From an uncultured Acidobacteriota bacterium (lineage in GTDB: Bacteria > Acidobacteriota > Thermoanaerobaculia > UBA5066): DNA of 64,000 nt. Below are positions 1 to 64,000 of this stretch, in pieces; position 1 is the stretch's first letter, and each line of letters starts with the position of its first letter. The notes beneath the pieces were generated by a model that saw nothing but the letters and a program-made list of their open reading frames with translations, was not told the DNA's origin and made no database searches. The DNA lies in NCBI GenBank assembly GCA_963779415.1, contig CAVZYA010000002.1, positions 1,344,001 through 1,408,000 on the forward strand. Direction: 5' to 3'. A program made the position numbers and the translations under genes.

Positions 1-382
1 CGTCACCGAGGGACTTCTCGTCTATCTGACGACGGAGCAGGTGACGACTCTCGGCCGCAGGATCCACTCGGAGCCCGCCATCCGATGGTGGCTGATCGAC
101 CTGGGGAGCCCGCTCCTCCTGAAGATGTTGAGCAAGAACTGGCAGCCGCACCTCGCCGCGGCAGGCGCCCCGATGCAGTTCGCCCCCGCCGAGGGGACGG
201 CCTTCTTCGCGCCCCTCGGCTGGGGCGAGGCCGAGTTCCGGTCGACCTGGGACGAGTCGCTCCGGCTGGGGCGGACCGTTCCGCTCGCGGGCCTCTGGAA
301 CCTGCTCGGAAAGCTCCGGTCCAGGAAGGTTCGCGACGCGTACCACCGGATGTCCGGGATCGTTCTCCTCGAACGATCGTAG
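1..382 (+). CDS. Class I SAM-dependent methyltransferase (LCM/O-methyltransferase type), 5'-truncated by the window
   Basis: Frame open from base 2: VTEGLLVYL, matching the EGLLxYL motif of LCM-type methyltransferases; stop TAG at 380-382. Confidence 0.7.
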   Translation, partial: VTEGLLVYLTTEQVTTLGRRIHSEPAIRWWLIDLGSPLLLKMLSKNWQPHLAAAGAPMQFAPAEGTAFFAPLGWGEAEFRSTWDESLRLGRTVPLAGLWNLLGKLRSRKVRDAYHRMSGIVLLERS

Positions 383-391
383 ACTCGCGGC

Positions 392-1057
392 GTGGTTCTC
401 GGTCTCGTTCTCGCCCTTCTCGCCGCGCCGGAAGGGACGGGGCCCTCGACGGCTCCGGCCTCCGCCGACGAGGTGGCGGTGTGGCTCGCGGGAACGTACG
501 ACACGCGGGATCAGGCCGCCCGCGACGCCGAGGTTCCCGCGCTCCGGATGCTGATCGTGGCGGTGCCGAAGAGCCGCCTCTCCTTCGGGGCGCCCGTCCT
601 CTATCTGGAGGAAGCGCCGGCCGCGAGGCCGGACCGCCCGTCGCTCCAGCGCTTTCTCCGGGTCGAGACGGACGCGGCGGGGGCGATCGTCCTTCGGAGG
701 TTCGATCTGAAGGACGGCTCCGCCGCGGCGGGGAAGTGGCGGACGCCGGCGGACCTCGCTCTCTTCGGCCGGAACGACGTCCGCGAGCGGGCCTCCTGTG
801 CCGTCACCCTGAAGAAGACCGCCGATCACTACGAAGGGAGCGCCGCAGCCGTGGAGTGCGTCCCCGCGCTGCTCGGAGTGATGCGGGCCACGTCGGAGAT
901 GAGGATCTTCCCGGACCGCGTCGAGACGTGGGACCGGGGCTTCGGGGCGAAGAGCGTCCAGCTCTACGGGCCGATGCTGGAGCCGTACCGCTTCAGGAAA
1001 CGGTCGGCCGTCGCGCCGGAAGAGCTGCCGACGGCCCTCCCGGAGCCGGACCGGTGA
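392..1057 (+). CDS. CpcT/CpeT (T-type bilin lyase)-like protein with signal peptide
   Basis: WLAGTYDTRDQA...LYLEEA...RPSLQRF...TWDRGF...YGP..PYRF resembles the CpcT/CpeT pattern; hydrophobic N-terminus; stop overlaps proB start. Confidence 0.65.
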   Translation: MVLGLVLALLAAPEGTGPSTAPASADEVAVWLAGTYDTRDQAARDAEVPALRMLIVAVPKSRLSFGAPVLYLEEAPAARPDRPSLQRFLRVETDAAGAIVLRRFDLKDGSAAAGKWRTPADLALFGRNDVRERASCAVTLKKTADHYEGSAAAVECVPALLGVMRATSEMRIFPDRVETWDRGFGAKSVQLYGPMLEPYRFRKRSAVAPEELPTALPEPDR

Positions 1058-1902
1058 ACGCCGTCCGCCTCGCGGCCCGGAAGAGGCTCGCTGCTGCCCG
1101 GCGGATCGTCGTGAAGGCGGGGACGAACGTCGTCATGCGCGAGGAAGGGGGCGTCGCGCTCGGCCGCCTCTTCGGTCTCATCGAGTCGGTCGCCGCCCTC
1201 CGGAAGCAGGGACGCGACGTCCTGATCGTCTCCTCGGGCGCCATCGGCCTCGGCGTCCAGCGCCTCCGTCTCAAGAGCCGTCCGGCCGAGCTTTCGCTCA
1301 AGCAGGCGTGCGCGGCCGTGGGGCAGTGCCGGCTGATGGCCGTCTACGAGGAGGGCTTCGGCGCTCTCGACGTCCCGACGGCGCAGGTTCTCCTGACGGA
1401 GGACGACTTCGCCGACCCCGAGCGCTTCCGGAACCTCTCGGCGACGCTCGGCCGGCTCTTTGCGCTCGGCGTCGTCCCGATCCTGAACGAGAACGACGTT
1501 GTCTCGACGGCGGAGCTGGAGACGCCGGGCGCGGCGCGCCGGAGGATCTTCGGAGACAACGACCGGCTCTCCGCCCTCGTCATGGGGCACGTCGAGGCCG
1601 ACGCGCTCGTCATCCTCTCCGACGTGGACGGCCTCTTCACCGCTCCTCCGGCGCACGACCGGCGGGCCCGGCTGATTCCGCTCGTGACGGGCGTGACCGG
1701 CCGGATCGCCCGGTATGCGAAGGGGGCGGGAAGCCGGGGACGGGGCGGGATGGAGACGAAGCTCGAAGCGGCGCGCCTCGCGAACGAGGCGGGCGGGCTC
1801 GCCGTCATCGCGAACGGAAAGGCGCCGCACGTCCTCGACCGGCTCTTCGCGGGGGAGGAGATCGGAACGCTCTTTGTCCCGCCCCGCCGGAGACGTCCGT
1901 GA
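1054..1902 (+). CDS. proB: Glutamate 5-kinase (no PUA domain)
   Basis: RIVVKAG, VSSGAI, ILNEND, FGDNDRLSA, LSDVDGL, GRGGMETKL motifs; GTG start overlaps upstream TGA. Confidence 0.95.
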   Translation: MNAVRLAARKRLAAARRIVVKAGTNVVMREEGGVALGRLFGLIESVAALRKQGRDVLIVSSGAIGLGVQRLRLKSRPAELSLKQACAAVGQCRLMAVYEEGFGALDVPTAQVLLTEDDFADPERFRNLSATLGRLFALGVVPILNENDVVSTAELETPGAARRRIFGDNDRLSALVMGHVEADALVILSDVDGLFTAPPAHDRRARLIPLVTGVTGRIARYAKGAGSRGRGGMETKLEAARLANEAGGLAVIANGKAPHVLDRLFAGEEIGTLFVPPRRRRP

Positions 1903-3227
1903 GCACGCGGGAGGGGATCGGCGCGCGCGCCGCGGCGGCGAAGGCGGCTTCCCGGACGCTCGCCACCCTCCCGTCGGAGACGAAGAGCCGGGCGCTTCGG
2001 GCCGCCGCGGGACGGATCGAGTCGGAATCGGCGGCGATCCTCGATGCGAACGGGGCGGATGTCGCAGAGGCGCGGGCAGCCGTCGCGGAAGGGACGCTCG
2101 CACCGCCGCTTCTCGACCGGCTCGTCCTCGACGCGGGGAAGGTCCGGGCGATGGCGAACGGCGTCCGCGCCGTCGCGGCCCTCCCGGATCCTTCGGGGAG
2201 GATCTTTTCGAGGACGCTTCTCGATGACGGCCTCGTTCTGGAGAAAGTCTCCTGTCCCCTCGGCGTCGTCGCGGTCGTCTTCGAGTCCCGCCCCGATGCG
2301 GTGCCGCAGATCGGCGCGCTCGCTCTGAAGTCCGGCAACGCCGCGCTCCTGAAAGGGGGACGCGAGTCGGCCCGCTCGGCCTCGGCGATCCTCTCGGCGA
2401 TCCAGGGCGGTCTCGCGGAGGTCCCGGAGATTCCCGCCGACGCGCTCCAGCTCCTCTCCACCCGCGACGAGGTGGATGGGCTCCTCTCGCTCGACTCGGA
2501 GATCGACCTCGTCATCCCGCGCGGCGGAGCCGACCTCGTCGCGTACGTCCGCAGCCACACCCGGATCCCGGTCCTCGGCCACGCGGAGGGGGTCTGCCAC
2601 GTCTACATCGACCTTTCGGCGGACCCGGGGAAAGCGATCGCGATCGTCGTCGACGCCAAGACGACCTATCCGGCAGCCTGCAATGCCGCCGAGACGCTCC
2701 TCCTTCACCGCGATGCGGCGGCGCGGCTCCTTCGCCCTCTCGTGGCGGCGCTCCGAGGAAAGGGTGTCGAGATCCGCGCGTGCGAGGCGACGCGGGCTAT
2801 CGCTCCCGACCTCGGCCTCGTGCCGGCCGCGGAAGACGACTTCGGGCGCGAGTTCGGAGCGCTCGTTCTCGCCGTGAAGATGGTCGGAAGCCTCGGCGAG
2901 GCGATCGACCATGTCAACCGCTTCGGGTCGAAGCACACGGACGCCATCGTCACGGAGGACCGCGCCGCGGCGGAGCGGTTCCTCGCCGAGGTCGACGCCG
3001 CAAATGTCTTCGCGAACGCCTCGACGCGCTTCGCCGACGGCTTCCGTTACGGCTTCGGGGCCGAAGTGGGGGTCTCCACGAGCAAGCTCCACGCGCGGGG
3101 GCCGGTCGGTCTCGAGGGGCTCGTCACGTACAAGTACCGCCTCTTCGGCGAGGGACACGTGGTGGCGACGTACACGGGGGAGAACGCCCGGCCCTTCCGC
3201 CACGTGCGGCTCGACCCCGGCGACTGA
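1899..3227 (+). CDS. proA: Gamma-glutamyl phosphate reductase
   Basis: PLGVVAVVFESRP, LVIPRGG, ACNAAETLL, NASTRFADG, KLHARGPVGL; GTGA coupling to proB. Confidence 0.95.
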   Translation: MSTREGIGARAAAAKAASRTLATLPSETKSRALRAAAGRIESESAAILDANGADVAEARAAVAEGTLAPPLLDRLVLDAGKVRAMANGVRAVAALPDPSGRIFSRTLLDDGLVLEKVSCPLGVVAVVFESRPDAVPQIGALALKSGNAALLKGGRESARSASAILSAIQGGLAEVPEIPADALQLLSTRDEVDGLLSLDSEIDLVIPRGGADLVAYVRSHTRIPVLGHAEGVCHVYIDLSADPGKAIAIVVDAKTTYPAACNAAETLLLHRDAAARLLRPLVAALRGKGVEIRACEATRAIAPDLGLVPAAEDDFGREFGALVLAVKMVGSLGEAIDHVNRFGSKHTDAIVTEDRAAAERFLAEVDAANVFANASTRFADGFRYGFGAEVGVSTSKLHARGPVGLEGLVTYKYRLFGEGHVVATYTGENARPFRHVRLDPGD

Positions 3228-3282
3228 GCGTGCGCGCCCTCCTTCAGAACATTCGGCCTGCGAAAACGTATTCTCGGGTGCC

Positions 3283-6200
3283 ATGAAGAGAGCGCACGCT
3301 GCTTTTCTGTCCCTCCTGGCCCTTCTTCTCACCCTTCCCGCCGCCGCCGCTCCCGCGGAAGCCCCTGCCGAAGCGAGGCTTCTCCGCTTTCCCGACATCC
3401 ACGGCGACACGGTCGTCTTCTCGCACGCCGGGGACCTCTGGTCGGTCCCGGCTTCGGGAGGGATGGCCCGGCGCCTCACCTCGGGGGACGGGCTGGAGCT
3501 CTTTCCGCGCTTCTCGCCCGACGGGAAGTGGATCGCCTTCACCGGCCAGTACGACGGCTCCCTCGACGTCTACGTGATGCCCTCCGAAGGGGGCGAGCCC
3601 CGCCGTCTGACCTGGTATCCCTCCGAGGTCAACAACGACCGGATGGGCTTCGACGACATGGTCCTCGGCTGGACGCCGGACGGGAAGATCCTCTTCCGCG
3701 GACAGCGCGGCCCGCTCCGCGGGTTCATCGGCGAGCCTTATGTCGTGAGCCCGGAGGGAGGCCCCGTCGAGCGCTTTCCTCTTCCCGAATCGGGCGCCAT
3801 CTCCTTCTCGCCCGACGGGACGAGGATCGCCTACACGCGCATCTTCCGCGACTTCCGGTCGTGGAAGCGGTATCAGGGCGGCATGGCGCAGGACGTCTGG
3901 CTCTACGACCTCGGGTCGAGATCGATCGAGCGGATCACGGACTGGCCGGGGACCGACACGCAGCCGATGTGGATCGGAAACGCCATCTACTTCCTCTCGG
4001 ACCGCGAGAACTGGAAGCTGAACCTCTGGAAGTACGACCTCCCGGCGAAGACGACGACACGCGTCACGAACTTCACCGAGTACGACGTGAAGTGGCCGCA
4101 CGCGGGCTCCGGGAAGATCGTCTTCGAGAACGGAGGATTCCTCTACGTTCTCGATCCCGCGACCGGCGCCTCCACGAAGCTGAGCGTCTTACTCCCGGAC
4201 GACCGGAAGCTCGCGCGCCCCCGCTGGGTCAAGGTGGAGGACCGGATCACGAGCGTCTCGCTGGCGCCGGGAGGCCTTCGCGCCGCCGTCACCGCGCGGG
4301 GCGACGTCTTCACGGTCCCGGCCGAGAACGGGACGACCCGTAACGTGACACGGACGGAAGGAGTCCGCGAGAAGGACGCCGTCTGGTCGCCCGACGGCAA
4401 GTGGATCGCCGTCATCTCCGACGCGACGGGCGAGGAGGAGCTCCAGATCGTCCCGGAGGACGGGAAGGGGGCGCCGACGGCGCTCACTTCCGGCTCCTCG
4501 TCCTGGTCGTTCCCCCCCGTCTGGTCTCCCGACTCGAAGAAGCTCGCCTTCGCCGACCGGGCCATGCATCTCTGGGTCGTGGACGCCGCGACGAAGGAGA
4601 AGGCTCTCGTCGACACGGCGAAGATCTGGGAGATCTCCCAGTACTCCTTCGCGCCCGACTCCCGGTGGCTCGCCTACCGCAAACAGGTCGACACGGACTT
4701 CGGCGCGATCTTCCTCTGGGACGCCGGGACGAAGACGTCCACGCAGGTCACGCCGTCCGTCGTCGAGTCCGGTGACCCGGTCTTCGATCCCGAGGGGGAG
4801 TACCTCTGGTTCCTCTCGGATCGGGACATCGCCCCGACCCTCGGCGAGTTCGACACGGCCTTCACCGTGAACCGGACCACCCGCCCGTACGCCCTCCTTC
4901 TCAAGAGCGATGGCGTCTCCCCCTTCGCCCCGAAGAGCGACGAGGCAAAGAAGCCCGACCCGGCCGGTGAGACGAAAGAGGGGAAAGAGGGGGCGAAGAA
5001 GGACGAGAAGAAGCCCCCCTTCCGGATCGACCTCGCCGGTCTCGCCGACCGTGTTGTCGCGTTCCCGGTGCCGCCCGGCGACTACGGACGCCTGACCGCG
5101 GCGAAGGGGAAGCTCTTCTGGCTCTCCTTCCCCCCGGAGCCACTGACCGAGTCGGAGGGCCCGCCGGCGGCGACGCTTCAGATGTTCGATCTCGAGAAGC
5201 GGAAGGCGAGCGACCTGCTTTCGAATGTGAACGGCTACGCGCTGGCCCCCGACGGCAGCCGTCTCGCAATCCGGAGCGGGAAGACGTGGGCCATCGTCGA
5301 GCCGAAGGAAGGGTTGAAGCCGGGAGACGGGAAGCTCGATCTCTCGGGCCTCGCGATGGAGCTCGACCCGGCCAAGGAGTGGGTGCAGATCTTCCGCGAG
5401 ACGTGGCGCCTCTACCGGGACTTCTTCTACCTCCCCGACATGGGAAAGATCGACTGGACGGCGATCCGGAAACGATACGAACCGCTCGTCGCCCATGTCT
5501 CGCACCGGATCGACCTGAACTACGTTCTCGCCGAGATGGCGGCGGAGCTCGGGTCGGGGCACGCCTACGTCGGAGGAGGCGACTACCCGAAGCCGGAGCG
5601 GATGCCGGTCGGGACGCTCGGAGCCGATCTCGTTCTCGACGAGAAGTCGGGACGCTGGAAGATCGCGCGAATTCTCGAGGGGCAGAACTGGATCGACTCG
5701 CGCCGTTCGCCTCTCACGGAGCCGGGCGTGAAGGTGTCGGTCGGCGACTATCTCCTCGCCGTCGACGGCCACGAGCTGACGTCCAAGGACGAGCCGTACC
5801 GCCTCCTCGCGGGAACGGTCGGCCCGACGGGGGAGAAGCCGGTCGCCGCGGGAGGCGGCAGGACGGTCACTCTCCTCGTGAACAGCAGGCCCGCGAAAGA
5901 GGGGGCGCACGAGATCGTCGTCCGCCCGATCGCGAGCGAGGAGGACCTCCGGTACTTCACCTGGGTGGAGGAGAACCGGCGGAAGGTGGAAAAGGAGACG
6001 AATGGCCGCGTCGGTTACATCCACATTCCCGACATGGGCGCCGACGGGCTGACGGAGTTCATCCGGCAGTACTACCCGCAGCTCCGGAAGGAGGGGCTGA
6101 TCGTGGATGTCCGCGCCAACGGGGGCGGATTCGTCTCGCAGATCATCCTGGAGCGCCTCCGGCGCCGCGTGGAGGGGATGGAGGTCGCCCGAAACGCGCG

Positions 6201-6627
6201 CCCCGGTCCGTACCCCAATGCGTCCTTCAACGGACCGATGGTGGCGCTCATCAACGAGTATTCGGCCTCCGACGGCGACATCTTCCCGTACTACTTCCGG
6301 AAATACGGCCTCGGGCCTCTCATCGGCAAGCGGACATGGGGCGGCGTCGTCGGAATCCGGGGCCTCGGCGGCGGGATGGTGGACGGCGGCTACACCTTCG
6401 TCCCGGAGTTCGCGACCTACAGCCTGAAGAGCGAGTGGGTCATAGAGAACGAAGGGGTCCGGCCCGACATCGAGGTGGACAACCTTCCGGCCGACGAGAT
6501 GGCCGGGAAGGACGCGCAGCTTTCGCGCGGCATCGAGGAGATCCTGAAGCGGATCAAGGAGCACCCGCCCGTCTGGCCGCCCGAGCCGAAGCCCCGCGAC
6601 CTCGCGAACCCGGTGCCGAGGAAGTAG
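3283..6627 (+). CDS. Tricorn protease (S41 family; beta-propellers + PDZ), secreted
   Basis: Signal peptide; LLRFPDIHGD, repeated WSPDG propeller motifs, GYIHIPDM, DVRANGGG, SASDGDIF, RTWGG. Confidence 0.93.
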   Translation: MKRAHAAFLSLLALLLTLPAAAAPAEAPAEARLLRFPDIHGDTVVFSHAGDLWSVPASGGMARRLTSGDGLELFPRFSPDGKWIAFTGQYDGSLDVYVMPSEGGEPRRLTWYPSEVNNDRMGFDDMVLGWTPDGKILFRGQRGPLRGFIGEPYVVSPEGGPVERFPLPESGAISFSPDGTRIAYTRIFRDFRSWKRYQGGMAQDVWLYDLGSRSIERITDWPGTDTQPMWIGNAIYFLSDRENWKLNLWKYDLPAKTTTRVTNFTEYDVKWPHAGSGKIVFENGGFLYVLDPATGASTKLSVLLPDDRKLARPRWVKVEDRITSVSLAPGGLRAAVTARGDVFTVPAENGTTRNVTRTEGVREKDAVWSPDGKWIAVISDATGEEELQIVPEDGKGAPTALTSGSSSWSFPPVWSPDSKKLAFADRAMHLWVVDAATKEKALVDTAKIWEISQYSFAPDSRWLAYRKQVDTDFGAIFLWDAGTKTSTQVTPSVVESGDPVFDPEGEYLWFLSDRDIAPTLGEFDTAFTVNRTTRPYALLLKSDGVSPFAPKSDEAKKPDPAGETKEGKEGAKKDEKKPPFRIDLAGLADRVVAFPVPPGDYGRLTAAKGKLFWLSFPPEPLTESEGPPAATLQMFDLEKRKASDLLSNVNGYALAPDGSRLAIRSGKTWAIVEPKEGLKPGDGKLDLSGLAMELDPAKEWVQIFRETWRLYRDFFYLPDMGKIDWTAIRKRYEPLVAHVSHRIDLNYVLAEMAAELGSGHAYVGGGDYPKPERMPVGTLGADLVLDEKSGRWKIARILEGQNWIDSRRSPLTEPGVKVSVGDYLLAVDGHELTSKDEPYRLLAGTVGPTGEKPVAAGGGRTVTLLVNSRPAKEGAHEIVVRPIASEEDLRYFTWVEENRRKVEKETNGRVGYIHIPDMGADGLTEFIRQYYPQLRKEGLIVDVRANGGGFVSQIILERLRRRVEGMEVARNARPGPYPNASFNGPMVALINEYSASDGDIFPYYFRKYGLGPLIGKRTWGGVVGIRGLGGGMVDGGYTFVPEFATYSLKSEWVIENEGVRPDIEVDNLPADEMAGKDAQLSRGIEEILKRIKEHPPVWPPEPKPRDLANPVPRK

Positions 6628-6670
6628 GACGTCGGCCCGGATCCGGGGGCCCAAAGGGAACGAGGGGCCT

Positions 6671-6754
6671 CTATAATAGAAAATAGGGACCTGACCCCGA
6701 TCTGGTTGCTATAATAGAAGATAGAGACCTGACCCTATTTGCCGCTATTTGCCG
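6671..6754. repeat. Two 28-bp direct repeats (6671-6698, 6709-6736) ending in ACCTGACCC, followed by a 10-bp tandem duplication CTATTTGCCG x2 (6735-6754)
   Basis: CTATAATAGAAAATAGGGACCTGACCCC vs CTATAATAGAAGATAGAGACCTGACCCT (3 mismatches); AT-rich, between convergent genes. Confidence 0.85.
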
Positions 6755-7227
6755 TCGTTGTCCAGTCTCAGCTTCATCTCCAGGAAGGTCTCATGGTTCT
6801 CGTCATTCATCGTGAGGACATGCCTGCGCTGAAAACCGAACTTCTCGTACAGCCCGATCGCTCCTGTCTTCACGATCTCCACGTCGAGCTCGACCTCGGA
6901 GACCTTCATTTTCCGGAGATGGTCCAGGAGAGCCGCGATCAGGCGTGTGGCGACGCCCTCGCCCCGATGGTCCGGATGGACGGCGATTCTCATGATGACC
7001 GCGCGCTTTGCCAGGGCGCAACCGCACGCGCTCAGAAAACCGACGACCTCCTTTTCCTCGAGAACGAGGAAGAGCTCATCCAGGGCCGATCGAAACGAAG
7101 CGAGATCCCATCGATTCTCGAACGAGAGACTCTCGATCTCGAGGATCCGGCCCAGGTCGCTTTCCGTGGCCCGGCGGATCAAGCCGGAGTCGGACGGACC
7201 GATGGCCATCGGAATACCTTCCTTCAA
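6745..7227 (-). CDS. GNAT family N-acetyltransferase (RimI-like)
   Basis: IRRATESDL, IAVHPDHRGEGVA (motif A), AIGLYEKFGF; start could be 7209. Confidence 0.88.
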   Translation of the reverse strand: MKEGIPMAIGPSDSGLIRRATESDLGRILEIESLSFENRWDLASFRSALDELFLVLEEKEVVGFLSACGCALAKRAVIMRIAVHPDHRGEGVATRLIAALLDHLRKMKVSEVELDVEIVKTGAIGLYEKFGFQRRHVLTMNDENHETFLEMKLRLDNDGK

Positions 7228-8645
7228 CCCCCCGCGCCGGCATCACTCTTCCGCCGCGGGCCGCCTCGCCGCCGCCGCCGCCTGTGGCCGGCAGGCGAGG
7301 ACGCCTCCGGCGGCAGGACGAGGAGTCCCTCGTGGGAGGCCCGGAGGAGGGCCGGCGGGGGGACGAGCGCCTCGGGGAACGGCGCCGGAGTCGCGAGGCG
7401 GGTCCGGCTCGTCTCCTCGGGATGGGCTCCCGCGCGGTCGAGGACGTCCTGCCACGCGGCCGCGGCCTCGTGGTAGCGCCCGGAGGCCCGGGAATGGAGG
7501 GAGAGGAGCGCGAGGGCGTGCGGGAACCAGGATCGCGAAACGATTCGGCGCGCCGCCGGATGGTCCGGCCGCGTCGAGGTGAGCGCCCCGAGCGTGTAGA
7601 GCGACTGCTTGACGAGGTGCGTCGCGAGGTTCGGGAGCGACATCCGGAGCGCGAGCGGGTTCACGACGGCGTCGAGGACGAGGAGGATCTGCGAGGCGTC
7701 GACCCCTTTGCCGGCGCCGCGCGCGCGGATCGCCGAGAGGACGAGCGGAAGGAAGAGGACGCCGAGAAGGACGGCGTCCTTGTGCTTCTCGCCCTTCTCG
7801 CGCCGGGCGTCGAGATCGTGGAGCATCTTCCAGAAAAGCGCGGCGAACGGCGCCTCGGCGCCGTGGGGAGAGACGGCGTCGGAGAGTTCGGGCAGGACGA
7901 CGCCGAGGAGCCCGGTCTCGTTCCAGAGGCGGAACGTGTCGTGCCCCCACCCGCGCCGGAGCGGGTCGAGAAGCTCCTCCGTCACGCGCGGCGGGGCGCT
8001 CTTTCGCAGTTCCGTCTTCAGCTCCCCGATCGCGTCGAGAAGGGGCGTGTCCATCCGGAACTTCAGCCGCGCCGCGAACTCGCAGGCCCGGAGCATCCGG
8101 ACCGGGTCCTCCCGGAAACGGACGAGCGGGTCGCCGATCGTCCGGATGAGTCGCTGCTCGAGGTCCTCCACCCCCCCGACGTAGTCGAGGACGGCATACG
8201 TCGCGATGTCGTAGAAGAGACCGTTGACCGTGAAGTCGCGGCGCTCGGCGTCCTGCTCCGGCGTGCCGAAGACGTTGTCGGAGCGGATCAGGAGGTCGGC
8301 TTCGCCCTCGGCTCCCGGCTCGGCGTCCTCGCGCTCGGGCGTGCGCCGGAAGGTGGAGACCTCGACGACCTTTCCCCCTTCGAACAGGATGTGCGCGAGC
8401 CGGAACCGGCGTCCGATGATCCGGGAGTTGCGGAAGAGCCGGCGGATCTCCTGCGGGCGGGCGTCGGTCCCGATGTCGAAATCCTTCGGGGTCCGTCCCG
8501 TCATCAGGTCGCGGACGGAGCCTCCGACGAGGTACGCCTTGAAACCCGCGCGGTGCAGGCGGTAGAGGACGCGCAGCGCGTCCGGATCGATGTAGCCGCG
8601 CGAGATGGGGTGCTCGGCGCGAGGGAGGATCCGGGGAATGGTCAT
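7224..8645 (-). CDS. pcnB: Poly(A) polymerase I
   Basis: AYLVGGSVRD, KDFDIGT, IIGRRFRLAHI (PAP I signature), RRDFTVN, EDPVRMLRA; basic C-terminal tail; start may be a few codons upstream. Confidence 0.92.
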   Translation of the reverse strand: MTIPRILPRAEHPISRGYIDPDALRVLYRLHRAGFKAYLVGGSVRDLMTGRTPKDFDIGTDARPQEIRRLFRNSRIIGRRFRLAHILFEGGKVVEVSTFRRTPEREDAEPGAEGEADLLIRSDNVFGTPEQDAERRDFTVNGLFYDIATYAVLDYVGGVEDLEQRLIRTIGDPLVRFREDPVRMLRACEFAARLKFRMDTPLLDAIGELKTELRKSAPPRVTEELLDPLRRGWGHDTFRLWNETGLLGVVLPELSDAVSPHGAEAPFAALFWKMLHDLDARREKGEKHKDAVLLGVLFLPLVLSAIRARGAGKGVDASQILLVLDAVVNPLALRMSLPNLATHLVKQSLYTLGALTSTRPDHPAARRIVSRSWFPHALALLSLHSRASGRYHEAAAAWQDVLDRAGAHPEETSRTRLATPAPFPEALVPPPALLRASHEGLLVLPPEASSPAGHRRRRRRGGPRRKSDAGAGG

Positions 8646-8733
8646 CCCGGAGGGTGCCCGAGACACATCGGTGGAATTGTAGCCGACGTCACCCAAGCGC
8701 ATCCGGGCCGGCAGCCGTAAACTGCCGCTGCCA

Positions 8734-11061
8734 GTGCCGCTTCGCCGCCTTTCCGGGCCGATCGACCGCCGCGCGGACCCGCCGACGGCGATCGTGCTCC
8801 TTGTTCTGGGAGCCCTCGTCGCGTCGCGTATTCCGGCGCTCGCGCGGTCGCCGGGGGAGATCGACGAGGCGGTCTTCGCCGGGGCGGTGACGCGATTCGA
8901 CCTCTTCCAGCTCTCTCCGCAGGGGCCGGGCTATCCGGTCTGGATACTGATCGGACGGCTGCTCCTCCCTCTTTTCGTGACGCCGTTCAACTCCCTCGCG
9001 ACGGCCTCCACGATCCTCTCCGGCGTCATGCTCCTGTCGCTCTACCTCTGGGGGAGGCGGACGGTGGGCGGATGGGCGGCTCTCGGGGCGACGGTCTTCG
9101 CCGCCGCCCTCCCCGTCGTCTGGGTCAACGGCGGGCGCGCCTTCGCCGACACGCCCGGGACCGCCTTCTGCGTTCTCGCGGCCGGACTCCTGTCGCTCGC
9201 GCTCGAGCGGCGCGGCAGCGAGCCGACGCGCTGGCGCGAGTACGTCGCGGCCCGGCGCGCCCGGATCCTCGCGGCCCTCGCGGGGCTCGCCGCGGCCGCG
9301 GGCTTCGGCGTGAGGCCCCACCTCGTCCTCGGGTTCGGGCTTCTCTTCCTCATCTATGCCGGTCGCCTTCTCTCGCGCGCGGACCGACGCGACGCCGGAG
9401 TGACGTTCCTCGGGTCGGCTCTTGCGGGATCGCTGGCCTGGATCGCCTGGCTCCTCGCCGAAGCGGGGGGACTCGACGGGTTCTGGCGGACCGTGACGGA
9501 ACGAGCCGGCTTCCGTGCCCAGGCCCTCGCGACGGGGCACGTCGGCGGGCTCCTCGACTCCTTCCTCGTCCGCGACCTCGTCTCGCCGCCGAGGGCCCTC
9601 GTCTTCTGGCTCGTGGCCGCGGCGGGCGTCGTGGCGCTCGTCAAGCGGCGAAGCCGCGCCGCGATCGATCTCGCGGCCGTTCTCCTGCCCCTCTTCGGCT
9701 CCCTCTGGTGGCTCCACAACCGGACGATGTCGCGCTACTCGGTCCCCTTCGCCCTCGTGGCGTCCCTTCTCTTCGGCGCCGGGCTCGAAGCGATCTTCCG
9801 GCGGCGGGCGATCGGGTTCCTCGCCGCGGTCGCGGCGGCCGGACTGTTCGTGGTCGGGAATGGACCCGAGGTGCTTCGTTCGGCCGAGGAGACGACGCCC
9901 CCCATGGCGGCCATCGAATACCTCGAGCGGTATACCCATCCGGGGCGCGAGACGATCGTGGCCGACGAGCCGTTCCACGCCTTTCTCCGGATGGAGATCT
10001 GGGAGGGGCGGCTCGCCGTCTGGGGGTACACGACGACGGATTTCATCTCGGGCTACGTCCAGACGAACAAGCGGTTCGTCCGGCTCGCGGACTTCACCGG
10101 AGACCCGGACCCGCAGAGCGCCAGCGACCCCGGATGGAAGACCTGGTCGAAGGGAGGGCGCGTCGCGGAGACTCTCGGAAACGGGAGGCTGCTCTTCGTC
10201 GGGGTCCGGGACCCGGCCCCGCCCCTCTTCGGCCCGGGTTTCGGCGTCACGGAGGAAGTGCCCGGCCAGCCGGCGTTTCACTGGGCAGGTCCGGAGGCGC
10301 GCCTCGTCGTCCCGGGGCTCGAGGGCCCGCCGGTGGCGCTCCTCGCGGGAGAGCGCGACGGTGAAGCCGGAGCGACGACGCTCCGCGTGAGGGAGGCGGA
10401 GACGGGCGCGACCGTCCTCACCCGGGTCCTGGCGCCCGGGCCCTTCGAGCTCGCGATCGTCCCTCGGACGATCGTCGGACCGCTCCCGAAGCCGGTCGTC
10501 TACATCCTCTCCTGCGACCGACCGGTTCCGTTGCCGAAGATCGAAGGAGCCGAGCGGCCGGCGCTCGGCTGCTTCCGTATCCTCGAGTCGACCTTTTCGG
10601 TCCCTCCGGAGAAGCTCTGGGCGCGCCGCGGAGAGCGGTACGAGCTGGACGTAGGGGGACCGTCCGACGGGCGTGCGGGCCTTTCGGGCTTCCACGCGCG
10701 GGAGCGGAACGAGAAGACGGGTCTCGAGATGCGCTGGACCTCCGGGGAGGCGACCGCGATCTTCTCCCCCGTCGCCGGGTTCGTCCCCCGGCGCCTCCTT
10801 CTGCGAGTCCGCCCGCCGGACGGAGACGCCGTTTCCGTCCGGGTCTCCGTCGCGGGCGTCGCCTGCGGGGAGATCCTCGTCCCACCCGGCGAGTTCGAGG
10901 AGCGGCGGCTGGATCTCCCCGAAGCGGCTCGCTCCGCCTTCCGGGGCGCCGATCCGATCCTCCTCTCCCTCGCGTCGCCCACGTGGGTGCCCAGGCTCGC
11001 GGGGAAAGGGGACGACGACCGCCCGCTCGGTGTCGGGCTGACCCGGATCAGCCTCGAGTAG
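8734..11061 (+). CDS. Multi-pass membrane glycosyltransferase-like protein (GT-C/PMT-like) with C-terminal soluble domain
   Basis: N-terminal loop EIDE...PGYP, about 10 TM segments, RY motif, beta-rich C-terminus ending D.R.LG. Confidence 0.65.
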   Translation: MPLRRLSGPIDRRADPPTAIVLLVLGALVASRIPALARSPGEIDEAVFAGAVTRFDLFQLSPQGPGYPVWILIGRLLLPLFVTPFNSLATASTILSGVMLLSLYLWGRRTVGGWAALGATVFAAALPVVWVNGGRAFADTPGTAFCVLAAGLLSLALERRGSEPTRWREYVAARRARILAALAGLAAAAGFGVRPHLVLGFGLLFLIYAGRLLSRADRRDAGVTFLGSALAGSLAWIAWLLAEAGGLDGFWRTVTERAGFRAQALATGHVGGLLDSFLVRDLVSPPRALVFWLVAAAGVVALVKRRSRAAIDLAAVLLPLFGSLWWLHNRTMSRYSVPFALVASLLFGAGLEAIFRRRAIGFLAAVAAAGLFVVGNGPEVLRSAEETTPPMAAIEYLERYTHPGRETIVADEPFHAFLRMEIWEGRLAVWGYTTTDFISGYVQTNKRFVRLADFTGDPDPQSASDPGWKTWSKGGRVAETLGNGRLLFVGVRDPAPPLFGPGFGVTEEVPGQPAFHWAGPEARLVVPGLEGPPVALLAGERDGEAGATTLRVREAETGATVLTRVLAPGPFELAIVPRTIVGPLPKPVVYILSCDRPVPLPKIEGAERPALGCFRILESTFSVPPEKLWARRGERYELDVGGPSDGRAGLSGFHARERNEKTGLEMRWTSGEATAIFSPVAGFVPRRLLLRVRPPDGDAVSVRVSVAGVACGEILVPPGEFEERRLDLPEAARSAFRGADPILLSLASPTWVPRLAGKGDDDRPLGVGLTRISLE

Positions 11062-11329
11062 AGCGGTCGCGAAGGGCGTCGCGGGCAACGGCGGCGAAGG
11101 CGCAAAGGACGAGAAGAACGCCCGCGAGCGCGAGGGCGGTCTCGCCCCACGAGAGCGTCGACAGGCGATCGGACCAGAGCCCGATTCCGAACCCCGTCAG
11201 GAGGATCGCGCCTGCGTAAAGGAGGAGAAAGAGCCGCGCCTTCCGGAAAAGGGCTCGCCGGAGAGCCGGGAAGAGCACGAGAAGGAGGGGCGCCCCGGCG
11301 AGGAGAAGAAGGAGCGCCGCCCGCTTCAT
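11048..11329 (-). CDS. Small membrane protein
   Basis: 93 aa, three hydrophobic segments. Confidence 0.6.
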   Translation of the reverse strand: MKRAALLLLLAGAPLLLVLFPALRRALFRKARLFLLLYAGAILLTGFGIGLWSDRLSTLSWGETALALAGVLLVLCAFAAVARDALRDRSTRG

Positions 11330-11354
11330 CCCGTGGTCCGGGGCCCCACCTCCA

Positions 11355-12878
11355 TCAGGAGGCCTTCGCCGTCAGCTTCGAGTGCTTCCGGCTGTAAGCG
11401 AAGAAGATCACGAGGCCGATGATCAGCCAGATGACGAGCCGCGCCCATGTGTGCCAGCCGAGATTCGTCATGAGATAGAAGCAGGAGAGGGCCCCGAGAA
11501 TCGGGACGAGCGGCACGAGCGGCGTCCGGAAGGGACGGTGGGTCTCCGGATTCGTCCGCCGGAGGATGATGACCGCGAGACAGACGATGACGAAAGCGAG
11601 GAGCGTTCCGATGTTGACCATCTGGCCGAGGTCGTCGATCGGCGTGAACGCGCCGAGCAGGGCGCAGATCATCCCGACGATCCAGGTCATCTTGAAGGGG
11701 GTCCGGTGGCGTTTGTGGACTTCGCCGAACACTTTCCTCGGCAGGAGGCCGTCGCGCGACATGGCGAAGAAGACCCGTGTCTGTCCGAGGAGCATGACGA
11801 GCATGACCGAGGTGAGCCCCGCGAGCGCCCCGCCGGTGATCAGGAAGACGGCCCAGCCGAGGTGGTAGCTCTCGAAGGCTTGCGCGAGCGGGGCCTTCAG
11901 GTCGATCAGGTTCCACTTCGTCATGCCGGTCAGGACGGCCGCCACCGCGATGTAGAGGACCGTACAGATCAGCAGCGAGCCGATGATCCCGAACGGCATG
12001 TCCTTCTGGGGGTTCTTCGCCTCCTGCGCCGTCGTGGAGATGGCGTCGAAGCCGATGTAGGCGAAGAAGATGTAGGCCGCGCCCGAGGCGATCCCGGCGA
12101 AGCCGTTCGGAGCGAAGTCGGACCAGCTGGCACCCCAGTTCACCGGCTTCACGAAGAAGGCGCCGACGAGGATCACCATGACGACGACCGAAGTCTTGAT
12201 AGCCACGATGCTGGAGTTGAATCGCGCCGATTCCTGGATGCCGACGGCGAGGACCGACGTCACGAGGAGCGCGACGAGGAGGGCGAGAAGGTTGAAGACG
12301 ATCGGGATCCCGAAGAGTTCGGGAGGGGCAGGCCAGGCGTGCCCGTCCGCCACCGCCGCCGCGGCGGCACGGCTGTAGGTGATCCAGTCGTTCGTGAGCC
12401 ACTCCGGAAGGTGGACCCCGAACAGCTTCAGGAACTTCGTGAGGTATCCCGACCACCCGACCGAGACCGTGGCCGCCCCCATCATGTACTCGAGGACGAG
12501 ATCCCATCCGATGATCCACGCGAACAGTTCGCCGAGCGTCGCGTAGGCGTAGGTGTACGCCGAGCCGGCGAGCGGGATCATCGACGCGAACTCCGCGTAG
12601 CAGAGGCCGGCGAAGACGCACGCGATCCCCGAGAGGACGAACGAGAGGACGAGCGCGGGGCCCGCCCCGAGAATCTTCACCGTGCCGTCGGCGTTCATGG
12701 AGCCGTGCGCTCCGATCCCGGTCATGACGAAGATGCCGGCGCCGATGATGGCGCCGATGCCGATCGCGACGAGCGACCAGCGTCCCAGTGCGCGTTTCAG
12801 GCTCTGCTCGCCCTCCTCGACGCTCTCCGCGAGGAGATCGGCAATCGGCTTGACGGCGAAGAGGGAGTTTCGGGACAC
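11355..12878 (-). CDS. APC family amino acid permease (cationic amino acid transporter-like)
   Basis: GAIIGAGIF, LCYAEFAS, GSAYTYAY, FFAYIGFD, EAKNPQKD, MSRDGLLP. Confidence 0.93.
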   Translation of the reverse strand: MSRNSLFAVKPIADLLAESVEEGEQSLKRALGRWSLVAIGIGAIIGAGIFVMTGIGAHGSMNADGTVKILGAGPALVLSFVLSGIACVFAGLCYAEFASMIPLAGSAYTYAYATLGELFAWIIGWDLVLEYMMGAATVSVGWSGYLTKFLKLFGVHLPEWLTNDWITYSRAAAAAVADGHAWPAPPELFGIPIVFNLLALLVALLVTSVLAVGIQESARFNSSIVAIKTSVVVMVILVGAFFVKPVNWGASWSDFAPNGFAGIASGAAYIFFAYIGFDAISTTAQEAKNPQKDMPFGIIGSLLICTVLYIAVAAVLTGMTKWNLIDLKAPLAQAFESYHLGWAVFLITGGALAGLTSVMLVMLLGQTRVFFAMSRDGLLPRKVFGEVHKRHRTPFKMTWIVGMICALLGAFTPIDDLGQMVNIGTLLAFVIVCLAVIILRRTNPETHRPFRTPLVPLVPILGALSCFYLMTNLGWHTWARLVIWLIIGLVIFFAYSRKHSKLTAKAS

Positions 12879-12968
12879 GCTTCGACCTCCGCTACCCGCG
12901 TTTCCGGCTTTCCGGGACCGGGAGACGATAACACCACGCGCATAGAATCAAGACCGGAAGGAGCGCGA

Positions 12969-13547
12969 ATGAGCAGTCCCGAGACACCGGTCCTCCCGCT
13001 TTCGGCGATCGCCGAAAAGTTCCGGTCGAAGGTGAAGACGTATCCGGCGAAGACGAACCTCGAAGGCGTGAAGGTGCTCCGTCTCGCCCGGCACGTCGAC
13101 GACCGCGGATTTTTCCAGGAGATCTACCGGGCGAAGGCGGACGCCCCGGGGAGCGAGGCCCTCGCGGATTTCTTCCACGGCTTGCCGGTGGCCCAGATGA
13201 ACTACACGATCGTGGATGCCCCCGACCACGTCAAGGGGCTCCACTACCACCTCAAGCAGCGGGACGTCTGGTTCTGCCCGCACCCGTCCAAGGCGAAGTT
13301 CGTCCTCCTCGACGTCCGAAAGGCGTCGCCGACGTTCGGAAAGAGCCAGGTGATCGTGGCCGGGGACGGACTGGACCTCCTCGTCGGGATCCCCGAGGGG
13401 GTCGCCCACGGATACCGTCCGCTGACGAATCCCTGCGCCCTCTTCTACATCGTCACGCGGACCTTCGATGCGAAGGACCCCGACGAGTACCGGATCGCGT
13501 GGGACCATCCGGCGGTGAAGGACCTCTGGGACGTGCCGAACGGCTGA
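12969..13547 (+). CDS. dTDP-4-dehydrorhamnose 3,5-epimerase (RmlC)-family cupin, stand-alone
   Basis: DDRGFFQE, KGLHYH, DVRKASPTFG, IPEGVAHGY; SD GGAG upstream. Confidence 0.85.
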   Translation: MSSPETPVLPLSAIAEKFRSKVKTYPAKTNLEGVKVLRLARHVDDRGFFQEIYRAKADAPGSEALADFFHGLPVAQMNYTIVDAPDHVKGLHYHLKQRDVWFCPHPSKAKFVLLDVRKASPTFGKSQVIVAGDGLDLLVGIPEGVAHGYRPLTNPCALFYIVTRTFDAKDPDEYRIAWDHPAVKDLWDVPNG

Positions 13548-13562
13548 TTGGCCGGCTGGGTG

Positions 13563-15963
13563 TCAGCTCGGGGAGGGGATTCCGAGCTTCTTCACGAGCG
13601 CCACGAAGCGGGGATCGCCGCGGATCGGGTCGAATCCGCGTTCGACGTTGAGGTAGACGAGCCGCCCCGCCCCCTCGTCGTAGGCCCGCTCCAGCGCGTC
13701 GAGCGCCTCCTTCCGGCGGTCGAGGCCGAGATTCAGGATCGCGACGGGCAACGCCGAGACGAACTCCTTCGCGCTCGCCCGTTCGAGCTCCCCGAGGAGC
13801 GCCTCGGCCTCGGCGCGCTTCCCCGTCCGGGCGAGGCCGAATCCGAGGAAGGCGAGCGCGTCGGGGTTCCGGTCCGAGATCTTGACCAGGGTCCGCCACT
13901 CGGCGATCGCCTCGTCCGGCTTCCCGAGCCTCAGGTTCGCGAGACCGAGGTAGGCGTGCCCCAGCCGTAGCCCGGCTCGATCTTCAGCGCCCGGCTGAGC
14001 CCCTCGTGGGCGGTTTCGTTGTCCCCCTGCCAGTACGAGGCGAGCGCGGCGTCCACCGCCACGACGTGGCTCAACGGGTCAAGCTCCTTGCCCGGCGGAT
14101 CCGCTCGAGCGCCTCCGTGTGGCGTCCCGCGGCGGAGAGGAGGTTCGAGTACCACTGCAGCGTCTGGACGTCGTTCGGATTCAGCTCGAGAGCGCGGCGG
14201 AACTCCGTTTCGGCGCGGGACCAGTCGTGCTCGTACTGGTAGGAGAGGTCCGCAAGGGAGGCGTGGGCGCTCGCGAGCGAGGGGTCGATCCGGAGGGCGC
14301 GCTCGGCGGCTTCGCGCTGGCGAGGGAAGACCTCGCGTGGCGGAAGCGCACCGTAATAAGCAATGAGATTCCACGTGTCCGCGAGGCCCAGCCAGGCCAC
14401 CGCTTCGTTCGGGTCGCGGGAGAGCGCCTCCTGGAAGAGCCGGACCGCCTTTTCGAAGCCGTCCGCGCTTCGACGGGAGAGCGCGTAGCGTCCCCGGAGG
14501 CAGAGGTCCCACGCCACGGCGTCGTGAGGAGGTCCGACGACCCGCTTCTCCTCCTCGCCGGTGAGGCGCGGGCGAATGGAGCGCGCGATCTGCCGGGCGA
14601 TCTCCGACTCGGCCGTCACCCGGTCGTTCGGCCGGTCGACGATCCGTTCCCCCCAGATCTGCGCGCCGCTCCGGACGTCGATGAAATCGGCCTGCACGAC
14701 GAGATCGGCGCCGCGACGCATCAGCCGGCCGGTGACGACGGCCTGGACGCCGAGGTCGCGCCCCGAGCGCTGAGGGTCGGCCGGGCCGGCGCCCCGCGAT
14801 CCGGACGGGAGCGACTTGACCGTGAGGCGCGGAAGTGTCGAGAGGCTGTTGCGCAGGGAGTCCCCGATCCCGTCGGAGAGGTAGTCGTCCTCGCGGTTCC
14901 CCGTCTCGTTCGCAAAGGGGAGGACGGCGAGTGACACGATGCTCTCGCGGTGTGGCCCGCGGAGGGCGACGAAGAGGAGAGCGCCCGCGGCCGAAGCGAA
15001 GAGGACTCCCCCCACGAGCGTCCGGCGGCGCGGAAGGACGCGCGTCGGCGCCGCCGGAGGCGGTGCGGGGCGGGAGGGAGCGGGCGTCGGGTGCGGGCTC
15101 TCCCCGTGCGGCGGCGTGGCGAGCGCGACCCGGAGGGTGAACGCAAGGTCCCCGGCCGTCTGGAAGCGGCGGTCGGGCGATTTCTCGAGACAGCGGAGGA
15201 TGAGGAGACGGACTTCCTCGGGGAGGCCGGGGGCGAGATCGGCCGGGTCGGTCGCGTCGTGCCGGAGCGTCGCCGTCAGCGCTTCGGCCGCGGTCTCGCC
15301 GGAGAAGGCGCGTTTTCCCGTCACCATCTCGTAGAGGACGCAGCCGAGGGAGAAGATGTCGGACCGGCCATCGACGGGCTTGTGGCGGATCTGCTCCGGC
15401 GAGACGAAGCCCGGGGTCCCCACGAGCGCGTCCGTGGCCGTCAGCTCCGTCGAGCCGAGCGTCACGCCGTCGACGACGGACCCGGAAGAGACGGTCGCGA
15501 TTCCGAAGTCGAGGATCTTCACCCGGCCGTCGGACGTGAGAAAGATGTTCGAGGGCTTGACGTCGCGGTGGACGACGCCGCGGGCGTGGGCGGCCGCGAG
15601 GCCGTCGGCGGCGGCGAGGCCGAACTCGACGGCCTTCCGCCAGGGGAGCGGGCCGGACTTGAGCCGCTCCGAGAGCGATTCCCCTTCGAGCAGCTCCGTG
15701 ACGGCGTACGAGATCCCGGCCGCCTCGCCGACGTCGTGAATGTCGAGGAGGTTCGGATGAGAGAGCGCGGCGATAGCCCGGGCCTCGACCTCGAAGCGCG
15801 CGCGGGCGGTCGGATCGGTCGCGAGCCCTTCCGGGAGGACTTTGACCGCCACTTCCCGTCCGAGCCGGAGGTCGCGGGCGCGGTAAACCTCGCCCATTCC
15901 CCCCGCGCCGAGGGGGGCGAGGACCTCATACGCCCCAAGGCGTGTTCCCTCGCGAAGCGGCAA
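13563..15963 (-). CDS. Hanks Ser/Thr kinase + TolB-N-like + TPR protein, two apparent 1-nt frameshifts (about 14090 and 13960)
   Basis: LGAGGMGEVY, VAVK, HRDVKPSN, DFG, SPEQ, SLAVLPFAN, TPRs; C-terminus reassembles across three frames. Confidence 0.88.
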
Positions 15964-16010
15964 CGCTCTCTCCCGGACGAAGTCGAACGATTGTAGCCCC
16001 GCGTCCCGTG

Positions 16011-17306
16011 TCAGAAGGTCTTCGTGAAGGAGAACCAGAAGGCGTTCCGGCCCCGCGTAATACTCTCGCCGCTCAGGCTCTCGAGGTCGAAGTTCCTCTC
16101 GAAGAAGATCTCGAGGGCGCTGGACCAGAAGAACCCGCTCGTGACGCCGGCGGCGACGCCGTTCAGCCATCCCGTTCGTGCCGCCACCGTACCGTCCGGC
16201 ATCAGGCGCGGGCGGTCGACGCGCGCCACAGTCCCGCGGACCGAGAGGAAGAGGAAGAGGAGCGCCTCGAAGCGGTACTCCAGGCTCGCGAGGGCGTAGC
16301 CGCGGGAGACGATCTCGTCGAGCGCGGCGGCCGGGATGACCGGTCGGGCGAGCGTCTCGGCGTCGCCGGCGTTCGACCCGCCGGAGAGGCGGAACGCCGA
16401 GAAGCGGTCGAGATTCGAGCCGGTTCCCGCCCAGCCCCCGAGGACGAGGCGATGACGCTCGCCCGGGACGAAGGGGACGGGCACGGCGGCCATCACGAAC
16501 CCGCGGATCGAGGTCCAGGAGGCGGTATCGGAGCCGCGGAGGGATCCGGAAGCCGGGTCTCCCCACTCCTGCCAGCCGGCGCGGTGCGCCGCGATCGCGT
16601 CGAGCCCGGCGCCCCATCCGGAGTGGGGAAGCTCGAGGAGGTTCCGCTGGAACGAGTCGGCGTGGAACCGGAGGTGGCCGCGCCCCTCGTAAACGTCCGC
16701 CGGCGGGACGAACGACGGATCGGTCCTCTCCCCGGCCGAGAAGAAGAGGCCGCCGGCTTCGTACGTCAGAGCGACTTCCGCGACGTTCTCGGGGTGGAAC
16801 GGGGTGACCGCGATCCGCCAGCCGAGCCCGAGGCCCGCGCGCACCGTCCCCCACTTCATCTCCTCCGCGGAGAGACGCGCGCCGTCCACGTACTCCGATC
16901 GCGCCCAGGGGATCGTGACGTTCTCGAACGTGGCGACGACGTCGAATGCCGGCGCGATCCGCCGGCTGTATCGGACGTCGTCGTAGATGCCGAGGAACTC
17001 GCCCCGGAAGCGGGTGAGACCGGACTGGGGATAGCGCCAGAGGAGCAGGGTGGCGGCCGGCGAAAGAATCTCGCCGCCCGGGGCGTCCGGGGCCCACTCG
17101 AGGCCGGCGTAGGCCTCCGTTACGCGGTGACGGTCCCGCGCGGGGACGTCGATTGTCGTCCCGAAGAGGGTGACGGTGCAGGCCTCCCCGGCGAGCGGCG
17201 TCCGGCGCTCGTCGGCGCGGGCCTGCAGGCCGGCAAGAAGGAGAAAGAGTGGCAGGAGCCGTCCTGCCCGCCGCGTCATTACGCGCGTCCGGGAGAGTCG
17301 CATCAT
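16011..17306 (-). CDS. Putative outer-membrane beta-barrel protein
   Basis: Signal peptide, amphipathic strand pattern, C-terminal FWFSFTKTF (terminal Phe). Confidence 0.6.
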   Translation of the reverse strand: MMRLSRTRVMTRRAGRLLPLFLLLAGLQARADERRTPLAGEACTVTLFGTTIDVPARDRHRVTEAYAGLEWAPDAPGGEILSPAATLLLWRYPQSGLTRFRGEFLGIYDDVRYSRRIAPAFDVVATFENVTIPWARSEYVDGARLSAEEMKWGTVRAGLGLGWRIAVTPFHPENVAEVALTYEAGGLFFSAGERTDPSFVPPADVYEGRGHLRFHADSFQRNLLELPHSGWGAGLDAIAAHRAGWQEWGDPASGSLRGSDTASWTSIRGFVMAAVPVPFVPGERHRLVLGGWAGTGSNLDRFSAFRLSGGSNAGDAETLARPVIPAAALDEIVSRGYALASLEYRFEALLFLFLSVRGTVARVDRPRLMPDGTVAARTGWLNGVAAGVTSGFFWSSALEIFFERNFDLESLSGESITRGRNAFWFSFTKTF

Positions 17307-17355
17307 GAGTGCCGACCTCCGGAAAGCATCATGGTCCCGGGCTGCCCCTGAAGTC

Positions 17356-17387
17356 TCAGGTTTTTTACAGGAATCCTCTGGTAGATT
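17356..17387 (+). promoter_or_regulatory. Three (T/A)C(A/T)GG direct repeats at 10-11 bp spacing plus -10-like TAGATT, between divergent genes
   Basis: TCAGG 17356, ACAGG 17367, TCTGG 17377; TAGATT 17382-17387. Confidence 0.4.
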
Positions 17388-17397
17388 TCAATTGTCC

Positions 17398-18063
17398 GTG
17401 CGCTGGCGATTCGGCGATTGCGTCCTCGACGGGGAGAGCCGGGAGCTGCTCCGGCAGGGAAGCCCCGTCCCTCTCTCTCCCAAGGCGTTCCACCTCCTCG
17501 AGCTTCTCCTCGAAAAGCGCCCGAAGGCGCTCTCGAAGGACGAGCTGAAGGACGCCCTCTGGCCCGACACGTTCGTCGTCGAGACGAACCTCGCGAATCT
17601 CGCGGCCGAGGTGCGCGAGGCGATCGGCGAGAAGGGGGAGCGGGACGGCCGTCTCCGGACCGTCCACGGCTTCGGTTACGCGTTCTCGGGCGAAGCCGTG
17701 GAGGAGCGCCGAGCGGCGGCTCCCGCCCCGCGAAGCTTCTGCGCCTTCGAGCGCGACGGACACCGCCTTCCGCTCCACGAAGGCGAGAACATTCTCGGGC
17801 GCGACCCGGCGGCCGACGTCGTCCTCGACGACGACACCGTCTCCCGCCGTCACGCGCGGGTCGTCGTGGCGGCTGGCTCGGCGGTCCTTTCGGACCTCGG
17901 GAGCAAGAACGGAACGTATCTCCGGGGCCGCCGCCTCGAGGAGACCGCGGAGCTGACGGACCGGGACGAGATTCTCGTCGGCTCCGTCCTCCTCGTCTTC
18001 TCGGCGCCCGACCCGGACCGCCCCACGGCCACGCGGACCGACCGGCCCGCGCCGGAAGGCTGA
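17398..18063 (+). CDS. OmpR-type winged-helix + FHA domain transcriptional regulator
   Basis: WRFGDCVLD, LSPKAFHLL, LRTVHGFGYAF (Trans_reg_C); ILGR, VSRRHA, LGSKNGT (FHA). Confidence 0.9.
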   Translation: MRWRFGDCVLDGESRELLRQGSPVPLSPKAFHLLELLLEKRPKALSKDELKDALWPDTFVVETNLANLAAEVREAIGEKGERDGRLRTVHGFGYAFSGEAVEERRAAAPAPRSFCAFERDGHRLPLHEGENILGRDPAADVVLDDDTVSRRHARVVVAAGSAVLSDLGSKNGTYLRGRRLEETAELTDRDEILVGSVLLVFSAPDPDRPTATRTDRPAPEG

Positions 18064-18101
18064 GGAGCCCTCAGCTCGCACCTCGGATCGTCCTTCTGGC
18101 A

Positions 18102-18255
18102 GCCTAACTCCCTCGGAAGAAGCGGGAAGCCGCGAGCGTAAACTCGGGTGCGGAAAAAGGGTTCCCATGAACCTGTTCGTCAACGCTCGCCGGGATAGGC
18201 TGCAGCCAGCGCAGCCCAAGCACTTTCCCTCCCGGCGGCCGAATACTTGTTAGGC
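18102..18255 (+). mobile_element. attC-like integron recombination site
   Basis: GCCTAAC (18102-18108) exactly complementary to GTTAGGC (18249-18255); partial inner pairing TCGG/CCGA; 154 bp, longer than typical. Confidence 0.55.
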
Positions 18256-18274
18256 GCCCGCAGAAAGGCCCTCT

Positions 18275-18685
18275 ATGCGTCACACCGCTTGGTACTCTCG
18301 CTTTGCAACTACGGCGTCACGCTTCTGCGGCCGACCCCGCGTGTTCGCCCTAGCGGTTGGCGTCATTGCCGCCTGGATAGCCACCGGGCCCGTCTTCGGC
18401 TTCAGTGACACCTGGCAGCTCGTCATCAACACGGGCACCACGATCGTCACCTTTCTCATGGTGTTTCTGATTCAGAACACGCAGACCCGCGATACCGAGG
18501 CCATCCAGGTCAAGCTCGACGAGCTCATTCGCTCAACCAAGGGCGCGCACAACGCCCTTCTTGATCTGGAGGAACTCGAGGAGGAAAGCCTCAACGCTTT
18601 CCGCACCAAGTATCAAGCCCTCGCCGCAGCGGCGAGAGCCGAGCTGGTCCATGGCATTCAGGACACCGGAACTCCAGAGCCATGA
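18275..18685 (+). CDS. Low-affinity iron permease (Fet4-like) family protein, cassette-like
   Basis: FSDTWQLVINTGTTIVTFLMVFLIQNTQ..D..AIQVKLDELI signature; starts 20 nt after GTTAGGC. Confidence 0.9.
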   Translation: MRHTAWYSRFATTASRFCGRPRVFALAVGVIAAWIATGPVFGFSDTWQLVINTGTTIVTFLMVFLIQNTQTRDTEAIQVKLDELIRSTKGAHNALLDLEELEEESLNAFRTKYQALAAAARAELVHGIQDTGTPEP

Positions 18686-18697
18686 GAAACGGCGCCC

Positions 18698-18749
18698 GAA
18701 CGATCGGGCACATAGGTGACACTTTAGTCCAGGGACATGGGTGACACTT
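18698..18749 (+). mobile_element. IS481-family-like terminal sequence
   Basis: Direct repeats ACATAGGTGACACTT (18710-18724) and ACATGGGTGACACTT (18735-18749); family assignment from recalled IS481 end architecture. Confidence 0.6.
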
Positions 18750-19214
18750 ATCAACCGTCACCTCGCCGTCGTAATGGACCGGCACTCCCGAAGGGTCGTC
18801 GGCTGGAGCCTGGGCCGGAATCGGGACGCTTTCCTCACCCGGCGTGCCCTGGCTCACGCCGTCCGATGGCGGCGCCCCTCTCCCGGCGTCACCTTCCACT
18901 GCGACCGGGGAATCGAGTACTCGGCCTTCCACCTCGGAGCCGAACTGTCCCGCCGGGGATTCGTCCAGAGCATGAATCGCCCGCGGCAAATGAACGACAA
19001 CGCCCACATGGAGTCGTTCTTTCATTCGCTGAAGACCGAGTGGCTCTTCGGGATGACGTTCCAGACGGACTCCGACCTCCGGGCGGCTCTCCTCGACTAC
19101 GTCCGCTTCTACAATCGACGGCGGCTCCATTCGTCGCTTGGGTACGTTCCTCCGGCCGTGTTCGAAGCCCAGGTCCCTATCTACAAGGGTGTCAACTAAA
19201 CCGAAGCAAGAGCC
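18750..19214 (+). pseudogene. IS3-family transposase 3' fragment (DDE core) with right end
   Basis: LAVVMDRHSRRVVGW, FHCDRGIEY, DNAHMESFFHSLKTE, YNRRRLHSSLGY; N-terminus and OrfA absent; IR-like GGTGTCAACTAAACCGAAGCAAGA. Confidence 0.9.
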
Positions 19215-19290
19215 TATCGTTAGACGGCACCGAACCTTGCAAACGTCGACCCACTACCTCCGTGTGCGCGATCCCTGGGTACGATGAACT

Positions 19291-19683
19291 ATGCACAGGC
19301 TCATGCAGTTCCCCACGGCAGTGAAGCGAGATCCCGCTGTCGATGCCTGGATTACGCAGCATCCGGGCGAGCTCGGGGCAATCGCCCGAAGGTGGTTCGA
19401 AGCCATGCGTTGCTGCGGGAACGATGTTCGAGAGTTGCTTCATGACGGCCACCCGACCGCGTGTGTGGGCGACGCAGCCTTCGGCGACGTCAACGTTTTC
19501 AAGGCGCACGTCACTGTCGGCTTCTTCAACGGCACGGAGATCGCGGATCCCGGGAGTCTGTTGCAGGGGAGTGGTAGGTTTATGAGGCATGTCAAGGTCG
19601 GTCCAGACCGAGCAATCGATTCTGGGGCGCTAGAGAGGCTCATTCACGCTTCTTACGCTGAGATGAAGAGTCATCTAGCGTGA
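19291..19683 (+). CDS. DUF1801 (YdhG-like) domain protein, cassette-like
   Basis: VRELLHDGHPTACV, HVTVGFFNG, DPGSLLQGSGRFMRHVK; preceded by core site GTTAGAC (19219-19225); atypical codon usage. Confidence 0.85.
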   Translation: MHRLMQFPTAVKRDPAVDAWITQHPGELGAIARRWFEAMRCCGNDVRELLHDGHPTACVGDAAFGDVNVFKAHVTVGFFNGTEIADPGSLLQGSGRFMRHVKVGPDRAIDSGALERLIHASYAEMKSHLA

Positions 19684-19947
19684 ATCAGAGAGATGCGAGA
19701 TGCGGGGCCAGGTCTGCGTTGTTGCGGATCGCGGGTGCGTCATTTTCGGGGAGACCGACCTTCTCATCCCGTGTCGCTTCGCCTTACGAAACGCCCGACG
19801 AATCCCTTGTCTCGGTAGCTGAAGAGGTCTTCCTGGAACTCGACCAGCGCAGATTCCGATAGTGGCACGTCAATCGCTGGCTGGGCTTTAGCCCCAGCTA
19901 GAAACTCGTTGCCGCGGCGTCGGTCGGGGCCAGATCCGCCAGAGTCC

Positions 19948-20415
19948 TCAGCGCTTCTCGCGGACGGTGAGGACGGGGATGGGGGAGAGGCGGAGGACCC
20001 TCTCCGCCGTCGAGCCGATCAGGAGCTTCTCGATGGCGCCGCGCCCGTGCGTTCCGAGGACGATGAGCGACGCCTTCATCTTCAGCGCCGTCTCGACGAG
20101 GGTGTCGGAGGGGCGTCCCCAGACGATCTCGGAGGTGGCCGCGATGCCGCGCTTCTCCGCGGAGGCGACGGCGCGCGCCAGTCTCTTCTCCGTCGCCTCC
20201 TCCCACTCCTTCTGCGTCGTCACGTCGAGGAAGGGGAGGGCACCCGCGACGTCGAATGCCTGGATCGGCTCGACGAGGACGTGGAGAAGGTGGATCTTCG
20301 CCCCTTGCGACGCCGCGAGGGAGATGGCGATCTCGAACGCACGGGCCGCACAGAGCGAGAAATCGGTGCCGACGAGGATCGACTTCAGGACCGGTCCCTG
20401 TTTCCGTCGCTTCAT
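19948..20415 (-). CDS. Universal stress protein
   Basis: ILVGTDFS, LIVLGTHGRG, IGSTAERVLR, PVLTV. Confidence 0.93.
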   Translation of the reverse strand: MKRRKQGPVLKSILVGTDFSLCAARAFEIAISLAASQGAKIHLLHVLVEPIQAFDVAGALPFLDVTTQKEWEEATEKRLARAVASAEKRGIAATSEIVWGRPSDTLVETALKMKASLIVLGTHGRGAIEKLLIGSTAERVLRLSPIPVLTVREKR

Positions 20416-20441
20416 GGCCAATCCTCCTTCTTCTTTCTCCC

Positions 20442-21803
20442 TCAAGGATGGCGCCTCGCGCGGAGTTTTTCCACCGCCGCCACGACCTCCCCCTCCGTCG
20501 GCCGGAGGGTCGAAGTGGGGGACGGCGCTCCCCGCCGGTAGAGCGGGACGCCGTCGACGTAGGTCGCCGTCACGTGACTCCGGTCGAAGGACCAGACGAT
20601 CGGCCCGTAGGGGTCGTCCCGCCACGCCGTCGGGCCGGCGAAACCGGCCGCGGGGTCGAGGAGGACGAAGTCGGCGCGCTTTCCCGGCTCGAGAGTCCCG
20701 ACGTGGGAGAGGCCGAGCGCGGAGGCGCCGTCCGCGGTCGCCATCCGGACCACCTCGAAGGCCGAGAGCGGCCGCCCGCCGGGCGCGATCCGGGAGAGCT
20801 GTGCCGCGAGGCGCATCTCGGAAAACGCGTCGAGACGGTCGTTGCACGGCGCGCCGTCGGCGCCGATCGTGACCCGGATCCCGCGCGCGAGGTAATCCGC
20901 GACCGGGCAGATTCCGGACGAGAGCTTCACGTTCGAGGATGGACAGTGCGCGATCCGGGTGCCGCGCGAGGCGAGAAGGGCGCGATCCTCGCCGTCCGTG
21001 TGGATGACGTGGGCGAGGACTACGTCCGGGCCCGAGAAGCCGACGTCGTGCAGGTACCGGACGTTCGAGCGGCCGCTCCTCCCGCGCACGAGACGAACCT
21101 CGTCGACGTTCTCCGCCGCATGGGTCTGGAGGAGGAGGCCGTCCGCGCGGGCCCGGTCGGCGGCGCCGCGGAGAGCTTCTTCCGTGCAGGAGAGGACGAA
21201 GCGGGGGGAATACGCGACGCGAAGCCTCCCCCCGCCGGCTCCGTGCCAGCGCGCCGCGAGGCGCGCCGTCTCGTCGAGCCCCTCGCGCGTCGTCGTGCGG
21301 AGATGAGGCGGGGTCGACTCCGGATCGTCCATCAGGGCGTTCCCGGAGGCGACGCGCGCCCCCGACGCGGCCGCCGCGCGAAAGACGGCGTCCGTGTGCC
21401 GGACCGAGGCCATGTCGAGGAGCGACGTCGTCCCTCCGGCGATCAGCTCGGCGAGGCCGAGGCGCGCGGAGATCTCCATCGTCTCCTCGTCGTGCGCCGC
21501 CTCCCCCGGGAAGACGTGCGCCGAGAGCCAGAAGAGGAGCGGGAGGTCGTCCGGCCCGTTCCGGAGGAGCGTCTGGCAGAGATGGACGTGCGTCTGGACG
21601 AATCCCGGGAGGAGCCAGAGGCCGGCCGCGTCGAGCCGGTCGAGCGGCTTCCCCGCGGACGCGATCTCCGCTCCGCGCCGGCGTGCCTCGCCGTGAAGGG
21701 CGGCGATCGCGCCCTCCTCGACGAGGACTGCTCCGCCGTGGACCACGTCCCCCTCCCGCGCCATCCCGATCACGAGCGCGTTCTCGACGAGGAGGGGGGT
21801 CAT
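20442..21803 (-). CDS. Amidohydrolase (MtaD/5'-deoxyadenosine deaminase-like)
   Basis: PGFVQTHVHL, THAAEN, LAH, HCPSSN, GADG, GTLEPGKRAD. Confidence 0.85.
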   Translation of the reverse strand: MTPLLVENALVIGMAREGDVVHGGAVLVEEGAIAALHGEARRRGAEIASAGKPLDRLDAAGLWLLPGFVQTHVHLCQTLLRNGPDDLPLLFWLSAHVFPGEAAHDEETMEISARLGLAELIAGGTTSLLDMASVRHTDAVFRAAAASGARVASGNALMDDPESTPPHLRTTTREGLDETARLAARWHGAGGGRLRVAYSPRFVLSCTEEALRGAADRARADGLLLQTHAAENVDEVRLVRGRSGRSNVRYLHDVGFSGPDVVLAHVIHTDGEDRALLASRGTRIAHCPSSNVKLSSGICPVADYLARGIRVTIGADGAPCNDRLDAFSEMRLAAQLSRIAPGGRPLSAFEVVRMATADGASALGLSHVGTLEPGKRADFVLLDPAAGFAGPTAWRDDPYGPIVWSFDRSHVTATYVDGVPLYRRGAPSPTSTLRPTEGEVVAAVEKLRARRHP

Positions 21804-21885
21804 GGCGGCTCGATTATGGGGCCGTGGGAAGGGCCGTATCGTCCCCTCGGCGCGCGGCCCGTTGCTAGACTCGGAAGTCATTCGC

Positions 21886-24423
21886 GTGGGGAAAGGCTGC
21901 CGTCTCCGGCCATGGGCGCGGCGTGTCGCCGCCGCCGTCCTGTCGGGTGCCTGCGCCGCGGCGGCCGCGTCCCCGCCCGGGACCGCGCGCGGCTTCCGGG
22001 TCGGCCCGCCTTCCGCATGGGTCGAGCGAGTCCCCTTCGATCCGGCGTCTCCGTCTCCGGCTGGAGCGAGCACGGACGGCACGGCCCACCTTCTCCTGGA
22101 ATCGCAGGAGCACGTCGGCCTGGGAGCCACGTTCTTCCGGTACGCGCGCCGGCTGCAGGGAGCGGCCGCCGTCGAAGGCAACTCCGAACTCTCCTTCGCG
22201 TGGGACCCGTCCTATCAGACAGTCACGCTGCACGAGGTCTCGATCTATCGCGGAGGCGTGCGCCGGAACGCGCTCCGCCCGGAGAAAGTGCGCATCCTCG
22301 AGCGCGAAAGGGATCTCGAATTCAAGCTGCTCGACGGGAGGCTCACAGCCGTCGTCGTGCTCGAAGACGTCCGGCCGGGGGACGTCCTCGAGTATTCGTT
22401 CACGCGCTCGGGGCGCAACCCGATCTTCGGGCCGCGCTGGGCGTCCACTTTCTGGACCGGCTCGACGGTGCCGGCCGGCCGCATCCGCCGCCGCGTCTTT
22501 CTGCCTCCAGGCCGGGAGGTCGCGTTTCGTCTCTATGCCGGAGCGCCCATGCCGATCGAGCGGGTCGGCAAACGCGGTCGCGACCTCGTCTGGGATTCGA
22601 CGGACGTACCCGCGACGATCGTGGACTCCAGCCTGCCGCCCGACGTCGAGGTCGTTCCGAGGGTGCAATTCTCGGAGTGGGCCAGCTGGGGGGACGTCGC
22701 GGCCTGGGCAGCAGGGAACTTCCGCGCAGACCCCGCCGGGATCCCGGCCGATCTCGTCGAACGCCTTCGCAAGCCGGGCCGGGCCCCGGCCGAGACGACG
22801 GCCGAGGCGCTCCGTTTCGTGCAGGACGAGGTCCGCTTCCTCGGCGTCGAGATGGGCGTCTCCTCACACGCGCCGGCGCGGCCCGAAGAGGTCCTGCGGC
22901 GCCGCTTCGGGGATTGCAAGGACAAGGCGCTCCTTCTCGTGTCGCTCCTCCGCGCGCTCGGGATCGAGGCGGACGCGGCCCTCGTCTCCCTCGGCGATGA
23001 GCGCGCGGTCGCGGGCTTCCTTCCCGCGCCCGACGTCTTCGACCACGCGATCGTCCGCGTGAAGATCGGGATGGACGCCTTCTGGCTCGACCCAACGCGG
23101 CGTCAGCGGCGCGGGGCCCTCGCGGACCTCGTGCACGCGGATGTCGGGAAGGCGCTCGTCCTCGAAGCCGGAGCGCAGGGGCTCACGGACGTGCCTCCCC
23201 TCCCGGGCCGGCTCGCGCGCCGAACGGTGCGAAACGTGATCGTGATCCGGGAAAAAGGTCCGGCGGCCTATACGGTCACGACGACCGCGACGGGTTCCGG
23301 CGCCGACGCGATACGCGAGGATTGGGCCGGGACGCGCCCGGCGGACATCGAGAAGAGCTGTCTCGAGTTCTACACGCATCGCTATCCGGGAATCCGTGCG
23401 GTGGGCGCGCCCGAGCTGAAGGACGACGCCCCGGACGGCTCGGTGACGACCGTCGAGCGTTACGAGATCGACAATCTCTTCCGCGGCGACCCGCGCCAGG
23501 CCGACTTCTACGCCGAGGAAGTGCGGGACCGGTTCGTCCAGATCTCGGACCCCGGCCGCAAGACACCCTACGCTCTCCCGTTCCCCGGAGAAACGGTGGA
23601 GACCGTCGAGATCACCTTTCCAAAGGAGTGGTACGTGGCTCCCCTCGAGGCGTCGCTGAAGAACCCGTGGCTGGAGTTCTCCCTCCGAAGCGCGCCGAGG
23701 CCGAAGGGTGTCGTCCTGACCTGGGAACTTCGCTACAAGGCGGCGGCCGTGCCGGCGGCGGACATCCGGCGCTTCGCCCACGACGTTCGGACGGCGATCG
23801 ACCAGCTCGGTTTCACGCTGCCGTGGGGCGGCGACCCGCGGCCGCGCGTGGGGATGGAGCGTGTGAACTGGCCTGTCGCGTTTTCGACCCTCCTCCTCGC
23901 GGCGGTTCTCGCATTTCTCGCCGTCAAGGTCCTGTCCGGAGCGCCGATGGCGCCGGCGCCGCCGCTCCTGGACGACGCGCCTTACGAGGGCCTCGGCGGA
24001 TGGCTCCTCTTCGTCGGATTCGCCGTGCTCGCGCGGCCGGTCTATCTCGTCGTCACGATCGTCCGGGAGCAGAAGGGGCTGTTCGACGTCGAGACGTGGG
24101 AGAGCTTCACGGCACCGAGCCAGCACCGCGCTCTCGCGGCCGTCGCGCTCGCAGAGCTCGGCGTGAACCTCGCCCTGCTCGCGCTCGGCGTGACGGTCGT
24201 CGTCGCGTTCTTCGGGAAGAAACGGCGTTTCGTTCCCCTCTTCGCGACACAGCTCGTCCTGACGCCCGTGGTTCTCGCACTGGACGAGGTGGCCGCGCGA
24301 GCTCTCCTGGAGAAGGCCGATCCCAAAGCCGCCTCTCAGGCGGCGGGGATGCTCCTCCCCGTTCTTCTCTGGCTCTGGTACCTCGCGCGGTCCCGCCGGG
24401 TGCGCGCAACCTTCACCCGATGA
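21886..24423 (+). CDS. DUF3857 + transglutaminase-like + DUF2569-like membrane-anchored protein
   Basis: DVRPGDVLEYSF; catalytic triad motifs RFGDCKDK, FDHAIV, WLDPT; GLGGWL and YL.RS.RV..TF C-terminus; start uncertain. Confidence 0.85.
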   Translation: MGKGCRLRPWARRVAAAVLSGACAAAAASPPGTARGFRVGPPSAWVERVPFDPASPSPAGASTDGTAHLLLESQEHVGLGATFFRYARRLQGAAAVEGNSELSFAWDPSYQTVTLHEVSIYRGGVRRNALRPEKVRILERERDLEFKLLDGRLTAVVVLEDVRPGDVLEYSFTRSGRNPIFGPRWASTFWTGSTVPAGRIRRRVFLPPGREVAFRLYAGAPMPIERVGKRGRDLVWDSTDVPATIVDSSLPPDVEVVPRVQFSEWASWGDVAAWAAGNFRADPAGIPADLVERLRKPGRAPAETTAEALRFVQDEVRFLGVEMGVSSHAPARPEEVLRRRFGDCKDKALLLVSLLRALGIEADAALVSLGDERAVAGFLPAPDVFDHAIVRVKIGMDAFWLDPTRRQRRGALADLVHADVGKALVLEAGAQGLTDVPPLPGRLARRTVRNVIVIREKGPAAYTVTTTATGSGADAIREDWAGTRPADIEKSCLEFYTHRYPGIRAVGAPELKDDAPDGSVTTVERYEIDNLFRGDPRQADFYAEEVRDRFVQISDPGRKTPYALPFPGETVETVEITFPKEWYVAPLEASLKNPWLEFSLRSAPRPKGVVLTWELRYKAAAVPAADIRRFAHDVRTAIDQLGFTLPWGGDPRPRVGMERVNWPVAFSTLLLAAVLAFLAVKVLSGAPMAPAPPLLDDAPYEGLGGWLLFVGFAVLARPVYLVVTIVREQKGLFDVETWESFTAPSQHRALAAVALAELGVNLALLALGVTVVVAFFGKKRRFVPLFATQLVLTPVVLALDEVAARALLEKADPKAASQAAGMLLPVLLWLWYLARSRRVRATFTR

Positions 24424-24928
24424 GGAGCGCCCCCTCGTGGACGAGGAGCCAGCGCTTCCGCGCGACGCCGCCGCCGTAGCCCGAAAGCGCGCCGTCCGAC
24501 GCGATGACCCGGTGGCACGGAACGACGACCGAAACGGGGTTCCGCGCGTTCGCGCCGGCGACCGCGCGGACCGCCGAGGGAGAGCCGATCGTGCGCGCGA
24601 GCTCCCCGTACGAAATCGTCTTCCCGGCGGGAATCCTCCGGAGCGCGGCCCAGACCTTTTCCTGGAACGGCGTCCCCGCGGTGTCCACCTCGAGGGCGTC
24701 GAGAGCCGTCACGTCACCCGCGAAGTAGCGGCGGAGCGCGCGTCCCGGCGCGCCCCCCCCGGCATCGCGCTCCCACGAGACCTCTCCGAACCGCGCCGCC
24801 GTCTCGTCGCGGAGTCTGGGCCAGTGGTCCGCGAAGCCGAGCGCGCAGATCCGGCTTCCGCGGCGCGCGAAGATCACGGGACCGGCCGGAGTTTCGATCT
24901 CGGTGACGTGAAGGGTGACGGGGCTCAT
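24413..24928 (-). CDS. ogt: Methylated-DNA-protein-cysteine methyltransferase
   Basis: GTPFQEKVW, SYGELA, VVPCHRV, GYGGG; ATGA overlap with alkA. Confidence 0.93.
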   Translation of the reverse strand: MSPVTLHVTEIETPAGPVIFARRGSRICALGFADHWPRLRDETAARFGEVSWERDAGGGAPGRALRRYFAGDVTALDALEVDTAGTPFQEKVWAALRRIPAGKTISYGELARTIGSPSAVRAVAGANARNPVSVVVPCHRVIASDGALSGYGGGVARKRWLLVHEGALLIG

Positions 24929-26418
24929 CGGGCCTCCTTGCCGGGGCCGGCAGAAAGTGATGTCCAGAGGTGGATCGTGGCGTAGGCGCGAAACGGTCTC
25001 CACGCTTCCGCCCGCGCGGCGAGGTCGCGAAGGGCCGCGGGAACGCCGGCCTTCTCGAGCGCGCGGCGCAGTCCGAGGTCGCCGGAGGGGAACGCGTCCG
25101 GCTCGCCGAGAGCGCGGAGCGCGACGACCTGCGCCGTCCACGGTCCGATTCCGGGAAGCGCGACGAGGCGCGACTCGAAATCCGCGAGGCCCCGCGGCGC
25201 CGAGAAGTCGATGCGCCCCGATGCGAAGGCGCGGGCGAGGGCCCGGATCGCCTCGGCGCGGGCGCGGGGAAGACCGATCCGGGAGAGGTCCGCCCGCGCG
25301 AGTGAAGTCGGCGAGGGGAAGACGTGCGTCAGGTCCGGATCCGGTGCGTCCCCTTCGATCCTCGTCCCGAAGGTCTCGACGAGCCGCCCGGCGAGCGTCC
25401 GGGCGCCGCGCACGGAGACCTGCTGGCCGAGGATCGCGCGGACGGAGACCTCGAATGGATCCCACGCCCCGGGGACGCGGAGACCGGGGCGCGCGGCGAC
25501 GAGCGGAGCGAGGACGGGATCCCGGCCGAGTGTTTCGCCGATCGCAAGCGGGTCCGCGTCGACGTCGAAGACGCGGCCGGAGCGCCGGACGAGGTCCAGA
25601 AGGTCCGGGCCGAACGGCGGCCGGAGCGAAAGGAGGAGGTGATCGCGCCCTTCCTCGTACGTCGCAGTCAGAAAGCCGGTCCGCCCCCGGCTCTCGAACG
25701 TCCTCGAATAGGAAAGCCCGCGCACGGACTCGACGCCGGGGAGCGCGCGTGCCTCGAGAAAGGAGAAGAGCGAATTCGCGTCGAACGGGAGCCTGACGGG
25801 GATCTTCAGGCTGAGGGATTGCGTCGTCGAAGCGCTCGTCCTCGCCGTGCGCTCTTTTCGTCCCGAATCTTTCCGAAGCTCGCGAGGAGAGCGGTGGAAC
25901 GTCTCTTGGATCGCGTCGTTGAATCGGCGGACGCTTTCGAAACCCGACGCGAACGCGACCTCCGAGACCGGGAGCGAAGTCTCGTCGAGCAGCCGCCGCG
26001 CGAAATGGACGCGGTGGGTCCGCCGGAGTGAAGCGGGGGACGCGCCGACGTGCTCCGCGAAGAGGCGCCGAAGGTGGCGCGATCCGAGGCCGAGGCTCCC
26101 GGCGAGCGTCTCGACGGATTCGTGCCCGGCGCCGGCGAAGAGACGTTTCAGCGCGCGCGAGACGGTCGCCGACGTCCCGTCCCAGACGGGAGATCCGGGA
26201 GCTGTCTCCGGCCGGCAGCGGAGGCAGGGGCGGAAGCCGTCCTCCTCGGCCGCCGCGGCGAAGGCGAAGAAGCGCATGTTTCGCGGCTTCGGCAGCGGGG
26301 CGGGGCAGCCCGGGCGGCAGTAGACGCCGGTCGTCACGACGCCGACGAAGAGACGCCCCGCGAACCGGGTGTCTCGGGCGAGGACAGCGCGTGTGGCGGC
26401 TTCGGGGGTGAGATCCAC
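24925..26418 (-). CDS. alkA: Ada Zn domain-AraC-AlkA fusion DNA-3-methyladenine glycosylase
   Basis: TTGVYCRPGC, FRPCLRC, AraC HTH (SGFESVRRFN), ILGQQVS, LPGIGPWTA; alternative start 26478. Confidence 0.92.
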   Translation of the reverse strand: MDLTPEAATRAVLARDTRFAGRLFVGVVTTGVYCRPGCPAPLPKPRNMRFFAFAAAAEEDGFRPCLRCRPETAPGSPVWDGTSATVSRALKRLFAGAGHESVETLAGSLGLGSRHLRRLFAEHVGASPASLRRTHRVHFARRLLDETSLPVSEVAFASGFESVRRFNDAIQETFHRSPRELRKDSGRKERTARTSASTTQSLSLKIPVRLPFDANSLFSFLEARALPGVESVRGLSYSRTFESRGRTGFLTATYEEGRDHLLLSLRPPFGPDLLDLVRRSGRVFDVDADPLAIGETLGRDPVLAPLVAARPGLRVPGAWDPFEVSVRAILGQQVSVRGARTLAGRLVETFGTRIEGDAPDPDLTHVFPSPTSLARADLSRIGLPRARAEAIRALARAFASGRIDFSAPRGLADFESRLVALPGIGPWTAQVVALRALGEPDAFPSGDLGLRRALEKAGVPAALRDLAARAEAWRPFRAYATIHLWTSLSAGPGKEAR

Positions 26419-26515
26419 GTTTCCTCCGGACGGGAATGTATCCCCTCGCGTCCGGAAGAACTGGCTGTTTTCGGACATGGCTCTCCGGGCCCGCGCGGCG
26501 GCCGAGGAGAGAGGC

Positions 26516-27148
26516 TCAGGGGGCGGGAGGTTCGGGCGGCGCGGGATCGTCCGGGAGGTCGGCGGCCGGGGCACCGCCGAGGCCGAGGCGATCGGCGATC
26601 GGAATCTGCGAGGCGAGGACGAGGGCGATCAGCTCGGGGAGCGGCGTCCCCCACTCTTCGGCCCCCTTCGTCACGTAGCTCCGGTCCACGGTCCGCGCGA
26701 ACGACTTTTCCTTCAGGCGCTTCAGGACCGACTCGACCGGGACGTCCGCGATCTTCTTCGTCGGGCGGATCAGCGCGCACGCGCCGACGAATCCGGTCAG
26801 CTCGTCCGCGGCGAGGATCGCTTTCTCCATTCGCGACTCGCGCGGAATCCCGGTGTAGAACGCGTGAGAGCCGATCGCCTTGATGATCGCCTCGGGCCAG
26901 CCGCGTGCCCGGAGGATCTCCATCCCGCGGAAGACGTGGTCCTGTTCCGTAGGGTACTTCTCGTAATCGAAATCGTGGAGCATTCCGACGAGCCCCCACG
27001 TCTCGATCTCCGCAGGGTCGGAGACGCCCGCGGCGCGGGCGAGGTGCCTCATCGTGGCTTCCACGGCAAGGGCGTGGCGGCGGAGCGGCTGGGATTTCGT
27101 GTACTCGCAGAGGAGGGCCCATGCGGCGGCGCGGGAAGGAATCGTCAT
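26516..27148 (-). CDS. HD-domain phosphohydrolase
   Basis: RRHALAVE, GMLHDFDYE, ADELTGFV, KEKSFAR. Confidence 0.88.
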   Translation of the reverse strand: MTIPSRAAAWALLCEYTKSQPLRRHALAVEATMRHLARAAGVSDPAEIETWGLVGMLHDFDYEKYPTEQDHVFRGMEILRARGWPEAIIKAIGSHAFYTGIPRESRMEKAILAADELTGFVGACALIRPTKKIADVPVESVLKRLKEKSFARTVDRSYVTKGAEEWGTPLPELIALVLASQIPIADRLGLGGAPAADLPDDPAPPEPPAP

Positions 27149-27221
27149 CCCCGTATGGTGCACCCGCAGGGGGACTTTTCCCCGCCGAAAAACAGGAGCG
27201 ATTGGTCCTTTATAGCATTTT

Positions 27222-27283
27222 TGCACTGAAAATGGTGCATTTCGTCGCATTTCTATTGACAAAAGCAGCAACTGCGTCAAAAT
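27222..27283 (+). promoter_or_regulatory. glnA promoter region: TGCAC-N8-GTGCA palindrome and TTGACA-16-CAAAAT promoter
   Basis: TGCACTGAAAATGGTGCA 27222-27239; TTGACA 27256-27261; CAAAAT 27278-27283; AT-rich. Confidence 0.55.
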
Positions 27284-27332
27284 CGCGCCCCGTCATGGCC
27301 CTTCCGGCCCATTTCGATAAGGAGTGAAGAAG

Positions 27333-28673
27333 ATGGCGATGAACGCGGCAGACATCCTGAAGCGCTGCGACAAGGAGGGGGTCCGCTTCCTGAGGCTCAA
27401 ATTCACGGACATCCTCGGCGTCAACAAGAACGTCGAGGTGCCGCGCTCGCAGTTCGAGAAGGCGCTGGATGGCGAGATCCAGTTCGACGGCTCGTCGATC
27501 GAGGGCTTCGTCCGGATCCAGGAATCCGACATGGGCCTCGTCCCGGACCTGAGCACGTTCCAGATCTTCCCTTGGTCACACCCGAACGGTAAGGTCGCCC
27601 GGCTCGTCTGCGACATCATCGAGCCGGACGGCAAGCCTTTCGCCGGCTGCCCTCGTGGAGCGCTGAAGCGGCAGATGGAGAAGGCGAAGGCTCTGGGCTA
27701 TGAGCTGATGACCGGGCCCGAGGCCGAGTTCTTCCTCTTCCGCCGTGACGCCTCCGGCGACCCCGTCGTCGACACGCACGACGAAGGGGGCTACTTCGAC
27801 CTCACGCCCGTCGACCGGGGCGAGGACGCCCGGCGGGACATCGTGGTGGCCCTCGAGGCGATGGGCTTCGAGGTCGAGGCGGCGCACCACGAGGTCGCCC
27901 CCGGTCAGCACGAGATCGATTTCAAGTACGGGAACGCCGTCCACACGGCCGACAACGTCACGACGTTCAAGCTGATCGTCAAGAAAGTCGCCCTCGACCA
28001 CGGCCTCCACGCGACCTTCATGCCGAAGCCGATTTTCGGCGTGAATGGCTCCGGAATGCACGTTCACCAGTCCCTCATGACCGGCTCCGGCGCGAACGTG
28101 AAGAACGCCTTCTTCGACGCGAAAGCGAAGTACCAGCTCTCCGCCGTGGCGATGCAGTACATCGCCGGGGTCCTGAAGCACGCACGCGCCATTTCGGCGG
28201 TGACGAATCCCCTGGTCAATTCCTACAAGCGGCTCGTCCCGGGGTACGAGGCGCCGGTGAACGTGGCTTGGTCCGAGCGCAACCGCTCGCCGATGATCCG
28301 CATTCCGGCCCGCCGCGGCATGGGGACGCGCTGCGAGGTCCGGATGCCCGATCCATCGTGCAATCCCTACCTTGCCTTCACGGTCATGCTGGCGGCCGGC
28401 CTGGACGGCATCAAGAACAAGCTTGAGCCCGGCGACCCGGTCAACGAGAACGTCTTCGAAATGTCCGAGCGCGAGAAGAAGCGCCGCAAGATCGAGCAGC
28501 TCCCGGGCAACCTCTCCGAGGCACTCGACTGCCTCGAGAAGGACGACGTCCTGAAGAACGCGCTCGGCGACCACATCCTGACGAACTTCGTCGAAGCGAA
28601 GCGCTCGGAGTGGCACGAGTACATCAGCAAGGTCAGCGGCTGGGAGATCGAGAAGTACCTGAACAAGTTCTGA
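27333..28673 (+). CDS. glnA: Type I glutamine synthetase (short GSI-alpha-like)
   Basis: FDGSSI, HHEVAPGQHE, ATFMPKP, NGSGMH, NSYKRLVPGYEAP; SD AAGGAG 27319-27324. Confidence 0.97.
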   Translation: MAMNAADILKRCDKEGVRFLRLKFTDILGVNKNVEVPRSQFEKALDGEIQFDGSSIEGFVRIQESDMGLVPDLSTFQIFPWSHPNGKVARLVCDIIEPDGKPFAGCPRGALKRQMEKAKALGYELMTGPEAEFFLFRRDASGDPVVDTHDEGGYFDLTPVDRGEDARRDIVVALEAMGFEVEAAHHEVAPGQHEIDFKYGNAVHTADNVTTFKLIVKKVALDHGLHATFMPKPIFGVNGSGMHVHQSLMTGSGANVKNAFFDAKAKYQLSAVAMQYIAGVLKHARAISAVTNPLVNSYKRLVPGYEAPVNVAWSERNRSPMIRIPARRGMGTRCEVRMPDPSCNPYLAFTVMLAAGLDGIKNKLEPGDPVNENVFEMSEREKKRRKIEQLPGNLSEALDCLEKDDVLKNALGDHILTNFVEAKRSEWHEYISKVSGWEIEKYLNKF

Positions 28674-28680
28674 AGGGGGT

Positions 28681-29376
28681 CTACAGGGAGAGCTTCGCCC
28701 GCGCCGCGGCGACGACCGTCTCGAGCGCGACATCGAAGCCGAGATCGGGGACGTTGAGAAACAGGTCGTAGCCGGCCGGGTCGTCGATCTCCCTGTGGAA
28801 AGCCTGGCGGATGAAAGCCCGCTGGGCTTCGTCGTTCTCGGCCACGAGACGGCGCGCCTCGTCGAGGGCGACCCCGTGATCGCGCGCGATCTCGGCCACC
28901 CGCGCGTCCGTCGACCCGATCAGCCGGACGCGAAGGCCGCAGGCCGGCGTGAGAAACCATCCCGCGCCGCGGCCGACGAGGACCGCACGCCCCTGCCGGG
29001 CGAGCCGCGCGATGACGCGCATCATCCCGACGAGATAACGGGCCTGTCCGGGGTCCTCGGGGACGATGATGCCGACGAGGTACTCGTCGAACTCCCGGAC
29101 GGCGTGCTCGTCGAGGCGGCTCAGGACCAGTTCGTCGCTGAAGGTCTCCGTCGCGATGGCGGCAAGGATCTCCTTGTCGTACGCGCGCCATCCGAGCTTT
29201 TCGGCAACTTTCGCGGCGAGTTCCGATCCGTGCGAGCCCGCCTGGCGCGAAACGGCGATCCAGGGACCCTCGGCGAGCTTCTCGCCGGCTCCCGCGACCT
29301 CCCGCGACCGGCGGCGAACCTCCGTGAAGAGCCCCTGCCGCGCGGCCATCTCCTCCGTCTTCCGGCTCGAGGTCAT
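28681..29376 (-). CDS. Cytidylate kinase-like family protein
   Basis: IAVSRQAGSHG, LGWRAYDKE, VLVGRGA, DPAGYDLFLN. Confidence 0.85.
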   Translation of the reverse strand: MTSSRKTEEMAARQGLFTEVRRRSREVAGAGEKLAEGPWIAVSRQAGSHGSELAAKVAEKLGWRAYDKEILAAIATETFSDELVLSRLDEHAVREFDEYLVGIIVPEDPGQARYLVGMMRVIARLARQGRAVLVGRGAGWFLTPACGLRVRLIGSTDARVAEIARDHGVALDEARRLVAENDEAQRAFIRQAFHREIDDPAGYDLFLNVPDLGFDVALETVVAAARAKLSL

Positions 29377-29502
29377 GGCGGCCTCCCTCGGCCCGTGTCG
29401 CCCATGCCACCCCGGCGGAGGGCACCGGGACCTGCCGCAAATTTAGTCCCGGTACGGCCGGATGACACCCCCTTCTTTCGGGAAAAGCGGGCGCCATTTG
29501 CA

Positions 29503-30675
29503 TCAGGAGATGAACATGGCATCTCCGTAGCTGAAGAACCGGTAGCCCCGTGCCACGGCTTCACGGTAGGCGGCGAGGACCCGCTCGCGCCCGGCGAAGG
29601 CCGAGACGAGCATCAGGAGCGTCGACCGCGGGAGGTGAAAATTCGTCAGGAGGGCGTCCGCGATGCGAAATGCCGCGCCGGGGACGAGGAAGAGGTCCGT
29701 CTCGAAGGCACCGGGAACGACGCGGCCCCCGTGCGCCCGCGCCGACGCCTCGAGCGTCCGAACGCCCGTCGTCCCGACCGCGACGACGCGCCGGCCTCCC
29801 CCCTTCGCGCGGTTCACGGTTTCCGCGGTCTCGGCCGGGATCAGACCCCTCTCGAAATCCATCCGGTGGTCCTCGACTCTCTCGGACTTCACGGGCTTGA
29901 ACGTCCCGGTCCCGACGTGGAGCGTCACGCGGACGATGGTGACGCCGCGCGTCTCGACCGCCGCGAGCAGCTCCGGCGTGAAATGGAGTCCCGCCGTCGG
30001 CGCCGCGATCGCGCCGGGCTCGCGCGCGTAGACGGTCTGGTAGTCCGCGCGGTCCTCGTCGTCGGCCACGCCGTCCGGGCGATGGATGTAGGGGGGGAGG
30101 GGAGCCGAGCCGAAGAAGGAGAGATCGGAGAGAAGAGAAGACGGTTTGCTCCCGTGTTTGTAAAAACGCAATACGTAAAGGCCCGATTCGGAGCGAATTG
30201 ATTCGCTGTTTTGCTTAGAAGGTAAATGGGCTCCCGGCAAAGCGGCAGGATGTGCTTCTGCGGTGCCTGTCGCGCCGCCTGGTGCCTCCGCTTCGCCGAC
30301 CCACTCACGTTCGAAGAAGATTTTCCTTCCGGCCTTCACCCGCCTCCCGGGCTTCGCGAGACAGCGCCAGAGCTCTGCTTCCTGGAGTTCTCCCATCGAA
30401 GAGATTCCCGGGGCCGGGGTGATCTTCTCGACGAGCAGGAACTCCGTCCGCCGCCCCCTCTCGTCCGTCCCGAAGATCCGCGCGGGGATGACCTTCGTGT
30501 CGTTCAGGACGAGGACGTCGCCGGCGCCGAGGAGTGACGGAAGGTCCGCCATCCGCCGGTGACCGATCGCTCCCGTCCGCCGGTCGAGCGTCATGAGGCG
30601 TGCCGTGCCGCGCGGCAAGGGCCGCTGGGCGATCGCCCCCGCGGGAAGCTCGAAGTCGAAGAGGGAAACGTCCAC
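29503..30675 (-). CDS. queA: S-adenosylmethionine:tRNA ribosyltransferase-isomerase, with internal insertion
   Basis: FDFELP, NDTKVIPAR, PLPPYI, AAPTAGLHF, LTNFHLPRS, YRFFSYGDAM. Confidence 0.96.
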   Translation of the reverse strand: MDVSLFDFELPAGAIAQRPLPRGTARLMTLDRRTGAIGHRRMADLPSLLGAGDVLVLNDTKVIPARIFGTDERGRRTEFLLVEKITPAPGISSMGELQEAELWRCLAKPGRRVKAGRKIFFEREWVGEAEAPGGATGTAEAHPAALPGAHLPSKQNSESIRSESGLYVLRFYKHGSKPSSLLSDLSFFGSAPLPPYIHRPDGVADDEDRADYQTVYAREPGAIAAPTAGLHFTPELLAAVETRGVTIVRVTLHVGTGTFKPVKSERVEDHRMDFERGLIPAETAETVNRAKGGGRRVVAVGTTGVRTLEASARAHGGRVVPGAFETDLFLVPGAAFRIADALLTNFHLPRSTLLMLVSAFAGRERVLAAYREAVARGYRFFSYGDAMFIS

Positions 30676-30704
30676 AGGCGGATTCTGCCCGTTAGACTTC
30701 CGGG
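30676..30704. promoter_or_regulatory. Back-to-back -10 elements for divergent, probably leaderless genes
   Basis: CAGAAT (minus, 30682-30687) 6 nt before queA GTG; TAGACT (30693-30698) 6 nt before ATG 30705. Confidence 0.55.
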
Positions 30705-32276
30705 ATGCCGCGGCGCGCGCGCGCCCTTCTCGCTCTCTACGGGCTCCTGGCCCTTCTGGTGATCCCCGTCTTCCCGCATTTCCTCTCGCCGAACGAGTTC
30801 ACGCGCTGGGCGGCGGCCGCGTCGCTCGCCGAGCGCGGAACGCCGGAGATCTCCGCCGTCCGGCCGCTGCTCGGTCCTTTGTTCGAGGACATTGCCGCGG
30901 TTGACGGCCGTCTTTACTCGAACAAGGCGCCCGGCCTCGCGTTCGTCGCGCTGCCGGGCTACCTCCTCGCGCGGCCGATCGCCGGACCGCCGTCGCGCGA
31001 GGCGATGAGGATCGGTCTCGACGTCATGCGGCTCGCGGGCGCGACGCTCCCGACCCTCCTCCTTGCGGCGGTCGCCGCCCGGATGGCGACGCGGCTCGGC
31101 GCCGACCGGGATCGGGTTCCCGTCGTCGTCTTCGCGCTCCTTTTCGCGACGCCCCTCTTCGCCTACGGGCTCCTCCTCTTCTCCCACGCCCTCGTCGCGG
31201 CGGCGCTCTTCGGGGCCTGGGCCGCGCTCTTCTCTCCCGTCCCGGCGCGAGCCGCGGCCCGGCGCGACGTCGCGGCGGGGGCGCTGCTCGGTCTCTCGGT
31301 CCTCTCGGAGTACCCCGCGGCCCTTCCGGCCGCGGTCCTCGCCCTCGCGGGGACGTGGGGGCGGGGACCGGGGCGCCTCGCACGAATCGCCGCCGGGGGC
31401 ACGCCGTTCGCCCTCGCGCTCCTCGTCTACAACCGGCTCTGCTTCGGCGGCTTCTTCGAGTTCTCGTCGGCCCACGAGGCCGAAAGGTCGTTTCGCGCGC
31501 TCGCGTCGACGGGCCTTTTCGGAATCGGTCTTCCCTCGCCTGCCGCTCTCGGACACCTCGTCGCCGATCCGTCGAAGGGGCTGCTCCTCTTCTCGCCGTT
31601 CGTCGTTCTCGCTCTCCGGGCACTTCCGGCCGCGGCCCGGCGCGTGGGCCGTCCGGGGACCGCGGCTCTCGCGCTCGTGCCGCTTTCGATGCTTTTCCTC
31701 TTCGCGGGCTACCCCAACTGGCACGGCGGCTTCACCGTCGGGCCGAGGTACCTCGTCGGCGCGCTGCCATTTCTCGTCTTCCCGCTCGCGTTCCGGGGCG
31801 GAGGCCGGCTGGAGGCCGCCCTGCTCGGCGCGTCCGCGGGAGCGGTCTCCCTGACGACGCTCGTCTTCCCGTTCGTCCCGGGAGGATTCGCGCTGCCGTG
31901 GGCCTCCTTCGCCCTGCCTCTCCTCTTGCACGGTCTCGTGGCGCCGAATCTCCTCCATCTCGCGCCGGGCGGCCTCGCCGCCGTCGTCCTGCCGTTCGCC
32001 GTCGTCGGAGCCGCGGCGGGCGCCGTCTTCGGGCGGCGGCGCCTTCTTCCCGCCGCCGTCGGCGCGGCGCTCTGGATCGGCGCCGGAATCGCACTCGACT
32101 CTCTCTCTCCGCCCGGACCCCGCGAACGGCTCATCCGGGCGTACGTGGCGGACGTCTACTTCGGCCAGCGCGGAACGCTCGAGCGCGAGATCGCGGCGAC
32201 CGGCGCCGCCCAGCCTCGCCTCCTCGCACGCCGCGAGATCGAGGGGACCCTCGGTCCGACGCCCTGGCCCTTCTAG
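30705..32276 (+). CDS. Multi-pass membrane protein, GT-C glycosyltransferase-like
   Basis: NE..R loop, YSNKAPG, KGLLLFSP, WHGG..GPRYL; many TM segments. Confidence 0.65.
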   Translation: MPRRARALLALYGLLALLVIPVFPHFLSPNEFTRWAAAASLAERGTPEISAVRPLLGPLFEDIAAVDGRLYSNKAPGLAFVALPGYLLARPIAGPPSREAMRIGLDVMRLAGATLPTLLLAAVAARMATRLGADRDRVPVVVFALLFATPLFAYGLLLFSHALVAAALFGAWAALFSPVPARAAARRDVAAGALLGLSVLSEYPAALPAAVLALAGTWGRGPGRLARIAAGGTPFALALLVYNRLCFGGFFEFSSAHEAERSFRALASTGLFGIGLPSPAALGHLVADPSKGLLLFSPFVVLALRALPAAARRVGRPGTAALALVPLSMLFLFAGYPNWHGGFTVGPRYLVGALPFLVFPLAFRGGGRLEAALLGASAGAVSLTTLVFPFVPGGFALPWASFALPLLLHGLVAPNLLHLAPGGLAAVVLPFAVVGAAAGAVFGRRRLLPAAVGAALWIGAGIALDSLSPPGPRERLIRAYVADVYFGQRGTLEREIAATGAAQPRLLARREIEGTLGPTPWPF

Positions 32277-34236
32277 CGCCTCCGAAGGAGGAGAAGGAGG
32301 GTGAGCCCGGAGACGCCCGCGAGCGCCATCCCCGCCCGGAAGGAGTCGGGCCTGTAGTCGAGGACGACGCGGTGCTCGCCACCCGGAACCGGAAGGACCA
32401 TCGGGTCGCCCGGTTCCATGGTGAGCGGCACCGCGACGCCGTCCACGGCGGCTCGCCATCCGGGGAAGTACGGGTTCGCGATGACGAGCCTCCCCGAAGC
32501 CGCGGCCGAAACGCCGAGCGTCCAGCGGGACGGGAGATGTTCGGACACCACGACGCTCCCGTCGGTCCCTTCCAGCCTCACGCGCGGGAGGACACGGCGA
32601 TTCCGGAGGAGCTTTCCGTCCGGCCCCGCGTAGACCTCCTCGAGGTCGAGCCCGAGCCGCTCGTTCAGCGTCGGCGCGCCGAAAGAAAACTGGGGATGAA
32701 GGCAGAGATACTTCACGTTCCAGAAGTCGAGGCCGCTTCCGCCGTGTCCGAGGTCCCAGGGCGCGATGGCGTCGGAGACGGTCGGCGTCGCCCGGAAGCG
32801 TCCCAGCGCGGCCCGCGTCCGCCGCCAGCCCGATGGCGACAGGGCATCGTAGCCGCGGACGTCGTCGAAACCGAGCGTCGTCGCCATGTTCGGCGGGAGA
32901 AACGTGTGAAGCGGGAGGATCCGGAAGACCTCCTTGTCGGCGCGAAGGCGTTCGAGGAGCGGCGTCGTGAGAGCCAGGTCGCTCCGCGGCGTGACGTCCT
33001 GGACGCCTCGCGCCGAGAGGAGGAGCTCGAACGCCGCGAGGGAGGAGAGGGAGGCGGCGAGGACGCGCGCCGGGCGGCCTCTCCCGGCGGCGCGGGCACG
33101 CCCGGCGAGCGCGTCGAGCCCCGCGGCGGCGAGGCATCCGAGCGGGATCGGGAGAAGGAGGAGCGCGCGCGACCAGTAGATCGGCGTCGTCCGGGCAAGG
33201 AGGCGCGCGGCGGCGTTGTCGTATGCGATCAGGAGGATCAGGGCGGCGGAGGCCGCCCAGAAGAGCATTTCGCGCCGGGGCCGTCCCAGAAGGAGCCCGG
33301 CCGGAACCAGGAGGAGGACGGCGAGCGAGACGGCGGCGGCCGTCTCGACGGCGTTCGGCGACGGAGCACCCGGAAACACGAGGCGGACGAGAGCCGAGAG
33401 CGGAAGGACGAACGGGTGGCGGTCGCCGCCGGTGTGCGCGTCGCTCAGGAGGAAATACTCCGTGAACGGAAGCCAGAGAGGCGCCGCAAGGCCCGCCCCG
33501 GCGAGGGCCGCGCCGAACGTCTTCGCGGCCCGGAGCGGCGACGCCGCGAGAAAGAACGTCCACGCGCCGGCGAGGAGCGCCGCCATCAGGGCGGTCTCGG
33601 GGTGGCCGCCCGCGAGGACGACCGCCGTCGAGAGCGCGAGGAGAACGGCGTCACGAGGTGAGGCGCGCCGGGCGAGCCGTCCGGCGAAGAGGAGGACGAA
33701 CGGGAACGGCCCGGCGGTGAGCGTCTGCGGGTGGCCGAGCCAGGAGACGAACGCGCCCGAGAGCGCGTACGCCGCGGCGCCGAGGGCGGCCGCCTCGGGC
33801 GACCGGCCCCGGTCCCTGAGGAACGCCCAGGCGCCCGCAAGGGCGACGAGGAGCCGCAGCAGGAGCGAGAGGTTCCAGCCGCTGGCGACGCCGAGCGCGA
33901 GGGCCGGCCAGAACAGGGGCGAGCCGAGGGCCGACACGCCGTTTCCGAGCAGGGGAACGCCGCCGTCCTGGTGCGGGTTCCAGAGGGGAAGGCGACCGGC
34001 GCGAAGCTCCGACCCGGCGAACTCCGCCCAGGGAGCGAACTGCCAGACGGGATCGGAGAGGCCCGGCGCGCCGAGCGTGCGAGCGGGATAGTAAGGCGCC
34101 CACGGCCAGATCCGGCTTCGAATGCCCTCGGAGAGGAGGACGCCGCGGTACATGCCGAGGGCGAACCAGAGCACGCCGCCGGCGGCGAGGAGCGCGAGAA
34201 AGGCGGGAAGCGCGCGCCGTACGCTCGCGCCGACAT
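32273..34236 (-). CDS. YfhO-family membrane glycosyltransferase (probable frameshift near 34190)
   Basis: GRLPLWNPHQDGGVP, LAGGHPE, YFPGWRA.VDG, GEHRVVLDYRP; main ORF 32273-34174. Confidence 0.8.
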
Positions 34237-34306
34237 CCGGGGGGTCGGGGGCTCGAGAGGAGCGGATTCGATGAGTCTACCGAAGCGCCGGGGAGCGGCC
34301 GCGCGA

Positions 34307-34335
34307 TTGACGCGGCCCCGGCCCCCGTATATGGT
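34307..34335 (+). promoter_or_regulatory. sigma70-type promoter of the pyr operon
   Basis: TTGACG (34307-34312), 17 nt, TATGGT (34330-34335). Confidence 0.6.
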
Positions 34336-34347
34336 GCCGCGCCAGTC

Positions 34348-34995
34348 ATGGGAGACACCCCGGGAACGTACCGGAAAGTCCGACTGATGGACGCGCCGGC
34401 CATGAAGCGCGCCACGATCCGGATGGTGCAGGAGATCGTCGAGTCGCAGGGCGGGACCGAGGGCTTCGTCCTCATCGGCATCCGGACCCGCGGCGTCCCG
34501 CTCGCGCGCCGCCTCGCGGAAGAGCTCGAGCGCCTCGAGAACGCGCGGGTCCCGGTCGGCGTCCTCGACATCACGCTCTACCGCGACGACCTGACGACGA
34601 TCGCCGCCTCGCCCGTCCTCAGGCGGACGGAGATCTCCTTCCCGGTCGAGGGGAAGACCGTTGTCCTCTGCGACGACGTTCTCTACACGGGCCGGACGGT
34701 CCGGGCGGCGATCGACGCCGTCCTCGACTTCGGGCGTCCCCGGAAGATCCTCCTCGCGGTCCTCGTCGACCGCGGCCGCCGCGAGTTCCCGATCGAGGCG
34801 CAGTTCGTGGGCCGGCGCGTCGCGACCTCCGCCTCCGAGATCGTGAACGTGACGTACCGCGAGACGGACGGCGAGGACGACGTCTGGCTCCTCGACCGCG
34901 AGGCCTCTCTCCGCCCCGCGAACGGCCCCCGCAAGCCGCGCGCCGTCCGTCCCTCCCGGCGAGCGGGAACGAAGAAGGGGAAGCGCCGGCCGTGA
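34348..34995 (+). CDS. pyrR: Bifunctional pyr regulator/uracil phosphoribosyltransferase
   Basis: [32 protein letters not shown]. Confidence 0.95.
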
Positions 34996-35969
34996 GCCGT
35001 CGCCCCGACCCGTCCCCGAGCGCTCCGGCCGACCGTTCCCACGTCTTCTCGAGGAAGGACCTCGTCGACATCGAGTCGATCTCCGAGGACGACATCCGCC
35101 TCGTCCTCGACACGGCCGAGTCGATGCGCGAGATCAACCAACGCGCGATCAAGAAGGTCCCGACGCTTCGCGGAAAGCTCGTCGCGAACCTCTTCTTCGA
35201 GTCGTCGACGCGGACCCGCTTCTCGTTCGAGATCGCCGAGAGGCGCCTCTCGGCCGACTCGATCGCGTTTTCGGCGGCGGGCTCGTCCGTCTCGAAAGGG
35301 GAGACCCTCCTCGACACGGCGAGAAACCTGATGGCGATGGCCCCCGACGCCATCGTCCTGCGCCACTCACGCTCCGGGGCGCCGCACCGGCTCGCGCAGG
35401 AGCTGTCCTGCGCGGTCGTGAACGCCGGGGACGGGACCCACGAGCACCCGACGCAGGCGCTCCTCGACGCCCTGACGATCCGCCGGGCGAAAGGGCGGCT
35501 CGCGGGGCTCAAGGTCGCGATCTGCGGCGACGTCGCGAACAGCCGCGTCGCGCGCTCAAACGTCGGCCTCCTTTCGAAAATGGGGGCGGCCGTGACGCTC
35601 TGCGGGCCCCGCACCCTACTGCCGCCGGAGATCGAGCGGACCGGGGCCTCCGTCACGACGCGGATCGAGGAAGCGCTCGACGGGGCCGACGTCGTCATGA
35701 TCCTCCGCGTCCAAAAGGAGCGAGGGGGCGGCTCCGGGTTCCCTTCCGACCGCGAGTATTACGATCTCTTCGGGCTGACGCCGGACCGGCGCCAGCTCGC
35801 CAGGAAAGATGCCATCGTGATGCACCCGGGACCGATGAACCGAGGCGTCGAGATCGACTCCGCGGTGGCGGACGGGCCCGACTCGGTCATCCTGGAGCAG
35901 GTGGAGAACGGCGTGGCGGTGAGAATGGCCGTGCTCTACCTTCTGATCGGAGCGAGCGGCGATGAGTGA
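34992..35969 (+). CDS. pyrB: Aspartate carbamoyltransferase catalytic subunit
   Basis: [31 protein letters not shown]. Confidence 0.97.
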
Positions 35970-37275
35970 GACGCCCGTCCTGATCCGCGGCGGACGGGTC
36001 GTCGACCCCTCGCGCCGGCTCGACCAGACGCTCGACGTCCTGCTCCGGGACGGCGTGGTCGCGTCCGTCGCCGAGAAGATCTCTCCTCCCAAGGGGGCCG
36101 AGATCGTCGACGCCGCCGGGCTCGTCGTGGCGCCGGGATTCGTCGACCTCCACGTCCATCTCCGCGAGCCGGGCTTCGAGTACAAGGAGACGATCGCGAC
36201 AGGGACGGCGGCCGCGGCCGCGGGCGGCTTCACGGCCGTCTGCGCGATGGCGAACACGGATCCGGTGACGGACGACGCGCCGACCGTGGCGTTCGTCGTC
36301 CGGCGCGCGCGGGAGACGGGGCGCGTCCGCGTCCACCCGATCGGCGCGATCTCGAAGGGGCTGAAGGGCGAAGAGCTGGCCGAGATCGGGTCGATGAAGG
36401 CGGAAGGGATCGTCGCCGTCTCGGACGACGGCAAGGGGGTCCAGAACGCCGGGCTGATGCGCCGGGCGATGGAGTACGCGTCGATGTTCGAGCTCCCGGT
36501 CGTCATCCACGCGGAGGACTCGGGACTCGCCATGGGCGGCGTCGTGAACGAGGGGTGGGTCTCGACGCGCCTCGGCCTCGCCGGACAGCCGGCGGCCGCC
36601 GAGTCCGTGATGGTGGCGAGAGACGTCCAGATCGCGGCGCTCGCGTCGGCGCGGCTCCATGTGGCCCACGTCTCGACGCGGGCCAGCCTCGAGGCGATCC
36701 GGGGGGCGCGCCGGCACGGAACGGACGTCACCTGCGAGGCGACGCCGCACCACCTGACGCTCACGGACGAGGATGTCGCACGGTCCGGCTACGACACCCG
36801 CTTCAAGGTGAACCCGCCGCTTCGCGGCGAGGCCGACCGGCTCGCGCTCGTCGCCGCGCTCGCGGACGGAACGATCGACTGCGTCGCGACGGACCACGCG
36901 CCGCATCATTCCGACGAGAAGGCGCTGGAGTTCGCGGACGCGCCGTTCGGCCTCATCGGCCTCGAGACGGCGCTCCCGGTCCTCGTGGAGTCGCTCCTCC
37001 TGCCGAAGCATCTCTCCCTGATGCGCCTCGTGGAGGTCCTCTCGACGGCGCCGGCCCGCCTCTTCGGACTCCCGTACGGGACGCTCGCCGAAGGGGTCCC
37101 CGGCGACGTCGTTCTCTTCTCCACGACGCGCTCCACGCACGTGACGCCCGACGGGTTTCACTCGAAGGCCCGGAACTCGCCCTGGGTGGCCCGCACCCTG
37201 AGGGGTCGGGTGGAGCGGACCTGGCTGGCGGGGCGGGAAGTCTTCTCGCGGGGGCCCGGGGGGGCGAAGCCGTGA
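35962..37275 (+). CDS. pyrC: Dihydroorotase
   Basis: [37 protein letters not shown]. Confidence 0.96.
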
Positions 37276-37709
37276 AGGAAACGAGGTCGAGGCGTCCCGC
37301 CTCCGGCGTGGCTCTCGCGACGGCGCCGCGCGCCAAGAGGATCGTCCTCGTGGACGAGTCGCCGCTCTATGCCGCGGCGTGGCGCGCGCTGCTCGAGTCG
37401 CGTTACGGCGGCCGGGTGGCGTTCGAGGCGTTCCGGAATCCGCTCGAGGCGCTGCCGACGCTCGGACCGGACGTGAGCCTCCTGATGGTCGACCTCGACC
37501 TGCCGCTCTTCGGCGGCCGGAAAGTCTTCGAGCTGGCGAAGGAACGGGGCGTCCCGATGCGGCGCATCGTGATCCTCTCCGAGCGTCCGGCGGAGGACCT
37601 CCACGCGCTCTTCCCGCAGGACGCCTGCCTCGCGGTCGTGAACAAGATCGAGCCGCAGCAGCAGAGCGCTTTCCTGATGATCCTCGACTCGATCGTTCTC
37701 CGGCATTAG
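37272..37709 (+). CDS. Single-domain response regulator (receiver)
   Basis: IVLVDE, LLMVDLDLP..GG, IVILS, conserved K; GTGA coupled to pyrC. Confidence 0.75.
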   Translation: MKETRSRRPASGVALATAPRAKRIVLVDESPLYAAAWRALLESRYGGRVAFEAFRNPLEALPTLGPDVSLLMVDLDLPLFGGRKVFELAKERGVPMRRIVILSERPAEDLHALFPQDACLAVVNKIEPQQQSAFLMILDSIVLRH

Positions 37710-39034
37710 TCCCCGGCGGGTTCGCTCCCCTCCAGCATCCGCTCGCGGAGGAGATCGTAGATCGGCCGGCCGCCGAGAAGCGACGCCGTGAGGAAGGCGG
37801 CGGCCGAGGCCGCGAGCATCGGAATGAGAAGCGTCGTCGTCGCGGTCATCTCGGCGATCAGGACAATGCCGGTGAGCGGCGCCTGCACGACGGCGGCGAA
37901 GAAGGCCGTCATGCCGACAACGGCCAGCGCCGCGGGAGTCGGTGCGAAAGTCCCGAAAGCCGGGCCGAGTGTGGCGCCCACGAGCGACCCGAGAGCTGCG
38001 CCGACGAGAAGGAGCGGTGCGAAGAGGCCGCCGGGCGTCCCGGCCGAATAGGAGACCGGCCCCAGCGCGAAGCGGACCGCGAAGACGAGCGCGAGCGAAA
38101 GGGTCGGAACGCCGCCGGCGAGGATCCGCTGGTTCAGGAAGTGGCCGTCGCCGACCATCCCGGGTCCGAACCAGGCGAAGAGCCCGACGGCCGCTCCAAC
38201 GAGGGCCGCCCGGAGCTCGACCGGCCAGCGAACGCGTCCGGCATTCCACTCGAGCCCGACCACGACGGCCCGGTTGTAGACCACGGCCAGAGCCCCGAGA
38301 ACCCCGCCGAGGAGAAGGTATGCGGCCAGCTCCCGGGGCGCCGGCTCCGTGAGCGGGGCCACTTTGAAGTCGAGGACGTCCCCGAGAATCGGGCGCGAGA
38401 CGGCGAGCGCGGCCGCGGAGGCGAGCAGCGTGGCGAGCGTGAGCCGCAGGCGGAAGGACCGGACCAGCTCCTCGAAGACGAAGATCGCCCCGCCCAGCGG
38501 CGCGTTGAACGCGACGCCGAGCCCCGCGCCCGCCGCGGCGGCCATCACGACCTTGGCATCTTCCGCCCCCGTCCGAAACCGGCGCGCGACCGCGGTCCCG
38601 ATCGTCGCACCCATCTGGACCGTCGGACCTTCGCGCCCGAGCGCCAGTCCCGATCCGATCGCGACCAGGCCCCCGACGAACTTCACGGGGAGGACGAGAA
38701 GCCCCGCATGGGCGGACTCGCCGCGCATCACCGCTTCGACGTGCTGGATGCCGCTGCCGGCGGCGAGGGGAGCGAGCCGCACGAGGGATCGCGCGACGTC
38801 CACGCCGATTGCCGCCGCGACGAGGGGGATTGCCAGGCCGGCAGGGCCGAAACCGTGCGCCCATTCGATCAGGCCGTCGCGCATCCGCTCTGCCGCTACG
38901 AGTGACAGCCGGAACCAGGACCCGACGAGCCCCATGAGGAGTCCCGCCCCGAGGGCTGCGGCGCAGAGGCGGCCGACGCCCGCCAGGGCCAATCCGTCGG
39001 CGTCGGGTGGCGGAGTGCCGGGTCGTTTCGTCAC
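37706..39034 (-). CDS. clcA: CLC H+/Cl- exchange transporter
   Basis: GSGIQ, LGREGPTVQ, AFNAPL, FEE, GGLFAP, PIY; start uncertain (39034-39094). Confidence 0.92.
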   Translation of the reverse strand: MTKRPGTPPPDADGLALAGVGRLCAAALGAGLLMGLVGSWFRLSLVAAERMRDGLIEWAHGFGPAGLAIPLVAAAIGVDVARSLVRLAPLAAGSGIQHVEAVMRGESAHAGLLVLPVKFVGGLVAIGSGLALGREGPTVQMGATIGTAVARRFRTGAEDAKVVMAAAAGAGLGVAFNAPLGGAIFVFEELVRSFRLRLTLATLLASAAALAVSRPILGDVLDFKVAPLTEPAPRELAAYLLLGGVLGALAVVYNRAVVVGLEWNAGRVRWPVELRAALVGAAVGLFAWFGPGMVGDGHFLNQRILAGGVPTLSLALVFAVRFALGPVSYSAGTPGGLFAPLLLVGAALGSLVGATLGPAFGTFAPTPAALAVVGMTAFFAAVVQAPLTGIVLIAEMTATTTLLIPMLAASAAAFLTASLLGGRPIYDLLRERMLEGSEPAGD

Positions 39035-39145
39035 GGTTTCCAGCCTTCGCCCGGCGCGCCCGCCGGATCCCATGTCACGATGAATTCGCATCATACGTTT
39101 CTGGAGGATCGACGCCGCCGATGGAGTCCATGTAGATTACGGCGC

Positions 39146-39976
39146 GTGAAGGAGCTCTGGTCGCAGCGGGACGACGTGGCGCTCGCGGTGTTCGTGGCCG
39201 CCGTCGCCGCGGAGGACCTTCTCGGCGCGCTTCAGGCGATCGACGGCTCCTCCCCGACGGACCGGGCCGCGGACGAGACCGATCTCGACCGGTGGGCCGG
39301 GCGCGTCGCCGGCCGGGTCGGGGAGTCCGCGTCCGCGTTCATGCAAGCCCGCGCTCTCGCGGAGGTTCTCGGGGTCGAGGAAGGCTTCGCGGGAGACGAG
39401 GACGACTATTACCACCCGGACAACGGGCTCTTTCACACGGTCCTCGTCCGGAAGCGCGGCATGCCGATCCTCCTTTCCGCCGTCTGGATGGAAGTCGGAC
39501 GTCGAGCCGGCCTCTCCATGGAGGGAGTCGGGATGCCGGGGCATTTCATCGTCCGCGTCGGATCGAGTCCGGGAGTCCTCGTCGATCCGTTCGCGGGCGG
39601 GAGCCGGATCACGGTGGACGAGTGCCGCCGGAAGCTGGAGTCGATGTCGGGCGGAAAGCTCCCGTGGCGCTCGGATTTCATCCGGGGAGTCGGCGTGGCC
39701 GGAATCGTCGAGCGCGTCCTCCACAATCTCGCCGGCGCCTACGGGCGAAGGCACGACGAAGGGGGCCGCTTCCGCGCCCTGACCTTCCTCACCTCCCTCC
39801 GGCCGGACGAGCCGGACAACCTCTTCGCGCGCGCCGAGATCGCCGAGACCCTCGGCGTGCGCGACCTTGCCGAGAAGGTCTGGGCCGAGATCGTGGAGCG
39901 CTTTCCCGAATCCCAGCAGGCGCAGGTGGCGTCGGAGAAGCTGGAGGGGGGCGGGGACTCTCCCGTCGTCAACTGA
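39146..39976 (+). CDS. SirB1/transglutaminase-like (Transglut_core2) protein with TPR
   Basis: DYYHPDN, RGMPILLS, GVGMPGHF, VDPF. Confidence 0.85.
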   Translation: MKELWSQRDDVALAVFVAAVAAEDLLGALQAIDGSSPTDRAADETDLDRWAGRVAGRVGESASAFMQARALAEVLGVEEGFAGDEDDYYHPDNGLFHTVLVRKRGMPILLSAVWMEVGRRAGLSMEGVGMPGHFIVRVGSSPGVLVDPFAGGSRITVDECRRKLESMSGGKLPWRSDFIRGVGVAGIVERVLHNLAGAYGRRHDEGGRFRALTFLTSLRPDEPDNLFARAEIAETLGVRDLAEKVWAEIVERFPESQQAQVASEKLEGGGDSPVVN

Positions 39977-40077
39977 GGCCCCCGGCCCCGGCCGTCCGCC
40001 GTTTCTTCGTGAGACAAATTCTCGATGGTAGTATGCATAAAATTTGGTGATCGGGTACTTATGAACGGAGGCCTCCG

Positions 40078-40980
40078 ATGAGAGCGACCCGCAGCCTGTG
40101 CCTGACCTCGACCGCAGCGCTCCTCGCGTTCGCGCTTCTCCTCCCGGCCTCTCCGGCCGCGGCCCAGATGGGCGGCGGAAACAACATGAGCGGGCCCGCC
40201 GACTGGATGTCGGAGGAGATCATCGTCCCGACGGGCGTGAGGGACGACGGGAAGGGGGGCGCGTTCTTCCAGACGGACCTCTGGATCCGCTGCCAGACGG
40301 TCCCCACGGCCGTCACGCTCTACTTCAACCTCGCCGACGCCCCCTCCTCGATCTCCGCGGCGACCGTCTCCCTCGCGCTGTCCCAGCCCGTCACGTACTT
40401 CCCGGACGTGGTGTCGAACGTCTTTCTGTTTCCGAAGGCATCGGGGAACATCCGCATCGTCGCGTCCGGTCCGATCGCGGCCACGGCGCGCATCTACAAC
40501 AGCGCCGGGGGAGGGGCCTTCGGCGTCACCCTCATGGGGATGCCTTCGAGCATGTCGCTCCGGCCGATGCCGATGATGAGCGGCTCCTTCGGGATGGACG
40601 ACTTCGCGATCTACATGGTCGGCCTTCTTCCGCAGCCCGCAAGCCGCGTCAACATCGCGGTGGTGAACACGGGCGAGACGGCGGTCAGCGGCGTCGTCGA
40701 GATCCTCGACGGCGAAGACTCCGCACCGTCGGGATCGGGGCCCTCGTCGCTCGCCTTCACGATCCAGGGCTACTCGTCCCACCAGTTCAACGACGTTCTC
40801 GCGAACCTCCACGCGAAGACGGGGAACGACGCGACGCTCCAGGTCCGCGTCCGGCTGAACCAGGGCTCGGCGGGGACGGTGATGGCCTACGCCGTCGTGA
40901 ACGACAACGCGACGAACGACGGCTACGTCGTCATGGGAAACATGATGAACGGCGGCCGCGGCATGGGAGTGACGCCCTGA
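40078..40980 (+). CDS. Secreted Met-rich hypothetical protein
   Basis: Signal peptide; G..F.TDL, RVNIAVVN, AYAVVNDNATNDG; Met clusters; SD GGAGG. Confidence 0.7.
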   Translation: MRATRSLCLTSTAALLAFALLLPASPAAAQMGGGNNMSGPADWMSEEIIVPTGVRDDGKGGAFFQTDLWIRCQTVPTAVTLYFNLADAPSSISAATVSLALSQPVTYFPDVVSNVFLFPKASGNIRIVASGPIAATARIYNSAGGGAFGVTLMGMPSSMSLRPMPMMSGSFGMDDFAIYMVGLLPQPASRVNIAVVNTGETAVSGVVEILDGEDSAPSGSGPSSLAFTIQGYSSHQFNDVLANLHAKTGNDATLQVRVRLNQGSAGTVMAYAVVNDNATNDGYVVMGNMMNGGRGMGVTP

Positions 40981-41035
40981 CGGGGAGCGCCGGATCGGTG
41001 CGGAGGTAGTCCGCGGTCCCGGCACTCTCCGATCT

Positions 41036-43474
41036 CTATCGAGAGGCCGTCGGGACGCCGATGCGGCGGAGGATGTCCTTGTAGCGGGGGTCGTCCCGGA
41101 GACTGTCCCAGGCGGGGTCGGCCACCATGTGGAGAAGCTGCGGCGTCCGTTCGTCGTAAGCCTTTTCGAGCCACTTCATTGCGAGGTCCTTCTCGCCGGC
41201 CTCCGCGTAGGCGCTGGCCAGGCCCTGCGCGCTCCCGCGGCCCGCCTGCACCTGCGCGGCGACGTAGTCGGCATGGGCCTTCAGGGCCGCCCGCGGACCG
41301 CCGGCACGGAGCCCGGTTTCGAGGACCCGGGTCCCCTCGCTGTCCAGCCCCACCCGAAGCTTGTATTCCGCGATTGCCTCGTCGTACTTCCCGGTTCGCC
41401 AGAGCGCTTCTCCCAGAAGGCCGTGCGCCATCCCGAGTTTCGGGAACGCCGCGGTGACGCGGCGGCCTTCGGTGATCACCTCGTCGTAGCGCCGGGCGGC
41501 CATCGTGTGGAACAGGACGACGACCTCGGCGAGGGGAGACGTCGGCTCGTAGCTCCTCCCGATCTTCACCTGCTCCAGGCTCTCCTCGAAGCGGCCGGTG
41601 ACCATCAGATAGTCGGCCCAGGCGTGCCGGGCCAGGAAATCGTGAGGGCTGAGCGCGACGGCTTCTCCGAGCCGAGCCCTGGCCGAGTCGAAGTTCCAGT
41701 CGTAGTAAAGCTCGATGCTCCCGAGGATGCCGTGGGCTTCTCCGAGCCGGTCGTCCAGGGCGAGAGCCTTCAGTGCGGCCTCCCGGGCGGCCGGAATGGC
41801 CTCGGCAGCGGAGGCCTGCCTGAAGAAGGCGAGGATGAAATTTGCCGCCGCCACGCCGCTCCAACCCCGGGCGAACGAGGGATCGAGGTCCACGGCGCTC
41901 TGGAACTCGGCGCGTGCCCTGTTCAGCTTGTCCGCCGAGATTGCCGTGAGCCCGAAAACGATCTGACGTCCCCTGAGGTACGCGTCCCAGGCCTCCGGGC
42001 GGACCCGCGCCGCCGCGTTCGTCTCCGGGGGCGGCGTCGGCCCGCGTCCTTCGGCCACCTTCAACCGGACCTCCTCGGCGATGTTCCGCGAAACGTCACT
42101 GAGAAGCCGGAGAACGTCGTGAAGGTCGCGGTCGTAGCTCTCGGCCCAGATGTGCTCGTCCGTCGAGCCCCGGATGAGCTGTGCGGTGATCCGGACCCGG
42201 TTCCCCTCGCGCAGTATGGAGCCCTCGATGAGGGCGTCGACGCCCAGCTCTTTCGCGATCTCCTTCAGAGGCTTCTTTTCACCCCGGTATTGCATGACGG
42301 AGGTTCGCGACGTGACGCGGAGGACCCCCAGCCTTGCGATCTCCGTGATGAGCGCGTCATGCATCCCGTCCACGAAGTAGTCCTGCGAGGCGTCGTGCAT
42401 CAGGTTGTCGAACGGCAGGACGGCAAGCGCTTTCAGGCTGGCCGAACCGGGCGACGCCGGTCCGGAGCTCTTCAGGCGCGGGATCAGGAGGAACGCCGCC
42501 GCGGCGACGAGCAGGGCGGCGCCCGCGGCGATCCAGATTCCCGGCCGGCGGGCCGAAGTCGGCGGGGCGGCCGCCGAGGGAGCTGTGGAGGGACGCGACG
42601 AAAGCTCCGCCTCGACCCCTTTCAGCTCGGCCGAGAGGTCGATCGCCGACTGCTGCCGCTGGCGCGGGTCCTTCTCGAGGCACCGCCGGACGATCCTCAC
42701 GAAGGCGGCTGGAAGGTCGGTTCGAATCCCTTCGAGCGCCGGAGGATCCGCCTTGAGAATCGAGGCCGCCACTTCGGCCTCGGTCGCACCGGCGAAGGGC
42801 CGCCGGCCGCTCGCCATTTCGTAGAGCATCGCGCCGAAGGAGAAGAGGTCGGACCGGGCGTCCGCCTTCTCGCCGCGGAGTTGCTCGGGGGCCATGTAGG
42901 GGACCGTCCCGAACACCTGTCCGGCCCGCGTCAGCGCCTCGGTTGCCGCCTCCGTCTCGACGTGGACCGAAGAGGAGGCGCGAACCTTCGCGAGGCCGAA
43001 GTCGAGCACCTTCACCCGTCCCTCGTCGGTGACCATGACGTTGGCCGGCTTCAGGTCCCGGTGGACGACGCCGTGGCCGTGGGCGGCGGCAAGGGCGTCG
43101 GCGATCGGAATCGCCCACTCGAGGATCTTCTTGATCGGAAGCCCGCCCGCCTCGATCAGCTCGGAAAGAGGGCGGCCGCGGATAAGCTCCATCACGAGGA
43201 GATGACGACCAGGAGAACCGGGGGAACCGGGGATCTCCTCGAAAGAGTAGATGGCGGCGATTCCCGGATGGTTCAGGATCGCGAGCGTGCGAGCCTCCCT
43301 CTCGAACCGCGCCTTCCTCTCTTCGTCCTCGAGGAAATTCCCCGGCAGGACCTTGATGGCGACTTCTCGTCCGAGTCGCATGTCACGGCCTCTCCAGACT
43401 TCTCCCATCCCTCCGGCCCCGAGGAGACCGAGCACCTCATAGGCGCCAAGACGGGACCCGGCGGCGAGCGCCAT
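41036..43474 (-). CDS. Hanks Ser/Thr kinase + TolB-N-like + TPR protein
   Basis: LGAGGMGEVW, HRDLKPAN, DFGLAK, YMAPEQ, ALAVLPFDN, TPRs. Confidence 0.93.
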   Translation of the reverse strand: MALAAGSRLGAYEVLGLLGAGGMGEVWRGRDMRLGREVAIKVLPGNFLEDEERKARFEREARTLAILNHPGIAAIYSFEEIPGSPGSPGRHLLVMELIRGRPLSELIEAGGLPIKKILEWAIPIADALAAAHGHGVVHRDLKPANVMVTDEGRVKVLDFGLAKVRASSSVHVETEAATEALTRAGQVFGTVPYMAPEQLRGEKADARSDLFSFGAMLYEMASGRRPFAGATEAEVAASILKADPPALEGIRTDLPAAFVRIVRRCLEKDPRQRQQSAIDLSAELKGVEAELSSRPSTAPSAAAPPTSARRPGIWIAAGAALLVAAAAFLLIPRLKSSGPASPGSASLKALAVLPFDNLMHDASQDYFVDGMHDALITEIARLGVLRVTSRTSVMQYRGEKKPLKEIAKELGVDALIEGSILREGNRVRITAQLIRGSTDEHIWAESYDRDLHDVLRLLSDVSRNIAEEVRLKVAEGRGPTPPPETNAAARVRPEAWDAYLRGRQIVFGLTAISADKLNRARAEFQSAVDLDPSFARGWSGVAAANFILAFFRQASAAEAIPAAREAALKALALDDRLGEAHGILGSIELYYDWNFDSARARLGEAVALSPHDFLARHAWADYLMVTGRFEESLEQVKIGRSYEPTSPLAEVVVLFHTMAARRYDEVITEGRRVTAAFPKLGMAHGLLGEALWRTGKYDEAIAEYKLRVGLDSEGTRVLETGLRAGGPRAALKAHADYVAAQVQAGRGSAQGLASAYAEAGEKDLAMKWLEKAYDERTPQLLHMVADPAWDSLRDDPRYKDILRRIGVPTASR

Positions 43475-43617
43475 TGTGGAAGTCGCTTTCGCGATTCTAG
43501 GTCCGCGGCAGCCGGCGAGCTCCGGAGCCTGCTCTTTCGGAGGCGTTCACGACCCGATAGCATCCGGCGAATGTCTCCCGTCCCCCATCGGACGTGGCGT
43601 TCGCCGAGGCCTCGCTG

Positions 43618-44427
43618 ATGCGCCCGCTCGATGTCGCCGTGGCGGCCGCCGAGGAGGCAGGGGCGCTCCTCATCGACTTCTTCGGCTCGCTCGATCCCGC
43701 GGACGTGGAGGAGAAGGCGAAGAACGACATGGTCTCCCGCGCGGACCGGGAGGCGGAGGCCGTCCTCCGGCACGTGCTTCTCGGCGCCTACCCTCATGAC
43801 TGCTTTCTCGGCGAGGAGACCGGGAAGAGCGGCGGCGCGGCAGGCGCTCCGGTCTGGATCGTCGACCCGCTCGACGGGACGGCGAACTTCATCCGCGGCT
43901 TTCCACACTGGGCCGTCTCGATCGCGCGGACGACGGGGGGGCTCGAGGGACCGCTCGAGGTCGGCGTCGTCTGGGATCCGGTCAAGGAGGACCTCTTCAC
44001 GGCCGCGGCGGGTGCCGGCGCCTGTCGAAACGGCGCCCGGCTCCTGGTCCCGGCGCGCGGGTCGCTCGACGGGGCGGCGGTCGCGACGGGCTTCCCGTTC
44101 CGCCAGCAGGGAAAGATCGACCTCTACCTGGCGATCTTCCGCGAGGTCTTTCTCGCGGCTCGCTCAATCCGCAGGGCCGGGAGCGCGGCGCTCGACCTCG
44201 CTTACGTCTCCGCGGGAATCTTCGACGGCTTCTTCGAGTTCGGCCTCTCGCCCTGGGACACGGCAGCGGGCGCGCTCCTGATCACTGAGGCCGGAGGGTT
44301 CGTCACCGACTTCGACGGGGGAGGGAGCTGGCGGACTCGCGGAAACGTCCTTGCCGGGTCGCCCGGAACGCACGAGGCCCTCCTCGAGGTCGTCCGGTCC
44401 CTCGGCGTCACCGAGTCGCGGCTCTAG
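43618..44427 (+). CDS. suhB: Inositol monophosphatase family protein
   Basis: LGEE, WIVDPLDGTANF, RRAGSAALD, PWDTAAG. Confidence 0.9.
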   Translation: MRPLDVAVAAAEEAGALLIDFFGSLDPADVEEKAKNDMVSRADREAEAVLRHVLLGAYPHDCFLGEETGKSGGAAGAPVWIVDPLDGTANFIRGFPHWAVSIARTTGGLEGPLEVGVVWDPVKEDLFTAAAGAGACRNGARLLVPARGSLDGAAVATGFPFRQQGKIDLYLAIFREVFLAARSIRRAGSAALDLAYVSAGIFDGFFEFGLSPWDTAAGALLITEAGGFVTDFDGGGSWRTRGNVLAGSPGTHEALLEVVRSLGVTESRL

Positions 44428-44433
44428 AGGGCC

Positions 44434-46263
44434 TCAGTCCCGCTTCGCCGGTGGCGCTTCGGAATAGAGGCCGTCCAGGAGCTGCCGGTAGTGCTGCTCG
44501 ACGACCTTGCGGCGGACCTTGAGGCTGGGCGTCAGCTCGCCGGTTTCGACCTTCAGCTCGGACGGGAGGATCGCGAAGCGCTTGATCGTTTCGTGCCGCG
44601 CCAGGCGCGAGTTGACGTTCTCGATGTGCGGCTTCAGGAGCGAAAAGACGCGGTCGTCCTTCACCAGTTCCTCATAGGGCTTCCCGGCGAGCCCTTCCGC
44701 CTTCGCCCACGAGAGGATCTCCTCCTCGGCGACGCTGATGAGCGCCGTGCAGAAGCTCCGGTTGTTCCCGTGGAGGACGGCGTAGCTGATGAGCGCCGAC
44801 TCGACCTTCAGGAGCCCCTCGACGACCTGGGGCGCCACGTACTTGCCGCCGGAGGTCTTGATGAGGTCCTTCTTCCGGTCGGTGATCGTCAGGTGCCCGT
44901 CCGGTCCGAGGACGCCGATGTCGCCGGTGTGGAGCCACCCTTCGGCGTCGAGCGCTTCGGCGGTCTCGACGGGCCGGCCGTGGTAGCCGCGCATGACGCC
45001 GCGGCCGCGCAGAAGGATCTCTCCGTCGGGCGCGAACGTCACCTCCATCCCCGGGATGATGGTCCCGACCGTTCCAAACCGGTTGTGGTCGATTCGGTTG
45101 AAGAAGGTGACGGCCGTCGTCTCCGTGAGGCCGTACCCCTCCAGAATCGGGATGCCGCAGGCGTCGAAGAACTCGCCCAGCTCGTGCGCGAGCGGAGCGC
45201 TCCCGCAGGGGCAGAATCGGAGCCGTCCGCCGAACCTCTCCCGAATCTTCCCCAGGACGAAGTGGTCGGCGAGGCGGTGCCGAAGGGCAAGCCAGGGGCC
45301 GGGCCGGCGCCCCTCCCGCCGGAGACGGGAGTTCTCCATCCCGACGTCGAGCGCCCAGTCGAAGATCGCCTTTTTCGCCCGGCCTGCGGCGAGGAGCTGA
45401 CCGACGATCTTCGCGTGGGCCTTCTCGAAAATCCGCGGCACGGCGCAGAAGAAGGTCGGTTTCACGACGCCGAGGTTCTCGACGATCCTGTCGACACGCC
45501 CGTCGACCGCGGTCGGGACGCCAACGTGGATGCAGAGGGCGACGGCCGCCTTCCCGAAAACGTGGGCGAGGGGGAGCCAGAGAAACTGGCGGTCGGAGGG
45601 AGAGAGGATCCCGAGCGAGGCCGCAATCGTCCCGGCCTCGAAGAGCCAGTTGTCGTGCGTCAGCTCGACCCCCTTCGGCCGGCCCGTCGTTCCCGACGTG
45701 TAGATCAGCGTCGCCACGCTCTCCGGCGTCGCCCCCAGCGCCGTCTCGTCGACGGCGCCGGGATGGCCTTCCTGCCACTCGCGGCCGCGGATCTCGAGGT
45801 CGGCGAGCGAGAGGGCCCCTTCGGGAAGCCCGCCAGATGTGTCGATCAGGATCAGCTGACGCAGCTCCGGCAGCTCGCTTCGGCGGGAGAGGATCTTCTG
45901 CGCCTGCGCCACGTCCTCGGCGAAAACGACGACCGAGCGCGAGTCGGAGAGGATGAACCCGGTGTCGTCGGGCGTGGAGGCCGCGTAGACCGTGACGGTG
46001 ACCCCTCCGGCGAAAAGGATGCCGAGGTCCGCGAGGATCCACTCGAGCCTCGTGTTCGAAACGATCCCGACCCGTTCTCCCGGCTCGACGCCGAGCGATC
46101 GAAGACCGCCGGCAATCGCCCGGACCCGCCCGTCCGTCTCCTTCCAGGTCAACGGCTTCCAGCCGCCTCCCTCGGGAGAGAGATAGGCCGTCGCCTCCGG
46201 TGTGGCGCTTGCGCGCCGGGAGAAGAGGTCGGGGATCGATCGGGCCATCGGCGAAGCATCCAT
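44434..46263 (-). CDS. Long-chain fatty acid-CoA ligase
   Basis: IYTSGTTGRPKG, EGYGLTE, WLHTGD, DRKKDLIKTSGGK, LTPSLK. Confidence 0.93.
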   Translation of the reverse strand: MDASPMARSIPDLFSRRASATPEATAYLSPEGGGWKPLTWKETDGRVRAIAGGLRSLGVEPGERVGIVSNTRLEWILADLGILFAGGVTVTVYAASTPDDTGFILSDSRSVVVFAEDVAQAQKILSRRSELPELRQLILIDTSGGLPEGALSLADLEIRGREWQEGHPGAVDETALGATPESVATLIYTSGTTGRPKGVELTHDNWLFEAGTIAASLGILSPSDRQFLWLPLAHVFGKAAVALCIHVGVPTAVDGRVDRIVENLGVVKPTFFCAVPRIFEKAHAKIVGQLLAAGRAKKAIFDWALDVGMENSRLRREGRRPGPWLALRHRLADHFVLGKIRERFGGRLRFCPCGSAPLAHELGEFFDACGIPILEGYGLTETTAVTFFNRIDHNRFGTVGTIIPGMEVTFAPDGEILLRGRGVMRGYHGRPVETAEALDAEGWLHTGDIGVLGPDGHLTITDRKKDLIKTSGGKYVAPQVVEGLLKVESALISYAVLHGNNRSFCTALISVAEEEILSWAKAEGLAGKPYEELVKDDRVFSLLKPHIENVNSRLARHETIKRFAILPSELKVETGELTPSLKVRRKVVEQHYRQLLDGLYSEAPPAKRD

Positions 46264-46268
46264 TGATT

Positions 46269-46319
46269 CCTCCCAAAGGGAGGTGAGGACAAGCTAGGTC
46301 CTCGGCTGACGCTTCGCAA
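46269..46319 (-). promoter_or_regulatory. Promoter TTGCGA-17-TAGCTT with an inverted repeat over the -10 and an SD-occluding hairpin
   Basis: -35 46314-46319, -10 46291-46296; GAGGAC-N7-GTCCTC 46285-46303; CCTCCC-N3-GGGAGG 46269-46283. Confidence 0.55.
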
Positions 46320-46322
46320 GGA

Positions 46323-47318
46323 CTACCGCGAAAGGGCGCGACCGACCGCCTCCGCGATCACCTCGCCGAGTCGGTCGTTTCCCGCATCGGTCAGGTGACA
46401 GATGTCGATGAAATGGGCGGAGTCGCGTGGGATCGCTTCCGCGACCCGAGCCAGCGGAAGGCCGAATCTCTCCGCGAGGCTCTCCACGACCGCGTTGTGC
46501 GTCCTCACGCCGGCCACCGTCGAGCCGATGTTTCCCCAGAAGTGCCGCATGACCTTCTCGTCCGCCCGGATCCTCGCGAGGAGCTTCCCGTCGTCCGTCG
46601 GCAGTGCGATGGCGAAGGTGGCGAGCACCATCCTCGCGTTCCGGCCACGGGCCGTCCCGAGGATCCCGATCAGGTTCTCCTCGAAGAGGACGCGGCTCCG
46701 GATCCGGTCCGGAGCGAAATCGGGAACGGACCGGAGCGCCTTGTCGACGAGGTGGTACTTCAGGAGGCCCAGAAGAACGGAGGAGTGCCGCGTCCTCCAG
46801 TCGAAGTAGCCGACGGTGGGGAGCCCCTCGAGCCACGGAAACGAGTTGTAGATGTTGTCGTTGATCCCGCCGTACCAGACGACGACGTCGGGAGACCAGG
46901 CGGCCGCGTTCTTCTCGAAATTCGCGCGGTTCACGAAAGAGGTGTACCGGGGCTTGCCGCAGCTCATGACGCGGAACCCCCTGCCCGGATGGACGCGCCG
47001 GAGGTTCTCCTTCACGGAGGCGACGTACCTCGCCGAGAAGGAGGTCGACTCCCCGAGGAGAAGGACGCGCGTCTCGCCGGACGCCTTCGGTAGCGCGTCG
47101 TCGCCGACGCAGCCGACGTCGTTCAGGACCATCCCGGGAAGCTCCGTCCGGGGCGCGTACGTGTAGAGAATCTCGTCGTCGAACCGCATCCCGGCCGGGG
47201 TGACCCTCGCGACGAGGTATCGGCTCGCGGCCTCGGCGAGGACGAACGCGAGGAACGTCGAGACGGCGAACGTCGCCCAGCTCTTCGCCCGCTCGGAGAG
47301 CCGGCCGCCGGCCTCCAC
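46323..47318 (-). CDS. SGNH/GDSL hydrolase family protein, membrane-anchored
   Basis: VLLLGEST, YGGIND, DICH blocks; N-terminal TM. Confidence 0.8.
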   Translation of the reverse strand: MEAGGRLSERAKSWATFAVSTFLAFVLAEAASRYLVARVTPAGMRFDDEILYTYAPRTELPGMVLNDVGCVGDDALPKASGETRVLLLGESTSFSARYVASVKENLRRVHPGRGFRVMSCGKPRYTSFVNRANFEKNAAAWSPDVVVWYGGINDNIYNSFPWLEGLPTVGYFDWRTRHSSVLLGLLKYHLVDKALRSVPDFAPDRIRSRVLFEENLIGILGTARGRNARMVLATFAIALPTDDGKLLARIRADEKVMRHFWGNIGSTVAGVRTHNAVVESLAERFGLPLARVAEAIPRDSAHFIDICHLTDAGNDRLGEVIAEAVGRALSR

Positions 47319-47671
47319 TATGTGGCCGTCCCCCTGTCGCTCGCCGGGGCCCGGGCCAGGAGAAGCGTCAGGACGGCGTGCAGGGCGACCGCTGGCCAGA
47401 GGAGGATGCCGGTCATGACGCCCGCGAGACCGCCCCAGGCGAGATAGAGCGTGACGGCCGCGCTATAGGTCAACATGCCGACCCGCGGCGGGCCCGGCCA
47501 GCAAGCGACCCCAAGGGCGATCAGGGCGATGCCGGCCACGCGCGCCACGACAAGGGCCATTTCGGTCAGCTCGGCGCCGAGCAGCAGTTGCCCGACCAAC
47601 GACGGGACGACCAGCAGCGCCAGGCCCGTGACCGCCTCGGCCACGGCGGCGACAGTCAGTGGTCCCTTCAT
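47318..47671 (-). CDS. Small membrane protein
   Basis: 117 aa, four hydrophobic segments, directly downstream of the sulfatase. Confidence 0.65.
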   Translation of the reverse strand: MKGPLTVAAVAEAVTGLALLVVPSLVGQLLLGAELTEMALVVARVAGIALIALGVACWPGPPRVGMLTYSAAVTLYLAWGGLAGVMTGILLWPAVALHAVLTLLLARAPASDRGTAT

Positions 47672-47675
47672 CCCG

Positions 47676-50168
47676 TTAGTCCTTCGCCTGGGCGACGGTC
47701 TCCTGCATCTGCTTCCGCTCCTCGGCCGTCAACTGGTTCGCTCCGAGCTTGAAGGTGAGCTTGTTGATCGTGCCGGTGAACGGGAACGGAGAATCGTAGC
47801 GATACTCCAGCAGCGCGACGCCAGTGCGCGTGTCCGATCCGATGTCTAAGGTCTCATCCTCCGGGAATGTGATCGGCGTCGTGTGCTCCATGATGTTCCG
47901 GGCCACTTCCTGGCCGTCCACGGAGAGCACGCCCGTCCCGCCCTTGCCCAGGCCCGGGCCGTCGGACTTGAAGTCGAAGACGATGGTATGCCTGCCGGCG
48001 GCGAGCTCCGGCCCGTCCCACACCGTGCGCTTGAGGTCGAGCAGGTTGTAGAGGAAGACCGGCTTGCCCCGGCCGATTCCGAACTCGCCCTTGCTGAGAA
48101 AGAGCCCGTAGCCGCCGAAGCGCCCCCCGTCGGTGACGATCATCCCTTCCGCGCCTCCATCGGGGATCGTGACCTCGGCGGTGATGGTGTACGACTTGTT
48201 CAGGATGCTCGGGGCGCCGCTGTTCGGGACGCCCGTCAGCGTTCCCGTGTAGGTGAAGACCGTTCGTCCCCCTGTGAGGTTCGGCTTCGGCGCGTTCCAG
48301 CGCGTCAGGGACGAGTTGTCGAGTGGCAGCACGTCATGCTTCTTCGCCTCCAGATAGAAGAGGGACTGCATCTGCTTGAGCTTCTCCGGCATCCGGGCTG
48401 CCAGGTCGTCGGATTCGGTGGGATCCTCCTTGACGTTGTAGAGCTCCCACTTGTACCCCGTGATCACGTCGGGCGGCTTGGCCGTGCTCAGCTCCCACGG
48501 GAGCGTCGCCGGGGTCGTGGCCGCCACCCAACCGTCGTGGTAGATGGCGCGGTTGCCGAGCATCTCGAAATACTGCGTGGTATGCCTTGTGGGCGCGTTG
48601 GCGTTCGCCTGGTCCCAAGAATAGGCCATGCTCACGCCGTCCATCGGGCGCTGCTTAATGCCGTCGAGCGTGTCCGGCAACGGGATGCCGCTCGCCTCGA
48701 GGATGGTCGGAGCAATGTCGATGAGATGGTGAAACTGGCGGCGGATGCCGCCCGCGTCGTTGATGTGGCCGGGCCACGACATGGCCATGCCCTGGGCGGT
48801 GCCGCCGAAGTGCGACGCCACCTGCTTCGTCCACTTGAACGGCGTGTCCATCGCCCACGACCAGGGTGCCGCAAAGTGCGGGAAGGTTCGCTCGGACCCC
48901 CAGAACTCGTACCAGAGAAGCTGGTCCTTGACGGGCACTTCAACGCCATTGAAGGTGGTGAACTCGTTCGGTGTGCCGTTGAGCATCCCTTCAGGGCTCG
49001 CGCCATTGTCGCCCGCGATGTAGATGATCAGGGTGTTGTCGAGCTGGCCGAGGTCTTCGACCGCCTGGATGACGCGACCGATCTCGTAATCGGTGTACGC
49101 GAGGTACGCCCCGTAGACCTCCGCCTGCTTGATGAACAGCTTCTTCTCCACGAACCCGAGGGAATCCCACTCCGGCAGCTCCTTCGGCCAGGGGGTCAGC
49201 TTGGCGTTCGGAGGCATGATGCCGAGCCGCTTCTGGTTGGCGAAGATCGTCTCGCGCAGCTTGTTCCAGCCGCCGTCGAAGAGGTGCATGTCGCTGATCT
49301 TCTTGATCCACTCCGGCGTCGGATGATGTGGCGAGTGGGTGCCGCCCGGCACGTAATAGACGAGGAACGGCTTTTCGGGCGCGATCTCCTTGAGTTCCTT
49401 CATGTACCGGATCGCCTCGTCGGCCATGGCGGTGGTCAGGTTCCAGCCCGGTTTGCCCTGGAACGGGTAGATGGCCGTCGTGTTGCGGTAGAGGTTCGGC
49501 TGCCACTGGCTGGCGTCGCCGCCGACGAAGCCGTAAAAGTACTCGAAGCCCATGCCGTTCGGCCACTGGTCGAAGGGCCCGGCCTGGGTCGATTGGTAGA
49601 AGGGCGTGTTGTGGTCCTTGCCGAACCACGACGTCGCGTACCCGTTCTCCCTCAGGATGGTGCCGATGGTGCCGTTCTCCTTCCGGATGACCGAGTCGTA
49701 TCCCGGGAATCCCGTCGCAATTTCGCCCACCACTCCGAAGCCGGCCACGTGGTGGTTGCGCCCGGTGATCAAGGCCGCGCGCGAGGGCGAGCAGAGCGAC
49801 GTGGAGTGGAAATTCGTGTAACGCAGCCCGTTCTTCGCGATGCGATCCATGGCCGGTGTCGGAACGACGCCGCCGAACGTGCCCGGCGCGCCGAACCCGC
49901 TGTCGTCGGTCATGATGAGGAGCACGTTAGGCGCGCCCTTCGGCGGCACGACGCGCGGTGCCCACCACGCTTTCGACTCCGAGGCCTTTTCCTTGATCAC
50001 CCCGCCGAATTTCGGATCGGGCGGCGGAAGCTGTTTCCCGCTGATCGTGGCGGTGGCGCCGGGCGAACCGGGCGTGCCGGTCACCTGCTGTGCGAGGCCG
50101 GACGAGGAAGAGAGCGTAAAGGCGACACCGGAGACCGCGAGGGCGACGACCAGCTTGGCTGCCTTCAT
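47676..50168 (-). CDS. Arylsulfatase (Cys-type), secreted
   Basis: PNVLLIMTDD, CSPSRAALITGR, FGKDH, GDNG; signal peptide. Confidence 0.93.
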   Translation of the reverse strand: MKAAKLVVALAVSGVAFTLSSSSGLAQQVTGTPGSPGATATISGKQLPPPDPKFGGVIKEKASESKAWWAPRVVPPKGAPNVLLIMTDDSGFGAPGTFGGVVPTPAMDRIAKNGLRYTNFHSTSLCSPSRAALITGRNHHVAGFGVVGEIATGFPGYDSVIRKENGTIGTILRENGYATSWFGKDHNTPFYQSTQAGPFDQWPNGMGFEYFYGFVGGDASQWQPNLYRNTTAIYPFQGKPGWNLTTAMADEAIRYMKELKEIAPEKPFLVYYVPGGTHSPHHPTPEWIKKISDMHLFDGGWNKLRETIFANQKRLGIMPPNAKLTPWPKELPEWDSLGFVEKKLFIKQAEVYGAYLAYTDYEIGRVIQAVEDLGQLDNTLIIYIAGDNGASPEGMLNGTPNEFTTFNGVEVPVKDQLLWYEFWGSERTFPHFAAPWSWAMDTPFKWTKQVASHFGGTAQGMAMSWPGHINDAGGIRRQFHHLIDIAPTILEASGIPLPDTLDGIKQRPMDGVSMAYSWDQANANAPTRHTTQYFEMLGNRAIYHDGWVAATTPATLPWELSTAKPPDVITGYKWELYNVKEDPTESDDLAARMPEKLKQMQSLFYLEAKKHDVLPLDNSSLTRWNAPKPNLTGGRTVFTYTGTLTGVPNSGAPSILNKSYTITAEVTIPDGGAEGMIVTDGGRFGGYGLFLSKGEFGIGRGKPVFLYNLLDLKRTVWDGPELAAGRHTIVFDFKSDGPGLGKGGTGVLSVDGQEVARNIMEHTTPITFPEDETLDIGSDTRTGVALLEYRYDSPFPFTGTINKLTFKLGANQLTAEERKQMQETVAQAKD

Positions 50169-50204
50169 GCGAGGCTCCTTTGTTTCGATCTGGATTCTTT
50201 CATG

Positions 50205-50710
50205 TCAGAGATCGGAGCGGGTCTCGAGCAGTCTCTTCCGCGTGTAGGCGATCAGGCCGCCGGCGTCGATGATCGCCTGCCGGGCTGCCGGGAGCGGGAC
50301 GACGGCCAACGACTCTTCCCGGTCGTCCGGTTGATGACGCGGTCGCCCGCGACCTCGAGCTCGTCGCCGACCGACGCCTCGAGGTCCGGGGGCCGTGACG
50401 ACGTGAAGGCCGAGGTTGATCGCGTTCTGGAGGAAGATCCGGGCGAAGCTCCTTCGCCACGATCGTCAGCTCGTACCCCTTGAGCGCGGAGACGGCCTGC
50501 TCGCGGGAGGAGCCGCAGCCGAAGTTCTTCCCGCCGACGAGGATCGACCCGGCGGGGAACTCCTTCGCCCTCAGCCGCGCGTTGAAGCCGGCGTCGTCGG
50601 CGAACGCGAACTGCGGCGTCTCGGTCGGGAGGACGGTCGCCATGTAGCGGCCGGGGTAGATGACGTCGGTGGAGACGTCGTCGCCCGAGGACGCAGACGA
50701 CCTTCGCCAT
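50205..50710 (-). CDS. LeuD/HacB-type aconitase small subunit (frameshifted in this assembly)
   Basis: GDDVSTDVIYPGRYM, GKNFGCGSSREQA, FARIF..NAINLG, IIDAGGL across frames. Confidence 0.85.
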
Positions 50711-50711
50711 C

Positions 50712-52017
50712 TCAGCGCGCTCCCTTCCGCGGGTCGGTGATGACGCCCGCCACGGCCGAGGCCGCGGCGACGGCGGGAGAGCAGAGGTAGACCTCGGAGG
50801 TCGGGGTTCCCCATCCGCCCCTTGAAGTTCCGGTTCGTCGTGGAGAGGGCGACCTCGCCGTCCCCGAGCGCCCCCTCGTGGACGCCGAGGCAGGGGCCGC
50901 AGCCGGCGTTCATGACGACGGCGCCCGCCGCGCATGAAGTCGGCGATGTAGCCTCTTCGCCAGCGCCTCCTGCTAGATCCTGCCCGGAGGCGGGGAAGAC
51001 GAGCATCCGGGTCCCCGCGGCGACCTTCTTCCCGCGGAGGACGTCGGCCGCGGCGGCGAGGTCGTCGAGCCGGCCGTTCGTGCAGGAGCCGATGACGACC
51101 TGGTGGACCCTGACCCCTTCGACCGCCTCGACCGGCTTGACGTTGTCGACGGTGTGCGGGCAGGCGATCTGCGGCCCGAGAGCGGAGACGTCGACCTCGA
51201 GGACCCGCTCGTAGACCGCGTCGGCGTCCGGGGACGACGAGGTCGAGCGGGTCCGTGACGCCCGCTTCCTCGCGGAGGTAGCGGAGCGTCTCGTCGTCGG
51301 CGGGGACGATGCCCGACGTGGCCCCCGCCTCGACCGACATGTTGCAGAGGACGAGGCGGCCCGAGGTCGGACATCTTCCGGATCGTCTCGCCGTGGAACT
51401 CGAGCACCCGGAAGTTCGCCCCCTGCGCGCGTGAGCTTGCCGATCAGGTGGAGGATCAGGTCCTTCGGGCCGACGAAACGGCGGGAAGTCGCCCGTTCAC
51501 GACGACCTTGATCGTCGTCGGCACCTCGACGTTCAGGGCGGCGCCGAGCGCCCAGACGCTCGCCATCTCGGTGGCGCCGATGCCGAACGCGAAAGCGCCG
51601 AGCGCCCCGTGGCTCGTCGTGTGCGAGTCGGTCCCGACGACGACCTGGCCCGGGCCGGACGTAGCCGTACTCGGGAAGGATCTGGTGGCAGATGCCGCCG
51701 TGTCGCCCCGGATGTCGTGGAACCGGGCGATCCCGTGCTGCGGCGACGAACTGCGCGGACTTTCTTCTGGTTCGTCGCGGTCTTCGGCGACTCGGCCGGG
51801 ATCCGGTGGTCGAAGATGATCGCGATCCGCGACGGGTCCCAGACCTTCGGCGTCGCGCCCGGTCCCCTTCGTAGATCTCGAGGAACTGGTTGATGACGAG
51901 CGCGGCGTTCTCGTGCGACATCGCGAGGTCGACGCGCGGCTCGACGACGTCCCCCGCCTTCGCGCCGCGGGCGCCCGCGGCGCGGGCCAGGATCTTTTCG
52001 ACGACGGTCTTGCCCAT
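50712..52017 (-). CDS. LeuC/HacA-type aconitase large subunit (frameshifted in this assembly)
   Basis: [53 protein letters not shown]. Confidence 0.9.
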
Positions 52018-52046
52018 GTGGTGCTCTCCCTGTCGACGGATCTCCT

Positions 52047-53271
52047 TCAGACGACTTCCGCTCGATCGCTCTTCCTCAGCTCGGCGATCTCCTCCGCCGC
52101 GTAGCCGAGGCCGCCGAGGATCTCCTCCGTGTGCTGGGCCCCGAGGCGCGGAGGCGGCGCGTCGATACGCGCCCGGGCGTCCTTCGAGAACTGCGCGGTC
52201 AGGTTGAAGAGGGGGAGGTCGCCGATCGCCGGGACGCGTCGACGGTCCGCAAGCGTCCTCCGGTGGGCGACCTGCGGCTGCGCGAGCGCCTCCGCGAGCG
52301 TGAGGATCGCGCCCGAGGGGACGTCGTGCGCGTTGAGCGCCTCGACCCACTCGGCCGTCGGCCTGCTCCGCGAGCTTCTCCTCGAGGAGCGGCGTCAGAG
52401 CCTGCCGGTTCTTCTTCCGCGTGTCGCGCTCGGCGAAGCGCGGGTCGGCCTTCAGCTCCGGCACGCCGAGGACGTCGGCCACCGCCTCCCACTGCTCCTG
52501 CTTGTTGGCGGCGATGTTGATCGTAGCCGTCCTTCGTGCGCGAACGTCCCCGACGGCGCGGCGGTGAAGTTGTCGTTCCCGAGCAGCGACCGGCGGCTGC
52601 CCGCCGATCAGGAGGTTCGCGGCGACCCAGCCCATCAGCGGCATGATCGAGTCGAGAAGAGCGACGTCGATCATCTGCCCCTCGCCCGTCCTCTCGCGGT
52701 GGAAGAGGGCGGCCATGACGGCGAAGGCCGCGTTCAGCCCTCCGACGGTGTCGCAGACCGGAAATCCGGCGCGGAGCGGGTTCAGCCGCTCGTCGCCGTT
52801 GACGGCCATCTCGCCGGAGAGCCCCTGGATGATCTGGTCGTAGGCGGGCTTCTCGCGCGTCGGGGCCGGTCTGGCCGAAGCCGGAGATCGCGCAGTAGAC
52901 GAGGCGCGGGTTGACCTCGCCAGGCCTCGTACGCGAGGCCGAGCCGCTTCATGACGCCGGGGCGGAAATTCTCGACGAGGACGTCGGCCTGTCGCGAGCG
53001 AGCCTCCGGAAGACCTCGCGCCCCTCGGCGCGTCTTCAGGTTCAGGGTCACCGACTTCTTGTTCGCGTTCTGGGCGAGGAAGCTCGTCCCCATCAGCTCC
53101 TTGTTCAGCTTCGGGACGTTCCCCAGCTTCCGCGCGAGGTCGCCGTCTGTCGGGTTCTCGATCTTGATCACCTCGGCCCCGAGGAGGGCGAGGTGGAGCG
53201 TCGCGAAGGGGCCCGAGAGGACGTTCGTCAGGTCGAGGACGCGGACTCCCTCGAGGAGCCTTCTTCGTCAT
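52047..53271 (-). CDS. Class III CoA-transferase (CaiB/BaiF) (frameshifted in this assembly)
   Basis: VLDLTNVLSGPF, GAEVIKIE, NANKKSVTLNLK, VENFRPG, AYDQIIQGLSG. Confidence 0.88.
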
Positions 53272-54220
53272 GCCGTCCCCCGCGCCGGGGCGGCCGCTGC
53301 GGGACCGGCCCGGTCTTGTGGACGCGCCCCGGCATCTCGCGGCCGAAGAAGGCCGCGACGTCGCGGGCGACGTCCGATCAGGGCGGCGAGGTCGACGTCG
53401 CGTGCGGAGATCCATCCGCTGGAGGGCGTGGACGAGGTCTTCGGTCGCGACGTTCCCGGCCGCGACCTTCGTGAACGGGCAGCCGCCGAGCCCGGCGAAG
53501 GAGGACTCGAACGACGTGACGCTCCGGCGCGCGAGGGCGGCGAAGACGTTCGCCATCCCGACCCCGTAGGTGTCGTGGAAGTGGCAGGCCGCCTCGATCC
53601 CGGGCGCGAGGGCGAGGAGACCGCGAGTAGAGGCGGGTCACCTGCGCCGGGTGCGCGTGCCCGGCCGTGTCGGCGAGGCTGATCTGCAGGAGCCCCGCGT
53701 CGACGTAGGCGCGGGCAGATACCGAGAACCCGCTCCTCGGGAACCGGCCCTTCGTAAGCCGCAGCCGAAGGCCGACTGGACGGAGACCTGGACGGGCTTT
53801 CCGGCGGCGAGCGGCCTCATTCGCCATCGCAAGGATCCGCCGCGTCGCCTCCTCGGTCCCCATGCCCGTGTTCTTCCGGCTGTGCGTCTCGCTGGCGGAG
53901 ACGCCCATGCAGAACAGCTCGACTCCGCGGCGAGGCCGCGCTCGAGCCCCTTCTCGTTCAGGACGAGAGCCCGAGAGGAGGGCGCGTCCGTCCCGGCGCG
54001 CCGTCGCGTCCTGAGGCGGCGGAAGAGCGCATCGGTGTCGGCCATCTGCGGGACCTTCCCCGGGTGGACGAAGGAGCCCACCTGCACGACGTCGAGGCCC
54101 GAAGCCGAGAGCCGCGCGATCCAGTCGGCCTTCGTCTCCGTCGGCACGACGCGTCTTCTCCACCTGCAGGCCGTCGCGAGGCCCGACCTCGTGGAGGACG
54201 ATCTTCCGCGTCGGATCCAC
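53268..54220 (-). CDS. HMG-CoA lyase-like DRE-TIM metallolyase (frameshifted in this assembly)
   Basis: EVGPRDGLQ, SFVHPGKVPQMAD, SLADTAG, HFHDTYG, GLGGCPF, GNVATED. Confidence 0.88.
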
Positions 54221-54232
54221 GTCGGCGGCGCC

Positions 54233-55358
54233 TCAGAGGGCCCGGGCGACGGCTTCGCCCATCTCGAGCGTCGTCGCTTTTCCGCCCATGTCGTACGTCC
54301 GGACCTTCCCCTCGGCGACGACCTTCGCGACGGCCGCCTCGACGCGGCGCCCCTTCTCCCCCTCGCCGAGCCAGTCGAGCATCATCTTCGCGGCGAGGAT
54401 CGTGGCGAGCGGGTTGACCTTGTACTGCCCGGCGTACTTCGGCGCCGAGCCGTGCGACGGCTCGAAGACCGCCAGCTTCTCGCCGATGTTCCCCGAGCAG
54501 CCGAAGCCGAGGCCGCCCACCATCTGGGCCGCGAGGTCCGAGATGATGTCGCCGTAGAGGTTGGGCGCCACGAGGACGTCGTACTCGAACGGGTTCTTGA
54601 GGAGCCACATGCAGATGGCGTCGACGTTCGCGTCGTCCGTCGCGATGTCCGGGAACTCGGCGGCGACCTTTCGTCGCCTCCTCGAAGAAGAGGCCGTCGG
54701 ACGCGCGGACGACGTTCGCCTTGTGGACGATCGTCACCTTCTCGCCGCCCGTGCTTCCGTGGCGAACTCGTAGGCGGCCCGGGCGATCCGCGAGGAGCCC
54801 TTCCGCGTGTTCACCTTGCAGGAGATCGCGTACTGCGTCGCGCGGGCAGCGGGGCGAAGGGCGCGAACGGCCTTCGAGAGCTTCGCGAGGACGCCCGAGA
54901 GCTCGAGCGGGACGGGCGAGAACTCGACCCCCGCGTAGAGGTCCTCGGTGTTCTCGCGGAAGATGACGAGGTCGATCCCGTCCTTGAGGTTGAGCGGATT
55001 CCCCGGGTAGGCCTTGCAGGGCCGCAGGCAGACGTAGAGGTCGAAGAGCTGCCGCATCCGGACGATCGGGGAGCGGTAGGTGAGCCCCTTCCCCTTCAGC
55101 TCCGGGACGAGCTCTTCCTCGGCCGCGCTGACCGGCTTCGAGGTGATCGCCCCGAACATCGCCGCGTCGACGTTCCGGAGGAGGTCGACGGTCCGCTGCG
55201 GGGAACGCGTCCCCCTCCCGGCGCCAGAACTCCCAGCCGATGTCGCCGTGCGGGTAGACGGCGTCGAGCTTCAGCGCGTCGAGGACGAGCCGCGCCGCCT
55301 CCATCACCTCGACGCCGACGCCGTCTCCCGGCAGCCAGGCGATCCGGTACTGACTCAT
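54233..55358 (-). CDS. Isocitrate/isopropylmalate dehydrogenase family, homoisocitrate-DH-like (frameshifted in this assembly)
   Basis: LPGDGVGVEV, FGAITS, YRSPIVRMRQLFDLY, RENTED, HKANV, NLYGDIISD, FEPSHGSAP. Confidence 0.88.
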
Positions 55359-55409
55359 CGAAAAGCTCCCCCGCGCCCCTTCGGGAGGCGCCTTCCGAAG
55401 CGTCGCCGG

Positions 55410-55446
55410 GCCACGATCCATGGTCCATGAGCCAGATGGCTCATGG
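55410..55446. promoter_or_regulatory. Putative operator: perfect 22-bp palindrome with 7-bp periodic repeats
   Basis: CCATGAGCCA-GA-TGGCTCATGG (55425-55446); CCACGAT/CCATGGT/CCATGAG/CCAGATG heptamers. Confidence 0.55.
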
Positions 55447-55470
55447 CCGGAGCGCCCCTTGGTTGCGACC

Positions 55471-56953
55471 TCACCAGGGGAGGCCGCGGATCTCCCGCGC
55501 GCGGCGGTAGACGGCGTCGTACGCGGAGGCGGAACGGTCCCACGAGAAGTCCTGCGCCATGCCGTTCGCGATCAGGCGGCTCCACGCGCCGGGGTGATGG
55601 AAGAGCCCCTGCGCCCGGAGGATCTCGGCGGCCAGCTCGTGCGAGGCGGGGTTCTCGAAGACGAAGCCGGTGCCGCGGTCGAGGTTTTGGCCGTCGAAGC
55701 CCGCGACGGAGTCCGCGAGACCGCCGACGCGCCGGACGATCGGAGGCGTCCCGTAGGCGAGCGAGTACATCTGGTTCAGGCCGCACGGCTCGAAGCGCGA
55801 CGGCATGACGTAGGCGTCCGATCCGGCCTCGATCTTGTGGGCCAGCTCCTCGCTGTAGCCGACGAAGGCGGCGGCGCGCCCGGGGTGCTGCGCCGCGAAC
55901 CGGCGGATCGCATGCTCGAGCTGCGGCTCGCCCGTGCCGAGAAGGACGATCCGGACGCCCCGGCGGATCAGCTCGGGCGCGGCCCCCATGACGAGGTCGA
56001 AGCCCTTCTGGTCGGTCAGCCGGCCGACGGAGCCGAGGACCATTCCGGTGTCGTCCGGGTCGAAGCCGGCGATCCGGCAGAGGTCTCGCCGGCAGAGCGG
56101 CTTGCCCGAGAGGTCGGTGAGCGAGTAGCGCGCGGCGATGGCGTCGTCGACGGCGGGATTCCAGACGTCCGTATCGACGCCGTTCAGGATTCCGACGAGC
56201 CGGTCGCTCCGCATCCGGAGAATCCCGTCGAGGCCGGCGCCTCCTTCGCGCGTCGTGATCTCCCAGGCGTAGGTGGGCGAGACCGCCGTGATCATGTCGG
56301 CCGCCACGATCGCCCCCTTGAGGAGGTTGACGGCACCGGCGAACTCGATCGCCCCGCCCGTCCACGCCTCCGGCGGGAGGCCGAGCGCCCGGAACTCCTC
56401 CGGGCCGTAGACCCCCTGGTAGGAGACGTTGTGGATCGTCAGGACCGAAGCGACGTCGTCGAACCAGCGGTCGCGCCAGCTGCTCCAGGCCCCCAGCATG
56501 ACGGCGAGAGCGGGGTGCCAGTCGTGCGTGTGGAGGATCTGGGGGCGCCGACCCATCCGCCTCATCGCCTCGATCGCGGCCCGGACGAAGACCGTGAACC
56601 GCCAGAGCCCGTCGTCGCGCCCCGAGGCGTCCGGCGCATAGATCCGGGTCCGGTGGAAGAGCGGGTCGTGCGCCACGAAGAAGACGGGGACCGTGCTTCC
56701 CGGAAGCGTTCCGCGGAGAAGGCCGATCGTGTAGGCGCGGCCGAGGACGGAGACCTCGAACGGGGGGATCGCCTGCTCGGGCCAGGTCGAGCCTCCGGCG
56801 ATACCAGTCCGCGGTCTCGAGGTGGAACGGGAGGAAGACGTCGACGTCGTGCCCGCGGGCCGCCTGGGCCTTCGGGAGCGCGCCGACGACGTCGCCGAGG
56901 CCTCCCGTCTTCGCGAATGGAACGCACTCGGCAGAGAGGTGCGTGATCCTCAC
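55471..56953 (-). CDS. glgA: Glycogen synthase (frameshift near 56790)
   Basis: AECVPFAKTGGLGDV, HTHDWH, LTIHN..YQG, TAVSPTYA, MPSRFEPCGLNQ. Confidence 0.92.
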
Positions 56954-57815
56954 GCGGCCCCTTGCGCCGCCGGCCGCGGACTCCCAGAGAACCGCGGCGT
57001 AGCCGACGACGCGCGAGAGGTCGCCGAAGGCGTCGCCCGAGTCCCCCTGCGCGACGATTCGGGGCGGCGCGGCCCCGAGGATCTCGAGCGCCCGGAGGAG
57101 CGCCGTCGCGGGGAGGACGCCGCACATGGAGATCCGATCCCTCCCGAGGATCGTGTCGAAGAAGGCCTGCGGCTCGCCCGCTTTGAGCGCGGCGAGGGCG
57201 CGGTCGTCCTTCACGCGGTTCTGCGTCCGGGGAAGGTAGTGGTTGAGGTCGGAGGAGACGACGATCGCCACGACGCTCGCCGCGCTCGCCGGCGCGGTGG
57301 ACGGCCCCGGCGACGGCGTCGCCGACCGCGAGGCAGAGAGCGAGATCGGGCTCGCCGATGGAGACGCAGACGATCGAGAGGTCCGGGACCGCCTTCTGGA
57401 GGAACGGGAGGATCACCTCGATCGAATGCTCGTCGCGGTGTGCCGCCTCGTCCTCGCGGATCTCGCGGCAGAGGGAGAGGAGGTCGGCCGCGAAGGCCGC
57501 GTTCGCGGGGACGTCGCCGAGAGGCGTCCTCCATGCGGCGGAAGGCGACAGGGCCGCCGCGGCGCCGGCCCCGTGATGGTTCGGGCCGAGGAGGAGGACG
57601 GTGGACGGCCACGCGACGGAGGCGACCCCCGCCGCGGCGATGCCGCCGGAGTAGACGTGACCGGCGTGGGGGAGGAGGAGCGCCCGGAAGCGCTCCGCCG
57701 GGACGCGGGGAGAGGAGTGCGCGGCGAGAAGCCGCCCGACCGTGGCCGAGAGGCGCGCGGGCTCTCCCTCGTAGAACGTGCCGGCGACCGCGGAGGGCCG
57801 GACGGATCTCTTCAA
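56950..57815 (-). CDS. MEMO1 family (AmmeMemoRadiSam system protein B) (frameshift near 57270)
   Basis: RPSAVAGTFY, PHAGHVYSG, LGPNH, EHSIEV, SSDLNHY, SMCG, VVGYA. Confidence 0.88.
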
Positions 57816-58653
57816 TTCACGAGGACGGTCGCCGCATGGCGTCTCGCCCCGGCGGCGACGGTGATGGTCGCGGTCCCGGGCCCTTCGGCGCGGACGACGC
57901 CGTTCGCGACCGAGGCGACCTTCGGGTCGGAGGTCGTCCAGACGAGCGCCGGCTCCTCGACGAGCGCCCCGGTCGAGTCCTTCACGACGGGGTTGATCCG
58001 CTGCGTGTCCCCCGTCTTCAGGATGAGGGTGAGCGGGGCGATGTCGAAGGAGGCGATTTCGCGAAAGAGGACGCGCAGCTCGCACCCGGCCGACAGCTCG
58101 CTGCCGAGGCTGGCCGTCACGGCGGCCTTTCCCTCGGCGACCGAGGTGACGAGGCCCGTATCCGTCACCGCGACGACCTTCGGGTCGGAGGTCGCCCACT
58201 TCGCCGGGATCGCCACCGGCTGTCCCTTCGAGTCGCGGGAGTCGATGGTGAGGTTGAGGGTCGTTCCGGCGGGACCGACGAGCGTGGCGCGGGGCGGGAT
58301 GACGGACATCGAGGAGACGTCGACGACCTCGACCGAGGCCGTTCCGGAGAGCGGCGCCCAGCTTGCCGACGATCTGCGTCCGGCCCGGGCCGACGGACTT
58401 CACGATCCCCGAGGGCTCCACCGTGGCCACTTTCGGGTTGGAGCTTTCCCACGTGACGTTCTGCGTCGGGAACCGGCTTCCCCTTCTTGTCGAGGACCTC
58501 GGCCTTGACGGAGACGTGGCGGTCCTTACCGAAGACCAGGATCTTGGGCGGCGTCACCCGCACCTCGGCCGGCTTCGGCCTGCACGCGGAGAGGAGGACG
58601 CCCAGGAAAAGAAGCGCCGCGATGCCGCGGCGCGGCGTGCTGGCTTTCCTCAT
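57812..58653 (-). CDS. Ig-like (BIG2) repeat lipoprotein (frameshifted in this assembly)
   Basis: Lipobox LSAC; three W.SS.PKVA.V..G repeats. Confidence 0.8.
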
Positions 58654-58667
58654 GTCGTCGGCCGATT

Positions 58668-59401
58668 CTAGCCCGGAGGAGGCCCCTCTTCCTCCTCTTC
58701 GGGGCTCTCGGGCGCGGACGGAGGACCGAAGGCGCGCTCCTCGATGAGCGCCGCGCGGCGCCGGTGCGCGGCGGGATGGGCGAGGTAGTACGCCGGACCC
58801 GGGATCATCGCCGCGAGCCATGCGGCCTGCGGACCTCGTCAGGCGCGCGGCCGGGACGCCGAAGGTGTTTCGGGCGGCGGCCTCGATCCCGAAGACCCGC
58901 TCGCCCCACTCGACGGCCGAGAGGTAGTGCTCGAGGATCTTCTCCTTCGGGACGAGGGCGTCGAGGACGAGGGCGATGGCGGCCTCGCGCCCCTTCCGGA
59001 AGAGCGACCGGTCGGAGGAGAGCCAGAGGTTCTTCGCGAGCTGCTGCGTGATCGTCGAGGCCCCGTGCCTCCACCGCCCTTTCCGGCCGGCGATCTTCCG
59101 GTTCCACCGGGCCGCTTCGCGGACGGCCTCCCAGTCGATCCCCCGGTGCTGGAAGAAGCGCGCGTCCTCGGCGGCGACGACGGCCTCGACGAGGGCGGGC
59201 GCGACGTCGCGGAGGGGAACGGGGCGCCGGTCGATGGCGTCGCTCTTCCCGGCCGCGCGAAGCGCCGCCTGCCGCGCCCGGATGAAGGCCGTCGTCCGCG
59301 GGCACGCGCCACCGGAGGGCCACGATCGCCGGAAGCGGCACGAACCAGAGCGCCCCCGCGAGAGCGAGCGCGACCGCGAGAAGAGCGCCGGGACGCTTCA
59401 G
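58668..59401 (-). CDS. mtgA: Monofunctional peptidoglycan transglycosylase (frameshifted in this assembly)
   Basis: AEDARFFQHRGID, GASTITQQLAKNL, RKGRE, KEKILEHYL; start approximate. Confidence 0.85.
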
Positions 59402-60747
59402 CCGACCGTCTCTGCGAGAGCCGCCCGCAGCCTCTGGACGCCGAGGAGCGCTTCGTCCTTCGTCAGCGTGAGCGGAGGCCGGAGGCGGATGGCCTTCTCG
59501 CCCGAGGCGAGGGCCATGACGTTGTGCTTCCGGAGCCACGTCGCGAGGACGTCCCCCCGGGTCTTTCCGTCGGGGAGGTCGAACGCGATGAAGAGCCCGC
59601 GGCCGCGGACGTTCGTCATCCGGCCCGGGAACTCGGCGGCCAGCTCCTCGAGCCGCGCCTTCAGGAACTCTCCGACGACGCGCGCGTTCTCGATGAGGTT
59701 CTCCTCCTCGATGATCTCGAGGAATCGTCGGCAGCGGATCATGTCGACGAGGTTCCCGCCCCACGTCGAGTTGATCCGCGACGAGACGGCGAAGACGTTC
59801 TCCGGCTCCTCGAGGATCCGGTCGTTCGACGCGAAGCCGCAGACCTGAGTCTTCTTCCCGAAGGCGAAGAGGTCCGGCGTAACGCCCATGGCCTGGAATC
59901 CCCACCAGTGGCCGGTCAGACCCATCCCCGTCTGGACCTCGTCCATGAGGAAGAGCATGTCGTTCTCGTCGCAGAGCTCCCGCAGCGTCCGGAAGAACTC
60001 GGGGCGGAAGTGGTTGTCGCCTCCCTCGCCCTGGATCGGCTCGATGATGAGGGCGGCGATGTCGTCGCGATGGTCGACGAGGGCCTGCCGGATCTGCGCC
60101 TCGGCGATCCGCTCGCCGGCGACCGTCCGCTCGAGGCTCTCGGGAGTGAGGGGGAAGACGAGCTTCGGGTTGGTGACCCGCGGCCAGTCGAACTTCGGGA
60201 AGTACATCGTCTTTCGCGGGTCCGCCGTGTTCGTCAGCGAGAGCGTGTAGCCCGAGCGTCCGTGGAACGCCTGCTCGAAGTGGAGGATCTTCGTCCCCAC
60301 CTCGCGCCGGTAGCCCTTGCGGAAGTTCTTCCGTACCTTCCAGTCGAACGCCGCCTTGAGCGCATTTTCGACGGCGAGGGAGCCCCCTTCCACGAAGAAG
60401 AGGTGCCTGCCGTGGCTCTTCGGAACCGCGAGGCGGGCGAAGGTCTCCACGAAAGCGGCCATCTCGCACGTGTAGATGTCGCTGTTGGCCGGCTTGTTGA
60501 CGGCGGCGCCGGTCAGCTCCTCCAGGAACTCCGGCGACGTCATCTTCGGGTGGTTGTAGCCGATCGGGCAGGTGGCGAACTGCGAGAAGAAGTCGAGCAC
60601 CTCGACGTCGTGCAGGGAGTCGTAGAGGACGTTCCCGCGCGACCTCTTCAGGTCCATGACGACGTGATAGCCGTCCACCAGCATGTGCCGGGAGAGGCTC
60701 GCAAGGACACTCTTCGACTCGATGACGGAGGGGGCGAGGGAGGCCAT
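59398..60747 (-). CDS. lat: L-lysine 6-aminotransferase
   Basis: HMLVDG, KPANSD, LAVENALKAAFDWK, AFHGRSGY, EPIQGEGGD, FGKK, RINSTWGG. Confidence 0.92.
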   Translation of the reverse strand: MASLAPSVIESKSVLASLSRHMLVDGYHVVMDLKRSRGNVLYDSLHDVEVLDFFSQFATCPIGYNHPKMTSPEFLEELTGAAVNKPANSDIYTCEMAAFVETFARLAVPKSHGRHLFFVEGGSLAVENALKAAFDWKVRKNFRKGYRREVGTKILHFEQAFHGRSGYTLSLTNTADPRKTMYFPKFDWPRVTNPKLVFPLTPESLERTVAGERIAEAQIRQALVDHRDDIAALIIEPIQGEGGDNHFRPEFFRTLRELCDENDMLFLMDEVQTGMGLTGHWWGFQAMGVTPDLFAFGKKTQVCGFASNDRILEEPENVFAVSSRINSTWGGNLVDMIRCRRFLEIIEEENLIENARVVGEFLKARLEELAAEFPGRMTNVRGRGLFIAFDLPDGKTRGDVLATWLRKHNVMALASGEKAIRLRPPLTLTKDEALLGVQRLRAALAETVG

Positions 60748-60790
60748 AGCGGGCGGATTCTATCCCGGCGGAAGGGGCGGCGCCGCGCCG

Positions 60791-61945
60791 TCAGCTTTTC
60801 AGAATGACGGGAACCGCGCCGGCGGCGCCGGGGCCGGGAGGGGCGGCCACGACGCAGTTCTTCCCCTTCGTCTTGGCCGCGTAGAGGGCCGAGTCGGCCG
60901 CCTTGAGAAGCTCGTTCTTCTGCTCGGGCGGCGTCTGCTTCGGGGGACAATGCGCCCGGTAGGAGGCGACTCCCGCCGACATCGAGATCACGTTCTTCAG
61001 GTTCAGCGCGGGCTCTCCCGGGCCGATCGCCATCGGCAGGAACGTCCATTCCGCGACGGCGCGGCGGAGGTTCTCGGCGACGGCCGTCGCCTGCTCGAGG
61101 TTCTGGTCGAGGAGGATGACGGTGAACTCGTCCCCCCCGTACCGGCAGGCGAGCGAGACCGTCTCGGCGAGAACCCTCTGCATGATGAACGAGACCTCCC
61201 GGAGAACCTGGCTCCCGGCAAGGTGTCCGTGCTCGTCGTTCACCCTTTTCAGGTGATCGCAGTCGATGAAGAGGAGCGCGAGGTCGCCCTCCTTCGTCCC
61301 CGAGAGCCGCTCGATCTCGCGCTGGAGCTTCCGGTGGAAGTAACGGTCGTTGAAGAGCGACGTGAGCGAATCGCGGCGCGCCACCTCGCGCGCCCGGCGC
61401 TCGTCGAGGAGGTTCTGCAGGGCGAGGGAGAGGGTGTCCCCGAAGAGCTCCATCAGCCGCTCGTCCTTCCGGGAGAAGGCCTCCTCCTCGAGCCGGTTGA
61501 CGAGGGCGAGCGAGCCGCAGATGTTGCTTTCGATGACGACGGGGACGGCCAGGACGTTCCGGACCTCGAAGCCGAGGAGCTGGTCGAGCTCCCGCGAGAG
61601 GGCGGCGGCGCCGCCGATGAAGTTGATGGCCGTCTTCTCCCCTCGCGCGTAAACAAATCCCGCGATCCCGTCGACGGGGCGCACTTTCTGTCCGACGACG
61701 GCCTCGGCGAGATCACCGGCCGTGACGATCACCGTCAGCTCGTTGCGGGATCGGTCGTCCTCCTTCGACACCGGGTCGTCGAGGAGAAGGACGCCGACCC
61801 GGGTGGGGACGAACTCGAGCGCCCGGTTGACGAGGGCAATCAGGAATCGCTCGGGAGGAACACCGCTCGTCTCGTCGAGAAGACGGTGCCGCTCCATGTA
61901 GCGCGAGAGAAGCTTCGGGGAGATCACTCTCGCCGGCGGCGTCAT
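60791..61945 (-). CDS. GAF-GGDEF diguanylate cyclase
   Basis: GAF (GIAGFV, LAVPV); DSLT, ND..GHLAG, RYGGDEF; no RxxD I-site. Confidence 0.9.
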   Translation of the reverse strand: MTPPARVISPKLLSRYMERHRLLDETSGVPPERFLIALVNRALEFVPTRVGVLLLDDPVSKEDDRSRNELTVIVTAGDLAEAVVGQKVRPVDGIAGFVYARGEKTAINFIGGAAALSRELDQLLGFEVRNVLAVPVVIESNICGSLALVNRLEEEAFSRKDERLMELFGDTLSLALQNLLDERRAREVARRDSLTSLFNDRYFHRKLQREIERLSGTKEGDLALLFIDCDHLKRVNDEHGHLAGSQVLREVSFIMQRVLAETVSLACRYGGDEFTVILLDQNLEQATAVAENLRRAVAEWTFLPMAIGPGEPALNLKNVISMSAGVASYRAHCPPKQTPPEQKNELLKAADSALYAAKTKGKNCVVAAPPGPGAAGAVPVILKS

Positions 61946-61982
61946 GCTGTCCGATTCTAGGTCACCTCCCCTGGACAGGCCG

Positions 61983-63841
61983 TCAGAAAAGGCGGGGAAG
62001 AAGCCGGCCGGCCTCTTCGCGGACCTCGGCGATCTTGGCCTCGTATTCCCCGAGCTGCGGTGCGAACCGGAGGAAATCCAGATCCGAAAGGAGCTTCTCG
62101 GCGCCGAGCCGAAGCTCTTCGGAGACACCGTTCGCCTCGAGACTAGCGAGGATGGTGGCCGCGCCGGCTCCTTCCGGGACACCGTAGCGTCGGCCGAGCC
62201 CCTCCCGGAGGGACCGGTCGATCCGGGCGGCGGCTCGTTCCTTCGTCTCGCCCGGCTCGGGGGAAATTGCCGAGGCGACGTCGACCCGTGGCGAGCGCCG
62301 CTTCCGGACGACGAGCCACGTCCCTGTGATCGCGAGAGCGGCGCCGGGGAGGGCGACGAGAAGCCAGAGCGGAACCGCGACGGTCCCCTTCGAGAGGTCG
62401 AGCACCGGAGCGCCCGGCGCGGAGTCTCCTGCGGAATGCGGGACGGCTGCCGCGGGAGGCGTCGGGAGTGTCGTCACCGCCGCTTCCGACGGCGCCGGCG
62501 AGGCGGCGGTCAGCGCGGCGGCAGGCGCCGCCGCCCCCGTGGCGACGAGCCGAAGCGGCGTCGTCGCCTTCGTCACGACCTTCCGCTCGACCGTGTCGTA
62601 CGTCGGGATCTCGACCGGCGGAATCGTGAGTTCCCCCGGCGCGGAAGGAACGATGACGTACTCCCATTCGACCGATCCCGGCCGGCCGGAACGCGGGGGC
62701 TCGGTTCGTGCCGTGGGCGGGTAGACCTTCGCGTTGACGACGGAGAGCTTCGGGGGGTCTGTCGCCGTCCGGAGGCCGCCGGGGCCTGCGAGCCGGATCT
62801 TGAGGGTTGCCGCTTCGCCGGCGGGGACGCTCGTCTTGTCGAGGCGTGCCGTCAGATCGAAGTGACCGACGGGGCCGCTCCACGCCTTCGCCCCCGGAAC
62901 CGGGAGGATCCTGAGGACGAGCGGCTTCGAGGCGATTTCCACGGGCTGCGGCCGGGAGAAGAAGCCGAACGGGTCGCCGCCCGAGTCGCCCGTGGCCCGG
63001 ACGTTCGTCCGGACCTTCATCGGCGGAATCGTGACGGTTCCGGGCGCGAGGCCGGAGACGAGCTTCTTCAGGAGCGTGAAGCGGACGACGGGGCGGCCGT
63101 CCACGATTTCGCGCCGTCCGGTCGGGCGCTCGGGGCGCTCGAGGTCTTCGGCCCACGCGCCGGGGAACTTCGGCGGCTCGATCCATTCCAGCCCCTGGAC
63201 GTCGGCCGTCGTCACGAGATCCACGGTGAGCGTCACCTCCTCGCCCACGACGGCGGTCGTCTTGTCGGCGGTGACGAGGAGGTCGACGAACGGCTTCTCG
63301 CGCGGGCTTTCACCCGTTCCGCCCGGGCCGATGCCGGGGCCGGGGCGCGGGGCTCCCATACCGCGGCCGCCGAAGAACGCGGCGATCGGGTCCTCCGGCT
63401 CCTCCTCCATCGCGGGGCTTCCGGCGCCTCGTCCGCGCGGCGGGCCGACCTCGACGAGAAACGGCGCCGCCTTGACGCTCTTCCCGCCGATCGTCCAGAC
63501 GGTCTCACCCACCTCGGCGGCTCCCTCCCCTTTCGGCCGGAGGTAGTAGGTCAGGCTGAGCGAACGGCTGAAGACGCCGTTCACGAACGACATCTGGTCC
63601 GATCGCGACGGACCGCCGGCGAGCGTCAGGTTCCTGAGGGGGAGAGGCGAGGGGGGCTGGATCTCTCCCGAGAGGCTCCCCGAGATCCTGTACGTGAGCC
63701 GGATCAGCTCGTTCGCGGCGACCTGATTCCTGTCGGCGAAGACCTCGATCCGGACGTCGTCGGCGCGTGCGCCGCGCCGGCGAAGACGCCGGCCGCGAGG
63801 ACAACGAGCACCGAGAATGCCGCGACCCGCACGCGCCTCAC
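61983..63841 (-). CDS. batD: BatD family protein (frameshift in the 5' part)
   Basis: SFVNG, VVGEEVTL, GPVGHFDL, C-terminal TM and RFAP; follows a BatC-like gene. Confidence 0.78.
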
Positions 63842-64000
63842 CAGTCCCTCGCGTCGCGCCGCTTCGATCTCTGCATGGCGAGCTTCCGCCGTTGCTCGTC
63901 GAGGTCGGCCTTCTGGATCGCTGCGAGAAGCTGCTCGGCCTGTTCCCGGCTCATCTTCGCCTTCGACTCGAACTCGCGGTCGCGCTTTTCCTGTTCCTTC
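63838..64000 (-). CDS. BatC-like TPR protein, C-terminal fragment (window edge)
   Basis: MSREQAEQLLAAIQ...RDW* terminus typical of BatB/BatC; GTGA overlap with batD. Confidence 0.7.
   Translation of the reverse strand, partial: KEQEKRDREFESKAKMSREQAEQLLAAIQKADLDEQRRKLAMQRSKRRDARDW

What the first reader, a model, noticed from the sequence alone, without database searches (positions are those of the whole stretch)
50205..55358. Synthase-less homocitrate-type operon with a CoA-transferase + lyase pair: candidate reverse (or split, CoA-conserving) alpha-aminoadipate pathway
Seen: five closely spaced co-oriented genes encoding a beta-decarboxylating dehydrogenase, an HMG-CoA-lyase-like enzyme (GPRDGLQ, HxHDT, GLGGCP), a class III CoA-transferase and LeuC/LeuD-like subunits. 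There is no isopropylmalate/homocitrate synthase. Established: synthase + aconitase + dehydrogenase form the 2-oxoacid elongation module, and CoA-transferase + acyl-CoA lyase pairs cleave citramalate-like substrates. The dehydrogenase segment YRSPIV..R and the small-subunit DVIYPGRY resemble fungal Lys12 (YSSPIV) and Lys4 (GIYPGKY) more than LeuB/LeuD, from recalled motifs. Inference: the operon may run 2-oxoadipate to homoisocitrate to homocitrate to homocitryl-CoA to acetyl-CoA + 2-oxoglutarate. Alternatively, lyase + transferase replace the hydrolytic synthase and conserve the thioester. I do not know either route as a characterised pathway.
Basis: partly seen in the sequence, partly recalled or inferred. 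Interest (0 to 1): 0.75.

Follow-up and report, generated by a model that had tools for sequence, protein, structure and literature searches.

The report
Synthase-less citrate-homologue cleavage operon
Five neighbouring genes, garbled here by sequencing errors but intact and conserved in many soil and sediment bacteria, probably break down a citrate-like acid (most likely homocitrate made from 2-oxoadipate) with a CoA-transferase and a lyase, a route I could not find described.

Summary
The five genes are real: minus strand 55358-50205, order dehydrogenase (DH), HMG-CoA-lyase-like lyase (LY), family III CoA-transferase (CT), LeuC-like (LC), LeuD-like (LD). In this window they carry 43 frameshifting indels. 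These look like long-read assembly errors, not decay: flanking genes have them too, dN/dS is 0.24, and eight orthologous loci are near-intact. The order recurs in 78 of 80 loci from more than ten phyla, including cultured Geothrix fermentans.

A biosynthetic role is unlikely. 27 of 52 lyase-bearing Acidobacteriota genomes lack ilvC. Three close relatives lack leuA, leuB, leuC, ilvA, ilvC and ilvD yet keep the operon (dN/dS 0.15). lysA is present.

The DH has an NADP-type pocket. Its nearest homologues sit beside two unrelated citrate-type cleavage systems (CitE/CitF-like with an equivalog-level homoaconitase; SucCD-like ligase with citryl-CoA lyase).

My reading is reverse chain elongation of a tricarboxylate: most likely 2-oxoadipate to 2-oxoglutarate plus acetyl-CoA (0.4), less likely citrate (0.2) or citramalate-type acids (0.15). 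No enzyme has been tested.

This scan found the module before on other DNA, at least eight times. I found no paper describing it.

The parts
54233..55358 (-). DH: beta-decarboxylating dehydrogenase of the Iso_dh family, NADP-type pocket. Broken by frameshifts in this assembly.
   Evidence: Pieces seen. Orthologue L010:1501-2616 scores Pfam Iso_dh 304 bits. Its best NCBIfam match is AksF2 at 341 bits, below the 540 cut-off. Motifs: YRSPIVRMRQ in 51 of 54 orthologues; HGSAPKY in 47 of 48 matched orthologues.
53264..54220 (-). LY: HMG-CoA-lyase-family (DRE-TIM) acyl-CoA lyase, a paralogue of the genome's true HMG-CoA lyase. Frameshifted here.
   Evidence: Seen. The orthologue scores PRK05692 277 bits, above the 246 cut-off. 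It is 41% identical to this genome's own HMGL, which scores 403 bits. The nearest solved structure is 1ydo.
52047..53270 (-). CT: family III (CaiB/BaiF) CoA-transferase. Its start overlaps the lyase stop in orthologues. Frameshifted here.
   Evidence: Seen. Pfam CoA_transf_3 425 bits. Best NCBIfam match is succinate-glutarate CoA-transferase at 308 bits, below the 750 cut-off. The nearest solved structure is the succinate-hydroxymethylglutarate CoA-transferase 9br6.
50712..52017 (-). LC: archaeal-type LeuC/HacA-family large subunit of an aconitase-family hydro-lyase. Frameshifted here.
   Evidence: Seen. PRK00402 539 bits, above 385, and hacA_fam 513 bits, above 386. It is 36% identical to this genome's own LeuC.
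50205..50709 (-). LD: LeuD/HacB-family small subunit, with recognition loop (Y/F)MATV and the GSSRE motif. Frameshifted here.
   Evidence: Seen. LEUD_arch 107.5 bits against a 108.95 cut-off. The loop was aligned to 3vba, 2pkp and 1v7l. MATV is invariant in 49 of 49 orthologues.
59401..60759 (-). L-lysine 6-transaminase (LAT family), intact. It lies 4 kb upstream on the same strand, separated from the operon by mtgA, an unknown gene and glgA. It may be a loosely linked feeder gene, or the position may be coincidence.
   Evidence: TIGR03251 620.5 bits, above the 520.8 cut-off, at G000:C2:1403416-1404711. Pfam Aminotran_3. The same order occurs in G003. In G021 the gene is 630 kb from the operon.

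Best explanation
The five genes encode one pathway that runs a 2-oxoacid chain-elongation module backwards, with a thioester-conserving cleavage step in place of the synthase.

Proposed steps (all inferred; no activity has been measured):
1. DH reductively carboxylates a 2-oxoacid with NADPH and CO2, giving a 3-substituted malate.
2. The LC/LD iron-sulfur hydro-lyase isomerises this to the 2-substituted malate.
3. CT loads it onto CoA, taking the CoA from succinyl-CoA or acetyl-CoA.
4. LY splits the CoA ester into acetyl-CoA and the 2-oxoacid one carbon shorter than the starting one.

The most likely substrate series is 2-oxoadipate, homoisocitrate, homocitrate, homocitryl-CoA, then 2-oxoglutarate plus acetyl-CoA.

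The role is catabolic or amphibolic. It is not amino-acid biosynthesis.

In this window the genes are probably functional. The frameshifts are assembly errors.

I put about 0.7 on the general scheme (a CoA-dependent interconversion of an alkylmalate or citrate homologue). I put 0.4 on the homocitrate series running in the cleavage direction.
For: Shown by tools:
- Five co-oriented genes in this order occur in 78 of 80 loci from many phyla. 26 of the 80 show the uninterrupted five-gene string.
- The LY stop overlaps the CT start in L010 and L011.
- Purifying selection acts on the operon. dN/dS is 0.24 for the window against G003, and 0.15 between two genomes that lack the branched-chain pathway. 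After skipping the window's private insertions there is 1 in-frame stop in 1662 codons.

Not biosynthetic:
- G008, G021 and G023 (each 96% complete) gave no leuA-, leuB- or leuC-type hit and no ilvA, ilvC or ilvD, yet hold the intact operon.
- 27 of 52 LY-bearing Acidobacteriota genomes, all at least 90% complete and spread over 10 families, have no ilvC.
- lysA is over its cut-off in G000 and in all g1 and g2 genomes except G002 (190.9 bits, a partial match; 65% complete).

Direction:
- The DH has Lys-Tyr at the positions of E. coli IDH K344/Y345, where NAD-dependent Thermus HICDH has Asp-Ile. This holds in 47 of 48 matched orthologues. The rule that these residues set NADP specificity is recalled.

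Tricarboxylate substrate:
- The nearest solved DHs are NAD-IDH and Thermus/S. pombe HICDH (198-237 bits). IPMDHs score 150-177 bits.
- Homologues of the DH (48-64% identical) lie in a cluster of PrpD-like, fused homoaconitase (TIGR00139 726 bits, above 530), DH, CitE-like and CitF-like genes in 3 of 4 loci examined.
- In one genome a DH homologue lies beside SucCD-like ligase subunits and a citryl-CoA lyase (NF004866 289 bits, above 245).
- So three unrelated activation-plus-lyase pairs accompany the same DH and aconitase-family core.

Lysine link:
- LAT lies in the window.
- LAT is found in 36 of 55 genomes with the close DH, against 65 of 246 others. LAT or P6C dehydrogenase is found in 44 of 55 against 113 of 246.
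- In an Anaerolineae MAG, an equivalog-level P6C dehydrogenase (769 bits, above 730) lies directly upstream of the DH.
Against: - The LD recognition loop (Y/F)MATV, invariant in 49 of 49, lacks the Arg of M. jannaschii homoaconitase (YLRTT). It also differs from the YTY(Q/R/T) loop of the homoaconitase-type proteins in the sister clusters. It is closest in character to the uncharged loop of the isopropylmalate/citramalate isomerase (YLVYT).
- No NCBIfam equivalog cut-off for homoaconitase or homoisocitrate dehydrogenase is reached.
- G000 and its genus lack an equivalog-level P6C dehydrogenase.
- 11 of 55 genomes with the close DH have neither LAT nor P6CDH.
- Without family f41, LAT is in 14 of 32 LY-bearing genomes and LAT plus P6CDH in 5 of 32. 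The background is 28% and 14%. Kin are not independent.
- The sister clusters show no LAT or P6CDH enrichment.
- Locally, the DH substrate helix is most like E. coli-type IDH.
- A 62%-identical homologue is the only Iso_dh hit in the one-contig genome G211. That fits isocitrate as well as homoisocitrate.
- LAT is separated from the operon by three unrelated genes, and is unlinked in G021, G008 and G019.
- An OFOR of the VorB subfamily adjoins the operon in 4 loci. This would also fit branched or short 2-oxoacids.
- Reductive carboxylation is thermodynamically uphill under standard conditions (my inference).
- No enzyme of the module has been assayed.
Confidence: 0.4

Rival explanations
1. The same architecture acts on citrate. 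2-oxoglutarate plus CO2 plus NADPH gives isocitrate (DH), then citrate (LC/LD), then citryl-CoA (CT, with succinyl-CoA as donor), then acetyl-CoA plus oxaloacetate (LY). This would be a citrate cleavage that depends on a thioester and needs no ATP-citrate lyase. It could serve glutamate or 2-oxoglutarate catabolism, or a reductive TCA variant.
For: - The DH substrate helix RSPIVRMRQ is locally most similar to E. coli-type NADP-IDH RSLNVALRQ (51 bits, against 26 bits for S. pombe HICDH). It also shares the KY cofactor motif.
- The nearest full-length solved hit is an NAD-IDH.
- A 62%-identical homologue is the only Iso_dh-family hit in genome G211, so it may be that organism's IDH.
- A sister cluster holds SucCD-like subunits plus a citryl-CoA lyase. 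As I recall, this pair is known from citrate cleavage in Hydrogenobacter.
- Four-subunit OFOR genes sit directly upstream in 3 Ignavibacteriota-type loci (L076, L088, L106) and on the other side, on the opposite strand, in a fourth (L046). They could supply 2-oxoglutarate from succinyl-CoA.
Against: - The Asn115 equivalent is Ile in all 51 matched DHs.
- The LD loop has no positive charge. Aconitase uses an Arg there (recalled).
- G000, G003, G008, G021 and G019 already have citrate synthase. The four of these that were searched (G000, G008, G021 and G017) also have an AcnA-type aconitase and a canonical NADP-IDH.
- The one equivalog-level call in a sister cluster is for homoaconitase, not aconitase.
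Confidence: 0.2
2. The module handles an alkyl-substituted malate. One option is (R)-citramalate and 3-methylmalate, linking 2-oxobutyrate with pyruvate plus acetyl-CoA. Another is isopropylmalate, linking 2-oxoisocaproate with 2-oxoisovalerate plus acetyl-CoA. It would serve catabolism of threonine, methionine, propionate or leucine. CT and LY would then work like the Chloroflexus succinyl-CoA:(R)-citramalate CoA-transferase and (R)-citramalyl-CoA lyase.
For: - The LD loop is uncharged, like the M. jannaschii isopropylmalate/citramalate isomerase. 3vba is also the best solved match (106 bits, against 86 for the homoaconitase subunit).
- An HMGL-family lyase next to a family III CoA-transferase is the known make-up of the Chloroflexus pair (recalled). 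The enzymes EC 4.1.3.46 and EC 2.8.3.20 are named as a possible indirect route to (R)-citramalate in passages of PMC8307300.
- The neighbouring OFOR alpha subunit passes the VorB subfamily cut-off (547 bits, above 399).
Against: - The DH lacks the Glu and Leu-Leu signature seen in this genome's own LeuB (EAGLLALR). Instead it carries invariant Arg, Ser and Arg residues there.
- The DH is nearer to solved IDH/HICDH than to IPMDH.
- The sister clusters use citrate-type cleavage enzymes.
- No Chloroflexus locus was among the best 80 of 411 relatives of LY. I could not test orthology to Ccl/Sct.
Confidence: 0.15
3. The operon is two unrelated pairs that happen to sit together. CT plus LY would salvage free 3-hydroxy-3-methylglutarate (as SUGCT plus HMG-CoA lyase do). 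DH plus LC/LD would do something else.
For: - The nearest solved proteins are succinate-hydroxymethylglutarate CoA-transferase (267 bits) and HMG-CoA lyases (205 bits).
- LY passes the HMG-CoA lyase subfamily cut-off.
- In genus g4 and in G033, DH-LC-LD lie together. LY-CT lie elsewhere in G019 and G024 and gave no hit in G010, G022 or G033.
- Some loci hold LY-CT without the other three genes.
- An Elusimicrobia locus has acetoacetate-type CoA-transferase subunits upstream.
Against: - The five genes keep one order in 78 of 80 loci across phyla.
- 48 of 52 LY-bearing genomes also have the close DH.
- The genome has a separate, better-scoring HMG-CoA lyase (403 bits).
- An aconitase-family enzyme cannot chelate HMG, which has no carboxylate on the carbinol carbon (chemical inference). 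So no shared intermediate would explain the linkage.
Confidence: 0.08
4. The module runs forwards as a split, thioester-conserving synthase for biosynthesis: isoleucine through citramalate, leucine, or lysine through aminoadipate.
For: - It has the same enzyme logic as LeuABCD, CimA or the aminoadipate pathway.
- Oxidative decarboxylation pulls the forward direction (inference).
- Earlier notes of this scan favoured this reading on other genomes.
Against: - ilvC was not found in 27 of 52 LY-bearing genomes.
- The whole ilv-leu cluster was not found in G008, G021 and G023, which keep the operon under purifying selection.
- G000 has its own leuA, leuB, leuC and ilvA.
- lysA is present.
- None of the neighbours annotated in 80 loci was an ilv, leu or lys biosynthesis gene.
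- The DH motif is NADP-type, unlike the NAD-type motif of Thermus HICDH. As I recall, LeuB and AksF are NAD-dependent too.
Confidence: 0.05

Closest known systems
Upper alpha-aminoadipate pathway (homocitrate synthase, homoaconitase LysT/LysU or Lys4, homoisocitrate dehydrogenase)
   Same: It has an aconitase-family isomerase plus a beta-decarboxylating dehydrogenase acting on a citrate homologue. The DH is among the nearest relatives of solved Thermus and S. pombe HICDH. Sister clusters carry an equivalog-level homoaconitase.
   Different: There is no synthase. A CoA-transferase and an HMGL-family lyase stand in its place. The DH motif is NADP-type rather than NAD-type. The proposed direction is degradative. 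No HICDH or homoaconitase equivalog cut-off is met.
Chloroflexus aurantiacus succinyl-CoA:(R)-citramalate CoA-transferase (EC 2.8.3.20) with (R)-citramalyl-CoA lyase (EC 4.1.3.46)
   Same: A family III CoA-transferase is paired with an HMG-CoA-lyase-family lyase that cleaves a 2-substituted malyl-CoA to acetyl-CoA plus a 2-oxoacid. The family assignment of Ccl is recalled. The EC entries were seen in passages of PMC8307300.
   Different: Here the pair is fused into an operon with LeuCD-like and IDH-like genes. Orthology to the Chloroflexus proteins was not tested. The substrate is probably a tricarboxylate.
Citrate lyase CitDEF, and the citryl-CoA synthetase / citryl-CoA lyase pair of reductive TCA bacteria
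   Same: The logic is the same: activate the acid as a thioester, then retro-Claisen cleavage to an acetyl unit plus a 2-oxoacid. Both systems occur next to homologues of this DH and aconitase-family core in other Acidobacteriota.
   Different: LY and CT belong to unrelated protein families (DRE-TIM and CaiB). CT gave no NCBIfam hit to CitE, CitF or citryl-CoA lyase at E up to 1e-5.
HMG-CoA lyase (EC 4.1.3.4) with succinate-hydroxymethylglutarate CoA-transferase (SUGCT)
   Same: These are the closest solved structures for LY and CT. LY keeps the motifs GPRDGLQ, HxH and GLGGCP.
   Different: LY is a paralogue, 41% identical to the genome's true HMG-CoA lyase. It has clade-specific changes such as GCGFEG where B. 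subtilis HMGL has GCPYE. Its operon partners make no sense for HMG.

Membership tests
HMG-CoA lyase (EC 4.1.3.4) | HMGL-like DRE-TIM domain, and a score above NCBI's HMG-CoA lyase subfamily cut-off | tested here: met
   PF00682 136 bits. PRK05692 277 bits, above 246, for the L010 orthologue.
HMG-CoA lyase (EC 4.1.3.4) | Catalytic Arg-Asp (GPRDGLQ), metal-binding HxH, and Cys loop GLGGCP | tested here: met
   Present in the window's own frames. Invariant in a 9-sequence alignment: R15, D16, H212, H214, C245. The mapping of these residues to catalysis is recalled.
HMG-CoA lyase (EC 4.1.3.4) | It is the genome's orthologue of HMG-CoA lyase | tested here: not met
   A separate gene at G000:C1:822440 scores 403 bits on the same model. 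LY is 41% identical to it.
HMG-CoA lyase (EC 4.1.3.4) | Cleaves HMG-CoA to acetoacetate plus acetyl-CoA | not testable with these tools
   This needs an enzyme assay.
Family III CoA-transferase | CoA_transf_3 domain over its full length | tested here: met
   425 bits, profile positions 1-366 of 366. No equivalog cut-off is met; the best match is 308 bits against a 750 cut-off.
Homoaconitase (HacAB / LysTU / Lys4) | Score above an NCBIfam homoaconitase equivalog cut-off | tested here: not met
   HacA_Meth 463 bits, below 550. HacB and HacB2 92 and 99.5 bits, below 230. TIGR00139 gives 235 and 55 bits, below 530. Only the broad subfamily hacA_fam is passed.
Homoaconitase (HacAB / LysTU / Lys4) | Small-subunit recognition loop of a known homoaconitase: YLRTT in M. 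jannaschii, or YTY(Q/R) in the TIGR00139-type proteins seen here | tested here: not met
   The loop is (Y/F)MATV in 49 of 49 orthologues. P. horikoshii LeuD (YNLTK) is reported to replace a homoaconitase subunit (passage in PMC7308503). So the loop rule is not absolute.
Homoisocitrate dehydrogenase | Score above an equivalog cut-off | tested here: not met
   AksF2 341 bits, below 540. AksF 293, below 500. iso_homocit_dh 186, below 680.
Homoisocitrate dehydrogenase | Closer to solved HICDH than to IPMDH | tested here: met
   1x0l and 3asj give 235-236 bits and 3ty3 198 bits. IPMDHs give 150-177 bits. NAD-IDH 6ltf scores as high, at 237 bits.
3-isopropylmalate dehydrogenase / LeuCD of leucine biosynthesis | It is the genome's LeuB/LeuC orthologue, or passes the equivalog cut-offs | tested here: not met
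   TIGR00169 199 bits, below 353. TIGR00170 251 bits, below 560. Canonical leuB (445 bits) and leuC (614 bits) lie elsewhere. Identity to them is 32% and 36%.
NADP isocitrate dehydrogenase | Ser113 and Asn115 for the gamma-carboxylate; Lys344 and Tyr345 for NADP | tested here: inconclusive
   Ser and Lys-Tyr are kept; Asn115 is Ile. The equivalog cut-offs are not met (282 bits, below 510). The roles of these residues are recalled.
2-oxoacid chain-elongation module (LeuABCD, CimA route, AksADEF, aminoadipate) | A LeuA/CimA/HCS-type condensing synthase belongs to the pathway | tested here: not met
   No such gene was found in the operon in any of the 80 loci. In G000 the only synthase is the leuA in the ilv-leu cluster. 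None was found in G008, G021 or G023.
Chloroflexus Sct/Ccl pair | Orthology to the characterised Chloroflexus proteins | not tested
   I had no tool-given sequence for them. No Chloroflexus locus was among the best 80 of 411 relatives.

The most novel reading that the evidence does not exclude
Bacteria of more than ten phyla may carry an undescribed pathway that runs 2-oxoacid chain elongation in reverse on a tricarboxylate and conserves the thioester. It would have evolved at least three times with unrelated activation and lyase enzymes around one DH and aconitase-family core: HMGL-type lyase plus family III CoA-transferase, CitE/CitF-like, and SucCD-like ligase plus citryl-CoA lyase. If the substrate is homocitrate, this is a new and widespread fate of lysine-derived 2-oxoadipate that bypasses glutaryl-CoA. 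If it is citrate, it is a citrate cleavage that needs no ATP-citrate lyase, and it could close a reductive TCA cycle in lineages thought to lack one.
Probability: 0.35. Interest if true: 0.85.

Novelty: new variant of a known kind. Interest (0 to 1): 0.66.

Why it matters
If the reading holds, a conserved and unannotated central-metabolic route exists in many uncultured soil, wetland and sediment bacteria, and in cultured Geothrix fermentans. Automatic annotation currently calls its genes 'HMG-CoA lyase', 'CaiB', 'isopropylmalate dehydratase' and 'isocitrate dehydrogenase'. Metabolic reconstructions therefore wrongly credit these genomes with leucine biosynthesis or ketone-body steps. They also miss a route that links lysine or glutamate carbon to acetyl-CoA without loss of the thioester.

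The finding that unrelated lyase systems surround the same core gives a concrete hypothesis. It can be tested in a culturable organism with five clonable genes.

Tried and rejected
Literature:
- Eight full-text searches found no paper on this gene set. A further search for a reverse homocitrate route found none either.
- 'homocitryl-CoA' and 'isopropylmalyl-CoA' occur in 0 papers.
- Jeyakanthan 2010, on the homoaconitase loop, is not held. The role of Arg26 is therefore recalled.
- Two paper-reading runs failed on a term with a bracket. I repeated them without it and found nothing relevant.
- Supplementary files were not opened.

Sequencing runs:
- No public run holds more than 0.15 of the sampled words, so the source strain was not found.
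- The laid contigs are short pieces of relatives. They say nothing about expression or habitat. I use them only for the missing single letters.

Ideas tested and dropped:
- A pseudogenised operon.
- A replacement for citrate synthase: citrate synthase was found in 5 of 5 genomes.
- A tight coupling to P6C dehydrogenase: 29 of 52 against 82 of 249, and 10 of 32 without family f41.
- A dedicated isoleucine route: ilvA lies beside leuA in G000, and there are the ilvC results.

Technical dead ends:
- tblastn across the frameshifts gave unusable HSPs.
- My GC3 gene caller missed genes and called antisense frames. Neighbour lists are therefore incomplete.

Not done:
- No tree against named LeuB, HICDH, IDH or TtuC references. 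No tool gave me those sequences.
- No structure prediction or complex prediction was run.

Full report
**What is there.** Window 50205-55358 holds five genes on the minus strand. The order is DH (Iso_dh family), LY (HMGL-like), CT (family III CoA-transferase), LC (LeuC-like) and LD (LeuD-like). In the window they are visible only as pieces in changing frames. The window is G000:C2:1344001-1408000, in a 4.36-Mb, three-contig, 92%-complete genome. The best database hits of LY are named as MAGs of Holophagales and Thermoanaerobaculia, so the organism is an acidobacterium.

**Frameshifts.**
- In a MAFFT alignment with eight orthologous loci, the window has 48 private indels, 43 of them not multiples of three. 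They are mostly single inserted letters. The other loci have 0-3 each.
- Private indels shared against at least two of four same-genus genomes are just as dense in the flanking genes: 4-27 per kb from 55 to 64 kb. There are none in the 1.4 kb of the neighbouring sulfatase that could be compared.
- Read in the orthologue's frame, the operon shows dN/dS 0.24 against G003. Two intact orthologues give 0.18 against each other. There is one in-frame stop in 1662 codons.
- Contigs of four public wetland and sediment runs, from relatives and not shown to be the same strain, lack single letters at 50803, 52522, 52539, 52587, 54674 and 55197. These are the places of the window's private insertions.
- I conclude that these are assembly errors and that the operon is not decayed. 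Only re-polishing can prove it.

**Conservation.**
- The whole 5.1 kb aligns at 81-87% DNA identity in 12 genomes of family f1. It appears in pieces, cut by contig ends, in five more.
- In genus g4 and in G033, DH-LC-LD are adjacent. LY-CT lie elsewhere in G019 and G024, and no LY-CT hit was listed for G010, G022 or G033.
- Only paralogue-level hits were seen in G015, G016 and G020 and in 15 of 16 genomes of the two sister families.
- A pattern scan of one genome per species found 411 relatives of LY. The best 80 (57-100% identity) come from Acidobacteriota, Gemmatimonadota, Latescibacterota, Ignavibacteriota, Fibrobacterota, Elusimicrobiota, Zixibacteria, Calditrichota, Anaerolineae, Eisenbacteria, GN15 and proteobacterial MAGs. 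They include cultured Geothrix fermentans DSM 14018.
- In these 80 loci, clustering found LY in 78, CT in 61, DH in 54, LC in 53 and LD in 49. Many loci end at contig ends, and my ORF picking replaced some genes by antisense frames.
- 26 loci show the uninterrupted five-gene string. 78 keep the order. Two differ (L064, L077). None has core genes on both strands.

**Families and paralogy.**
- No equivalog-level NCBIfam model is passed by any of the five proteins. LY passes the HMG-CoA lyase subfamily and LC the LeuC/HacA subfamily.
- G000 has its own ilv-leu cluster on C2 at 1.665-1.677 Mb: leuC, ilvD, ilvC, leuA, leuB and ilvA. It also has an NADP-IDH, an AcnA-type aconitase and a true HMG-CoA lyase.
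- DH is 33% identical to this genome's own IDH and 32% to its LeuB. LC is 36% identical to the own LeuC. LY is 41% identical to the own HMGL.

**Tests of a biosynthetic role.**
- Three species of genus g2 (G008, G021, G023; each 96% complete) gave no leuA-, leuB- or leuC-type hit, no long-form ilvA, no ilvC and no ilvD. They still keep the intact operon. G017 of the same genus has both. Between G008 and G021 the operon has dN/dS 0.15.
- I searched an even sample of 301 Acidobacteriota genomes, all at least 85% complete. LY-type lyase was found in 52. G000 itself was missed because of its frameshifts.
- ilvC was found in 141 of the 301: in 25 of the 52 LY-bearing genomes and in 116 of the other 249. 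The 27 LY-bearing genomes without ilvC are all at least 90% complete and belong to 10 families.
- lysA is over its cut-off in G000 and in all g1 and g2 genomes except G002, where only a partial match of 190.9 bits, below the 297.9 cut-off, was found in a 65%-complete genome.
- Citrate synthase was found in 5 of 5 genomes tested.
- So the module does not depend on, and is not needed for, branched-chain or lysine biosynthesis.

**Tests of a lysine-catabolic link.**
- L-lysine 6-transaminase (TIGR03251, 620 bits, above 521) lies in the window at 59401-60759. It is on the same strand, 4 kb upstream. Between it and the operon are a monofunctional transglycosylase, an unknown gene and glgA. G003 has the same order. 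In G021 the gene is 630 kb away, and in G008 and G019 it is on other contigs.
- In the phylum sample LAT is in 101 of 301 genomes: 31 of 52 LY-bearing and 70 of 249 others. Without family f41 it is in 14 of 32 LY-bearing genomes.
- Equivalog-level piperideine-6-carboxylate dehydrogenase is in 29 of 52 LY-bearing genomes against 82 of 249 others. Without f41 it is in 10 of 32.
- Both genes together are in 21 of 52 against 34 of 249. Without f41 they are in 5 of 32.
- G000 and its genus have only a 382-bit generic aldehyde dehydrogenase.
- One Anaerolineae locus (L095) has a DAO-family oxidase and an equivalog-level P6C dehydrogenase directly upstream of the DH. None of the other 79 loci has this.
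- This is a real but weak signal that is confounded by relatedness.

**Specificity residues.**
- The LD recognition loop aligns as YMATV. The comparators are YLVYT (M. jannaschii isopropylmalate/citramalate isomerase, 3vba), YLRTT (M. jannaschii homoaconitase, 2pkp) and YNLTK (P. horikoshii LeuD, 1v7l). MATV and GSSRE are invariant in 49 of 49 orthologues.
- The DH substrate helix is RSPIVRMRQ in 51 of 54 orthologues; my pattern did not match the other 3. E. coli IDH has RSLNVALRQ, Thermus HICDH has AIRYLRR, and this genome's own LeuB has EAGLLALR.
- The cofactor loop is HGSAPKY in 47 of 48 matched orthologues, with 6 unmatched. Lys-Tyr fall on E. coli IDH positions 344 and 345. Thermus HICDH has Asp-Ile there. 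From recalled enzymology this predicts NADP(H) use. That is unusual for elongation-pathway dehydrogenases and fits reductive carboxylation.

**Sister clusters.**
- A search with the DH found homologues in 135 of 301 genomes, in three tiers. Tier 1 is at least 70% identical (55 genomes), and 48 of the 52 LY-bearing genomes have one. Tier 2 is 59-64% identical (30 genomes). Tier 3 is 48-61% identical (50 genomes; split from tier 2 by score).
- In 3 of 4 third-tier loci examined, from three families, the DH lies in a cluster of MmgE/PrpD-like, fused homoaconitase, DH, CitE-like and CitF-like genes. The homoaconitase scores TIGR00139 726 bits, above 530, and its loop is YPGSYTYRDD. CitE-like scores 268 bits, below 443. 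CitF-like scores 482 bits, below 501.
- In second-tier G062 the DH lies with two LC/LD pairs (one with loop YTYTV) beside SucC- and SucD-like genes and a citryl-CoA lyase (289 bits, above 245).
- In G211, a one-contig genome, the second-tier DH is the only Iso_dh hit and stands alone.
- So the same DH and aconitase-family core is accompanied by three unrelated pairs that activate and then cleave a citrate-type acid. This is my main reason to prefer a tricarboxylate substrate and the cleavage direction.
- Earlier notes of this scan had described the CitEF-type operon on other genomes. I confirmed its content on three loci.

**Other neighbours.**
- Four-subunit OFOR genes, whose alpha subunit passes the VorB subfamily (547 bits, above 399), adjoin the operon in 4 loci. 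A fifth locus has them 6 kb away.
- A GcvA-type LysR regulator is divergent in 7 loci.
- Acetoacetate-type CoA-transferase subunits precede the DH in one Elusimicrobia locus.
- Most other neighbours are housekeeping genes. None of the 99 neighbour proteins I annotated was an ilv, leu or lys biosynthesis gene.

**Mechanism (inferred).** A 2-oxoacid is carboxylated and reduced by the DH. LC/LD isomerise the product. CT forms the CoA ester from a donor thioester. LY cleaves it. With homocitrate the net result is 2-oxoadipate to 2-oxoglutarate plus acetyl-CoA. The 2-oxoglutarate could regenerate succinyl-CoA through the neighbouring OFOR. Because the thioester is passed on rather than hydrolysed, every step after the carboxylation is near equilibrium.

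**Literature.** Nine searches found no description of this gene set or route. A review names the reversible (R)-citramalyl-CoA lyase plus CoA-transferase as a theoretical indirect route to citramalate (passages of PMC8307300). The papers I cite were seen as passages only. No supplements were read.

**Caveats.**
- Tallies of the 41 relatives include the unpublished genomes G025 and G030. The phylum sample includes G025, G087 and G184.
- Genomes in the tallies are related, so the ratios are not statistical tests.
- 'Not found' means not found with that model in those assemblies.
- The substrate is unresolved.

Noticed in passing
window 47679-50204 (-): An intact 830-aa sulfatase lies directly downstream of the operon. 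Its DNA matches G003 at 89% identity, but at a distant place (G003:C1:510239-513081). In G003 the operon is followed by an Asp/Glu-racemase-family gene instead. So there is a local rearrangement relative to the sister genome. This stretch is also free of the indel errors seen next door.
   Followed up: partly
window 50-64 kb; G000 generally: The assembly carries single-base indels at roughly 4-27 per kb in several adjacent genes (glgA, mtgA region, GGDEF, BatD). They also occur in ilvA, leuA and acnA elsewhere in the genome. The sulfatase and lat reading frames are unbroken. The error density is very uneven.
   Followed up: partly
G008, G021, G023 (genus g2): Three 96%-complete genomes gave no hit for leuA, leuB, leuC, ilvA, ilvC or ilvD. 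The fourth species of the genus (G017) and G000 carry all of them in one cluster. This looks like loss of the whole ilv-leu supercluster within a genus.
   Followed up: partly
phylum sample of 301 Acidobacteriota genomes: ilvC was found in only 141 of 301 genomes that are at least 85% complete. Whole families were without it, for example f31 with 0 of 22. Branched-chain amino-acid auxotrophy may be common in this phylum, or these lineages may use a divergent enzyme.
   Followed up: no
L132, L133, L134 (G321, G263, G285): A conserved cluster of PrpD-like, fused homoaconitase (equivalog level), IDH-like DH, CitE-like (with an N-terminal extension of about 115 residues) and CitF-like genes. It is a second, non-homologous 'synthase-less homocitrate-type' operon. 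It shows no enrichment of lat or P6C dehydrogenase.
   Followed up: partly
L130 (G062:C30:3100-20200): SucC-like, SucD-like and citryl-CoA lyase genes lie next to two LeuC/LeuD-like pairs and an IDH-like DH. This may be a citryl-CoA-synthetase-type citrate or homocitrate cleavage cluster in an acidobacterium.
   Followed up: no
L135 (G289:C4:288000-305100): A DH with the operon's exact YRSPIVRMRQ motif sits next to LD (loop FLNIT), LC and a PrpB/PEP-mutase-family lyase-like gene. This is a fourth way of pairing the core with a carbon-carbon lyase.
   Followed up: no
L126 (G211, one contig, 2.3 Mb): The only Iso_dh-family hit in this genome is a 62%-identical homologue of the operon's DH. It stands alone between housekeeping genes. 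It may be the organism's isocitrate dehydrogenase.
   Followed up: no
window 2878-6624 (+), 11358-12947 (-), 27321-28670 (+): These positions hold a tricorn-protease-like peptidase, an amino-acid permease and a glutamine synthetase. They fit a peptide- and amino-acid-using lifestyle.
   Followed up: no
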